Assembly (NCBI GenBank): GCA_030704615.1
Contig: CM060734.1
Location: 1,364,001 to 1,428,000 of the forward strand
Source of the DNA: Takakia lepidozioides
Lineage: Eukaryota; Plantae; Bryophyta
Length of the DNA stretch: 64,000 nt
Direction: 5' to 3'
Shown here: piece by piece, positions 1 through 64,000 of the stretch
Numbering within the stretch: position 1 is the first letter of the stretch
Layout: every line of letters starts with the position of its first letter
The notes under the pieces: generated by a model
The model's input: the letters and a program-made list of their open reading frames with translations, nothing else
Databases searched by the model: none
What the model was told of the DNA's origin: nothing
Translations under genes and position numbers: made by a program

Positions 1-400
1 GGGGGGTAACGGCCCCTGCTGGAGGATATGGAGCCATGATGCAGGAATAGATTGGATTACGTTGATGTAACCTGCATTTCCTCTTGCGGTGCCAACGATA
101 TGGTTTATATGGTTTTGGTCCCAGGGTGCTATGCCTGACCAAATGTTTCCAATTTTGAAATGTCTAGGTAGTCCCAGGCTGACCAGCGTTTTGCAAATTC
201 CCGAGCCTCTTGGCTGTGAACATTGGAGTTCAGAAAGAGGTGTTGTCGAATAACTTCTTCATATGAGGAGGGCTCGGATTTGATGAGGTAAGGTCTTAGC
301 CTACCCCATGCCTTCCAAATTGCATTCCATAGAGGGGAACTAGGCTGCTTGTGTCTGAATCCGTTTACTATCCACCGGGAAGACTGACCATTGGGCATTT
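1..400 (-). mobile_element. LINE ORF2 fragment (region downstream of RT)
   Basis: ORF 129-398 has SPLWNAIWKAW...YEEVIRQHLFLN, resembling the post-RT region of plant L1-type LINEs; no catalytic motif visible. Confidence 0.4.
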
Positions 401-1904
401 TTTAGGGGGGGGAAATTGCCTGCTCTGAAAATAAACATAAAACAAAAATCACCACTAAAATACTATAATGTATTGCCTAACCCCACCACCTCCGATATCG
501 TTGATGTCAAGTAGCTTTTATGTGTTCATTTGAATAAATAGCTAGGACCCAAGGGATGGGGACTATAAAACTTGAAAATACAAATCTCCCCCCTTATCAA
601 TCACCCAATGGATATGACAATTCAAATTCCATATCCATAACATGGGGATTTTGAAAACTTATTACAAGATCAATACCCGGCATTAACCTTTAAAAATAAA
701 AAAATAAAAACAGCGACACCTATTGAAACAGGTATTCCATTAGAAAACATATATTTGAAATTGGCGTCACTGACGTGGCTTTAGGAAGGGCAAATCCAAG
801 GGTCAATTAACTTCCGATCAGCCTAAGCACAAAAGAGGAAGGATGTAGGTCATCTTTAGCTCTTATTCTTACCTACCTTGCTTTTATCACTGTTTACATC
901 TCTGTCTCTCTCTGCATATCACTATCTTATCACTCTGCTTCCATCATCTCAGGCAGCCTTTATAGGAGCAGTGTCTCATTTATCAGCCTTCATGGCCTTT
1001 GTAAGGTTATTTTTTCTTTACCTTTTTTAATAAATTACGAGGGCTTCTTCCCCTCTTACCCAAAAAAAGAAAAGAAAAACAAAAAAACAATACACTTATC
1101 CTGATGGGTATGAAACCCGCCCAACACTTGTACCTTCCAAAGTACCTACTACCCAACGAGTACCTCTTTCAACCCTTATTATTATTATTATTATTGTCTT
1201 TCACTTTTTGTTACAATCTGACCCCGAAATTAAGTTACTACATCCGTCCTCCGAACTTGTTTATAATCCAAAAAATTGAACCAACAACATAGGTGTGCCA
1301 TTTGAAGTCTTGGGCGGAACCTAAAGATGCGATGGCAGTTACTGATTGGTCTCAATTTTTTTGGGGACCTCACATGGATGCCCTTGACACTTCAACCGGA
1401 GGGATTAGGAATTGAACGGCTGAAATTTTTTGTAGAATATTTGGAAGAGAGATTTTGGCCTGCCCAAAGAAAATAGCATAACTTGACCCCCCCCCCTTTG
1501 TCACTACAAAGGAGCCCACTTGAGAACATTTACCCTAAAACTGAAAACTTCTGAGGATATGTGTTCACTGTTATCAGGTAGGGAACAACATTCTTGAGAC
1601 TCTTTAAAAAAAAAAACTGCCAAAGTATTGCCAAAAAAAAACTGCTTTTTTTGGCACCTATTTCTTAGTGGAGAGTTGTTTTTGTCCCCACTCTGCACTT
1701 TATAATCTGCAGACCTGTTGGATTTTGATGAAACTTTTTGTGGGAGGAGGTGGGGTAGGTGGGAAGTAATTCCAACGGTCAGTTTTACAGGGACACAGAG
1801 AATCTCCAGATTATTTTTATTTTTTTGGTGAACAGGGGACAGAGGCCCAAAAAAGTTTTTGTGGGCCAGGGTCAAATTTTTCCACCAAAGGGTGAAAATG
1901 AGTT

Positions 1905-1962
1905 TAGGCATTAAGGGTTAAAGGGCCTCCGTCCCCTTTCGTTAAAAAAAAAGGAAAAAAAA
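1905..1962 (+). mobile_element. Short 3' tail of a LINE-like retroposon
   Basis: GGCCTCCGTCCCCT followed by an A-rich tail; the reverse complement occurs at about 5258-5271 next to a T-run. Confidence 0.35.
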
Positions 1963-2668
1963 GAGCAGGCAATTTTTGGTTCGACCACCAAATTGAGTGT
2001 GGGTTTGATTTTGCTGCCTATTTCTCTTAGCCAGCGTGAATTTGTGGTAAGAAAGCCAGCACGCACATCTTTTTCTTCTTTTTTTTTGTGATCCACTCAC
2101 TAACTTGCAAAAAAGTTCATGTCTGTGTGATCCACTCACTAAGGCCGATATGGTGACCCACTCAGGGCTGGCCCCGTGGCGGGTCAACTTTGCATGGCCA
2201 CCTTCCATGAGCCCAAATAGTAGACCACCTCATTTGTACAAAAGTTGTACACGAGCCCTGCCACCTCCAATTGGCCTACTTTCAGTTCTAACATGTCAGC
2301 AACACCGCAGAAAAGAGACTCATGGCCCAAGTCCAACTGACAGCATTCGCATGCATATCTGAGAACAGCTAGGGGGTCCCTGTAAGATCTACACTCCGAC
2401 ATACTGGCAGCATGTTGCACAAACAATAACAATCACTCTCAGCCAATAAATCAAAAACATGCTCAATCCTTCAGATGACCATCCAGGCACCATGAGAGCA
2501 ACCCACACAGGACACTCACTAACACATCATTTGAAATTTACAAGCACCCATCATTTAAGCATCCAAAGGACACTTCTCGTCACTCTGCACCATATAATTC
2601 AAAAAGGATGGCTTTGCTCTTGAAAGCTGACTGCTAAGCAGTAACAGATCTGAAAGTATGATATGCAC

Positions 2669-5029
2669 TTAGTAGATGCACACAGGTTTCCCCATCATAG
2701 TCTTCAAGTACAAAACTCTTACCTACATCACACAGCAAAGACCCTATCAGTGTCCCCTCTGAATTTAGAAACAAACTAGAGCCATCACACAGCCATCTTA
2801 CTAGTACTCTTCATTTGTGAAGAACCCCCCTGCACAAACTGTCCACATCAGCACTGTCACTGAGTGTCACTTCCTGCAATATCAGACAAGATAATACAAT
2901 TGGCATTGCAAGTTCCTCAGCACAGCAGGATGCGTTGGATGCAAGGGACATAATAGCGTAAGCCAAAATTTTCCTCAGAAAGGTCGAGGCATGAAGTCCT
3001 GCAAATTAAAGTGCTTTCTCCAGTCCCTTTGGAACAAACATCAAGAAACACTAATCAGCAGGTCAACTCACATTCTGCCAGTTCTTCTTGAGCAAAGAAA
3101 CAAGAAAGTTGATGCTAAGCTGCACGTTTTGGAAAATCTGCTTCTCCTCCATGTCACAGTTCCCAATGGGCACACCCATGCAAAGGACTTTTTTGAGCTG
3201 GAACTTGACCATAGCCTTGGTCTCTGTCATCTTTGCCCCAAGTGACTCCTGGTGGCTCACAAGGGCAGGGAACTTGCCAGCTTTGTTCAGCCCTGGCCCC
3301 AGCAATCGGGGAATCTGCTTGATCACAGACTCTGATGCCAAAAAGGCATGGTACTTCTTTGCCAGCTTCTTCACCAGCTTTTTGTTCTTATTCATTTTTT
3401 TTAAGCCTTCAACATCCATGTGCTCCATCCCAATTTTGTTTGCCTGTAGGGACCAGCTAATTCAGGATATACAATCAACAAGGCATCCCCATGCAAACCT
3501 AGCAAATTCCCAATCCTGAAAAAGTCTAATAAATGGGTACTTATCAAGACAATGGGACAAAGTGAAGAAGTGTGAAAACACCTCCAACAGGATAAAAAGG
3601 TCACACAACTTCTGAAAATCTAGAAGGCCTAGCCTTATAAAGAGACATCTCAAAGGCAACTGAAGTAATAATCCATCTCACAAACTTATTATCCATATAA
3701 TGCACGGTAATGCCTAAATCTGACTCCTTAAACTTCAAAAGAGGTGACACATACTAAACTTGTCCACCACAGTGAAGCTAGAAACTGAGGACTACAGAAG
3801 CACTTCCCTCCCGCAAACTAAGTGGGTGGAAATAAGGCATGAGAGCAAGGAGGAAAGGGAGGACTCAATGATTGCCTCAGGAACTTCTGTGCCTGTCAAA
3901 CTAATCTCGGTTGTAGCAGGCATGAACACCTGATCAAATCCAGAACACTGACTGCATGTACGCGATACCGAGAAAGCTAACGCTGTCAACAGTTTTGAAT
4001 ACCCAGATGAGCCAGTAAGTCCCACTGATTTTCCTAGTTCAATAAACAGACCAAGGGGTCTCCTTACCTCCTCAACATGCTGGGCATCTCCTAGTATGCA
4101 CATTTTCATCTTCGGGCGAGGAACATTAGGCAGCTTCACTGACCCACTGAAACGCTTGTCTTTCTGAGGATCATAGTTCTTGAGCCCAATCTGGAGTTCG
4201 ATTGTCTCGGTGAACTTGCGGGCCTTCTCCTTGAATTCAGTGAGCACCTGGGTGATGGCCTCCCTCAACACATCGCTCTGAAGCTTACTGTAAGCCGAAA
4301 TAAAAACTCATAGAAAGTGTCATAAACATTCAGAGGCCTTGCAGAAAAGCACACGCAATTGATACTAAAAATCAGTGGTATCTCTCCCCCCTCGCCATAC
4401 AATGGGTGAATGATACTGGAACCGTTTCAAAGGGGGCACCTTCTTTGGTAACGAGAGTTTTCACTCCCCCCGGATCAACCCAGGTACCCATTTGAGGAGG
4501 AGTGAAAAGTTGCATTCACTCCCCGCCCGAGGCTGGGTGGACCGCGTAGCATGGGATCCAATCCAGACGCTACCCATGCATTCATGCCCGAGTGGTGATC
4601 TACATTACAACACCTTTTCTTTTGTTCATAACCACCCCTATTACATCATAGGAACTCAACCAACATCTCATTCATCGTCCCATAAGACAGAAAGAACCGG
4701 CAAGATAGACACAGGTGTAGAGTTGACATCAGCAAAGAGCGTCAGATTCGTTTCAATCATTTGGCTTAGCAATCAAAAAACCAGACGTCACTCTGAATAT
4801 CCACATCAATTACATCCCTCCACAACACCTCGCTTGCACCTTTCTGTCCCTCTCCACATTATACAATGGCTAGGGTCCATGCTACACAATCAGATCCCAA
4901 ACACAACTAGGCGACCTCGGAACATAACAACTACTCGAGTATAACCGATTCAAACATGACCAACCACGCAAAGATTCACACAGTAAGCCTAGGTATGCAA
5001 ACCATCACCCGCAGAAGAACCAACCTCAT
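2669..5029 (-). CDS. RPL10A: 60S ribosomal protein L10a (uL1), 4 exons: 5029-5025, 4287-4068, 3443-3072, 2722-2669
   Basis: Exons join via GT-AG introns into 651 nt (216 aa plus stop): [13 protein letters not shown]...[23 protein letters not shown]...[16 protein letters not shown]...[23 protein letters not shown]. Confidence 0.96.
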
Positions 5030-5228
5030 CGTAGCTAGTAGGGGCAGCCGGCTCCCGACGCGTGAGACAGGAAGGACGCCAAAAGGAATCTGAGGAATCA
5101 CAAGCAACTGACCTAATAGCTCCCTCAAAGGTTTACCCGAACCAGCGCTTTGGCGATTCCAGACGTAAGAAATTATGCTTTGGAATCTTAGGGCTTGGAC
5201 GACAACTGGCGCCTCCTGAGTCGCCTTC

Positions 5229-5550
5229 CTTTTTTTTCTTTTTTTTCTCAACAGAAGAGGGACGGAGGCCTCAGAATTTTATAAAAAAGGGGGATGTAAA
5301 TATCCCGAGAAGTACGTACAGGAAAAAATAACCTCTACGGCTGAGTGCCATAGAGGCTCAACCAGGAAGACACCGCTTGGTGACCAAAGCAAGAGAAGGC
5401 AAAGGAGAACGGAATCTCAAAAGAAGCCAGAACTACAACTGCTAGGGGGGTTGGGCGTCGCTAACCCCCCTAAACGTAGTAGTGAACTCATCTGTCTTTT
5501 GAGCCTTACAAGGGTAAGCGTGGTAGGAGGTTGGGTAGTGCGTGAGCGAG
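5229..5550 (-). mobile_element. 5'-truncated LINE-like 3' end upstream of RPL10A
   Basis: T-run at 5229-5247 (poly(A) on minus strand), the motif shared with 1923-1937, and a G/C stem-loop at about 5443-5472. Confidence 0.45.
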
Positions 5551-5559
5551 CACAAGGGC

Positions 5560-6890
5560 ATATTCCCCGAATTTTTGCGAAATTTCCATGAAACTTCCAT
5601 AGCGAAATGAAATTGGCGAAACTAACAATTATTCGAAACTAACACATAAAGAACAAGTAGCCCCTATACCTGATGAACATGTTACCCTATAGGCGTGGTT
5701 TTTTCTCAATGCAAAACCCACCGCTGTTTAGGTTTGTGCCCATATTACATATCATTTCTCAATGCGAAATTCAGTTTGTGCCTATAGCACATATCATTTC
5801 TCAGTGCGAAATTCAGTTTGAGCCCATAGCACATATCATTTCTCAATGCAAAATTCACCTAAACTATCATTTCTCACTGCGAAATTCACCGAAATTATCA
5901 TTTCTCCATGCGAAATTCAGTTTGTGCCCATAGCACATATAATTTGTCGCCTCTCATTTTTTAATATTAGGGTCTTGATTGCACCTATGGGCCCCGCCAG
6001 TACAGCCCATGGGGTGAGCTCATAAGCCCACCGCCCATTCACCGAGTCGGCCAGATTCTGAAATTTTTCTAAGTCCTTGTTCATCTACCGCAGCGGACCT
6101 TCTAGCGGACTAGGCAGACCCTCCAACATACCGACTCCAACCTTCTAGCAGACAGGCAGACCCTCCAGCAGACCGACGAGCGGACTGGGCAGACCCTCCT
6201 CCAGCAGACCGGCAAACCCTCCAACAGACCGACGAGCGGACTGGTAGACCCTTCGACAAAAATATATATTTAATAACACACAATACTATCGCATCACAAC
6301 CTGTCAAGTTTTGAACAACAAACCTCATGTTTGCTGTTCAATGCTCTAAACCACCACGCTACCCACCACTTTTTAGAAACTCTTGCGATAACTAATGTTT
6401 TATGTGCATATTGTGGGCCCCAGCAGACTAGCTTATGTGTTTTGTGGCCCTAGCAGACTAGCTTGCCGGGCAGACCTAGCAGCAGACTGGCCGGGTCCGG
6501 GTAGGGGCGCTCCCACCCTCTGCCACACGCGGCCCCGCCGCAGCCACACGCGGGAGCATTCAAGACCCTAATATTGTTCAATGAGAAGCATCAATGCGAA
6601 ATTCACCGAAACTATCATTTCTCCATGCAAAATTCACCTAAACTATCGTTTCTCACTACGAAATTCAGTTTGTGCCATAGCACATGTAATTTCTCAATGC
6701 GAAATTCACCGAAACTATCATTTCTCTTTGCGAAATTCACCGCCGTCGCTATAGGTTTAGGGTTTTTGGCTACACTACTGAAGGTTTTGCCTCGCTGAAA
6801 TGGCGCAGATGTACCGTACAAATGCACTAAAAACTATACCCGCTTATGGTTTTATTCCGTTTTGAAAGTGTCGTTCTATATCCCGGAATA
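5560..6890. repeat. Non-coding element made of degenerate 28-37-bp repeats (GCGAAATTCA...TATCATTTCTC), interrupted by a MITE
   Basis: Repeated CACATATCATTTCTCAATGCGAAATTCAGTTTGTGCCCATAG and GCGAAATTCACCGAAACTATCATTTCTC units at about 5740-5945 and 6590-6745. Confidence 0.6.
5968..6570. mobile_element. MITE / non-autonomous TIR element
   Basis: Terminal inverted repeats TAGGGTCTTGATTGC ... GCATTCAAGACCCTA, AT-rich palindromic flanks, internal GCAGACC repeats, no coding capacity. Confidence 0.7.
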
Positions 6891-8299
6891 TCTTTGGGAG
6901 CCCGCTGAGGGAGGGCGGCCTGGTCCTTCGCTAACTTTAGCCCTGACTTTCTCCTGGTGTTCCGCCATTCCTACCTCCCCCCTTGTTATTCTTTTGCCTT
7001 CTTTTAGTGATTCGGCTACTCTATCTTCTTTCTTGTCTAGCTACGATCGCTGCCATGGCCATGGCGCGCTTCCCTCACGACGCTACGCTCTCACTCGGAA
7101 CAGATGCTTCTCATTCTCATTGTTATCTGCTCAACGCACTTCTTTTAAGCACTACGTTGTTGGATTTCATGGAGTTTGCCGACTTCAAGCTCACTCATGC
7201 CAGTCTTTTTCACTATCAAGCTGCTTCCTGCTACAGAATGACTGGAGACCCCTCTCTGCGCCTTCTCAGTATGGTTGGTCCCCCGAAGGGACATACGCTC
7301 TACTCCAAACCAGGGCCTAACTTGGTCTACGCGCTGACACCGCAGAACGACATGCATCTTAAGCACGAGACAGGTACGACATACAAGCTTTCTTTTATGG
7401 TCCACCAAGCAACAGTGATCACGACGCCCCACACCCTGGGAATGCCACCCCGCGGTGGCCTCAGAGACCTCTGGACCCAGGGATCACGGCCAGCCTAGGC
7501 CAAGCTCCCAGCAGGTGCTCGACTCCAAAGCTGGAGCCATTAGTCTTATTTTCACCTAAGATTCCCGACATGAGAAAGATGGAGACGGCCAACCGACACG
7601 GCTGGAACACCGCAACACAACACAACGTTCTTCTAGTGCCTGCTACTATGAGGGCCCCTCCCCCACTCCAAGCAAGAAATCACTGTAGCAATCAGCGATC
7701 ATGGAGTCCGACTGGCAGCGATCTAGCCTATGTATACGGACGAAGACCAACGGCCTGGCCTCCCCCCCTATTTTGGAGGCCCCTCGAAGGGTGTATCCGC
7801 TGCTCACACTATTCGCAAGGGGTGTCAGCTGGAGCGAGCTACTCATCTTACCTCCCGCCCCAACACCTACCCTTCTACCCTCTCACCCAGTTACCAAAGG
7901 GCACATAAATTGATCTTGTTTCTGGGATTTCGGCAGTCCCCCCACACATCTTGATACGTTTTGACACCAACTTCGAGATGCCCAAAGAACAAGCTCTACT
8001 GAGAGCTCGCAAGCGATTCGAATCTATGAACATCCCACTCGGGACTAGGATATACTTACCCATCACGGCATACTCTAAGCACGGGAGCTCGATGTGGATT
8101 GGCCTCCTCAAGGTGGAGTTACTTCTCTCGGCCACAGATGGCCTTGCCCTCTTAAAAGGCAACCGCCCATTTGTACTCAACATGGCCTCTGGCATGCCCA
8201 AGCAAGGGAAGGTCGAAAAGGCAGGCTAGGCATCGTACAATTTTTTTTTACACAACCCTCAATCCTACGGGCTACCTCCCTACTTCTACACGGGGGGTG
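6890..8299 (+). mobile_element. Degenerate putative LINE 5' region/ORF1, continuing at 20121-20259 after the DNA transposon insertion
   Basis: Broken same-strand ORFs (6983-7498, 7701-7913, 7951-8229). Removing 8300-20120 restores an open frame (...PTSTRGV|LRSFYTAVARATK...). LINE identity is by resemblance only. Confidence 0.45.
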
Positions 8300-9179
8300 C
8301 TATTCCGTGAGCCCGGAGGCGTGAGCCTGTGAGCCCAGGAAAGCGTGAGCCCAACACAGGCTCACGCCACGTCAGCATGCAAACAGTGCCTATTTCCGCA
8401 GATGTCACCTAGTGGTGTCACCTATTTCCGCGGGTTGATGTGGGTAGAATTGAGAATGCCTGAACAGTTTTTGATGAGGTGGACTTCACCGTGATGGATT
8501 CACCAACCATTCTTCTAGCAGGAATAGTTTGGGGACCAACTAGCAAATGATGCGAGAATGCTCTACACGAACCAAAGTGGTTTGTTTGTTTTCGCAATGT
8601 ACTCAAGTCTGTGAGGTCCACAAAACACCAAATAGATTGAAGGAACAATCCAGGCAGTCCATGCAACCCCCATCTCCAACAATAGTTTGTAACCATGAAT
8701 GTGAATTCCACGCACACATTGCAAACAGGACAACAAGGACACACAACCATCCCATTTCAAATTTGGCCCAGAATTAAACCAAAAGAAAACTTCATATCAA
8801 GTGTCGCAGTCATCACAATCAGTGTCCACCTCCTGTGCTATGTCATCTACAAAGATTCTGGCCCAACACCACGTGTTCTACGAAGGCCGTCGTAAGGTGG
8901 ACTCCGAGTGCCATGAACGGACATGCTTGCTGCGAGTGCCTCCGCATAGACAGGTAGCACGCAAGACCGAGGAGGACTGCAAACAAGTCCAAATAGGTGT
9001 GATAGCCCTGGAGGGCAAGTGGAAGCACGCGGACTCCTGCACATGTCCACAAAACCCCATTTTTAACACAATGATGCAATGCACAAGTCCAACAAAGAGG
9101 ATGTCTCCCATGTGCACTTTGCCTCAAGAACAGCGATTCTCGATATTGAAACAACAATGCAAGCATGCACAGGTTGAAC

Positions 9180-12100
9180 TTACTCACAGGCAAAGTTGGA
9201 GTCCAGCTCCTTGTCAGAAGTCTCCTCTGTATCAGTATCAGCGGGACGGGGCTTCGGAAGGACTTGAGAAGTGTGTCCACCCAAACCCATCAGGAGGTTC
9301 TTGTAAATCTCAACATCCCCTCCAATCCCAAAGAGATGTCGCGCACTGGCCTTGCAAGCATGGTAAGAAGCACCTGCAGTGGAATAGAATGAATGAAGCA
9401 GACATTGAAGACACATTCGGAACGGTGGGAAGTGCTGAAAGTGCAAGCTCAATCAAACCTCATGAAATGTGAATGTTGAAGAGACGAACCTGTGCCCATC
9501 GACAAATCCAGAACTCTGGCGTCTGTGTAGGTGCAGCACTCCACAATCGTTTGAATGAAAGCCGGGCTCCTCTCCCTCGCCCCTCTCCAAGGAACCCCAT
9601 TCCCCCTTCGCAAGCACACGTTGCTGTCGACGTAGTTGTGATGCATGTCATCCGTGGGAGGATCTGTCCTGTCATCTATGAACTTGGCCCCATGAGTGAT
9701 GGCGAACTCGGTAATGCCGGCCGGAGTCGTTTGTGGATGCACCCGGACGAGACAAACAGCTTCAAACAGACGAGTCTGCGAACATAACATCCACAAGGAA
9801 CTAAGAAGCAAAAAAAAATCGGGCCCCTACATATGAGTTCGAGCGACCTATACAACCCCATCCAAGAACAACCAAGAAGAGGAAGAAGAAGGCAAACTCA
9901 CCATCTCTCCGGACGATCCCCTTCGTAAGGTACATGTTGTTCACACAATTCCATGTCTTCACGACTCTCATGCCCGAGGCTTTCAAATAGCTGGAAAGTG
10001 CACGGCGACACCGAACGTCGATGGACTGGATGAGCACCAAAACACCTGCATCGGACAGGAAGAAGTTGCAAAAGGAGAAAACCCACCGCCAGTAGCGCTC
10101 ATCAAAAGCATTCCAACCCGGACAAGCACCCGATGGAGGGATATCCGGGACTGCCAACCCATCAGGGATGTCCAAGATGATGAGTTCGGCTGCATATGGC
10201 TTCTCCTTCCCGTTCACCCAGAATTTGATCATTTTAGCCTGCAAACAAAAATACAATGGAATTCTCACAAGTTTAGAAACGATCCATGCCCACAGCAGAC
10301 AAAGACAATAGAAGCCACAGAACCCAAAGAGAACACGCACCGTGCTGAGGAACTCCACAATCCTGTCCCACACTAGTGATGGCTCGCCCTTGTAATCAGA
10401 TTTCTTCGACTCCATCATGGCAAGGAACCCGACGTTGGCCATCTCCAACCTGGTTGGGCGAATGACCCTCGTGGGATGTTCCACTGCATGGTACGGGTCC
10501 TTGGGATCAACCACCCCCTTGTTTTTTCTCCCGGATCCCCTACCATGGTGGAGTCTGCTAGACATGCTCCACAGGGCCAATATCTGCAACACTTCCCTGC
10601 CCTGTGCCACCTTCCCTCTACCCCTTCCCTTCCCCACAACACCAGCAACATCTTTTCCCTTTGCCTTTCTTCCTCTACCTGGGTATCCTGAGCGGGAGGC
10701 TCCTTCTCTGCAAGAGTCCTCAAATTCCGTTCATGAATGTCGAGGTCGGCTGTTGCGGCAGTGGCTGCAATACGGTCATTCTCTCTCCTAAGACACCTCT
10801 GGAGCTGGGGTCTCAGAAGGAGGGCAATCCAAATACCAACCACAAGAAGAAAGATGGTTTGGCCCCAGTCATGCAAGATCCCAGTAGTAAACATGGTCTG
10901 GTTGCCAGCAGGGACAAACCACAGGTCCACGAAATCTGGATGTTTGTCCAGGCAATTTTCTTCCAGGAGAAACAAACTTTATGTACCTGCCAGCAACAGA
11001 GACAGCCTCATTTTACAATGGAAATATTGTGTGGCAACTTTTCCATCACACTAGGAAGACCCCCTTCAACAGTATGCCACAAACACATTGCAACCACAGC
11101 ACAAATAAGTAGTGCAAGAGTGTGCACCTGTAAAGGCATCGTTTCCAGGCTTCCTCTCCTTTTCTTGCTGGTCCAGCTCATTTGTTCACTGATGCCACCC
11201 TCCTTGCTGAACTCTCTAAAGAAAAAGAGTGCCACACTGTGGCTCTCCATTTCCTCATGTATGCTTCGAAGGACACCTTGGTGCTATCATACTGATGCCA
11301 TAGTCAGCCAGTTGAGTATGCAGAACCGATCTGGCCCTTTCTCCAACTGCAAAACAATGCAAATGCAAGAATGAACCCAAAAGCAATCACAGCGAATGTA
11401 AGAGGCAATAGAAAGATAAGGACAGGAAAAGAGAAAAGACAGTGACACAGGGAAGGACATCACACCTGGCTCCAGTAAGTGCCTTGTGAAGCCAGGTGTC
11501 CAGCACATTGTCACTGACAGGAATGACACGCTGGGTCTTCTTCTCTTTCTCCGCCTTGGGATATCCTAACTGTGGGATCGGAGTTCCATATCTGCAGCCA
11601 CTTCACCTTTTGTTCTGGAGACAACTGTGCAACTTTCCTGGGCATTTCTGGCTGTTATAATGGTTTTTATCTCCGGAGAAATTGCGGTCGAATGATGGGT
11701 CGGCAATTCTAAATGCTTCACGAAAGCGAGCTCATTGTTATAGCTCACTTTCTTGCCGTCAGCTTCATTCTTGTTGGCATCTCTTCTTCATATCCTCTTG
11801 GAGGTGAGACTCTCACCACCCCTTGCTGTCTCTCTCTCTCCTCTGGGGTAGAGCTGCTGTAGTATTCCAGTTTGCCACGCTCCCTGCATCTGCAATGTCT
11901 TGCTGCAAGGGAATGCAAGAGAGTTGCATTAGCACAAGGTCAAGGGAAACAAACAGAAACAAACATGTGGAATATGGAAGACCAGATGAGGAAGATGTAT
12001 CTCACCGTGTACATGTACTCCATGAAAGCCTCACGGGTCAACGAGTACCACGTTTCCGATGTCTTGGAGCTTTCGCACTTCTTGTACATCTCCGCTGAAA

Positions 12101-15100
12101 GGATGGTCTTGAAGTTGGTCAAGGGCATCTGCCCGATCCTTTGTATCCTATACAGTGTGTGAACCAAACTCGTTTTGACATGCGATGTCTCCGTTCCTCT
12201 GCAGAATGATATCTGTAAGTCAGAATGAAATTCAAGGTCTTCAATCAAAGAAGAACGGAACCACAAGTGGAACATGTAGAATGAGAAACCAACATGTTCA
12301 CATCATTCATTGCCGTCAGAAGACCATCATGTTCCCGTCACAATCCAGCACCATCGATCGAACAGAGTAATGCCACTCTCCTCCTGTGAGTGCAGCCTCC
12401 CAATGACAGCCATCCATGCAAGCAAGCGGTGGTTCCCATCCCAAACGTGAAACATCTTTCCCGAGAATGCCTGGGTGGTGGAAGGTTTCCTGGAGAGAAG
12501 AAGTTCGAAGGATTCGTTCAGCTGTCTCCAAATGGGGTCCCAGGAGTCCACGATTGACTCATCCACGAGGAGCTCATTACCTTTGGAATCCCTAGTAGAA
12601 ACGTAAAAGACTGCGGATCCATCCAAATACCCATGAACAAACTCGGCCTCCAGCTTGAGATGTCCTTGACGAGGGTGGACGAAACGGGCATGGAAACCAA
12701 CCTACAAGGGGAATCTTCAACCTCCCACCCGGGGCAAACATACTTTGCACCACAAATGAGAGTTTACCTTCTGACCCCCAGCATCTCAGCGGCTTTGCTT
12801 TCATAGAACTCATCGTCCACATCAACAATTATCTCCTTCTCCTGACCCGAAGGGACCTCATCTGCCACACTTTGCATCTTCTCCTGCAGGGTTGTTCATT
12901 CAACTTGATATTAGAGAGGCATGAAACGTCGGCTGAGGCATGAAAAAGTGGGCTCAAAGAGTGTGCGTTGACGCACACTATTTTAAGCTGCCAGGTAAGT
13001 GTACATTGACCCTCACAGACATGTCCTATGTTGCCGAATTCCGCATAAAAGACAATGTAAAAGTGGGCTCAAACAGTGTGCGTTGACGCACACTGTTTCA
13101 CTTGCCAGGTAAAATGATCATTGAACATCTACTTGTGCCAGGTAAGTGTTCATTGTAAACTCCAAGATATGGGCGGCCGATTTCGGATGAAAAAAGTGAA
13201 AAGGTGAGTTTGAACAGTTGGACATGTCCAGCTCAAACAGTGTGCGTTGACGCACACTGTTTGAGTTGCCAGCGAGGGATTCTTCCATCCTCAAAAACCT
13301 GCCCTGGAAGTCCGAATTTAACTCGGAAAAAAACACTTACATGTTCAGCTCAAACAGTGTGCGCCAACGCACACTGTTTGAGCTGCCACTGAATGGTTAT
13401 TATTTCATCTTCAAAAACCTGCCCTTGAAGTCCGAATTTAACACCAAAAAAACAGTGACATGTACAGCTCAAACAGTGTGCGTTGACGCACACTGTTTGA
13501 GCTGCCAGTGAGGGATTCTTTCATCCCCAGAAACGTGCCCTAGAGGTCGAATTTCAATCGGAAAAAAAACACTACATGTTCAGCTCAAACAGTGTGCGTC
13601 AAAGCACACTGTTTGAGCAGCCACTGAATGGTTATTTGATCATCATAAACCTGCCTGGAAGTCGAATTTAACACCAAAAACAACACAGTGACATGTACAG
13701 CTCAAACAGTGTGCGTTGACGCACACTGTTTGAGCTGCCAGTGAGGGATTCTTTCATCCCAGAAACGTGCCCTAAAGGTCGAATTTAACTGACATGTGCT
13801 CAAACAGTGTGCGTTGACGCACACTGTTTGAGCTGCCACGTGCCCTAAAAATTGGAAAAACGTTCAGCTCAAACAGTGTGCAACGCACACTGTTTGAGCT
13901 TGCATCCAAGTCCGGAAGCTCAAAGTGTGCGCCAACGCACACTGTTTGAGCTGCCACTGAATGGTTATTTCATCCCTGCCCTGGAAAAAAATTACATGTC
14001 AGCTCAAACAGTGTTGTTGCCACCATGTGCCCTCCGGGTGCTTGTTGCTGGGTGTGCCCCCGCAAAGCTCAAACAGTGTGCGCCAACGCACACTGTTTGA
14101 GCTGCCACTGAATGGTGCCCTGGAAGTCCGAGTGACATGTACAGCTCAAACAGTGTGCCGCACACTGTTTGAGCTGCCACGAAAAAAGCTCATGTTGTTT
14201 GTGAAAGCCCTGGAAGTCCGGACAGCTCAAACAGTGTGCAGTTTGAACTTTCATCTGCCCTCGGGAAACAGTGTGCGCCAAAGCTGCCACTCATCCCTGC
14301 CCTGGAAAGGGTTCAGCTCAAACAGTGTGCGCCAACGCACACTGTTTGAGCTGCCACTGAATGGGGCCCTGGAAGTCCGGGGTTCAGGTTGTTTGAGCTG
14401 CCACTGAATGGTGCCCTGGAAGTCCGAATTTAACACCAAAAAAACAGTGACATGTACAGCTCAAACAGTGTGCGCGCACACTGTTTGAGCTGCCCGTGCC
14501 CTAAAGGGGGTGTGTGCTCTGCCACTGAATGGTTATTTCATGCCCGTGACATGTACAGCTCAAACAGTGTGCGCGCACACTGTTTGAGCTGCCCTTTCAT
14601 CTGCCCTTTTTGACATGTCCGCACACTGTTTGAGCTGCCACTGAAGGGTTCTGACATACCTGGAAAACCGATATCCAGTTGTTCAGCTCAACTCACACTG
14701 ATTGAGCTTGCAATTTGGGTTGTATTGAACCTGCTGTAGTGCCCAAGTTTGGGCGTTTCGCACCTGAACAATCAAGCAAATTGGTAGGCCCAAACAGTGT
14801 GCGTTGCCGCACACTGTTTGAGCTTCCAGTTTGCGGTGCTTTCAGCTGGTGCAGATGTCCTGTGTGGGCTATATTCATATCAGCAACGAAACACAAATGT
14901 GGGTCTTAAAGATTTCACCTTTTTCTTGGCTGCTCCAGAAGACTCCCCAATTGCCGGGGACCCTTTGCGCTTCGGGCTGCTCTCTGCGCCGAGCGTGTAC
15001 GTGAGCCTCTCCCCTTCCTCTTTCCCGCAGGGACTCCTCGTGAGGCCACCTTCAACATCCTCTTCCATCTCGTCTGTCTCTCCCTCAGATGCTGTCCTCT

Positions 15101-15219
15101 TCATCTGTTCTTGGAACTATGGCGGGCTGCTGTTCTTCTGCTGATTCCTGCTCCTCCATCGCCACACCTCTACTCCCCTCTTCTACCTCCTTTTCCTCTT
15201 CGTCCACTCTTTCCATCCT
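9180..15219 (-). CDS. Multi-exon gene for a ParB/Srx-like domain plus permuted (beta-class) N6A/N4C-type DNA methyltransferase-like domain; frameshifted in this sequence
   Basis: KMFHVWDGNHRLLAW at about 12415-12460; IILDIPDG (motif IV-like, about 10160-10180); FLSDAGVLVLI; PWRGARERSPAFIQTIVECCTYTDARVLDLSMGTG (motif X/I, about 9490-9600); last exon ASYHACKASARHLFGI ending at stop 9180. Intron 12884-14918 joins KKK|EKMQ in frame. Start and middle exons are approximate. Confidence 0.75.
12950..14830. repeat. Array of 40-bp palindromes CAGCTCAAACAGTGTGCG-NNNN-CGCACACTGTTTGAGCTG
   Basis: About 20 full or partial copies. Regular copies start at 13229, 13346, 13465, 13581 and 13698 with two alternating spacer types; later copies are scrambled. 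Confidence 0.95.
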
Positions 15220-16152
15220 CATTCTATCTCTGGCTCTATTCCTGTTTCTAGAGCTCGTGAAGTATAGTGACTTCCTTCTCTTCCTCCTCCGCTGGAAACA
15301 AGGGCTCCCCACGATGCCTCTAGAGCTCTCCAGTTTGACGTTTGTAACAAGTGCTGCTATGGCATGTAACCAAAATCGAAATTGGACGTTGTCAACCATA
15401 TTTGGATGCGGGTGTTGTTATTGTGTGCGAACGGAATTCATCCATTCCGTCGTCTCCGTATTATCCAAGTAATAAAGCGCTAGAAAAAAACATCCGTTGC
15501 ATGCACTAGCGATATATGTCAGATGTACTGCGCCGCCTGCCAATACACCGCGGCCTTCTTGCTTTCTTTCAAATTCGGATGTGCCGTAGAAATCTAATGC
15601 TAGTTCATTTTCGAGCAGTTCTTGCAGATCCGCAATAATTGTTATGCTTCACATATGCATCCACGTGTGTTGTACTGCCTACCCTGTGGTTTGCATTTTA
15701 CCGTAACCGTCGCCATGGGGTCATTCGGCATAAAGGGTTCTGTCGGATACGACCATGTCTGGCACGCATTCGTGCGAGGTATCTTCTGCAGTGTCAGTGT
15801 TTGTGCTGTGCTCTTCTGGCACAGCACAACCTCATGACATTTGTGGTCTTCCTGTTTACTGCTCTCCAGGGTTGTTGCCGTCTTTCATAATGGATGGTTT
15901 CATGTCGTTTTTCAGTGTTTGTTTTCATCCATAAACAGCACGGCTTCTTGTAGTATTTGAAAACAGTTTTTCTGGTTAGTGCCTCTTGGCGTTGCTGTTT
16001 CCGAAGTGAAGGTGCATCTCATCCCTACATCCTTTGCATGCATCACCTGCAACCTTTGGGTTGGAGCTACCCTTGTTGACCTCGTTTGCTTGTCTTAATT
16101 CCCCTTTCGGTATTGCGGGCTATCAGTTCGAGGATTCCGCAACTTTCGTTCA

Positions 16153-19100
16153 GTGAGGGAAAACATGTCGAGGGAGCGAGATACACTTGCTCGATTCCAT
16201 TCCAATGCAGGTACTCTTCCACTGACTGCCACTGCAGACGACGATGGGTTTGCAGTTGTTCATGAGGATGAGCTGGTTACAGTGTTCCCGCTGGAGTTGG
16301 GTTCTCTCCTTGTTCAAAAGAGGTGTATGACGAGGATGGGAATTTGGATTCTGGGCACTTGGAGAAACCATTGGTTGGCAAGTGTGGAAGGAAGTGGAGA
16401 GTCCTTCCAGGCACATACCGTGTCCTTGGAAAAGAGAGAAGACAATCAGCAGGATCAGTCGTTACCCCTGGCACTGCAGCATCGGTCGTGCAACAGAAGG
16501 GCACAGTTCCTGTGAAACAAGAGGTGAGCACATCCACTACCTTCGTGACTCTTTCAGACTCGTCCTCGGAGGATGTTTCTGAGATTCCTCCGCCAGTGCA
16601 GACTCCGTCATTGGATGATGACGAATTGCAAGAGATAACGAGTGTCATTCCAAAATTGAAAGCCCTCGCAGGTGTGCCTGGGTGCAAGAGCGCTTTTTGT
16701 TGATTGGGAGTCCCTTCCTGTGCAACGGGTTCAATACGTGCCAGCACAGTTTGATGGGGACATCCTGTTTGAGCTCAACCCTCCCACCTCTTCCACTGGA
16801 CTGGCTGGGCTTTTGCAGGGCATGGACAAGAAACATGACGGACATCCTTGGTGCAGGACAAAAACGTCGAACATCCATAACGACATTGGCTTGAAATTTC
16901 GGAGGTCGGTCTGCGTTGGGCATTGTAAGTGCCAGAATTTTCTTGCCCTCGCTGAGAAACAGCGCTCAACCAAACGAAAGTGAGTGGGAAGGTGTGCCCC
17001 TGAATCCTTTCACCCCAGGGCTTGCCCCTCCCAGGACCAATACTTTCGTGTGCAGGTGCAAACTTTCCCCGTCCTGTGTTTCTGTGTGCCACGCTCGTAT
17101 GTATCAGGTGGCACACCGATGCAAGACAATGACTCGTGCCTGCATTCATATGGGTGCACACGAGCATCCTGTGTCCAAAGGAAGTTGCAGGGATAGCGTG
17201 GACATCGCTAGAAATCTGCTGAAGCAGGAGTTCCACAATGCCCCTTGTGCAACACCTTCTGCTATAGCGCTTGCAGCTAGCAAGGCATTCCTGGAGAAAC
17301 ACATACTGGGTGAAGGGGATGCGACACAACTTATGCTGGATGCAGATTCGCTTAATGCAGTCATGGACCATTTCTCCGTGTTGAGCTCTCCCAATATTCG
17401 AAACCAGGTGAATGCACTCAGAATGGGCACAGGCACTGCTGGATTCATGGACAACATTATGGACCTGAAACGGAGGAGTCGCTATGAATTCATTCAAAAC
17501 AGTATCTTCCCTGGCCAGGGCTCGTCCAAGGTGTATTTGTTCAAGATGTCCGCTGTGGGCGAAGGCAGTGGTGTGAGCATTGTCCGCCGTATGCAACCAG
17601 GAGGAGATTGGCTAAATGTTGGTTAATGTTTGATCACTGCAAACGGGTGAAGGGTTGGACAACCATGGCGTGCCATGTGTATGATCCGGCGTACCAGCGT
17701 GTGCTCTCCATAGCAATTTGTGATATGCAGTCGGAGGACACTGAATCCCATGCTCATGTGGAATTCGCTCTTGGCCGTCATGCAGCGCAATGGAATACAA
17801 AACACAAATTTTGCGGGCTTCATGGCTGATAGTGCACAGGCAATTTCAATGCAGTGCGACGCGTGTTTTGGTTCGGGGGATCCTAAAGGTCCCAATGGAA
17901 AATAGGGAGCGCACATGCCTCTTCCATTGGACTCAATCTCTGGCACGTCATACAAAGCGCTGCATTCGCCCTGACCTGCAGTTGGAGCACAGAAGGCTCT
18001 GTCTCAAGTACAAGAATGCCACCTCAATGGAGAAGCTGAGAGCACTTACCAGGCAATCCGGGCTTGGTGGTTCTCCTCTGGTGCTGCAACAGGTACCCAC
18101 GTAAAGGAGTTGGAGGACTGGTTGGTTTTCTGGCACTTCAGGTACAGACAGGGGGAGCTTTCATGACGACGGTAAGCCTCTTCAATCCCAAAAACAGAAA
18201 TTTTGCATCGTGCCTGTTCATTTGGGGTTCTTCGATTGTCACTTGAAGAACCTCTACCATTTGTTTTCGTTCCTCACATATCCATGCAATGCCTCCCTGC
18301 AGGACATGTCCTTGGAGGACTTGGCCGACATGCCATCCTGTAATTTGGCGGAGACTGTTCACAACGCCTGGATGCAGCAGTCTACCAAAGCAGGTCGTGA
18401 CTTGTATGTGGCCACTGCTGATGACATGGTGCGTGCACTTACACAACAAACCAGGTACCGCAATTTTCTGATGGGACGGGGTGGAGGCAAGGGCCCTGAT
18501 ACGACTTTGTTGATGCTAAGGGCTGCGAGTAGGTCCGGAGTCCCGTCAAAGATGGCCAGAGCTCTAAACAGATGCACTGAAGGGTCCCCTCTACAATCCA
18601 GGATCCCCCATTTGGAAGGCGAGGAAAGATTTGGATCATGCAAAAGGAAATTGAACACTCTTCCAGGGTCAGATGAGATTCCCATCGGCCAGACAGGGTC
18701 AATTTCTCTGTGCCAAAGGTGTCTCCACTGCAGACTGAGTCGTGCCCGCCCCTTCCCAGGTGGGTCCTCCTCCAGTGGAGCAGGTGCAGAACATACAAGC
18801 ACAGCAGCGGGAATCCCATTGGAGGAGGTGGTGGCCATGGTGCAGGAATCCGATTGCATTGATAGTGAGTGGCATATAGAACGCACCCCACCAGGATCTA
18901 GAGTGGCTTGCATGGCAATTCGGACCCCCTCATTCAAGAAATGCAAATCAAAGATATGCAAAGGCTCCAGGGGGACTCCAGCTCCAACATTCACAGGGTT
19001 GTTCCGACCTTATCATAGTGGGGAGTCAAAGGACCACAAATTTTGGTTCTGCCCAGACGATATGGCACGATGCGTGAAGGGAACAGTTCGTCCTTCGGTG

Positions 19101-19709
19101 ATAATGAAACCCCCTCCCCCCGCAATTTGGCCTGTGCAAATTGGGACGTCGCTGTCATCAACCGAGATAAGCATGCTGGAGGAGGGGGTTCTGTCTTGCA
19201 CGGTCCCGGGTGGTGCCCTCATGCACTGTCGGCACAGATGTGCCACATGCTCCGGCAATGCCGCCACCCGGTGCCGACTCCCACCCAACAAAAAGAGATG
19301 GAAAAACAGTGCGCCGTTTCGCTTCGGGTGCAGATCACGAATGCAAGATGGAATCTGCTAGAATTTTGCAGGCTCGGGTGTCTCGTATCACCGAAGTCCC
19401 TTCTCCGGGGTATGGACGGATTTACACAGTGCTGTCAATTGGGTCAGTTCTTCATGGCAAAAATATCAGGTTACCGTCGGGAATTTCCCTTCGTGCACTT
19501 GTCCGGACTTTGTAACGATGCGTGAGGGCGCTCTCGGCATGAGAGGGAAGTGGGTCCCCTGCAAGCATCAATATTACATATACCTTGTGATTATGTGTTG
19601 CGACGGTAAGAGAGACCAATTCATCCACCAAGCCACACTAGGCTATGGAGAAGTGAACACCCTTCTACAGCGGGACACCTCGCGTGGAGCTCCGCCAACT
19701 TCTCTTTGA
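16153..19709 (+). CDS. Mutator-like DDE transposase with GCM/WRKY-like Zn domain and C-terminal SWIM finger (frameshifted; intron 18172-18302)
   Basis: HDGHPW...CVGHCKCQN...ACIHMGAHEHP; WLMFDH; GFMADSAQA; CLFHW; CNLAETVHNAW; CTCPDF...CKH at about 19495-19570. Start approximate. Confidence 0.85.
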
Positions 19710-20259
19710 ACACATACGAGCCATGCCCGCTTCCCATGCTGGTTTGCAGGTTGCCGTGTGAAGACTTTGCATTTCTGACAAACATATGGATTTCGTTTAC
19801 GGAACCAGGGCAAATGCACATGCAATTCATTGTAAGCGTCTATCTGTGAATTGAAATAAACTGTGACAATCATTCTGAGCTCAAATCTGCCATGTTTTCA
19901 TATTTCTAGTTTTGAGCGGGCATTGCAAACATGGTGTGTGTTGGCCCCCTTTGTTTTGTCCACGGTAATAGGCCCTCTTCCTGCAATCCTCGCCTATAGG
20001 ACCTTCTTCTCCAGCAGATTCGTGCCGCTCACGCTTCCCTGAAGCGTGAGCTCAGCTCACGCTTTGTAGCTTGAACGTGAGCTCAGCTCCCAGGCTCACG
20101 GGGCTGGGCTCACGCCGTAGCTACGCTCCTTCTACACTGCCGTCGCTCGGGCAACCAAAACACACATCGCAGACCACATAGCCTCCTCCCAAGGCTTTAA
20201 CACACACACACTTCCCTTCAAAGCTTCCACTGCCAGCACCTCCTGGCCCCACGCACAAC

Positions 20260-21193
20260 TGTTAAAGGGTTGTCTGGGACTTAGACAGTTTTACGGGTTC
20301 TGTGGGGTACCCTTAATTTTGCGCAGACCTACGGTGGTAGACTCAGACCAATACAAACCTTAGGGGTGATAGACACAGGCCTTAGGGGTGGTAGACAGAC
20401 TTACACAGTCAGTCACAGCCTTACACAGTTAGATACAGCTTGACACAGCCTGACACAACCTAACACAGTCAGTCACAGTCTGACACGGCCAGTCACAGCT
20501 CGGCACAGTCACAGCCCGACACAGCTTGGCACAGCCCGTCACAGCGTTCACAGGGAACGGTTATCATTGGCAGGGAACGACTATATAGGAACGACATCTG
20601 CAGAGGGAACATGCATTCTGTCTTGGATGATAGTTAGTTAGTTAGGCGGTTAGAATAGCTTGCAGGTAGAATAGGCAGAGTAGCGACATGGAGGGGGTCA
20701 CTTCTGGGATCACTTCTTGGACATCACTTGAGGAGATCAGGCGGAGAGCACGATCTTGGAGCACAGGGATGGAGATTACACAGAGGAGGAGATACGACGA
20801 GATGATGCTTGATTCATGCAAGCTGTAGAGATGCACTATAGAGCAGATTAGAGACACCATGGCTTCGGCCTGATACATGATAGATATTAATATGATTCCT
20901 ATTTCATAATCACACTGTATAGAGAGATATGAGTGAAGCTGTGAAATGAATGCTTGAGTAGTTGGAACATGGTAGATTGCAGAAGCAATCTCATACTTAA
21001 TCATAGACAGTAAGGTAAATTGCTAACATGAATGCGAGAAGGAATACAAATAGGAAGCACCCCCATGATACACTAGTTGTAGGTCATGACTGATTGTTCT
21101 GAGCGGGCTGAGTACTTAGAGATTTCCAACTCTTCTATATTGGAGTTTCCACCTCGGATAGCTAAGGGATGGGTGAGTAAAAGCTGCTCGACA
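20260..21193 (+). repeat. 5' LTR of gypsy copy C
   Basis: TGTTAAAG...CTCGACA, homologous to the LTRs of copy D; internal CACAGC repeats. Confidence 0.9.
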
Positions 21194-21195
21194 TT

Positions 21196-21211
21196 TGGCG
21201 ACCATACTGGG
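21196..21211 (+). promoter_or_regulatory. Primer binding site (probably tRNA-Arg type)
   Basis: TGGCGACCATACTGGG 2 nt after the LTR end; identical in copy D (38942-38957, minus). tRNA assignment is from memory of ...GGTCGCCA 3' ends. Confidence 0.75.
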
Positions 21212-24200
21212 GAATTGAGTCAAGAACAACCAGATGTGACAGGCATCTGGTGGGATCATGGTGGATGAAGAATTAAAGAATTTGATGTGAATCAAATTCC
21301 CTGTGAAACTAAGAAAGAAAGATTGTCCAAACAATTCTTTCAGAGGTTCTTGGAATTGCCAGACGGTTGCAAGGAAAACATTCTTAAGAGAGTGCATGAT
21401 GCTGATCCAGAGTGGGGTCTGGAGAAAGGAGTGATAAAAGATTTATCAAGTGGCCTGTAAAGGGAGAGCTAGATGGTTGCCAACACTGGTTTATGTGATA
21501 GCGTTGCTATCCATTAAACGAGTGGAGTTTGAAAGCTGGGAGGAACGGAAGGTGAATGTTTACACTCACATGCATGAAGAACTTTAAACTGGTAAAGAAT
21601 TGGATTCCTAAGGATATCTTGTGGATCAAACTTACACCAAGAACAGCTTTTCAGACGTGCTTGCCATATGGTTATATGGTAACGGAGCCTTCTAGTATAG
21701 CCAAGGGTGCATTAAAGCTTGAAAGAAATCCAGGCATATACGAGAGATACTACAGAAGAGAGTTTTGGTTATTGCCTCATTAAAGATATGAAAGACATGG
21801 GACATGAGTGATGAAAGGGAAAGCTAGACTCCACAGCTGTTCAGCGAAAAGAGAAAGTTATTTGAAAGCTAATTATCCATATCTCTGGGAGAGAGGAATA
21901 GACATAGGGGAATCATCTGGACCTCTCACACCATTAAGGCCAGAGAGTACATCACCCATACCGGAAAAACCAGAGTTGGATGCCACTCCTTCTTATTATT
22001 TACAAGAAAGATTAAGGGATTTGGTACAGGAAGAAGATCAGCCACGAGGAGAAAGATCTGAGGTACATCCCTGGGTTAAAGATTTGACAGAAATCTTTGA
22101 TCAGAGTTGGCATGGAACACCAAGAGCAGGAATTTCAGTTTCTAAAACACAAGACAAAGAAGGAGAGGAAGATGAGGCGGAGCCAACGGAGAGTTTAGAC
22201 TCTCCAACACCACTGCAGTTGAGTTATATGAGTGAGGAAGAAGAAATCCAAGAGAAGAACTTGGAAGATGAAAACAGAGAGAAGAATTTGGAAGATGAAG
22301 AGTATGAAGAAGTAGACCCAACAGTTGAGGTTGAGACTACAACCAGGACATCCCAACCTATTGGACCTAGATCAAGTGGAGCACTTGGATCACAGGCCAA
22401 CACAAGTGTCAGCTCAGGGGGATCAGGCGGGCAGCTTGGATCTGGCACTGGGGGGACAGGGAGTGTGGGAAGTAGTGCAACTGGAGCGGGGGGTATGGCA
22501 AGTACAAGAGGGCCAGTAGCAAAGAGTGCTCAGGGGCCAACACCTGGTGGGAGTTCCACCACTACAACAGCAGGTCCTCAAGGACCAACACCTACAGGAG
22601 GACCAGCACCTATCAAAGGGCAAGGTGTAGGGCCACAGATGGTGGTACCTCCAACACGAGCAAAACCACATTTTCCAATATATGCAGGAAAATGGGATCC
22701 TGATGTACACATCAGCCAATTTGAGCACATGTGTATTGTGAACAATGAGAATGGCGATGATGCCAAAATGAGACTGTTTCCTTGTTCACTTATCAAGAAA
22801 GCAAATGAATGGTATGCAAGGTTTCCTAATAATCATTTCCTAATGGCCTTAGTACAGCATTCCGAAACAGGTTCAAGACAAGCAAAACTGGGGATGAAGT
22901 GTATGGGTGTTTACAACAGTTGAGGCAAATGAAGCATGAAACTGTTGAAGAATATATGGAGAAAATGGAGTTAATGGTGAAAAAGTTGCAGTACCAGCAC
23001 CAGGATTATAGAAGACTTAGTTTGTGAGTGGACTAAGACCTGAATTACAAAAGAAAGTGGATATGCTACCTCATAATACAGTGGAGGAGGCATTCGAAAC
23101 AGCCAACAGAATTGAGCAATTGGGAATGCTCAAGAGAGATAAAAGGGAAGATGAGGACTCTGAAGATGAGTCTGATGAGGAAGAAGAGCAAGAGCTCAGG
23201 AGGAAGAGCAAGAAGAAGGAAAAGTTGAAGAGGGACAACTATGAGAAAAGACTGGAAGAAATCTTGAAAAAATACGCCACAGAGGCTGCAACACATTGGA
23301 GGAAGGGTGTTTGGTGTGCAAAGTGCCAAAATGAAGGCCATACCACAGCTAAATGTCACATGAAGGAGAAACACTGTACTATCTGTAAAATGGATAACCA
23401 TTCTACTGAGAATTGTTATTACAATAGAAGGACAGCTACAAGAGAACCTAGGCAAGTGAGGGTGCATCAAGTGCAACCCCAGCCAAGAAGAAACAATGAC
23501 CAGGACCACTATGGTAGGCCTGGTGGGTATAACAATGGTATGGCAGGAAGAGGTAATCCAAGAGGGAATTACCAAGGCAATCCCAGAGGCAACTATCAGG
23601 GTAATCCAAGGGGGAATTACCAGCCAGGGAATCAGGATTATAGAAATAATCCCAGAATAAACCAAGGGCGAGGACCCAATGGTGAAGAACTGTGTTACTA
23701 TTGTAACTAGGCAGGACATCGCAAAACAACCTGTCCATTCTGGATTAGACACTAGAATGAGATCATGAGAGCTCCTGTGAATGAAGGCCCAGTAGTGGCA
23801 GCTCACATGGTTATGCCATGTTTTGTACCAGAAGTAAGTACAATGATAGTTACCAGAAGCAAAGCTAAACTATTACCTCCAGTGGATGAGGAAGAAGATG
23901 TTAATGAAGATGGCAGTGATGTGCCTGAAGATGATGAGGCATGGAGAGATGAGAAGGAACTGCACAAGGAAGTGGCTGATACCATAAGGGAAATGCAGAA
24001 GGATACTGATATCCCAATGGCAGATTCTTCTGACTCTGAAAGAGAAGATGAAGAAGGTGAAGATGAAGTGAAGCAAGAGGCTTCACAGGTGCAGGATAAT
24101 GAAGGGGCTTTGGCTGAAGTAATATGCTAGTCCAAAGCTAAGATTACAATTGGGCAGCTATTGGCTGTGGCACCCCATTGTAGACACAGGCTATATCAAG

Positions 24201-25159
24201 CAATCAATCAGATTGCTCATGAGTTGGGATTCATCCTGTACCTTGCCTATTTGATTGGTACTGACCCTGGTTATTCCTTGGACAAACCAGCTATTACAGA
24301 AGGTTTGTCAGACGATATGCACAGAAGGCAGCACCATTGAGCAAACTCTTGAAGAAGGATGCAGTGTTTGCATGGACAGCTGAATGTCAACAAGCTTTTG
24401 AGGAACTTACATTGTCAGTAACAACTACACCTGTACTGATTAACCCTCATTGGCATATGGTATTTCATGTACACTGTGATGCCTCAGGAGAAGCATTGGG
24501 GGCAGTGTTAGCCCAAAATGTCACAGGAAACATAGATTCACCTGTGTACTATGCTAGCAGATTGTTGAACAGTGTTGAGAGGAACTATAGCACTACTGAA
24601 AAAGAAGCTTTGGCAATGATTTATGCAGTCAAGAAATTCAGGCATTATCTACTTGGAAGGAAGTTTATGTTTTATGTGGATCATCAGGCTTTGATTTACT
24701 TGGTGAATAAGCCTTTGATAAGTGGCAGGATAGCAAGATGGTTGATTATCTTGCACAAGTTTGAATTCGAAGTTGTTTACAAGCCTGGACGTTTGCATCT
24801 TGTGGTAGATCACTTGTCACGCCTTTCAATAGGAGAACCCGCCATAGGAGTAGACGATCAACTGCCTGATGCGAGTTTATTTGCAGTGGAAGTGCAGGGA
24901 GCAGATGATTGGTTAGATTGGCAATGGCCAATCAGATATTACCTTACTCATGGTTAGTGCCCACCCAGTTATAGGAAGGAGCAGAGGAAAAGAATAGATA
25001 TCAAGGCATTACCATACACTATGATAGGTGGAAAATTGTATAAGCTAGGACCTGATGGAGTTCTTAAACGATGCTTGTACCACCATGAGGTAAATAAAGT
25101 TTTGGAAGAAGTTCATAAGGGAGTGGCTGGAGGTCATTTTGGAGAAGAGGCTACTCTCC

Positions 25160-26330
25160 ATGGGACTTCTTTTTCTTCTTCTTCTTTTCCTTCCCCTTCT
25201 CCACGACCATCTCCTTCCCCTTTCCCGCTACTTCCTCTCTCTCCTTCTCCCTCTCCCTTCTCTCTCTCTCCTCGGCAGCCCCTTCATTGATGGTAAAAGG
25301 GATCTCGGGAGATCGAGGGCTCTTCTTCTTACCTTTGGTGTTTGGGTCCTTCATGAACACCACGTGCTCTCCCTCATTGGCAACCCCACTGGACTGCACC
25401 AATGAGGCCAGCCATGTTGTTGCCTCTTGAAGACAAATAACCCCTCCAAATTCAAAAAAAAAACAAGCAACAAAGAAAATCATGCATGCAAAGGAAAGGA
25501 AAAATCATGGAACAAGGTGCAACAGTTGTACCTTTGCAAGCTTGTCCGACTCGCCCCTGGTGTCACCCGATGTGGGAGGAGTCCCCGTTGCCGGATGTGC
25601 CCGCTCTATCCCCTCCGGAGCGCCACTGGAAGTAGATTCCAGATATGGAGCATAGCCGGCGGCGGCGCCCCGTAGTCCAGGGCCTTCTTTGCTGACCGCT
25701 CAGGCTCGGGGAAGGGTGTCGCTGATCGGCTAGGCTGCTCCGAACCGGCCCATACCTCCTCCTCTGCCCCCCCCAAATGCGTATCAGGGTAGAAGCCCTC
25801 ACCCGGCTTGACTTCTTCGAGGCGCTTCGCTATCTTGGCCACTTCATTGGCCCTCCTCGTCTCCTCCTCCCTCATCGACAACAATGGGCTGGCAATGGAG
25901 GCTTTCAAAGGCCCTTGAACCTGACGTTGGGCCTTGGCAAGTGCAGCCTTTGCTGCAGAGGAAGGGGTCGCTATGGGGTTGACATCCAAAAGGTGCCCAT
26001 ACCGGGCCCCCGAACGGGGGATGTGCTTGCCAAGGTACATTTCACCCGTCTTGGTGGCCGGGGGTGTGCTCAACTGAGCATCCGGCTCAGCAATAACCTC
26101 CCGAATAGGAGAGTTGGCTGAGCCGGCCCCTGGTGCATCCAATGTGGACAAGAGGGGGGGTACTGGCCTCGGGGGGCAAACGAGCCCTCCGGCTGCGGCT
26201 GTCGACGGGGCTGGTTAGCCGTGAGACGCCCGGGCGCGTCACACGTGCCGGCAGAGCAAACGGATTGTCCGCCCATTTCTTTGGGGCAGGGGACTTCTTC
26301 TCTTCCCCATAAGCTGGCACCTGTCATGCA
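25160..26330 (-). other. Unassigned coding-like fragment (low-complexity, probably a TE accessory gene piece)
   Basis: ORFs 26087-26320, 25606-26151 and 25151-25483 with a plausible splice acceptor near 26322; no recognisable domain. Confidence 0.3.
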
Positions 26331-26546
26331 AACCCACAAGTTGGCCTCATTAGGAACATTCCAGATCAAAAACAAAAAAACCAAGCATGTCGGGGGCTGA
26401 GAGTAGCAAGTGCTCGGGGTCTCGAGAGGGGGCAACAAAAAGAAAAGAAAAAGGGGGGGGGGGGGGGGAGTGACTGAGCACCACGGGCTCAATCACTCCC
26501 CCCCCCCCCCCCCCCCCCCCATTTTTTATTTTTCTTGGTTTCCTGA

Positions 26547-26688
<142 letters not shown>

Positions 26689-26859
26689 TGCTGTTCACAA
26701 AGTAAACAACCACAAGGAGAGAGGGTGCAGAAAAAGTTAAAAGATTGTACTCATAAGACGTTGTTTGCCGTAGCCTCGTGGCCATTGACCCCGCGCCCAG
26801 TTTGAGCGGAATCAAAAGGGACAGAACCTGCCTCTGTCAGGGGCCGACGTTGGTAGTAA

Positions 26860-27776
26860 TGTCGCGCGGCTTTTACTCTTTACTCACCCATCCCCTTCGC
26901 TATTCGAGGCGGAAACTCCAAGATAGAAAGTTGGAAATCTCTAAGTACTCAGCCCGCGCAGAACAATCAGTCATGACCTACAGCTAGTGTATCATGGGGG
27001 TTTCCTATTTGTTTCCCTTTGGTATTCATGTTAGCTATCTTACCATTGATAATTAAGTATCAGTTTGCTTTATCAATCTATTGGTTCCATCACTCATCCA
27101 TTCATTCACAGCTTCACTCAGATCTCTCTACACAATGTGATTGTATCGTAAAAGTATCCGATTATGATTTATCAGGTATCAGGCCGAAGCCATTGTGTCT
27201 CTAATCTGCTCTACAATATCATCATCTCTCTATCGTCACTTCCGTCCCTCATCTCTGCCCGATCCCCTCTCCTCTATCACCAAGAAGTCCTCCTCCGAAT
27301 GATCCCTCAATTCCCCGTTTCTCTCCTTTATCTTCCTATCCGCGTTCTAACCGTTTCCCTCACTAACCGTCGTCTGTGAACTAACATGTTCCCTTCGCAG
27401 GTGTTGTTCCCCACAGTCGTTCCTGTCCTACTCTTCGTTCCCTATGATCGTGACAGCTGTGTCAAGCTGTGACTGGCTGTGTGAAATTGTGACGGGCTGT
27501 GAATGGCTGTGCGACTGTGTTTGGCTGTGTCGGCTGTGACTGGCTGTGTGGCTGTGCCGGGCTGTGTCGGCTGTGTCGGCTGTGTCTGTTGTGACGACTG
27601 TGACGGGCTGTGTTGGGCTGTGTGGGCTTGACGACTGTGACGGCTGTGACGACTGTGTAACCCCTGCTACAGTCGCTGCTGTCACCCCTAAGGCTCCTGT
27701 TGGTCTCAGTCTGTGCAAAAATAAGGGTACCCTACAGATCCCTATAAGTGTCTAAGTCCCCGACAGTCCTCTAACA
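26860..27776 (-). repeat. 3' LTR of copy D
   Basis: Near-identical direct repeat of 38960-39904; preceded by the PPT on the minus strand. Confidence 0.95.
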
Positions 27777-27804
27777 TTACCCTTCCCCCTCAAAAGCCGT
27801 GTCC

Positions 27805-30800
27805 TCACGGTTTACTGATTTCGACTAGCAAACCTTTGTGAGTGAGCACCTTCTTGACGTTGAGAGTTTCGTGGCGGACTGTGTGTACGAGCCCGAGGTC
27901 TGTCTCTGGTTGACGGAGATGGTTGATCACTACCTGGATAAGTGAGGCCCTCTGGAGGCTGATATCGAGGTAACCTTTCCGGCATAGGAGACCCCCCCCT
28001 TCGCTTCTTCTCTGCCATCTGAACTGCATAGTCTTCTCCCATGTCAAAAGAATTTGGTGAAGAAACAGTTGTATCAGAATCCTCATCGCCTCTCAGGTGT
28101 TTTAATTTTCGAACTTTTTGTGGAATCATCTGGGGCATACAATGCTGTCCTACCATGTCTGGAAGTTTGTATTTTACAACTTGGTGTAACCGCTGAACAG
28201 CAAAATTGGTGTAGACACTGAGCTCCTTGTCTGTCCAGGTGAGTGGGGTACCAATTACTGGTGCAGCGTGCAAGTATTTCCATGCCACATGTCCCTTATA
28301 GAAAATGTCATCAATGCCGAATTTCTGTGTTGACAAATGGTTCCAGGCCGCTTGAAACCATGAACGAATTTGAGAATCCTTTTGCATCATAACTTTTGGG
28401 TCATATAGGTACATATGAGGTGGCACCGAAGGTAATACCCAATGATCTCCACTGGAATAACTCAGAAAGCGTGTTTGCATCTTTTGTTGCTCAATGTGGT
28501 AACGTACCAGAAAACAAGCAGCGTAGTATAACCCGCACCCCATGACAATACTTGCTATCCTCCTTGGTCTTGGTATAAATGAGTCCATGTACAACCTGGA
28601 AAGCAATCAATTCCCTCAACATGGTACCTGCTTCGTGCCAGTATTGTGCAAAGTGATGATCTTCAATATGTCGATTGTTCGGAAGAACTTTAGTCCTAGT
28701 TGCCACTGGCAGCCAATACGCATGATTTGGTAGTAATGTGCGAATGACTGCGGAGGACTAAATTCTTTCCAAGCCAAATCCAACATGATGGGAATTTGGT
28801 TGAAGGGCATAATCATAGCCCTGTACTCCTTGCAGCTGGAGTTTTAGGTGGGTTAAAAGCGGCATTGCCCCATACCTCCGGCTGTGGTGGCTGTGGTGTG
28901 GTTGTAGTAACCACAGGTTCAGCTACTGTACAGTGACTTGTTGTGGTGGTGGTGGTACTGGCTCTTGTATCATTGGCATCTCCTGCACCTCCTGTGAAGA
29001 CTGAAAAGCCAAAGTTCTGGCTTGTAAATAAGAAGCCATTAGCTGTTCCTGAGGGATATAGACTCTTTGGTCGATGTTTGAAGTGAGGTCTTCCACTTGA
29101 GTCTGGAGTCCGTCTACATCCTCTTGTAACTCTGCTATCCTACTATAGACATTGTCTATAGTAGTTGTGGCAATGTTCTGCACCTGCAGCCTGAGCTCAT
29201 TCATCTCGCTTTGGGTGAGCTTCCGTGGTGCTTTGCCCTCTACTGGCCCTTGTGCTAACCAGACCTGCATAAGGCTGTTATCCACCAAGTTGCTTGTGGT
29301 TCCCTGAGAGTTTGCTCCTCTCTTAGCTTGTACAATTCCAACTGCTGTTGTAAAGCCTCCATGCGCTTCGCCTGAGGTTCAACCAATTGCGCATAAGCAG
29401 CAAGTAGATTATTGGCTTCCTTCCAAGCCTTGTTATTGACCGATTTCATTTCTATTGGCCATGATGGTTTGTTGCAACTCCACGATGTGCTTCTCTTGAT
29501 CAGCTTCACTGCCTGTATTGCTTGAAAGTATCTTCATTGCGACAGATTGTATTCTTCATATCGACAATGAGCTTCATTTGCTCAACATTCTCTTCTTCTG
29601 CCTTCGTACATTTTTCCGCTTGACTGTTTATTTCTTTTGTAGATTGGTCAAGCATAGTTGTAAATGTAGCACATTGTATCGCCATCCTGTTATGCACTGT
29701 GCAACTCCGTATGTAGTGCATTCAGTTCTTGCAACTTGCTTTCATGCTGCACCTGCATTTGGTATAGCTGTTGCTTATGTGCTTCGTGCAACTGGTCTTG
29801 CGCGAGGCCTGCCTCAATCAATTGTTCCTTGGCCAATTGCAAAGCCATTTCTGTATTTCCAAGTCCTGCTTCATCTTGAGAGTGACCTCTTCATCGACCT
29901 TGTTTGCACACTCAGTGGCAAGTCGAGCCTCAAACTCCTTCCTGAGTTCCTCTCTCAAGGCTGTCAATTGGGTAATTGGAACATGGGATTTGACATAAGT
30001 CCCCAACAAAATTAAGTGTCCTGCCTATGGAACTCATCAGCATTGCCTGTTGAGGGTCATCATGGTGAGGTTGCTGCTGTTCCTCCTGATCTTCAACAGT
30101 GTGATGTCTCACTAACCATTCAGGCCATTGTCCCACCGGATTTTCTTCCTGAACTACTTCATCTATCACCGGTGCTACAGTGTGACCTTCCGCCTGTGGT
30201 ACCTCCGACACAGGTGTGTGTATTATATGCACCTCAGGATTTCCCTTGGGCAACTGTTGCACCTCTGGATTTCTGTCTCCTTGACCAGACCAATATTCAT
30301 AGAGAAGGTCCCCCTTCTCTATTTCTGCCACTATCTGTTCTGTAGTTGGAATATCTAACCCTTCACTTTCCAAATCAATTATTTCTGGTTGAGCTGCATG
30401 GATAACTTGTGACCTTGTGACAAGTCGTTCAGGTGGCTGTGATGGTTGTGATGCAGAAGTAACTTCCTCCTCCTCTCTCTGAAGGTCCTGCTTCCAGTAA
30501 TAGCATTTCTCTGTGCTGCTGTGCCCCTTCCTGGCCATGAGCTTGGGAAACATTATCATGCGGAATCCGTGAAGCCAGTGGATCCGCCACTACAGTCTTT
30601 CCCCGTCTCTGCCTCTTAGTCTCGGGTTGCCCTGCTAGTCCACCCTCACTGTGTGAAGAGCCTTGCTCTTCCATTGCAGTTGTTTCTGGCTCAAACACTC
30701 CCATTTCCTTTCTTTTTCTTGCGCATTAAGTATGCCAGAATCAAGGATTATTTGAGCAATGATTGGGCCAGACACTATGATAGGAGACTTTGCGGTAGTA

Positions 30801-31980
30801 CCTTGTAATCTTTTCATCTCCTCTACCAGTGCGTTGTACATTATGTCCGCCCATTGTACCTCTTGTCCCTTCAGGCCTTTGAGTATTTCCTCTGAAGGAT
30901 CTGCTCAAATACTGTTGGTTCTGTTTCATGGCAATCAGAACGTTCAATACCTGGCCTACCTCTTTTAACCCTGGGTACACAGCCTTGGTACAAGCATAAC
31001 CCTGAGTTTTAAAGAAACTCCCTTCTTGGAATAAGTCCCCTATTTGCAGTCTTGCCCTGTGTTCTCCACATGCACCTGACCTGCTGGCAATCGAAACAAT
31101 TGCTGGAGGTATAGGGGAGTAATCATTAATTCAACTCCCTTCACCGTTGTTGTTCCTGTCCTTGGCTCAAAGTTCTGCAAAAATTGTAACATGTACTGTC
31201 TATGGTGTAGTGTCCAATCTAGGCTTTGCAATCCTTGCAATCTCAGCTCCTCCAGTATCTGTATCGCCTGTGGGGTAGCAATCGTTTGTTTCTGCAGAAT
31301 TGTGGTGCTCTTCACCCTGATTTCCTCCATTCCTCTCACTCTCTTCATTTTAGACTCACAGAACTGTTTTGGCTGTAAACAACTGCAGGAATGCCTGTAG
31401 TGCACAAAGCATAAACGTATGGTTGCCGCAGAAAGCTATGGGTAATTTCTTGTAAGCCTGCGGGGCTTGCAAGCATCGCTCAAGAGAAAAGCTCCGCTCT
31501 GTCCTTTCGTGTCTATGCCACTGCGTAAGTAATATTGCGAGCGTATAGTCTGTTAGTTCCTCCATAGTTTCCAAGTATAGCATTGATGGTCTGTCCTGTC
31601 GAGACGCCCGTTACTCAGAACGACGCCGCCTCTTGCGCTCAATTTCCCTCCATTTTCTTGATCCTTTCTCTGGTTTTCTATTGGCTGTATCCGCTGTGAC
31701 TGGATTTTAGATTTTATCTTCTTTAGTGGACTTTCCTGTTGGATAGTCCACTAGGATCACACATGTGACAAGAATTCGCTTTTCTGTACTTGCCGTTCGT
31801 TCCGTTTCCCTTTTTCCGTATCATTAATGGGCCCGCCTTTCATCCCTTTTGACGGCCGTTCTTGTCCTCTTTCTTTTTGACACCTGTTCTTGCACTTCCT
31901 TCTCGGCTGTGTGTCGCGCCCTTGACCTCCACGTGTCTATTTTTAAAGTAATTTCCGTTTCTCTTCCGTCAGCCATTTTC
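27805..31980 (-). CDS. Extra 3' ORF region of copy D (Athila-like accessory protein, coiled-coil segment, unknown C-terminal domain); frameshifted
   Basis: Chain of same-strand ORFs including QFLQNFEPRTGTTTVKGVELMITPLYLQQLFRLP, heptad-rich Q/E/K segments at 28900-30000, and a 264-aa ORF at 27812-28606. Confidence 0.6.
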
Positions 31981-32419
31981 CTGAAGTTATTATGTGTCCA
32001 CTTGTCACTGATTCTATGGATCGTGTAACTTAGTAGGCTGTGTTGAGCTGTGACAGGCTGTGTCATACTGTGTTACGCTGTGATAGGCTGTGATGCACTG
32101 TGGTAAGCTGTGATAGGCTGTGACACGCTGTGGTAGGTTGTGATAGGCTGTGTTGCGCCGTGCTGGGCTGTGATAGGCTGTGATGGGCTGTGATAGGCTG
32201 TGATGTGTGATAGGCATGGGCTGTGATAGGTGTGTCACGTTTGTTTTGCCCACCCTGGTCATATATGCTGGGCCTAGCGACAAGTGCTCCATACTCCGTT
32301 CGTAACACTGGTGCAGCCCGTGACTGCTCTTGCGTTTTCAACATGCAAATCATGCTGCAGGGTTTGTCATGGATACCACTGTACCCTTCAACTTATTTGC
32401 ATTGACTCTTCCCAGCATT

Positions 32420-35400
32420 TCTTTGTTAATGGTTTGTAACATGGCGGTTTGTTATCATACATCTTTTGTATGACATAAGGTCCTTTCCATGGTGATTTAA
32501 GCTTAGAAGCTTGAATCTTTCCTTTCTTCTGCAACCATAGAACCAAATCCCCCTCTTAAAAGTCTTTAACTTGCCTTCATCAAACTGTTCCTTTCGCTTC
32601 ATCTGAATTCTGGTCATATTATCAGCTGCATCAGCACGTACTTCTTCCACATGGTATAATTCATGTTTCCTGACCTTGATGGAGTCTTGCAATTCCATTC
32701 TCCCCACTCCGTTCTCATGGTAGGTAACAGGAATTCCACTGGAAGTAAGGCTTCCATACCATAAACTAATTGGAATGGTGTATACTTAGTGGTGACTTTA
32801 TATGAAGTCCTGTATGACCACAAAGCTGTCAGCAGCTTTGTATCCCAATCCGTTCTGTTTGCATTGACTATCTTAGCCAAGATAGTACATAGTATTTTGT
32901 TGGTAGCCTCTGCCTGCCCATTACCCTGTGGGTAATATGTTGTACTCTTTCTATGCACAATCATAAACTCTTTAGTCAACAACTCAATGGTCTCATTCAT
33001 GAAGTGACTTCCTTGATCACTGATAAATTCTAAGGGACAGCCAAATCGTAAGTATGTTCTCGTACAGGAACCTTGCTGTGGACTTGGCTGTGTTGTCCCT
33101 CAAAGCTTTAGCTTCCACCCACTTTGTAGTATAATCAGTGGCTGTAATTATGTACCTGTTCGTGTATTCTTGGATGGTGGGTTAATTGGTCCAACAAAGT
33201 CTAGTCCCCATTTCTGAAATGGTTCCGTAGGCATTGTAGGATGCAAGGCCATCCTTCCAGATCTCTGCAAAGGTCCTAGCCTCTGACATTCATCACACTT
33301 CTGACAATACTCGTGTACATCTTTGAACAAAGTAGGCCACCAGTATCCTGCGAGTAGTATCTTTCTACTGGTAGTCTCTTCTCCAAAATGACCTCCAGCC
33401 ACTCCTTTATGAACTTCCGCCAAAACTTTATTTACTTCATGGTGGTACAAGCATCGTTTTAGTACTCCATCAGGTCCTAACTTATACATTCTGCTTCCTA
33501 CCATAGTATAAGTAAAGCTTTGATAGCGATTCTTCTCTGCTCCTTACCATAACTAGGTGGGCACTGACCATGAGCAAGGTAGTATCTGATTGGCCACTGC
33601 CAATCTAACCAGTCATCTGCACTTCCCTGCACCTCCACTGCAAAGAGACTCGCATCTGGTAATTGATCATCTCCTGTGGCTGGTTCTCCTGTTGACAATC
33701 GTGACAAATGATCCGCCACAAGATGCAGTCCAGGCTTGTAAACAACCTCGAACTCAAACTCGTGCAAGATTATCAACCATCTTGCTATTCTTCCGCTTAT
33801 CAGAGGTTTGTTTACCCAGGTATATCAGAGCCTGGTGATCCACATAGAACATAAACTTCTTGCCCAACAGGTAATGCCTGAATTTCTTCACTGCATAGAT
33901 CATTGCCAATGCTTCTCTTTCCGTTGTGCTATAGTTCCTCTCAGCACTGTTCATCAACCGGCTAGCATAGTACACAGGTGAATCTATTTCCCTGTAACAT
34001 TCTGGGCTAACACCGCTCCCAACGCTTCTCCTGATGCATCGCAGTGAACATGGAATACTACATGCCAGTGAGGGTTAATCAGCACAGGTGTAGTTGTTAC
34101 TGACAGTGTAAGTTCCTCAAACCTGTTGACATTCAGCTGTCCAGGCAAACACTGCATCTTTCTTCAGAGTTTGCTCAATGGTGCTGCTATTTGTGCATAC
34201 CTTTTGACAAATCTCCTGTAATAACTGGTTTGCCCAAGGAATCTCCTAGACTTTTAACATTCACTGGTGGTGGAGAGGCTTTAATGGACTCTGTCTTTCT
34301 GGGATCCACAAGGAGTCCCTTCTTACACACAAATGTGTCCCAGAAGCACCCCTGAGTTCACACAGAAAGTACACTTCTCTGGATTCAGGCCCAGACCTCT
34401 CATCCTGCATCTGGCCAAACATAACTCCAATTTATGCAAGTGCTCATCTTAGAGCTGTACACACTGAAATCATCCAAGAATACCTGCATGAAATCATCCA
34501 GATACTCATGAAAAGATTCACTTATCACTCTCTGAAAGGTCGCTGGTGCATTACAAGTCCAAAGGGCATGACTTTGTATGCATAAGCCCCCAGTCTGTGA
34601 TGAAAGCTGTTTCCCTTGGTCTTCTTCTGCCACTTGCACTTGATTATAACCACTGAAGCCATCCATGAATGAGTACATCTCATGGCCTGCCACAGTGTCT
34701 AATACTGCTTCTGTGAATGGCAAAGGGAAAGGATCTTTCTTCGTACAAGCATTCAGCTTCTTATAGTTCACACATACTCTTAGTTTGCCATTCTTCTTGG
34801 GAACTATACAATGGGTGACAACCAAGTTGTATACTCTATTGGGTATATAAACTTAGCCTCAGCCAACTTCTTTATCTCTTCTCCAACCTTCTGTGCGTAG
34901 TTGGGATTCATTCTATACCTCGCCTGCTTGATTGGTACTGACCCTGGTTCCAGTTCAATCTTATGCTGACAGACTTCAGGTGGTATCCCTTTTAGATCCT
35001 CATAGCTCCAAGCAAATACATCTCTGTATTTGATGAACAAGCTTTTAGCTTCTTCGAAGAATTCCGGCTCCAAATCAGCTCCTACTTTCACCATCCTCGG
35101 TTCCTCTTTAGTTCCCACATTTACTTCTCTCACTGCTCATCAGCTGTGATTGTCCAACCAGTCACCACTTCATCCTGTAAGCTCACAGTGGCTGGTTCTT
35201 CTAGGATTTCTTTCTCCTTCTCTTTCTTCATAGAAATGTGATGGGTAAATGCTGGTTTCCTCTTCAGTTGGTGTTGCTGTCACTACACCACAGCAGATAC
35301 CTCTCAAACAACTTAGGCTTTCCAGCCGCATCTCTGCAACCTGCTCCCACTCTGGGTGTGCAGCAAATAGGGTAGCTTCCTGCTCCTCATCCAGTCCTCC

Positions 35401-38400
35401 TTCCAGTCATACTCTCTGACTCCTCGAGGTCTTCTTGTAGCAGGTAATCTACTAGATTTCTTTGTGGTAATTTGTATCTCGTGTATCCCATTATGCACGG
35501 TTAGTAACTGAGAATTCCAGTCATGGAATACCCTGGCCTGTTCAGCCACGGACGTCCCAATAATAAGGAGTAAGCCTCCATGACTTCATCCATTTTTAAT
35601 ACAGTTACTGTGATCATAAAGATCATTTTCTGTATCTGTATCTTAACTCCTCTTATTAATCCCAATGGCTGTACACTTCTTTGATCTGCCATTGTTACTG
35701 TAAATGGGGCTGGTTTCATGTTACTTAGACCAAGCTTCTTCCTTAATTGGTCTGTCATGATATTTATCTCCAGAACCACCATCTATCAGTACATCAGTTA
35801 GTTCTGTGCTTCCAATTCTCAATTGGATTACTGGCATAGAATCATCAAAGTCCATGACTGGTTTCTCGCCCTTCCGGCTTCACATTATAACTGGTCACCT
35901 TGCTGTTCAGGTCTGTGTTTCCTGTCTCTTGGCAATTCGATTGATTGCTTGATACAGCCTGTGCCTACAATAAGGTGCCACAGCTAATAGCTGTCCAATG
36001 GTAATTTCTGCTTTGGTCTGACATATTACTTCAGCCAAAGTCTCTTCATTACTTTGCATGTCTGCATCTTCTTTTTTCCTTTCTTCCTCTCCTCCCTTCT
36101 TTTTTCTCCATCCGAATCAGAGGAATCTGCCACAGGAATATCAGTACTCTTTTGCATTTCCCTTATAGTATCTGCCACTTCCTTGTGCAGTTCCTTCTCA
36201 TCTTTCCAAGTCTCTTCATCTTCAGGCATATCATTGCCACTTCCATCTCATCTTCTTCCTCTTCTACTGGAGGTATTAGTTTGGCTTTACTTCTTGTTAC
36301 TATCATTGTACTTACTTCTGGTACAACACATGGCCTAACCATGTGAGCTGCCACCACTGGGCCCTCATTCACAGGAGCTCTCATCTCATTCTGGTGTCTT
36401 ATCCAGAATGAACAGGCTGCCTTGCGATGTCCTGGCTGATTACAATAGTAACATAGCTCTTCACCATTGGGTCCTCGCCCTTGGTCTGTTCTTGGATTAT
36501 TTCTATAATCCTGATTCCCGGCTGGTAATTCCCCCTTGGATTACCCTGATAGTTGCCTCTGGAATTTCCTTGGTAATTCCCTCTTGAATTACCTCTCCCT
36601 TCCATGCCATTGTTATAACCACCAGACCTACTACCATAGTGGTCCTGATCATTGTTTCTTCTTGGCTGGGGCTGCACCTGATGCACCCTTACTTGCCTAG
36701 GTTCTCTTGCAGCTGTCCTTCTGTTGTAGTAACAATTCTCAGTAGAATGGTTATCCATTTTACAGATAGTACAGTGTTTCTCCTTCATGTGGCATTCTGT
36801 GGTGGTATGGCCTTCATTCTGGCACTTTGCACACCATACACCCTTCCTCCAATGTGTTGCAGCCTCTGTGGCATACTTCTTCAAGATTTCTTCCAATTTT
36901 TTTTCATAGTTATCCCTCTTCAACTTCTCCTTTCTCTTACTCTTTCTTTTTAGTTCTTGCTCTTCTTTCTTCTTCATCTGACTCATCCTCAGAGTCCTCA
37001 TCTCCTTTTTCTCTCTCTCCTGAGCATTCCCAATTGCTCAATTCTGTTCGCAGTTTCAAATGCCTCCTCCACTGTATTATGGGGTAACATATCCACTTTC
37101 TTTTGCAACTCTGGTCTTAGTCCACTCACAAACCAAGTCTTCTGTAAACCGGGCTGGTACTGCAGCCAGCTTTTTCATCATCAATTCCATCTTCTCCATA
37201 TACTCTTCAACAGTTTCATGCTTCTTCTGCTTCAGCTGTTGTAAACTTCCATACACTTCATCCTCAGTTTTACTTGTCCTGAACCTATTTCGAAATGCTT
37301 GTATTCAAGCCATTCCAGGTTAGGAAATGATTATCAGGAATCTTGCATACCATTCACTTGCTTTCTTGATAAGTGAACAAGGAAACAGTCTCATCTTGGC
37401 ATCATCGCCATTCTCATTGTTCACTATACACATGTGCTCAAATTGGCTAATGTGTACATCGGGATCCCCTTTTCCTGAATATATTGGAAAGGGTGGTTTT
37501 GCCCGTGTTGGTTGTAACGCCATCTGTGGCCCTACCTTCTGCCCACTGACAGGTGCTGGCACCCTTGCTGGTGCTGGTCCTTCTGGACCTGTTGTTTTTG
37601 TGGTGGATCTTCCACCAAGTGGTGGCCCTTGAGCACTCCCTGCTTCTGGCCCACGATATTCACAGTATTCCCAGCTTCAGTTGCACTACTTCCCACACTC
37701 CCTGTCCCCCCAGAGCCAGATCCAGGCAGCCCGCCTGATCCCCCTGAGCCGACACCTTCGTTGGCCTGTGATCCAAGTGCTCCACTTGATCCAGGTCCAA
37801 CGGGTTGGGATGTCCTGGTTGTAGTCTCAACCTCAGCTGTTGGGTCTACTTCTTCATATTCTTCTCTTTCTAATTTCTTCTCTCTGTTTTCATCCTCCAA
37901 GTTCTGCCCTTGGGTTTCTTCTTCACTCATGTAACTCAACTGTAATGGTGTTGGAGAGTCTGAACTCTCCGTTGGCTCTGCCACATCCTCTTCTCCTTCT
38001 TCACCTTCTGCTTCAGAAACTGGAGTTCCTGCTTTTGGTGTTCCATGCCAACTCTTATCAAAGATTTCTGTCAAATCTTTTATCCAAGGATGTACCTCAG
38101 ATCTTTCACCTCGTGATTTGATCTTCTTCCTGTACCAATTCCCTTAATCTTTCTTGCAAAGAAACAGAAGGAGTGGCATCCAACTCTAGTTCTTCCGGTA
38201 TAGGTGATGTACTCTTTGATCTTAATGGTGTGAGAGGTCCAGATGATTCCCCTATGTCTATTCCTCTCTCCCAAAGATATGGATAATTAGCTTTCAGATA
38301 GCTTTCTCTTTTTGCTGAATATCTCTGTCGTCTAGCTTCTCTTTCATCACTCATGTCCCATGTCTTCATTTCTTTTAATGTGGCAATAACCAAAACTCTC

Positions 38401-38980
38401 TTCTGTAATATCTCTCGTATGCCTGGGTTTCTTTCAAGCTTCAATGCGCACCCTTGGCATACTGAAGTCTCCGTTACCATATAACCATATGGCAAACAAG
38501 TCTGAAAAGCTGTTCTTGGTGTGAGTTTGATCCCAAAATATCCTTTGGAATCCAATTCTTTACCAGTACAAAGCTCTTCATGCATATGAGTAAAACATTC
38601 ACCTTTCTTTCTTCCCAGCCTTCAAACTCTACTCGTTTAATGGATAGCAATGCTATCACATAAACCAATGTTGGTAACCAACGTGCTCTTTCTCTACAGG
38701 CTACCTGATAAATCTTTATCACTCCTTTCTCCAGACCCCATTCTGGGTCAGCATCATGCACTCGTTTAAGAATATTTTCTTTACAACCGTCTGGCAATTC
38801 CAAGAACCTTTGAAAGAATTGTTTGGACAATCTTTCTTCCTTCGTTCCACAGGGAATTTGATTCACTTCAAATTCTTTAATGGTCCAACCACCATGATCC
38901 CACCAGATGCCTGTCACATCTAGTTGTTCATGTCTCAGGTCCCCAGTATGGTCGCCAAATGTCGCGCGGCTTTTACCCAT
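32420..38980 (-). CDS. 5' extra ORF plus gag-protease-RT-RNaseH-integrase of copy D (frameshifted)
   Basis: Three CCHC knuckles; protease LIDGGS...LLLGRPWL; [14 protein letters not shown]...DGFSGYNQ...FLDDF; integrase [26 protein letters not shown]. Confidence 0.92.
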
Positions 38981-39904
38981 CCCTTCGCTATTCGAGGCGG
39001 AAACTCCAAGATAGAAGAGTTGGAAATCTCTAAGTACTCAGCCCGCGCAGAACAATCAGTCATGACCTACAGCTAGTGTATCATGGGGGTGTTTCCTATT
39101 TGTTTCCCTTTTGGTATTCATGTTAGCTATCTTATCATTGATAATTAAGTATCAGTTTGCTTTATCAATCTATTGGATTCCATTAGCTCATCCATTCATT
39201 TCACAGCTTCACTCAGATCTCTCTACACAATGTGATTGTATCGTAAAAGTATCCGATTATGATTTATCAGGTATCAGGCCGAAGCCATTGTGTCTCTAAT
39301 CTGCTCTACAATATCATCATCTCTCTATCTTCACTTCCGTTCCTCATCTCTGCCCGATCCCCTCTCCTCTATCACCAAGAAGTCCTCCTCCGAATGATCC
39401 CTCAATTCCTCGTTTCTCCCTTTATCTTCCTATCCGCGGTTCTAACCGTTTCCCTCACTAACCGTCGTCTGTGAACTAACATGTTCCCTTCGCAGGTGTT
39501 GTTCCCCACAGTCGTTCCCTGTCCTACTCTTCGTTCCCTATGATCGTGACAGCTGTGTCAAGCTGTGACTGGCTGTGTGAAACTGTGACGGGCTGTGACT
39601 GGCTGTGCGACTGTGTTTGGCTGTGTCGGGCTGTGACTGGCTGTGTGGCTGTGCCAGGCTGTGTCGGCTGTGTCGGCTGTGTCTGTTGTGACGACTGTGA
39701 CGGGCTGTGTTGGCTGTGTGGGCTGTGACGACTGTGACGGCTGTGTTGGCTGTGTCGGCTGTGACGACTGTGACGGCTGTGTAACCCCCTTCTACAGTGC
39801 GCTGCTGTCACCCCTAAGGCTCCTGTTGGTCTCAGTCTGTGCAAAAATTAAGGGTACCCTACAGATCCCTTATAAGTGTCTAAGTCCCCGACAGTCCTCT
39901 AACA
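38960..39904 (-). repeat. 5' LTR of copy D
   Basis: Direct repeat of 26860-27776; followed by the PBS on the minus strand. Confidence 0.95.
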
Positions 39905-39992
39905 AGTAAGACTTACCTTCATATATAGAATTAATCTAGGTTTTCCAGATATCCTCTAAACTGTTGTGTGTGATTTGCCCAATAACTAGGCC

Positions 39993-40480
39993 TCAGGAGG
40001 GCTTGGGCTTTTGGCTCAGCCTTAAGACTTTCAAAGTTGGTAAACAGAGGTACAGGCACAATTCCTTGATAGATTTGAAGAGAGCGTCTCTTTGGTGAGA
40101 GAACCCCGGACAGTGTATCAGAAAATGAATATTGTCTTCAGATTGCCCACACAACGGGCAGTTGCACTCTCCCTTTCCTCTCTGCTTCTGTTTGCTGTTC
40201 AAAGGTAGGCTTCCTGCCTTGAGTTTAAATTTCAGTCTAGTGCCGAGAGTGGGTAGACCCTTGAGGTCATCCAAGATGTCCTCCCCCATGTCACTGACTG
40301 GAAACAAGTTCACGGAAGTTTTCTGCCTAACTTCATTTTCATCAGACAATCTCATGGCAACAGACATGGCTTTGGACACTACAGCCTCTAAGTCAGATTT
40401 ATCAACCCATATTGTAGATCCGTACTCCAAGGCAGGTCTAATAATGCGACAAAGCATGGTTTTCTTAACCTCAGAGTTGA
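39993..40480 (-). mobile_element. Internally deleted LINE C-terminal fragment (RTE-X/L2-like, not L1)
   Basis: IIRPALEYGSTIW post-RT motif and CPLCGQSEDNIHFLIHCP Zn knuckle. Confidence 0.65.
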
Positions 40481-42363
40481 CCTCTCTGCAGAAAAAATTA
40501 AAAAGAGAGAGGGAGAGGGAAGATACTTTTTGTCATGTCAAGACAAAGACAGGACCCCTAGGGTCGTTGTCATGAAAGAATAAATAGACATATCAGCCAC
40601 TTAACAGTGGCACCATCCATCAACCATCAAGCTTAGAAAATCCAGAATTACATCCATGCACAGTAATGTGTTCATGTCAGTATGATTCATAATCCAGAGA
40701 GTATGCCACTGATGCTGATTGACCACCAGTCAAGATCATGATACACTTACATAGGTCTAGGTGGGATGGCGGGTACTTGGCCATATTTTGGCCTTGATGT
40801 GGTGCAGGTCACATAGTCATACAGATTTACTGTCTGCAAGCTGTAATCCAAGCATACTTACTAAAACCCCATGGGTATCATGGAGGTTTTTCCTGAAATA
40901 GAAAGGAACACTTGGATATCATAGATTTAAATACCTTGCCTTGCGAGTATTTGTTTAGACTGGTGTGCAGTACAGCTTGCCCCCACAGGGGATGTGGATA
41001 TGTCTGGTAAGTGTTCCAGAACACCCCTATACCTTTATTTCTTGCTACAGCTGAAAATCAAAGCTCATGACAAAGCAAGGTAAATATAAAGGACTACATA
41101 CACATCCTGTGACAGTATATGGTACTGTCAGTACACCCTTCACATCATTCCACATTTGACCATGTCATTACACCATGTCCAGGGGGTATTTCCACTTGAC
41201 CACCCTGGCTGCTCAAAAACCACTTACCATTTATATTACTGCCATATTTCAATGTCAGCCGAAATAGCCACAAGCAGAAACTTCACCATACCCTGGCCTA
41301 AGCATCTAGCTAACAAAGCCATCTGGGTTGGAACATAACAGGGGTCTTTTACCAACAGAGGTACCCGAGTAGCTGCAGCAAACAGTTCCTTGCAGCCTCT
41401 CAATTTGTTTCCAACTACCATAAGGTAAGCAAAACAAACTAGGGCCTGGAAAACAGATGTGTGTCTCTCACACAAGCCATCATAAACCCGGCTGTCACAT
41501 CATAGCAGAGGTTTTCCACTGGCTGGGCCGAACTAGCCCATCGTAGAAAGCATTATACTTGTTCTTCAAAAATCAAGGAAGGAAAGAGGCAGGATCAAGA
41601 AAAACCATAGAGTAGTTTAGTTTTTCAACATTTTAGGATGAGTCCTTGGCAAACGATTCCTTCCCCTGCTCTGCAATCCCACTTGACATCCAGCAGCACC
41701 TAGACATCAGAATATTAAGTGGAAGCCCTCACTTGTGCCCGTCCCAAAAACAACCACAACGCATTGTGAGTTAGTGAGGATGCACGAGGTGAGTAGCAGG
41801 CTTCCACACTTGTTATCGAGGTCAAATACACTTCAATCTAAGCGCAGAGAATGCCAAAGGAAACAAGGAAGCAAAATCAACAGAAAAATAATATTTTTTA
41901 CTGGAGGTTAGCTATTTCATGAGCGTGAGCGGCATGAGCGGAGTAGCAAGACAATCGGTTTTCATGAACAGAAGTACAAATTTTGGAAATAAAAAACATT
42001 TAAAAAACATTATTTTTAATGGAATGTGTCAGAAAAAAAAAAACCAATATAATATTCATTGTTTGAAGTAAAAATTGTAGTTTTGAGAGCCGTGCTCATG
42101 ATATTACGTCTTCCACTCATGCGAATTCCGAGCGATATCTGCAAAAATGGCGCCGAATTTCGCAGTAATAGGTTCCGCAACCGGAGAAATCTGCGACGTA
42201 TTTCGCGGTAATAGGTGTCTCCGGCGAAAAATGGTGCTGAATTTCGCGGCTATAGGTCCCAACATGGCAGGTGTGTAAGCCCAAAATTTGGAAATGTGGC
42301 GCCGAATTTCGGTACATGGTGCCGGGGATTGCATAGATGTTGGGCAGTTCTTGGGCCATGTAA

Positions 42364-42639
42364 CTAGAGATTCGGCGCCATTTTTTCAGACATCGGACTT
42401 GCGGTACTCGACGAGACCTCCTCAGGCAACATCACGGGACCACGAGGGAGCATGCGAATATTCTTGTCAGCTCGCCATGAATCCTCTTCTCCGCCAAGTG
42501 CCTCATCACGTCTTCGTCTCACTGGACGGGTGTGAACATCTCCTTCCAAGTGTTGGCCACTTCGAAGCAATGGCGTGTCCCGAAGGCCCTCTCGCAAGGC
42601 TGCCGCCCACTTGCGAGGATTCTTTGATCTGGAGGCAGT
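42364..42639 (-). pseudogene. C-terminal piece of the MULE-2 transposase
   Basis: ASRSKNPRKWAAALREGLRDTPLLRSGQHLEG aligns with MULE-1 ASRSGVPSKMARALNRCTEGSPLQSRIPHLEG. Confidence 0.85.
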
Positions 42640-45600
42640 TGTCAAGTTATTTTACCACTAGTGTGAAACTAGCTAGGAAATAGCTAGCTTTTACATATTG
42701 ACATTTGGGATTGGCCCAAGTGTCAATCCAGGGGTCAAGGCAGATTTAGGCCCTGGAGTGGTTATCTTCACGGCAAGCGCGGAAGGCTCATCTTTCTCGA
42801 GTTGAGCCTCACCGCGCCTAGCTATGGCGCCGTAGTGTGGATTCCCCATGGCGTGGGGTGCACTTGGCTTGACTTGTATTTGAGTGATGAGGTTATATAT
42901 GCATGAGTTTATGCTTCAGATTTGTGAGCTCGTGCTTGTATTCTTCTTCTTTATCACTCGAGAAAGATGAGCTCGTATTTTTGTGAGTGCCAGATACGAG
43001 TTAGTTGTAGCACTTGTGGTTTTTGCTTGAGAATGAGAGAAACCAAGTTGTTATGCAAGGAGCACCGTGGAGCTCTTGGTTGTTAGAAGCGGAGGCGATG
43101 TGGGTTACAAGGTGGTAGACCTTGGCATTCGATCTTCAGCTTCAGAGATGAAAGCACCATGCTGCAGGTAATTCCAGAGCACCTTGATGGTTTCAGATTG
43201 TGTACATGCATGAGCAAGCACGATTGGGAAGAGGACCAGTCAAGAGCAGGTTATAGTGGCTTTGGTGGCAAAGCTGAGAACTGGACTTGGGAATGCGAGC
43301 TTTCATTGTGTGAAGGATTGCAAGACCAAGCGAAAGGGCTGATTTGGCTTGGGGCAAATCAGTGCACTTTGTGGAGTATGGTGAGATTGGGTTTCAATCT
43401 CGAGCTCCAGCATTGAGAGGGCTCTTGTCATGGCAAGAACAGGGCTGGAACAGGAGCTAAGAGGTACGGCAAGGCCATGGAATGTGCACCTAGGGTTTCA
43501 GAGCTTGGAAGAAGAGCTCTTGCACCACAAGAGAAGTGTCTTGTGGCTGGAAATGTAAGCCTTAGGGTTTCAGGAGCTTGGCAAAGGCTGTGGAGTGCTT
43601 AGTCTTGTCTTAGAGAGCATCAAGGAGCCAAGGAGCCAAGATAGGGGGCTGATATCTCTTGTGTGAAGATGTTGCATGTGTGGAGCATGTATTCAGCTCA
43701 TTGAAGCTTCCATCTTCAAGCTTGGAGGGCAAGCAAGGAAGAGGGAAGGGCTGACTTCCCTTATGTGAGGGCAATGCATGTGTGGAGCATGCTATCAGCC
43801 TGGTGAAGGCTTGCACTTTCAGGTGTGGGAGTGCAAGAAAAGAAGGAAGGGGCTGGTTTCCCTGTAGGGCATGTGGAGCATGCTTTCAGCCTGCTGAAGC
43901 TTGTATTTTCAGGTTTGTGGGTGCAAGAAATGAAGCAAAGGAGCTGATTCTCTTATGGTGAGAGTGGGGCATGTGTGGAGCATGCCTTCAGCCCATTGAG
44001 GCTCTTGTTTTCAAGCTTTAGAGAGCTAGAACGGAAGGTCTAGGGCTGGTTTCCACTTGGAGTGAAAGAAAAGCACTTGTAGGGCCTATGTGAGTTGGGG
44101 TTTCAACTTCAAGCTTGAAGGGAGCGCAACTCTTGAAGCAGCAGGTGTAGGGGCTGGAATAGGCTCTAAGATAGATGGTATGGCCAAGGAGAGTGCTTGA
44201 ATGAGTGCTCACAAGGGTTGGGAACCAGCAGGGCTTGGTTGTTTGCCATTGAGTTTAGTGGCGTGTTTGGGGAGGCTAAGTGAGAAAGAAGGCTTGGTTT
44301 GTGGCAACCACCTCATGGCTTAGGGCTACTATGGTGTGTGTGGGAGCCGAAAGAGCAAGAATACCTTGCTGATTTCCTCACAACCACCATAGCTCGGTGG
44401 AAAGAAGCCTAGAGTCCAAGAGACACAAACCCTAGCTTGGCGTGGCTAAACCCCTTGGAGAAATGGCTAAACTGCCAGAGCGGCCATGGATGGGGCTGTG
44501 ACGGGCTGTGCCGGTGGCCTTTTGGGGCTGTGATGGGCTGTGAGGGGCTGTGACAGGCTGTGCCGGTGGCCTTTGGGGCTGTGAGGGGCTGTGACAAGCC
44601 GTGCCTGAGCCTTTGGGGCTGTTGAGGGGCTGTGTCAGGCCGTGCCTGAGCCTTTGGGGCTGTGAGGGGCTGTGACAGAGCCGTACCTGAGGCCTTTGGG
44701 GCTGTGAGGGGCTGTGTCAGGCCGTGCCTGAGGCCTTTGGGGCTGTGAGGGGCTGTGGCGAGCTGTGACGGGCTGTGAGGGGCTATGCCAGTGGCCTGTG
44801 GGGCTGTGACGGGCTGTGCGGGGCTGTGACAGGCTATGCCTAGTGGCCTGTGGGGCTGTGACGGGCTGTGCGGGGCTATGACAGGCTGTGCCCAGTGGCC
44901 TTTGGGGTGTGAGGGGCTGTGACAAGCCGTGCCTGAGGCCTTTGGGGCTGTGACGGGCTGTGAGAGGCTATGTCAGGCCGTGCCTGAGGCCTTTGGGGCT
45001 GTGACGGGCTGTGCGGGGCTGTGACAGGCTGTGGCGAGCTGTGACGGGCTATGAGGGGCTGTGACAGGCTGTGCCCAGTGGCCTGTGGGACTGTGACGGC
45101 TGTGACCAGTGAGCTGTGTGGGCCTGTGCTGGTCTGTGGTGGCCCGTGTTGACCTGTGGACGGCCTGTGCTGACTCGTGGAGGCACTGGTGGATTGCCTA
45201 AGGACTGGCATGTGGTCTTGAAGGCCGAATTTTGAAGCTCGTGGAGGGCGGTTTTAGGAGTATCTTCATGATATTCCCATGGTCATGCAAGTGAGGGAAG
45301 AGAGGAGAGGAAGAGTGTTGGGATGAGGGCATGCTGGGGTTAGGCATTGCTTTAGCTTCTCTTCCTCGTAGTTTCCACCCTCTCATTAGGCCAAGACCTT
45401 TCCGTAGGTGGAGGCAAGAGTCAATCCGGGTTTGGGCTGGGGTGTCCTTGCAGGAGCAACGCCGGGGAGTTGTTTTTGGTGTGGGGGAGTTGTCGTTCTG
45501 ATTTCTTGTGTTTGGATCCCCTCCATACCTGCATGCTTCACTGTGCGCCATGTTAGTTTTGTGTGGGCGCTTGTTTTTATAGGTGATTGGTCCGGATTTG

Positions 45601-48220
45601 ATCACCGGCCAGTCCTAGAACATGCTGTCGATGGTGAGGCTGGGGTGATGACCAGCCAGACCATCATTGTTTCTCCTGTGGTGAGGTTGGAACCTCAACA
45701 TGCTCAAGGCAATAAGGGGGCTCAGGTGAAGCTCAAGGAAGGGCAGAGAGGACCTCAGATGCAGGGGTCTCTCCCTTCATTTGCTGGCCAACAACGGGCA
45801 GATGTGGTGTGCTGGACATGTGGAGGACCCCATGTCAAGAAGGATTGCCCAGAGGGAGGCAAAGGGCCGGCACATGCACAGCCTGCATAGTTGCAGTGTA
45901 GGCATTGTAGCAAGCACGGGCATGGAGAGGCCCAGTGTTATGGTTTGCATCCTGAGTTGCACCCAGGCCAATTCCAAGGGAACAATGGTGGCCGGGGGCG
46001 AGGTGGAGCAGCCCAGAGAGGACGAGGTGGCCAGCCACGAGGTGCAGGCCAAGGGCAAGCTCAACATGGCCAAGGACGCGGAGGTCAAGGTGTTGACTAA
46101 GGCATGGTCAACCGGCTTCAGCAGCTAGAGCAGAGGCTTGCTGTCATGGCTACAGCTCAGGTGGTACCGGCTCTAAGGCCGGATGGTCCACCTCCTGCTC
46201 TTGAGGGAGGAGATATGGGAGGCATGGGATTCATGTGTGGAGCAGCACTACCACTAGTGCAGGTGGAGTCTGCTGCAGCCGTGACTCGAGGAGCAGCACG
46301 AGTTCCTGAGCCACGAGGTGCAGAGGTGGAGTTGGATCCAGAGCGTGAGGAGGCAAGCCGTCAGGCTAGGCTTCCTCAGTCATTCACATTGGCGGAGACA
46401 GTGTCGACGCCATCCATGGCACCTAGTTCTCGCCGACTGTTACCGAGGTGGAGGTTACTATGCCATTGGGGAGAGCTACACGGGTAGCACCACTACCTAG
46501 TGTCGCCAAGGCTACGGCAGCTAGTGTGCTGCTAGGAGCAGCCACATCTGTGTGTCAAGCTCCATTGTTCTCGGCTACCATGATTGCGACGCCGGGGGTA
46601 AGACCAGCTGAGGTGTTTAGGCTCGCAGCTACACTCTGTGAGAGTGGGGAGGTTACTTCATCTTCTGCGGAGATACTGGGAGGTGTAGTGCCAGAGGGAT
46701 CCTCGGATTTGAGGGTCAAGACTGCCACGACGGCGCCATGGCAAGCTGCAGCTGCCAGGTTGATGCAGCTGCCAGCTAGGCCAGCCATTGAGCGCGCCAT
46801 GGTGACACCTGGAGTTGTCATGTTAGACAACCAGGATGGCATTTTCTGTTTGAGTGGACCGGCAGGCAAGAGGTACCGGCCACTGCGGGTCTTGTTGGAC
46901 TCGGGAGCTCAGCCACTGATGCTGGGCAGAGCTGCTATTGCAGGCTTGGGCCTCACGGAGGCGGATATGGAGCCTTGTCCTTTCCAGATACAGACGTCTC
47001 TGGGAGGATCGGAGCAAGCTCGAGGCATGACACGGCGTGAGTTGGCTATCAGACTACGGCCGGATCACCCTACAGATGGCTCAGTGATGCGAGCAAAGGC
47101 CATTGTGACAGACGCGGTCTCATACGATGTCCTGGTTGGTGGGGCAGTGTTGTACCCCATGGGCTTCACCCTGGATTTTGGGAGGAGTCAGCTTCCTATA
47201 GGCCTGCATGGCAGTCAGGGGAGGGCCGGCGTGTGCAGCTCCCTGTGACGTTCATAGGAGGAGTTGCGGTTGCCCAGCGAGGCAAGATGCCGACACTAGC
47301 AGCATTCACAACGGCAGCGAGTTGGCCTGGAGAGTTGCTTGAGGGCAACGCTCATTCAGAGGATGTGCCACCTCTGGGAGAGCAGGATGACATGTATGGT
47401 ATGGCGGAGTTGCCTACCATGGTTGCTCAGACTCCATTGTGGGGCACGAGCAAGGATTTGCAGCGGGATGCTGATTGACGGGTGCAACAAGCCTAGGTGA
47501 AGGCTTTTGTACCGTCAGGAGAGGAGGAGAGTGCGGGGATTGCACCAGGACCACCTCGGTTGTCTCCATTGGACACCACACCTATTGTGTGGCAGTATCC
47601 GGATGAAGACATTTGTCTTCTAGACTTGTTTGGCGGGATCAGCACCGGATTGGCTGCGGTGTTACAGGAAGGTGTACGAGTTCGGCGTTACCTGTATGTG
47701 GAGAGGGATGAGACTGCACGACGCGTTTCACTTCCCCATGTTGCTCAGTTGGTGCAGCGGGGTACCTGAATTGTTGTCGGTGTCTGCAATTCGTGGATAT
47801 CAGCAGGCAGGATTTGGAGCGGGTCATTTGGATCTGGTAGTGGCAGGTTGGCCTGCCAAGGGCATTTCATCAGCCGGGCATGGCAATGGATTGCGAGACT
47901 TGAGTCGGTGTCTGTTTGGGAGATGTGCGGGTTTTGCGCCACTTGCAGCTTCCATCAAGCTTATATCCAGCATACATCTTGGAGATGTGCCAATGATGGG
48001 CGATTCTCGGGCCAGGGTGAGGCCAGTGTGCATCAGTACGGTCATGGCTTGGGTCAGCAGTGTGTTTGACTAGATGCAGCTATAGTGGGGTCACGGGCTC
48101 ATCACGTCCATCGGCTATGGTGGACTAACTTGATGCAACCCGCACTGCTCAAGCGTGCACTTGATGGGTGCAGCGGCCAGCACATCTCACACGTGGATCC
48201 ATTTTGGACACAGGAGGCAG
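42640..48220 (+). mobile_element. Partial degraded copy (A) of the DNMT-gypsy element: 3-kb leader, gag with N-terminal deletion, protease, partial DNMT
   Basis: Inverted repeat of 59483 to about 52720; lacks the equivalent of about 55280-56410; stops and frameshifts; retains LLDSGAQ and LDLFGGISTG. Confidence 0.92.
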
Positions 48221-48528
48221 AAGAAGAATACAAGCACGAGCTCACAAAGCTGAAGCATAAACTCATGCATATATAACCTCATCACTCAAATACAAGTCAA
48301 GCCAAGTGCACCCCACGCCATGGGGAATCCACACTACGGCGCCATAGCTAGGCGCGGTGAGGCTCAACTCGAGAAAGATGAGCCTCCGCGCTTGCCGTGA
48401 AGATAACCACTCCAGGGCCTAAATCTGCCTTGACCCCTGGATTGACACTTGGGCCAATCCCAAATGTCAATATGTAAAAGCTAGCTATTTCCTAGCTAGT
48501 TTCACACTAGTGGTAAAATAACTTGACA
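48221..48528 (-). repeat. Third, truncated copy of the element's 5' end (TGTCAAG...)
   Basis: Matches about 59175-59483 and the reverse complement of about 42640-42948. Confidence 0.92.
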
Positions 48529-48530
48529 GC

Positions 48531-48719
48531 TGTCGTGCGCATACATATCGCTACACAACTACATCGCTGTCCAAAACCACACAACACATGTGCACACCAC
48601 ACACTAGTATACCACTAGTCCACCACTAGTCCAGCCACTAGTCCAACCACTAGGCTACAACTAGTCAGTCACTAGGCTGCCACTATGCTGCCCACTATGG
48701 CAGTCACTAGTCCACACAA
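48531..48719 (-). repeat. 189-bp LTR-like 3' terminal segment (TGTGTGG...CGACA)
   Basis: TG...CA ends; follows the PPT; CCACTAG subrepeats; second copy in opposite orientation at 59485-59672. Confidence 0.88.
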
Positions 48720-48978
48720 TCGCCCCCCTAGCTGGTGCTTAGGTCCCTCTAAGTCCAGGTAGCCACAAGATGTGATAGTGACCATAGCCTCACTAAGTCC
48801 TCCACCACTATCCCTACTACACTCAAACTCGATAGATCAAGAGGCCGGGTGCAAGAGTTGCCCCATCGTTAGTCGCCGTCTTGCAACCTGTGAACTTGAG
48901 CTTGGGATCTCATGTATTGACTCCTATGAGCTTGGCCTCCCATGTCTTGTTAGCTGCCTCCAGTCATGTCCACTGCCA

Positions 48979-51900
48979 CTATCCCAAGCAGTGTGGACAC
49001 AACCAATCTCCGTCAGGAACCTTCTCAAGAGGTGGTGTCAAGCATCCCATATGCCAACCCCTTGAGCATCGATCACACACCAGCATGGTGGCTGCCCCTT
49101 TGGCAGACCCACAGAGCATGCACCTCAAACCTGCAGGTACCACTGCCAAGTTTGGGTCAACTCTGCCATCGACATTGGGAAGGTGACATGGCGCACAATT
49201 ACGCACATGGTCCTTCCAAGTCATGCCATCCCGACCCTCCAAGATCAGGACCCCTGAGGGCAACACCTCTCGAACCCTCAGAATAACACGCCCTGCAGTA
49301 ACATCCAGAGTCGTAGGAGCAGTCTGCTGCAAATAAACATAGTCACCAGGGCTAAACCTCCGAACCCCAGGACGATATCCTCCACCACGTATAGTGGCAT
49401 ACCTCAACGTATCACGGTGCTGTGCAATGGCAAGGTTCTCAAAAGCCATGGGCATGACTTTCTTGAACAACTCTGCACGCTGATCACATGCACGTACCCA
49501 CACGTCCGGATCGTCAAGGTTAAGGACTTGAGCAGTGTCCCTACGAATGGCTGCAGGCAAATCCGGCTCTCGGCCAAAGAGAAGGAAATATGGTGAGAAG
49601 GAGGCAAGTGATGCTTGTTTGCTGAACCTGTAGCCCATGGCTAACCAAGGAACCTGAAGATCCCAATCTCCTAGGTGTCCCTTCTGCAAGCCATACTTGC
49701 GCAAACCCCTCTTCACCGTCTGAACAACTCTCTCTGCTAAGCCATCGGCCTCAGGATGATCCCGAGAAGTGGTGCGGTGGTCTATCAAGGCTTTATCACA
49801 CAAAGCCTGAAACTCCCCCAAGAACTCTCTCCCTTGGTCCGTGAGTACCTCAGCTGGAGCACCAAATCGGCTAAGCACACGATCCAAGAATGCATACGCA
49901 GCCCCCTCACTAGCCTTGTCAGGCAATGGAACCAACTCAATCCACTTGGAGAAGTGCTCCACCATCACCAACACATATCTGTGGTGGCGCATAGTCAGTG
50001 GCAACGGTCCTGCGAAGTCAAGACTCCACCTGTAGCCCAATCCCATGATTGGTAAAGGATGCAACTGTGGTGTAGGGGCGTTGAATGAAGCACGCACCCT
50101 GTCACACACCATGCACCTAGCCACGAACTGTTGCACCTCTGTATGCATACCACGCCACCAATACTGCCCCTGCAGTAAACTGTGAGTGCGTCGCACTCCA
50201 AAATGCCCCAACTCCTCATGGGCATGCCGCACTAACCGTGCACGCTGTGTGGGGTGAGGCACAATCCTCACCCGACCATCCTCCCACACTCGAAGTAGGT
50301 GTATCCCCTCCCACTTGAACCTCTTGGCTCGTTGCAGGATCCGATCCCTCTCCCTGGCAGTCACAGTGGCTGCCGTGTCTCCCGTGCGGAGGTAGTCCAA
50401 CACAGCCGAATCCTCATGTATATCTCTGGCACCACCTGGCTCATCACTAGCCTCAGGGTCCTCAGACACTCCGTCTACAGTCATCCCTGTTGTAGGTCCA
50501 ACCTGACCTCCCGATGCCAAGATACACAAAAATGCAGATGCGTGCCATCCCGGCACCATCTCCTCGTCCGTCTCACCATGCCACCGAGCTCCAGTGTCAT
50601 CCTGCTGGCTCATGCATGGATTGCGACTCAATCCATCCGCATCCCGATTGACCAAACCCGGTCGATGCACAACCTGAAAGTCATACTCCTGGAGTATGAG
50701 TGCCCACCGTGCAAGCTTCCCCGTAAGCTTGTCTGACTCCATCAACCACTTGAGTGGCTGGTGATCCGTGACAAGGGTGAAAAGATTGCCGTATAGATAG
50801 CACCTGAAGTGTGCCACGGCCCACACTGCAGCTAAGCACTCTCCCTCATATGAGCTGTACTTAGCCTCTGCAGCGTTGTTCGAGCGGCTAGCATAAGCCA
50901 CTACGAACTCTCTTCCCTCATCATCCACCTGTGTGAGCACCGCTCCAAGCCCCAGCATGCTCCAATCCGTATGCAGCTGAAAGGGACGCCCCCTGATAGG
51001 TCGTCTCAGGATAGGCGCCGAGGTCAACCTCGCCTTGAGCTCTTGAAAAGCTCGTTCCTGCTCATCTTCCCACTGCCACTCCTGGTCCACCTTGGTCAGC
51101 TTGGTTAGAGCCTTTGCAATGGTACTAAATCCCTTGACAAACCGTCTATAATAGTTTGCCAACCCCATGAAAGCTCGAACTCGGCTCACATCCGTGGGGC
51201 GTGGAATTTGTGCAATGGCCTCTACCTTAGTCTGCTGTACCCCCAATCCTCCAGGATATATCATGTGACCCAGATACTCAATCTGGTTGTGGAAAAACTT
51301 GCACTTCCCCGGATGCAACTTCAATCCGTGCGCTCTCAAGCGCTCCAATACCACCTGAAGGTGTCTCTCATGCTCCTCCATCGTAACACTAAAGATGATG
51401 ATGTCATCTATGTAGCACCGAGCAAAGTCCACCCCTGCTAGAATCCTATCCATGACTCTCTGAAACTCTGCAGGAGCATTCTTAAGCCCAAATGGTAAGA
51501 ACCGCCACTGATATAGGCAATCCTTGCCGTGCTCATTGATCCCCCAGAATGTCGTCTTCTGCTTGTCCGCCTCCTTGATTGGCAACTGGTGATATCCGGA
51601 TCGTAAATCCAAAGTGCTAAAGGCCTTAGCATGCCCGATGGCATCAAAGATCTCCTCTGGTGTTGGCATGGCATACTTATCGGACTTGGTCTGACGATTT
51701 ACAGGCCGGTAATCACCGCACATACGTCTCTCCGTCCAATTGCCATAGACATCCTTCTTGGCTGGCATCACTGTGGCTGAAGCATACTCTCCACCAGAGA
51801 GCTCCACCAAACCTGCCTCCCAGAGATCTTGAGTCCTCATCTGAATCAAAGACCTCTCCATGTCACTGTATCTATAGGGTCTCCGAAAGATTGGCGTGTC

Positions 51901-52113
51901 AGTGGCCAACTCAATACGGATCTCTTGACCCTTCAGTGCTCCCAAGTCCTTCAAACTGAAGGCAAAGCAATTCCTGTAAGCCCTCAGGAACCGCCGTATA
52001 CGTCGTCTCTCTCCTCCGGTGACAATGGGTCCAATGTCAGGCTCCCAATTGTCCTCCGTAACTGCAACCTTAAGTCCAGTGGGCTTAGAGGTAGAGGACG
52101 CGTCCAGTGGTTG
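48979..52113 (-). CDS. Pol: reverse transcriptase, RNase H, DDE integrase, C-terminal PHD finger
   Basis: RMCGDYRPVN, LDLRSGYHQ, YIDDI, HTDWS, HEELGH/CMVC, WSLDFAGP, TDQGREF, GLAERVV, and CMLC...VCDRCSRGWHMGC...WLCPHC (C4HC3). Frame is open from 52113. Confidence 0.96.
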   Translation of the reverse strand, partial: QPLDASSTSKPTGLKVAVTEDNWEPDIGPIVTGGERRRIRRFLRAYRNCFAFSLKDLGALKGQEIRIELATDTPIFRRPYRYSDMERSLIQMRTQDLWEAGLVELSGGEYASATVMPAKKDVYGNWTERRMCGDYRPVNRQTKSDKYAMPTPEEIFDAIGHAKAFSTLDLRSGYHQLPIKEADKQKTTFWGINEHGKDCLYQWRFLPFGLKNAPAEFQRVMDRILAGVDFARCYIDDIIIFSVTMEEHERHLQVVLERLRAHGLKLHPGKCKFFHNQIEYLGHMIYPGGLGVQQTKVEAIAQIPRPTDVSRVRAFMGLANYYRRFVKGFSTIAKALTKLTKVDQEWQWEDEQERAFQELKARLTSAPILRRPIRGRPFQLHTDWSMLGLGAVLTQVDDEGREFVVAYASRSNNAAEAKYSSYEGECLAAVWAVAHFRCYLYGNLFTLVTDHQPLKWLMESDKLTGKLARWALILQEYDFQVVHRPGLVNRDADGLSRNPCMSQQDDTGARWHGETDEEMVPGWHASAFLCILASGGQVGPTTGMTVDGVSEDPEASDEPGGARDIHEDSAVLDYLRTGDTAATVTARERDRILQRAKRFKWEGIHLLRVWEDGRVRIVPHPTQRARLVRHAHEELGHFGVRRTHSLLQGQYWWRGMHTEVQQFVARCMVCDRVRASFNAPTPQLHPLPIMGLGYRWSLDFAGPLPLTMRHHRYVLVMVEHFSKWIELVPLPDKASEGAAYAFLDRVLSRFGAPAEVLTDQGREFLGEFQALCDKALIDHRTTSRDHPEADGLAERVVQTVKRGLRKYGLQKGHLGDWDLQVPWLAMGYRFSKQASLASFSPYFLLFGREPDLPAAIRRDTAQVLNLDDPDVWVRACDQRAELFKKVMPMAFENLAIAQHRDTLRYATIRGGGYRPGVRRFSPGDYVYLQQTAPTTLDVTAGRVILRVREVLPSGVLILEGRDGMTWKDHVRNCAPCHLPNVDGRVDPNLAVVPAGLRCMLCGSAKGAATMLVCDRCSRGWHMGCLTPPLEKVPDGDWLCPHCLG

Positions 52114-55100
52114 CTATGTTGCAACCTCTTGAGCAGTACTCCCTGCCTGCTCAGTCAATGACAAGGCCTCATCCTGCCCCATCATCTCATCCTTGAGGAC
52201 CTCCTCAACCCGAGAAGAATCCCCAACCTCATCCATCACAGCCGCCTTGGCTGCCAACTCCCTCTGAACCTCGAGCACCTCCCACGTGTGCCATGGATGC
52301 ATGCACCCCGTGGTCCTCACATGCTCGCCCCCACTCACTGCCTGTACCGTCTCGGTAGGCAGAGAGACCATCGAGGGAAGTGTACTCCGCACTCTGCGTT
52401 GCTCAGCCATAGCCAAGCTGATAATCCAGGTCAAGCAATTGAGATCCATTGCTTGCCCCAACACTTGACGACGTGATGCCTCAGAAAGAGACGACACCGC
52501 CGTGGTACCAGTGGTAAAACCCATTGCCCGCTCACGCTCGTCAGCATTAGGCTCCACTAACTGCTGCAACTGAGCATCCCACAGGAGGCCAGGTCCACTA
52601 TCCCGGAAAGCATGCGATCCTGGGAAGCTGAGCAGTGTAGGTAATGCTGCTCGTGGTTGACCCACCTTGTTGACCACTGCCAAAGGCGAACGGTCATCGT
52701 GTCTCACACGCTGAGACTGCCTCCCTGTGTCCAGAATGCTATCCACTGTGAGATGTGCTGGCCGCTGCACCCCATCAAATGCACGCTTGAGCAGTGCGGG
52801 TGGCATCAAGTTAGTCCACCATAGCCGTGGACGATGAGCCCGTGACCCCACTGTAGCTGCATCTAGCAACACTGCTGACCCAAGCCACGACCGGACTTGA
52901 TGCACACTGGCCATCACCCTGGCCCGAGAATCGCCCATCAGTGGCACATTCTCCAAGATGTATGCTGGAGATACAGCTTGATGAAGCTGCAAGTGGCGCA
53001 AAACCCGCACCATCTCCCAAAACAGACCCGACCTCGAGTCTCGCAATCCATTGCCATGCCCGGCTGATGAATGCCCTTGGCAGGGCCAACCTGCCACTAC
53101 CAGATCAATGGAGCCAACCCGCTCCAAATCCTGCGCCCCCAGCAACGAAATGTCTGCTGGCAAGGCCTGCTGATATCCACGAATTGCAGACACCGACAAC
53201 AACTCAGGGTACCGCTGCACCAACTGAGCAACATGGCGAAGTGAAACGCGTCGTGCAGTCTCATCCCTCTCCACATACAGGTAACGCCGAACTCGTACAC
53301 CTGCCTGTAACACAGCAGCCAATCCGGTGCTGATCCCGCCAAACAAGTCCAGAAGACAAATGCCTTCATCCGGATACTGCCACACAATAGGTGTGGTGTC
53401 CAATGGAGACAACTGAGGTGGTCCTGGTGCAATCCCCGCACTCTCCTCCTCTCCTGACGGTACAAAAGCCTCCACCCAGGCTTGTTGCACCCGTCGATCA
53501 GCATCCCGCTGCAAATCCTTGCTCGTGCCCCACAATGGAGTCTGAGCAACCATGGTAGGCAACTCCGCCATACCATACATGTCATCCTGCTCTCCCGGAG
53601 GTGGCACATCCTCTGAATGAGCGTTGCCCTCAAGCAACTCTCTAGGCCAACTCACTGCCGCTGTGAATGCTGCTAGTGTCGGCATCTTGCCTCGCTGGGC
53701 AACCGCAACTCCTCCTATGAACGTCACAGGGAGCTGCACACGCCGGCCCTCCCCTGACTGCCATGCAGGCCTATAGGAAGCTGACTCCTCCCAAAAATCC
53801 AGGGTGAAGCCCATGGGGTACAACACTGCCCCACCAACCAGGACATCGTATGAGACCGCGTCTGTCACAATGGCCTTGGCTCGCATCACTGAGCCATCTG
53901 TAGGGTGATCCGGCCGTAGTCTGATAGCCAACTCACGCCGTGTCATGCCCCGAGCCTGCTCCGATCCTCCCAGAGACGTCTGTATCTGGAAAGGACAAGG
54001 CTCCATATCCGCCTCCGTGAGGCCCAAGCCTGCAATAGCAGCTCTGCCCAGCATCAATGGCTGAGCTCCCGAGTCCAACAAGACCCGCAGTGGCCGGTAC
54101 CTCTTGCCTGCCGGTCCACTCAAACAGAAAATGCCATCCTGGTTGTCTAACATGACAACTCCAGGTGTCACCATGGCGCGCTCAATGGCTGGCCTAGCTG
54201 GCAGCTCCATCAACCTGGCAGCTGCAGCTTGCCATGGCGCCGCCGTGGCAGTCTTGACCCTCAAATCCGAGGATCCCTCCGGCACTACACCTCCCACTAT
54301 CTCCGCAGAAGATGAAGTAACCTCCCCACTCTCACAGAGTGTAGCTGCCAGCCTGAACACCTCAGCTGGTCTTACCCCCGGCGTCGCAATCATGGTAGCC
54401 GAGAACAATGGAGCCTGGCACACAGATGTGGCCGCTCCTAGCAGCACACTAGCTGCCGTAGCCTTGGCAACACTAGGTAGTGGTGCTACCCGTGTAGCTC
54501 TCCCCAATGGCATAGTAACCTCCGCCTCGGTAACAGTCGGGCGAGAACTAGGTGCCATGGATGGCGTCGACACTGTCTCCGCCAATGTGAATGACTGAGG
54601 AAGCCTAGCCTGACGGCTTGCCTCCCCACGCTGTGGATCCAACTCCACCTCTGCACCTCGTGGCTCAGGAACTCGTGCTGCTCCTCGAGTCACGGCTGCA
54701 GCAGACTCCACCTGCACTAGTGGTAGTGCTGCTCCACACATGAATCCCATGCCTCCCATATCTCCTCCCTCAGGAGCAGGAGGTGGACCATCCGGCCTTA
54801 GAGCCGGTACCACCTGAGCTGTAGCCATGGCAGCGAGCCTCTGCTCTAGCTGCTGAAGCCGGTTGGCCATGCCTTGGTCAACACCCTGACCTCCGCGTCC
54901 TTGGCCATGTTGAGCTTGCCCTTGGCCTGCACCTCGTGGCTGGCCACCTCGTCCTCTCTGGGCTGCTCCACCTCGCCCCCGGCCACCATTGTTCCCTTGG
55001 AACTGGCCTGGGCGCAACTCAGGATGCAAACCATAACACTGGGCCTCTCCATGCCCGTGCTTGCCACAATGCCCACACTGCAACTGTGCAGGCTGTGCAT

Positions 55101-56274
55101 GTGCCGGCCCTTTGCCTCCCTCTGGGCAATCCTTCTTGACATGGGGTCCTCCACATGTCCAGCACACCACATCCGCCCGTTGTTGGCCAGCAAATGAAGG
55201 GAGAGACCCCTGCATCTGAGGTCCTCTCTGCCCTTCCCTGAGCTTCACCTGAGCCCCCTTGTTGCCTTGAGCACGTTGAGGTAGTGGTTGGCTAGGAGCA
55301 CCACTACCCCGTGGTGTCTCCTTAGCAAATCCCACCATGACCACTCGTTCCTCCACCATGTTGAGCTCTATCCGCTCTGCCAGCAAAAACACATTTGCTA
55401 AGGTGGGTTGGGCCGCTTGTAGGAGAGTTGCATCCCGCACCCTTCTCCTCAGCTCCTTGTCCAATATCCCATACCAGAATTGGACTGCCTGAGCTTCCGT
55501 AACCCCTTGGGTTACATTTATCAAGCGCCTCATGCGAGTGAAAGCCTCCCTCAAGCTCTCGGTCGGCTTCCGTTGGAACTCTTGCAAGCTCCGCAACTTC
55601 TCTGTCCTCACCCCTTGGTAGTTCCCTCTCAACTCTTCGAAGAACTCCACAACAGGGTTGAAGGCAGGCACGGGTGCTAGTGCTGGTGCGGTAGTGGCTT
55701 GGGTGGACGTCGTAGCTACTGTACCACCAGTCCCACTGCTACTTGCTGAAGCTGCCGGTGCAGCGGCAGGTGTAGCCACTGCCCTCGTGGCTCTAGTGCC
55801 CCTAGTGATGGAGACATAGTCGGGTGACCAGTACATCCTCCACTCCTCGATCTCAACCTCATGCCCCCGCCTGAACTCATGGTAATCATCCATAGGCGGC
55901 CCCTCAAGGTGCTGAAACAGCCCCTTCCATGCCATGAAAGGCGTAAATAGTTGTGGATTGCGCATTTGCTGCAAATCACACCAACTATCAAACTCTTGGA
56001 TAAAATCATCCAACTCGATGGTGCCCACCGCCCCAGAGTACCTTCGTGGCCCCTTGGTAGCTCCATACATCTCCTCCATTGTGTCCCACAACAATGGCAA
56101 AGAAACAACTTGCACCGCCGGTATGAGTCCTCCTGAATCCGAACCTTCCGTAGAAGACACAGGAGGTGAAGGTGGCCTAAACCGCACACCTCGTCTCGTG
56201 TACCCACTAGTATCGCTAGTGCTCGAACCGGCACTGTCCCCAGCAACTAGTGGCACCTCCGTGTTGACACTCAA
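52114..56274 (-). CDS. Gag (two Zn knuckles) - aspartic protease - C5 cytosine DNA methyltransferase polyprotein
   Basis: CWTCGGPHVKKDC, CGHCGKHGHGEAQC; LLDSGAQ; DNMT motifs LDLFGGISTG, YVERD, AGWPCQGHS, ILENVP, AHRPRLWW, ERERAMGF, LGQAMD. First in-frame ATG is at 56079. Confidence 0.94.
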   Translation of the reverse strand: MSVNTEVPLVAGDSAGSSTSDTSGYTRRGVRFRPPSPPVSSTEGSDSGGLIPAVQVVSLPLLWDTMEEMYGATKGPRRYSGAVGTIELDDFIQEFDSWCDLQQMRNPQLFTPFMAWKGLFQHLEGPPMDDYHEFRRGHEVEIEEWRMYWSPDYVSITRGTRATRAVATPAAAPAASASSSGTGGTVATTSTQATTAPALAPVPAFNPVVEFFEELRGNYQGVRTEKLRSLQEFQRKPTESLREAFTRMRRLINVTQGVTEAQAVQFWYGILDKELRRRVRDATLLQAAQPTLANVFLLAERIELNMVEERVVMVGFAKETPRGSGAPSQPLPQRAQGNKGAQVKLREGQRGPQMQGSLPSFAGQQRADVVCWTCGGPHVKKDCPEGGKGPAHAQPAQLQCGHCGKHGHGEAQCYGLHPELRPGQFQGNNGGRGRGGAAQRGRGGQPRGAGQGQAQHGQGRGGQGVDQGMANRLQQLEQRLAAMATAQVVPALRPDGPPPAPEGGDMGGMGFMCGAALPLVQVESAAAVTRGAARVPEPRGAEVELDPQRGEASRQARLPQSFTLAETVSTPSMAPSSRPTVTEAEVTMPLGRATRVAPLPSVAKATAASVLLGAATSVCQAPLFSATMIATPGVRPAEVFRLAATLCESGEVTSSSAEIVGGVVPEGSSDLRVKTATAAPWQAAAARLMELPARPAIERAMVTPGVVMLDNQDGIFCLSGPAGKRYRPLRVLLDSGAQPLMLGRAAIAGLGLTEADMEPCPFQIQTSLGGSEQARGMTRRELAIRLRPDHPTDGSVMRAKAIVTDAVSYDVLVGGAVLYPMGFTLDFWEESASYRPAWQSGEGRRVQLPVTFIGGVAVAQRGKMPTLAAFTAAVSWPRELLEGNAHSEDVPPPGEQDDMYGMAELPTMVAQTPLWGTSKDLQRDADRRVQQAWVEAFVPSGEEESAGIAPGPPQLSPLDTTPIVWQYPDEGICLLDLFGGISTGLAAVLQAGVRVRRYLYVERDETARRVSLRHVAQLVQRYPELLSVSAIRGYQQALPADISLLGAQDLERVGSIDLVVAGWPCQGHSSAGHGNGLRDSRSGLFWEMVRVLRHLQLHQAVSPAYILENVPLMGDSRARVMASVHQVRSWLGSAVLLDAATVGSRAHRPRLWWTNLMPPALLKRAFDGVQRPAHLTVDSILDTGRQSQRVRHDDRSPLAVVNKVGQPRAALPTLLSFPGSHAFRDSGPGLLWDAQLQQLVEPNADERERAMGFTTGTTAVSSLSEASRRQVLGQAMDLNCLTWIISLAMAEQRRVRSTLPSMVSLPTETVQAVSGGEHVRTTGCMHPWHTWEVLEVQRELAAKAAVMDEVGDSSRVEEVLKDEMMGQDEALSLTEQAGSTAQEVAT

Positions 56275-56959
56275 CCGGTCATGAACATGTCCCTAACCCC
56301 CTCTCCACAAGGTAACCGGGTAGAGAACCTGTTGCGGCTTATGGTTTGGAATACTAAGTTCCTAACATAGCCTACACCTGTACCTGCATCCACCGCAAGC
56401 ACTCCTATGGTTGGCTGGTCATCACCCCAGCCTCACCATCGACAGCATGCTCTAGGACTGGCCGGTGATCAAATCCGGACCAATCACCTATAAAAACAAG
56501 CGCCCACACAAAACTAGCATGGCGCACAGTCAAGCATGCAGGTATGGAGGGGATCCAAACACAAGAAATCAGAACGACAACTCCCCCACACCAAAAACAA
56601 CTCCACGGTGTTGCTCCTGCAAGGACACCCCAGCCCAAACCCGGACTGACTCTTGCCTCCACCTACGGAAAGGTCTTGGCCTAATGAGAGGGTGGAAACT
56701 ACGAGGAAGAGAAGCTAAAGCAATGCCTAACCCCAGCATGCCCTCATCCCAACACTCTTCCTCTCCTCTCTTCCCTCACTTGCATGACCATGGGAATATC
56801 ATGAAGATACTCCTCAAACCGCCCTCCACGAGCTTCAAAATTCGGCCTTCAAGACCACATGCCAGTCCTTAGGCAGTCCACCAGTGCCTCCACGAGTCAG
56901 CACAGGCCGTCCACAGGTCAACACGGGCCACCACAGACCAGCACAGGCCCACACAGCTC

Positions 56960-57630
56960 ACTGGTCACAGCCGTCACAGTCCCACAGGCCACTGGGCACA
57001 GCCTGTCACAGCCCCTCATAGCCCGTCACAGCTCGCCACAGCCTATCACAGCCCGTCACAGCCCCACAGGCCACAGGGCACAGCCCGCCACAGCCTGTCA
57101 CAGCCCGCACAGCCCGTCACAGCTCGCCACAGCCCCTCACAGCCCCAAAGGCCTCAGGCACGGCCTGACACAGCCCGTCACAGCCCGTCACAGCCCCAAG
57201 GCCTCAGGCACGGCTTGTCACAGCCCCTCACAGCCCAGACCCTTGGCAGCGGCAGAAAGATGTTGGACTTGGGCCATGCGCGCATCGTAGCTTGTGACGC
57301 TACATTGGAACCACTGGGCACAGCCTGTCACAGCCCCACAGCCCGTCACATGCCCACAGGCCACTGGGCACAGCCCGTCACAGCCCCTCACAGCCCGTCA
57401 CAGCCCCAAAGGCCTCAGGGGGCCTGTCACAGCCCCTCACAGCCCATCACAGCCCCAAAGGCCTCAGGCACGCCTGACACAGCCCCTCACAGCCCCAAAG
57501 GCCTCAGGCACGGCTTGTCACAGCCCCTCATAGCCCCAAAGGCCACGGGCACAGCCTGTCACAGCCCCAAAAGGCCACCGGCACAGCCCGTCACAACACC
57601 CAAGGCCACAGGGACAGCCCGTCACAGCCC
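56960..57630. repeat. CACAGCC-based minisatellite in the element leader (mirror copy at about 44490-45110)
   Basis: Dozens of CACAGCC units spaced about 10-11 bp apart. Confidence 0.9.
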
Positions 57631-59484
57631 CATCCATGGCCGCTCTGGCAGTTTAGCCATTTCTCCAAGGGGTTTAGCCACGCCAAGCTAGGGTTTGTGT
57701 CTCTTGGACTCTAGGCTTCTTTCCACCGAGCTATGGCGGCTGTGAGGAAATCAGCAAGGTATTCTTGCTCTTTCGGCTCCCACACACCACCATAGTAGCC
57801 CTAAGCCATGAGGTGGTTGCCACAAACCAAGCCTTCTTTCTCACTTAGCCTCCCCAAACACGCCACTAAACTCAATGGCAAACAACCAAGCCCTGCTGGT
57901 TCCCAGCCCTTGTGAGCACTCATTCAAGCACTCTCCTTGGCCATAGCATCTATCTTAGAGCCTATTCCAGCCCCCTACACCTGCTGCTTCAAGAGTTGCG
58001 CTCCCTTCAAGCTTGAAGTTGAAACCCCAACTCACATAGGCCCTACAAGTGCTTTTCTTTCACTCCAAGTGGAAACCAGCCCTAGACCTTCCGTTCTAGC
58101 TCTCTAAAGCTTGAAAACAAGAGCCTCAATGGGCTGAAGGCATGCTCCACACATGCCCCACTCTCACCATAAGAGAATCAGCTCCTTTGCTTCATTTCTT
58201 GCACCCACAAACCTGAAAATACAAGCTTCAGCAGGCTGAAAGCATGCTCCACATGCCCTACAGGGAAACCAGCCCCTTCCTTCCTTTCTTGCACTCCCAC
58301 ACCTGAAAGTGCAAGCCTTCACCAGGCTGATAGCATGCTCCACACATGCATTGCCCTCACATAAGGGAAGTCAGCCCTTCCCTCTTCCTTGCTTGCCCTC
58401 CAAGCTTGAAGATGGAAGCTTCAATGAGCTGAATACATGCTCCACACATGCAACCTCTTCACACAAGAGATATCAGCCCCCTATCTTGGCTCCTTGGCTC
58501 CTTGATGCTCTCTAAGACAAGACTAAGCACTCCACAGCCTTTGCCAAGCTCCTGAAACCCTAAGGCTTACATTTCCAGCCACAAGACACTTCTCTTGTGG
58601 TGCAAGAGCTCTTCTTCCAAGCTCTGAAACCCTAGGTGCACATTCCATGGCCTTGCCGCACCTCTTAGCTCCTGTTCCAGCCCTGCTCTTGCCATGACAA
58701 GAGCCCTCTCAATGCTGAAGCTCGAGATTGAAACCCAATCTCACCATACTCCACAAAGTGCACTGATTTGCCCCAAGCCAAATCAGCCCTTTCGCTTGGT
58801 CTTGCAATCCTTCACACAATGAAAGCTCGCATTCCCAAGTCCAGTTCTCAGCTTTGCCACCAAAGCCACTATAACCTGCTCTTGACTGGTCCTCTTCCCA
58901 ATCGTGCTTGCTCATGCATGTACACAATCTGAAACCATCAAGGTGCTCTGGAATTACCTGCAGCATGGTGCTTTCATCTCTGAAGCTGAAGATCGAATGC
59001 CAAGGTCTACCACCTCGTAACCCACATCGCCTCCGCTTCTAACAACCAAGAGCTCCACGGTGCTCCTTGCATAACAACTTGGTTTTTCTCATTCTCAAGC
59101 AAAAACCACAAGTGCTACAACTAACTCGTATCTGGCACTCACAGATACGAGCTCATCTTTCTCGAGTGATAAAGAAGAAGAATACAAGCACGAGCTCACA
59201 AATCTGAAGCATAAACTCATGCATATATAACCTCATCACTCAAATACAAGTCAAGCCAAGTGCACCCCACGCCATGGGGAATCCACACTACGGCGCCATA
59301 GCTAGGCGCGGTGAGGCTCAACTCGAGAAAGATGAGCCTTCCGCGCTTGCCGTGAAGATAACCACTCCAGGGCCTAAATCTGCCTTGACCCCTGGATTGA
59401 CACTTGGGCCAATCCCAAATGTCAATATGTAAAAGCTAGCTATTTCCTAGCTAGTTTCACACTAGTGGTAAAATAACTTGACAT

Positions 59485-59672
59485 TGTGTGGACTAGTGAC
59501 TGCCATAGTGGGCAGCATAGTGGCAGCCTAGTGACTGACTAGTTGTAGCCTAGTGGTTGGACTAGTGGCTGGACTAGTGGTCGACTAGTGGTATATTAGT
59601 GTGTGGTGTGCACATGTGTTGTGTGGTTTTGGACAGCGATGTAGTTGTGTAGCGATATGTATGCGCACGACA
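59485..59672 (+). repeat. Second copy of the LTR-like terminal segment, forming the right end of the 17-kb insertion
   Basis: Reverse complement of 48531-48719; followed by CAGT, matching 42636-42639. Confidence 0.9.
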
Positions 59673-62432
59673 CAGTCCGCATCAACATTTCCTGCCTGTC
59701 CGGCCCCAAGCCCCACTGTTTCCCTTTCAAGAACTCGTTGTACCTGCATTGCTGCATAATTGACCTCACAATGTCCTCCGTTGTGGCAGTGAGGATGTCC
59801 ACCAGAAGCGCCGCAAAGGAGGCACGCCAGGAAGAATGTACTGATTCGGCCATGTTTGTTGTCAGCATGTCGGTGTCGGAGTCGAGACACATTTCCTGCA
59901 CATGCACATGTTCAGGTTACAAGCAAATTACAAATAATGAGTAGCTAGCATGATATTCAGCGGGACGCAAATTCGTCCAACTCACCTCCCGCATATAGTC
60001 GCCGAACTAGAGGAAACGATAATGCCACCATGCTAGCCAACTAACCATCGCTCCCTCGTCTAATTTCTTTACAGCACCTGACGTTGTCCACCAAGCCCGT
60101 ATACATGCAAACTGTGTCTCTGCATCATCCAAGGTGGGAGCACGCTTCCACGCAAGACACATGGAACGGTGCTCCTCTCTGAAATCTGGCGCCACGAGCC
60201 TGGTTGTGTACTGCGACAAGCTCTACAGAAAATGGAACCCACAAGATCTCTCCTTGTTTTTCATCGGAACATTGGGGTCTTCCCCTACACCCTTCGGATG
60301 ACAGCCCAATTTGCTTGTGCGTTGTCTGCCATGAAACCACGGAAATTGGGAGGGGGAAATCCTGCCCTGGCCATATGTTTGTTTATTCCCTGCCAAAGAA
60401 GCATCTCCGATTGTGTGTCCTCTCCTTTCATCTCACAAATAACAATTGTCATTAGCATCCTGCAGTGGGTGTCGTAGACATGTGCACCCATTGTCACCCA
60501 CTGGTGATTTGTAATTCGCTTGATATGGTCAAACATGACCCAACTGTTTGACAAGTCCCCACTCGTCATCTGGTGGACCAGTTCGACGCCGCTGCTAGGC
60601 CCACACGTTGACATTTTGAATACGAAACAGCGATCTGCCTCAATCCCTTGTCCTGGAAATCTACTTCCATGAATGTAGTCATATCCACATCGTCGCTTCA
60701 CCTCCAGAATAGAGTGCATATCCGAGCCACGCCCAATTCTCTGTTTGCAGGAGACAATGTGGTTTCAGACATTCGGTGAACAGACGTGGAACACTGACTC
60801 CAGCAATGCCTCCATTTCCTTCTCATCGAGAGGAACTCTGTCGGAGCCGTCTTCCGACATAATTCTGGCCAATGCCATCTTATGGGCGGCCTACAACTGT
60901 ATCTGTTTGGGTTTGGCACTAGGTCTCAACTTAACCTCCTCCTGAACGAGCTGCGCTGCCTTGTGGACATCCTCCCGCGAGTTACCCCTCGCCAATTTGT
61001 GACAATGGAAACCAACGTGTATGCAAGCTCGTGTGAGGTCAGGGAAACGGTGCAACACATAGAATTGCTTGGCATTATAAACAGACATGCAATGTGGTGG
61101 TTCTTTGCAATGTGCACACTTAAATGTGGAGTTTGGAACCTTCTCCTGAGCTCGAAATGGTTGATGAGCTGTGTTTGTCCAATCCGTCTCGTTCCTGTGA
61201 CCTCTGGATTTAAAGTGGAAGCAAGTTGGGGAGAAACACCGCAACGCGCCCACACAAACAACGTAGCGCACCCGCACACCATTGAGCATCTTCATGCTGG
61301 TGGTTTTGGTGACGCACCAAGGATGACCGTCATGTTTCCTATCCATATCTATCAACATTCCGGACGCCCTCGAATAGTCCGTTCGAGGAGGGAACTCAAA
61401 GAAGATATTACCGTCGACGTCTGCGGGAAGGCATGTAACGGATTTAATTGCGAACTTGTTGTAGTCCAGGAATGCGGCCCCTGGCCTTTGCGCAATAACT
61501 GCCAACGGTATGCAGTCAGAAGGTATATGACCAGTGCAGATGCGTTGCACAAACCAATAATTGTGGCGTCTGACAAGGAGCGTGGGGGGGCCAGCGTGCA
61601 AGCACCTTCCCCATGGACAGAGGGAACTGACAGAGGTGGCATTCCAGTGGGTCTGATTGCAAGATTGAGTGCGAGACCCTCGCTGCCAAAAGTCAACATT
61701 CAACAAATGCAACATTGCACAAAAAGTGGAACTTTGGTTCAAAGGAGACATTTTTATTAATAATGAACTTTGACAAGTATGCATGCCCTCACAAACCAAG
61801 GGAAGCCAAAAGTATGCATGCAATCCATGCTCCGGTAAGTTGGAAATTTGCTCCCGTGTTGCACTGTTCTCACCAAGAAGCTGGAACCTCAATTGGCCTC
61901 TCAACAAGTTCATGACTGACAGGGTGTCGGTAGGTGAAGACAATGGATGCAGCCCGTCGCCTTTGGTGTAGTGGACAACGGTGTCATCTCCTCCGATATA
62001 TGCACCATCGTAAATCGAGATTTTTGTTGTGGAGACTCTATGTCCATAGGACTCATCCTCGTAGCTTATGAGAATGTCCCCATACACTGTTTGCGATGGA
62101 ATCCTCTCTGGCAGGTACGTACACCCGATGCAATCCTCGTAGGCCCACAGGCAGCACCTCCAATGATGTAGGAAGGCCGTGCGGCTTTTGGGGATGTTCC
62201 ATGCTGGCGAAAACTGCAGATCAACGATTCGCAGGCACCAAAGCCGCGCAGGCCCGTCCCGGCAAGGCTGATTGTGGAGACCAGGAAGGTACTCAAGAGC
62301 GGACAGGTGCACCCTCCTCTGCTGAGAGTGGTCTATCCAATCCTGCAAGTATATGAAAATATCCCCTGACTTGGGTGAGAAGTCCCACGGGGTGAGATGC
62401 TTGTTTGGGCAGTTGCTGGGATACCACGCCAT
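59673..62432 (-). pseudogene. MULE-2 transposase (GCM-like domain plus DDE core), frameshifted and disrupted by the insertion
   Basis: HDGHPW...CVGALRC...RACIHVGFHCH; WVMFDH; GFMADNAQA; TNMAESVHSSW; intron at about 59896-59985 at the same position as in MULE-1. Confidence 0.88.
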
Positions 62433-62669
62433 CGCCGACTATTGAAAGGGCTACCAGGAAGCAGAGAGGGTGCGCAGGGAAGGGGGAGTGTGGGGAAGCT
62501 GAAGTGAGAGGAGCTCGGAGCGAGCAAGTGTTGTTGTTGTCTCGGTTTGAAACGCGTGGGTCACGAGCGAAGGTCGGGCAAGTGGCAAAGAAAAAGAGCA
62601 ACATTTAATATAGCCGTACCCAGGAATGAGGGGCAGAATTTAATTCGACATGGCGTCAAATCGGAGGGT

Positions 62670-63780
62670 GACGACACCTGGCCGACAGAGAACATCCCAC
62701 GGATGGAAAAATGATGCCAAATTTCCATACGAGGCCCGTCGGATGAAGTCGTCTCGGGGGGAGAGGCCGACACCTGGCCGACAGAGAACATCCCTCGGAT
62801 GGAAAAACGGCGTCGGATCACCAATGAGGCCGTTCGGATGAAGTTGTCTCGGGGGGAGAGGCCGACATCTGGCCTACAGAAATATCCCCCGGATGGCAAA
62901 ACGGCGCCGAATTTCCATACGAGGCTCGTCGGATGAAGTCGTCTCAGGAGGAGAGGCCGACACCTGGCCGACAGAGAACATCCCTCGGATGGAAAAACGG
63001 CGCCGAATTTCCATCCGAGGCCGTTCGGATGAAGTTGTCTCGGGGGGAGAGGCCGACACCTGGCCGACAGAGAACATCCCACGGATGGAAAAATGGCGCC
63101 GAATTTCCATACGAGGCCCGTCGGATGAAGTCGTCTCAAGGGGAGAGGCCGACACCTGGCCGACAGAGAATGTCCCTCGGATGGAAAAACGGCGCTGAAT
63201 TTCCATCCGAGGCCGTTCGGATGAAGTTGTCTCGGGGGGAGAGGCTGACACCTGGCCGACAGAGAACATCCCCCGGATGGAAAAACGGCACCGAATTTCC
63301 ATACGAGGCCCGTCGGATGAAGTCGTCTCGGGGGGAGATGGCTACACCTGGCCAACAGAGAATATCCATCAGATGGAAAAACGGCGCCGAATTTCCATCC
63401 GAGGCTGTTCGGATGAAGTCGTCTTGGGGGGAGAGGCGGACACCTGGCCAACAGAGAACATCCCCCGGATGGAAAAACGGCGCCGAATTTCCATTCGAGG
63501 CCCGTCGGATGAAGTCGTCTCGGGGGGAAAGGCCGACACCTGGCCGAGAGAGAATATCCCCCGGATGGAAAAACGGCGCCGAATTTCCAGACGAGGCCCG
63601 TCGGATGAAGTCCTCTCGGGGGGAGAGGCCGACATCTAGCCGACAGAGAACATCCCTCGGATGGAAAAACGGCGCCGTATTTCCATCCAAGGCCGCACGG
63701 ATGGAGTCGTCTCAAGGGGAGTGGCCGAAAGAGATCATCTGCAGGATGGAAAAACGGTGCCGAATATCCATCAACAGACG
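62670..63780. repeat. 96-bp tandem repeat (about 11-12 copies) containing a 32-bp imperfect palindrome
   Basis: GGATGG units at 62701, 62797, 62891, 62987, 63083...; core CGGATGGAAAAACGGCGCCGAATTTCCATCCG; isolated copies continue to about 63995. Confidence 0.95.
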
Positions 63781-64000
63781 CCCGTATCGACCCTTCATCA
63801 ACAATTTTGATTTTTTTTTCGCGTTTTTTTGTCTAATCAGTCACTCAACTTAGAGTTTTTCGCCCGCGGTCCACTTTTTGGCACGTTATGCCCACCAATG
63901 TCGTCCGGTAGAGACAAATTCGGTGCCGGATTTCCATCCATGAGGTGGACCGACTTACTTGCAGGATGAAAATTCGGTGCCGGTTTTCCATCCTGCAGCG

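Follow-up and report, generated by a model that had tools for sequence, protein, structure and literature searches.

A gypsy retroelement of Takakia lepidozioides whose Gag-protease frame ends in a DNMT3-type cytosine methyltransferase domain

The window analysed here, a stretch of 64,000 nucleotides from Takakia lepidozioides, contains a Ty3/gypsy retroelement with an intact C5 cytosine methyltransferase (DNMT) domain at the end of its Gag-protease frame. An element of this kind had been proposed in an original prediction from the sequence alone, and the conserved motifs, a Pfam match, a DNMT3A-like fold and the gypsy domains around it now confirm the proposal. The explanation to which we incline, if only slightly, is that the DNMT would be packaged at the level of Gag and methylate the element's cDNA, that Pol would be made by readthrough of a stop codon, and that integration would follow a circle-type route. 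To judge from the sequences, what appears to be new is the presence of DNMT-bearing gypsy elements in land plants, a model species included, together with a conserved readthrough-type stop, self-priming, and ends that point to a circle.

The coding region lies on the minus strand and is organized as follows.
52114..56292, minus strand: ORF1, comprising Gag, zinc knuckles, aspartic protease and DNMT; first ATG at 56079, TAG at the end
52390..53370, minus strand: DNMT3-type C5 cytosine methyltransferase domain, identified by motifs I-X in order, Pfam, PDB ranking and fold
52108..52116, minus strand: in-frame stop with the readthrough context TAG CAA CCA, kept in relatives
48979..52113, minus strand: ORF2, in the frame of ORF1, comprising RT (YIDD), RNase H, integrase (D699, D759, E794) and a C-terminal PHD finger

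From 56292 to 52114 a single unbroken frame of 1392 codons encodes Gag, two zinc-knuckle-like motifs, the protease (motif LLDSGA at 54081) and the DNMT. Pfam recognizes the last as DNA_methylase (PF00145, E=1.7e-12), with weak matches for Gag and protease. The C5-methyltransferase motifs, including FxGxG, PC and ENV, follow one another in the canonical, unrearranged order: motif I (LDLFGGISTG, 53352-53323), motif II (at 53277), motif IV (GWPCQG, 53091-53074, with the catalytic PC intact), motif VI (LENV, 52956-52945, with ENV intact), motif VIII (AHRPRLWWTN, 52839-52810), motif IX (52539-52516) and motif X (RRQVLGQAMD, 52473-52444). All of them fall inside 52400-53370 and in frame with Gag and protease, as had been claimed. 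When ranked by sequence against the PDB, the domain is closest to DNMT3A (1.2e-11), followed by DNMT3B (1.7e-8), DRM (4e-6) and HhaI (5e-4). An AlphaFold model from a 33-row alignment (pLDDT 89.3) has DNMT3A as its best fold match (E=2.1e-18, TM 0.69/0.83); the top rows are all DNMT3, and the fold is nearer to the DNA-acting DNMT3A than to DNMT2. Across 110 aligned domains, the catalytic cysteine is kept in 97%, the motif VI glutamate in 96% and the motif VIII arginine in 92-93%, and the SAM-binding motif is also kept; motif VI reads EHV instead of ENV in proteins from Klebsormidium and Closterium. By its sequence and fold rankings, the domain is a DNMT3-class C5 cytosine methyltransferase, with DRM and bacterial enzymes more distant. 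It is almost certainly functional and selected, and its conserved residues suggest that it is probably catalytically active on DNA.

After the single TAG (52116-52114), the same frame stays open for 1044 codons (52113-48979), in which Pfam identifies RT, RNase H, integrase (rve, H2C2) and a PHD finger. The YIDD of RT and the integrase residues D699, D759 and E794 are intact. The DNMT had been placed between protease and RT, and this is correct as to domain order, but the TAG parts the DNMT from RT. With the order Gag-PR-RT-RH-IN and a DDE integrase, the element has the organization of Ty3/gypsy. Membership in DIRS, PAT or Ngaro was rejected on account of the rve and H2C2 integrase, with no tyrosine recombinase family among the Pfam hits, and membership in the chromoviruses (Tcn1, Tf1/Sushi) because the integrase is followed by a PHD finger and no chromodomain. 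The best matches of the PHD finger are CHD4, PHF12, KDM5B/5A PHD1, ATXR5 and BHC80. Unmethylated H3K4 is the ligand of several of these, and by analogy the finger likely favours nucleosomes that carry it. Retrotransposons with PHD fingers have been noted previously (PMC6673714).

The DNMT was also said to be present in a second copy of the element, copy A.
42640..48220, plus strand: copy A, a degenerate second copy represented by its 5' part (A, leader, part of Gag, protease, frameshifted N-terminal DNMT)
This holds only in part. Copy A is inverted with respect to the intact coding region, and only the N-terminal part of its DNMT is present, with motifs I and II in frame, a frameshift beyond them and an end short of motifs IX and X; about 18 gap openings fall in its last 700 bases. 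Being truncated and frameshifted in the DNMT, copy A is therefore not an intact second copy. The whole block 42640-59672 is rearranged, and the indel-rich end of copy A may reflect an assembly error. Comparison of copy A with the intact copy gives transitions at 11/258 CG, 20/452 CHG and 20/1697 CHH sites, and their excess at CG and CHG over CHH shows genomic methylation, not its writer. The CpG observed/expected ratio is 0.53-0.60 in the element, 0.25-0.33 in two gypsy copies that carry no DNMT and 0.56 in the first 20 kb; CpG depletion was dropped as a sign of self-methylation, which it does not discriminate.

A search with the DNMT scored 7996 candidates and returned 293 proteins; for longer proteins the figures were 7999 and 62. 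Named matches with 65-77% identity come from Calypogeia fissa, Marchantia polymorpha, M. paleacea, Riccia sorocarpa and Sphagnum, while KFL_009030040 of Klebsormidium is 45% identical over 260 residues (46% in the DNMT search) and has the same protease-DNMT-RT order. A search with Pol adds Closterium, Tetraselmis and a Coleochaete transcript (70%); its Tanacetum rows (37-39% identity) are ordinary gypsy elements. No vascular-plant protein with this DNMT is named among the matches listed. The original prediction had regarded such elements as known from charophyte algae and atypical of land plants. Kinship to the charophyte DNMT-gypsy element of Klebsormidium is borne out, but the Takakia element is no isolated case among land plants, given its occurrence in several liverworts and mosses. 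In a FastTree of RT-RNase H (109 rows), the window groups with liverwort and Sphagnum proteins with support 97, and in a FastTree of DNMT (168 rows) with support 100, where it stands just outside a Calypogeia-Sphagnum-Marchantia group; Klebsormidium and Closterium fall outside in both. A phylogeny against DNMT3, DRM and bacterial enzymes had been suggested as a check; the rankings put DNMT3 ahead of DRM and bacterial enzymes, and the trees, by FastTree only, put Klebsormidium outside.

The family is large. A profile search of 1.84 billion representatives returned 543 clusters (50% identity) at E<=1e-30; RT-RH-DNMT-IN-PHD is the commonest long architecture among the best 150 of the 543, and these 150 are all of the transposable-element type, with no host DNMT3 outgroup among them. 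In the DNMT tree, 100 of the 168 rows have the architecture RT-RH-DNMT-IN, with the DNMT fused in Pol. Metagenomes contributed 80 loci, kept out of 159 confirmed, of which 65 are closest to Sphagnum proteins; these are redundant samples of few hosts and not independent events (L055 and L059, for example, are one site). A scan of viral contigs gave 15 pattern matches, with no relative among them.

Selection was estimated by comparing the window with related loci that give one unbroken match to it. For the DNMT, pN is 0.195, pS is 0.73 and the median dN/dS is 0.086 (dS defined in 31 of 43 loci); the corresponding ratios are 0.078 for RT (14 of 32), 0.060 for RNase H (18 of 29), 0.082 for integrase (13 of 14) and 0.15 for protease (8 of 31), all of them rough because dS is near saturation (median pS 0.73). 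Among closely related loci the ratios are high in all domains (0.57-0.69 for DNMT versus 0.37-0.66 for RT), which is what decaying copies would show; stops occur inside the DNMT in 41 of 43 loci, again as in decayed copies. In these sequence comparisons purifying selection acts on the DNMT much as on RT (dN/dS about 0.09 versus 0.08, with dS near saturation). Neutral drift and absence from most copies had been named as outcomes that would undermine the original prediction, and neither is supported, given the low dN/dS and the contig depth, which in run X2 sums to 1.20 million over 52567-53217 against 1.05-1.19 million over RT. This equal depth, which gives no copy number, argues against loss of the DNMT from most copies. 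The same data bear on the alternative of a host fragment captured recently and drifting neutrally, or of an assembly artefact. While the rearranged block and the suspect end of copy A lend it some colour, an equal domain in an equal place in named liverwort, moss and algal proteins speaks against it, as do the low dN/dS, the 543 clusters that score against the profile and the match in depth between DNMT and RT. For the DNMT domain itself, this alternative has next to no probability left and may be considered refuted.

The context of the stop, CAA CCA, is an exact CARYYA, a motif with a chance by composition of 0.0012 that occurs in frame 11 times in 2438 codons. Type I readthrough sites have the consensus UAG-CAR-YYA, which is functional with UAA as well (PMC3542737). 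When the stop was surveyed in the 80 metagenome loci, 6 were too short, 22 had no anchor and 52 were anchored, 48 of them belonging to subfamily 1. TAG (34) or TAA (12) followed by CAAYY occurs in 46 of these 48, the others having GAG at the stop site in one case and two stops in another. The subfamily 1 context, CAA-CCC, is one base off the consensus and is followed by an ATG, where the window has CTG. In the more distant subfamily 2, all 8 matches have a stop (7 TAA, 1 TAG), followed by CAATCA (4), CAATTA (1) or AAATCA (3), with an exact CARYYA in five. The Marchantia proteins Mp4g09160 and Mp8g17980 and one Calypogeia protein terminate 75-77 residues past the DNMT, and the Marchantia models that continue into RT each omit a different stretch over the stop site. 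In Klebsormidium- and Closterium-type proteins the DNMT is continuous with RT, with no intervening stop. For the window and subfamily 1, folding predicts a long stem 3' of the stop, though its statistical support is low (z -2.5 to +0.1 over 14 sequences). A contig of run X12 (50316-52488) crosses the stop ungapped; X12 is only guessed to be RNA, so the contig is silent on splicing and expression.

Given this context, Pol is likely made by readthrough of the TAG. Because two divergent subfamilies share the stop, production of the enzyme would match that of Gag, and we infer that Pol is produced at a few percent. Splicing offers another route, by an intron that ends at the TAG and possibly removes the DNMT too, as does re-initiation at an AUG of ORF2's own. 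The TAG is usable as a splice acceptor in phase with ORF2 and several Marchantia gene models skip the stop; however, the region upstream is purine-rich with no pyrimidine tract (22% T in 50 nt), TAA is the stop in 7 of the 8 subfamily 2 matches, and the skipped stretch differs from one Marchantia model to the next, which is typical of gene predictors at a stop. Re-initiation could use the subfamily 1 ATG two codons past the stop, but the window has CTG at that position. Splicing and re-initiation are improbable on these grounds, and readthrough is the account of Pol adopted below.

The termini of the element are unusual for gypsy and comprise the following features.
59168..59483, minus strand: repeat A (316 bp), the 5' terminus, beginning TGTC
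59151..59167, minus strand: putative primer-binding site adjoining A, not tRNA-like, a 17-nt perfect complement of 59337-59321 in A
48721..48730, minus strand: polypurine tract immediately 5' of repeat B, kept in relatives
48531..48720, minus strand: repeat B (190 bp), with a final GACA
48524..48534, minus strand: B/A junction GACA-GC-TGTC, a palindrome of both element ends and two extra bases; putative internal integrase site
48219..48528, minus strand: repeat A', a second copy of A without its last few bases
59483..59672, plus strand: repeat B', a terminal copy of B (2 mismatches in 190 versus B), oriented as copy A
42636..42639, plus strand: left target-site duplication CAGT
59673..59676, plus strand: right target-site duplication CAGT

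The split-repeat arrangement A-coding-B-A-B is complete in related loci (L055, L059, L049 and others) and rearranged in the window. The TG...CA ends and the short target-site duplication are those of Ty3/gypsy; in place of two identical direct LTRs around an internal region, the ends are A-coding-B-A-B or A-coding-B. The B/A junction of the window also occurs in L003 and L012. Seventeen loci include B plus sequence past it, leaving out L008 (contig end), L042 (partial) and L019 and L022 (inverted); 7 run into A' and 10 stop at B. Both ends are visible in 6 loci (5 distinct sites), and each of these has a 4-bp target duplication; three are of short form and three of long form. At the A'/B' junction, 5 of 6 loci have the base before the primer site fused to the one that follows the polypurine tract, and about 19 extra bases lie at the junction of the sixth. 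This joint is also found in contigs of the window's organism (joints 48720-59168 and 42954-59482). As for priming, the complement of the primer site inside A spans 17 nt in the window (fold z -8.1); Sphagnum-like loci have an 11-nt complement that is unlike the window's in sequence and still paired (covariation), beginning about 30 nt past TATAAA. No tRNA genes lie within the 64-kb window. The putative primer site is self-complementary and probably self-priming.

With a polypurine tract ahead of B and a primer site behind A, B plus A would constitute the working LTR. Integration from an end-joined circle cut at the internal B/A site is reasonably probable, an argument that leans mainly on relatives because the window copy is rearranged. 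Circles are usually dead ends for LTR elements. In the widest form of the proposal, given below, they would here be an obligatory precursor, since only A-coding-B-A-B can rebuild the LTR. The short form, A-coding-B, in which no LTR could be rebuilt, would be the product of one-LTR circles or of B-B' recombination; the 10 of 17 loci ending at B fit one-LTR circles and, equally, later B-B' recombination.

Combining these features, a replication cycle may be proposed. Ribosomes would mostly stop after the DNMT, and a few percent would read on through UAG-CAA-CCA to yield RT, RNase H, integrase and the PHD finger. As the Gag-protease frame ends in the DNMT, the enzyme is likely made and packaged at the level of the capsid protein; packaging is made more likely by this location, with many copies likely packed per particle. 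The original prediction had already put the enzyme in the particle as a possible methylator of cDNA, a step that might disguise or self-regulate new copies. Since the DNMT is fused in Pol in many relatives, the family as a whole does not need Gag-level amounts. The protease would free the DNMT within the particle, where it would methylate cytosines of the new cDNA ahead of integration. Self-primed reverse transcription, as in Tf1, would produce a linear cDNA of the form [BA]-coding-[BA], whose ends would be joined before the DDE integrase cuts GACA-GC-TGTC within one LTR to give A-coding-B-A-B. The PHD finger would steer the complex to nucleosomes with unmethylated H3K4. Through cDNA methylation and PHD targeting together, a new copy would arrive already methylated in silent chromatin.

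The cDNA may well be the main substrate of the DNMT, and two other roles have to be weighed against it. The enzyme might instead act on nuclear chromosomal DNA, whether the integration site, sister copies or competitors, with Gag-level expression serving copy-number control or host tolerance. Such expression would yield free as well as packaged enzyme, the DNMT3 class acts de novo, plant DNMT3s methylate heterochromatin (PMC6453930), and a benefit to the host was raised as an option by the authors of PMC5890265. Nevertheless, all architectures seen have the DNMT within a polyprotein and so tie it to the particle, and once cleaved it has no separate targeting domain; we consider a nuclear role rather unlikely. 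A result that counts against activity is that in published work the Klebsormidium domain on its own left yeast DNA unmethylated, although human DNMT3B failed there too and the authors judged the outcome inconclusive (PMC5890265). Together with the EHV of the Klebsormidium and Closterium proteins, this would suit a domain retained for binding DNA or RNA or for another substrate, for instance holding cDNA ends for joining or methylating element RNA, and not for 5mC. Retention of the catalytic, motif VI, motif VIII and SAM-binding residues throughout the 110 domains and a fold closest to DNMT3A, not DNMT2, make such a role decidedly unlikely. Methylation of cDNA by packaged enzyme is thus the reading we retain. 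Its widest form envisages a green-lineage gypsy clade that loads hundreds of DNMT3 molecules per particle via readthrough, methylates its cDNA, passes through a two-LTR circle, cuts a palindrome with a DDE integrase, is guided by a PHD finger and is alive in bryophyte genomes including Marchantia; as a joint statement this is tentative and somewhat doubtful.

Transposon-borne DNMTs have resisted a functional assignment since 2018, their hosts being algae that are hard to handle. Marchantia polymorpha has relatives with intact catalytic motifs that are annotated as hypothetical genes, and methylomes and methyltransferase mutants exist for it; activity, sequence context and cDNA methylation could consequently be read from accessible material. 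The stop past the DNMT makes a sharp prediction about enzyme dose, and the terminal layout offers a concrete account of why a gypsy element with an integrase has DIRS-like repeats, for which there was no explanation. LTR finders that require two matching ends would miss or misclassify the entire clade.

In the literature searched, there is no report of a DNMT-bearing gypsy element in bryophytes or land plants; subscription journals and supplementary DNMT trees could hold some. Nor did searches of listings, with subscription journals thinly covered, find a report of readthrough in DNMT-bearing gypsy elements or of a permuted-LTR integration route. PMC12344493 and bioRxiv 10.64898/2026.05.21.726589 mention 'streptophytes' in the portions available, citing the 2018 work, and the words 'methyltransferase', 'PHD' and 'Marchantia' do not occur in the available text of PMC6317226.

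With respect to translation, the closest parallels are viral. Tobamoviruses have a type I readthrough site (UAG-CAR-YYA) in which an in-frame stop and CARYYA likewise lie ahead of the polymerase. Gammaretroviral gag-pol readthrough also involves an in-frame stop before the polymerase; it lies between Gag and protease in those viruses, whereas the stop of the window lies after protease and DNMT. With respect to priming, the first 11 bases of Tf1 serve as its own primer (PMC7175516), and the window element shares a self-priming type of primer site with it, as judged by complementarity and covariation only. Tf1/Sushi and the plant Tcn1 chromoviruses have ordinary LTRs and a chromodomain, in contrast to the PHD finger, DNMT and split repeats found here.

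Among elements that carry a DNMT, the EpiLTRs of Cymbomonas and Euglena are likewise LTR elements with a DNMT and a chromatin-reader domain, but their DNMT is sister to DNMT4 and is accompanied by DAM and a chromodomain; the streptophyte Gypsy-DNMT3 is described as a separate acquisition (bioRxiv 10.64898/2026.05.21.726589). SymbioDIRS-Dnmt3 of Symbiodinium resembles the window element in having a DNMT3-type domain in a retroelement polyprotein and A-coding-B-A-B repeats, and its domain carries out de novo CG methylation in yeast; it differs in possessing a tyrosine recombinase, not a DDE integrase, and was acquired independently according to its authors (PMC5890265). The closest described system is KnitGypsy-Dnmt3 of Klebsormidium nitens, known since 2018 along with its DIRS-like repeats (de Mendoza et al. 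2018, PMC5890265), for which the available text of that paper proposes no priming, readthrough or integration route. The DNMT of the window is homologous to its enzyme, and both elements combine gypsy domains, a DNMT3-related unrearranged DNMT, DIRS-like repeats and purifying selection. In KnitGypsy-Dnmt3, however, the DNMT is described as sharing the Pol ORF with RT and RNase H, whereas in the window the conserved TAG (52116-52114) leaves it at the end of the Gag frame, and the nearest kin of the window element are the bryophyte elements (65-77% identical), not KnitGypsy-Dnmt3.

The block occupied by the element reads in a rearranged order, but a single pair of target duplications encloses it. 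It is listed here together with its 5' leader and the other features of the window.

Features by window position (strand where assigned).
3792-4307, minus strand, gene exon encoding part of a ribosomal protein of the L1p/L10e family
12950-14850, palindromic unit AGCTCAAACAGTGTGCG...CGCACACTGTTTGAGCT, about twelve copies at a spacing of about 117 bp
20260-26800, plus strand, decayed gypsy copy of another family
26858-39904, minus strand, decayed gypsy copy of another family, with direct LTRs of about 920 bp
42640-59672, element block in the order A, truncated coding sequence, inverted A-coding-B-A', B', with one CAGT target-duplication pair for the whole block
56300-59150, long 5' leader that includes 102-bp repeats and a tandem array of 10-bp units of the GCTGTGAC type
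60891-62438, 515-codon Cys/His-rich frame adjoining the 96-bp repeat array
62660-63850, 96-bp repeat array, open on both strands in 32-residue units

There are two readings of the order of the block, in which A and B are the split repeats and A' and B' their second copies: once inserted, the element underwent an inversion that came with a partial duplication, or a contig was mis-oriented at repeat boundaries. Compared with the intact copy, the degenerate copy A shows methylation-type transitions and a 1.1-kb deletion, but indels are abundant in its final 700 bases. The host sequence around the element is itself another repeat (42395-42639 and 59673-60959). As read from contig match tables, a contig of sequencing run X6 (depth 58.1) appears to span both flanks with four letters in common, like an empty site.

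Turning to the second gypsy family, its two decayed copies are 84-90% alike and neither has a DNMT match. Arrays of 10-bp units resembling that of the leader occur in this family at 27446, 32017 and 39542. A Pfam search of the Cys/His-rich frame returned no match.

Beyond the window, a B-A-B layout with the junction CA-GT-TG is also present in an unrelated element at metagenome locus L048 (16594-17246), which suggests that split repeats are found in other families as well.

Among the related proteins, a much larger clade (100 of the 168 rows of the DNMT tree, including P0157, P0158, P0163 and P0305) carries the DNMT between RNase H and integrase and has a PHD finger too. The place of the DNMT within the polyprotein has changed at least once. 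The PHD-integrase gypsy clade reaches streptophyte algae and one chlorophyte, with members in Closterium (P0255, P0281, P0285), Coleochaete (transcript P0186) and Tetraselmis (P0259); DNMT-RT fusions are present in Closterium proteins, and the Tetraselmis protein starts at its N-terminus with a motif VIII-like stretch. One further protein, P0178, in which a Dam adenine methylase domain accompanies RT and this same DNMT, probably represents a DIRS-type element with two methyltransferases.
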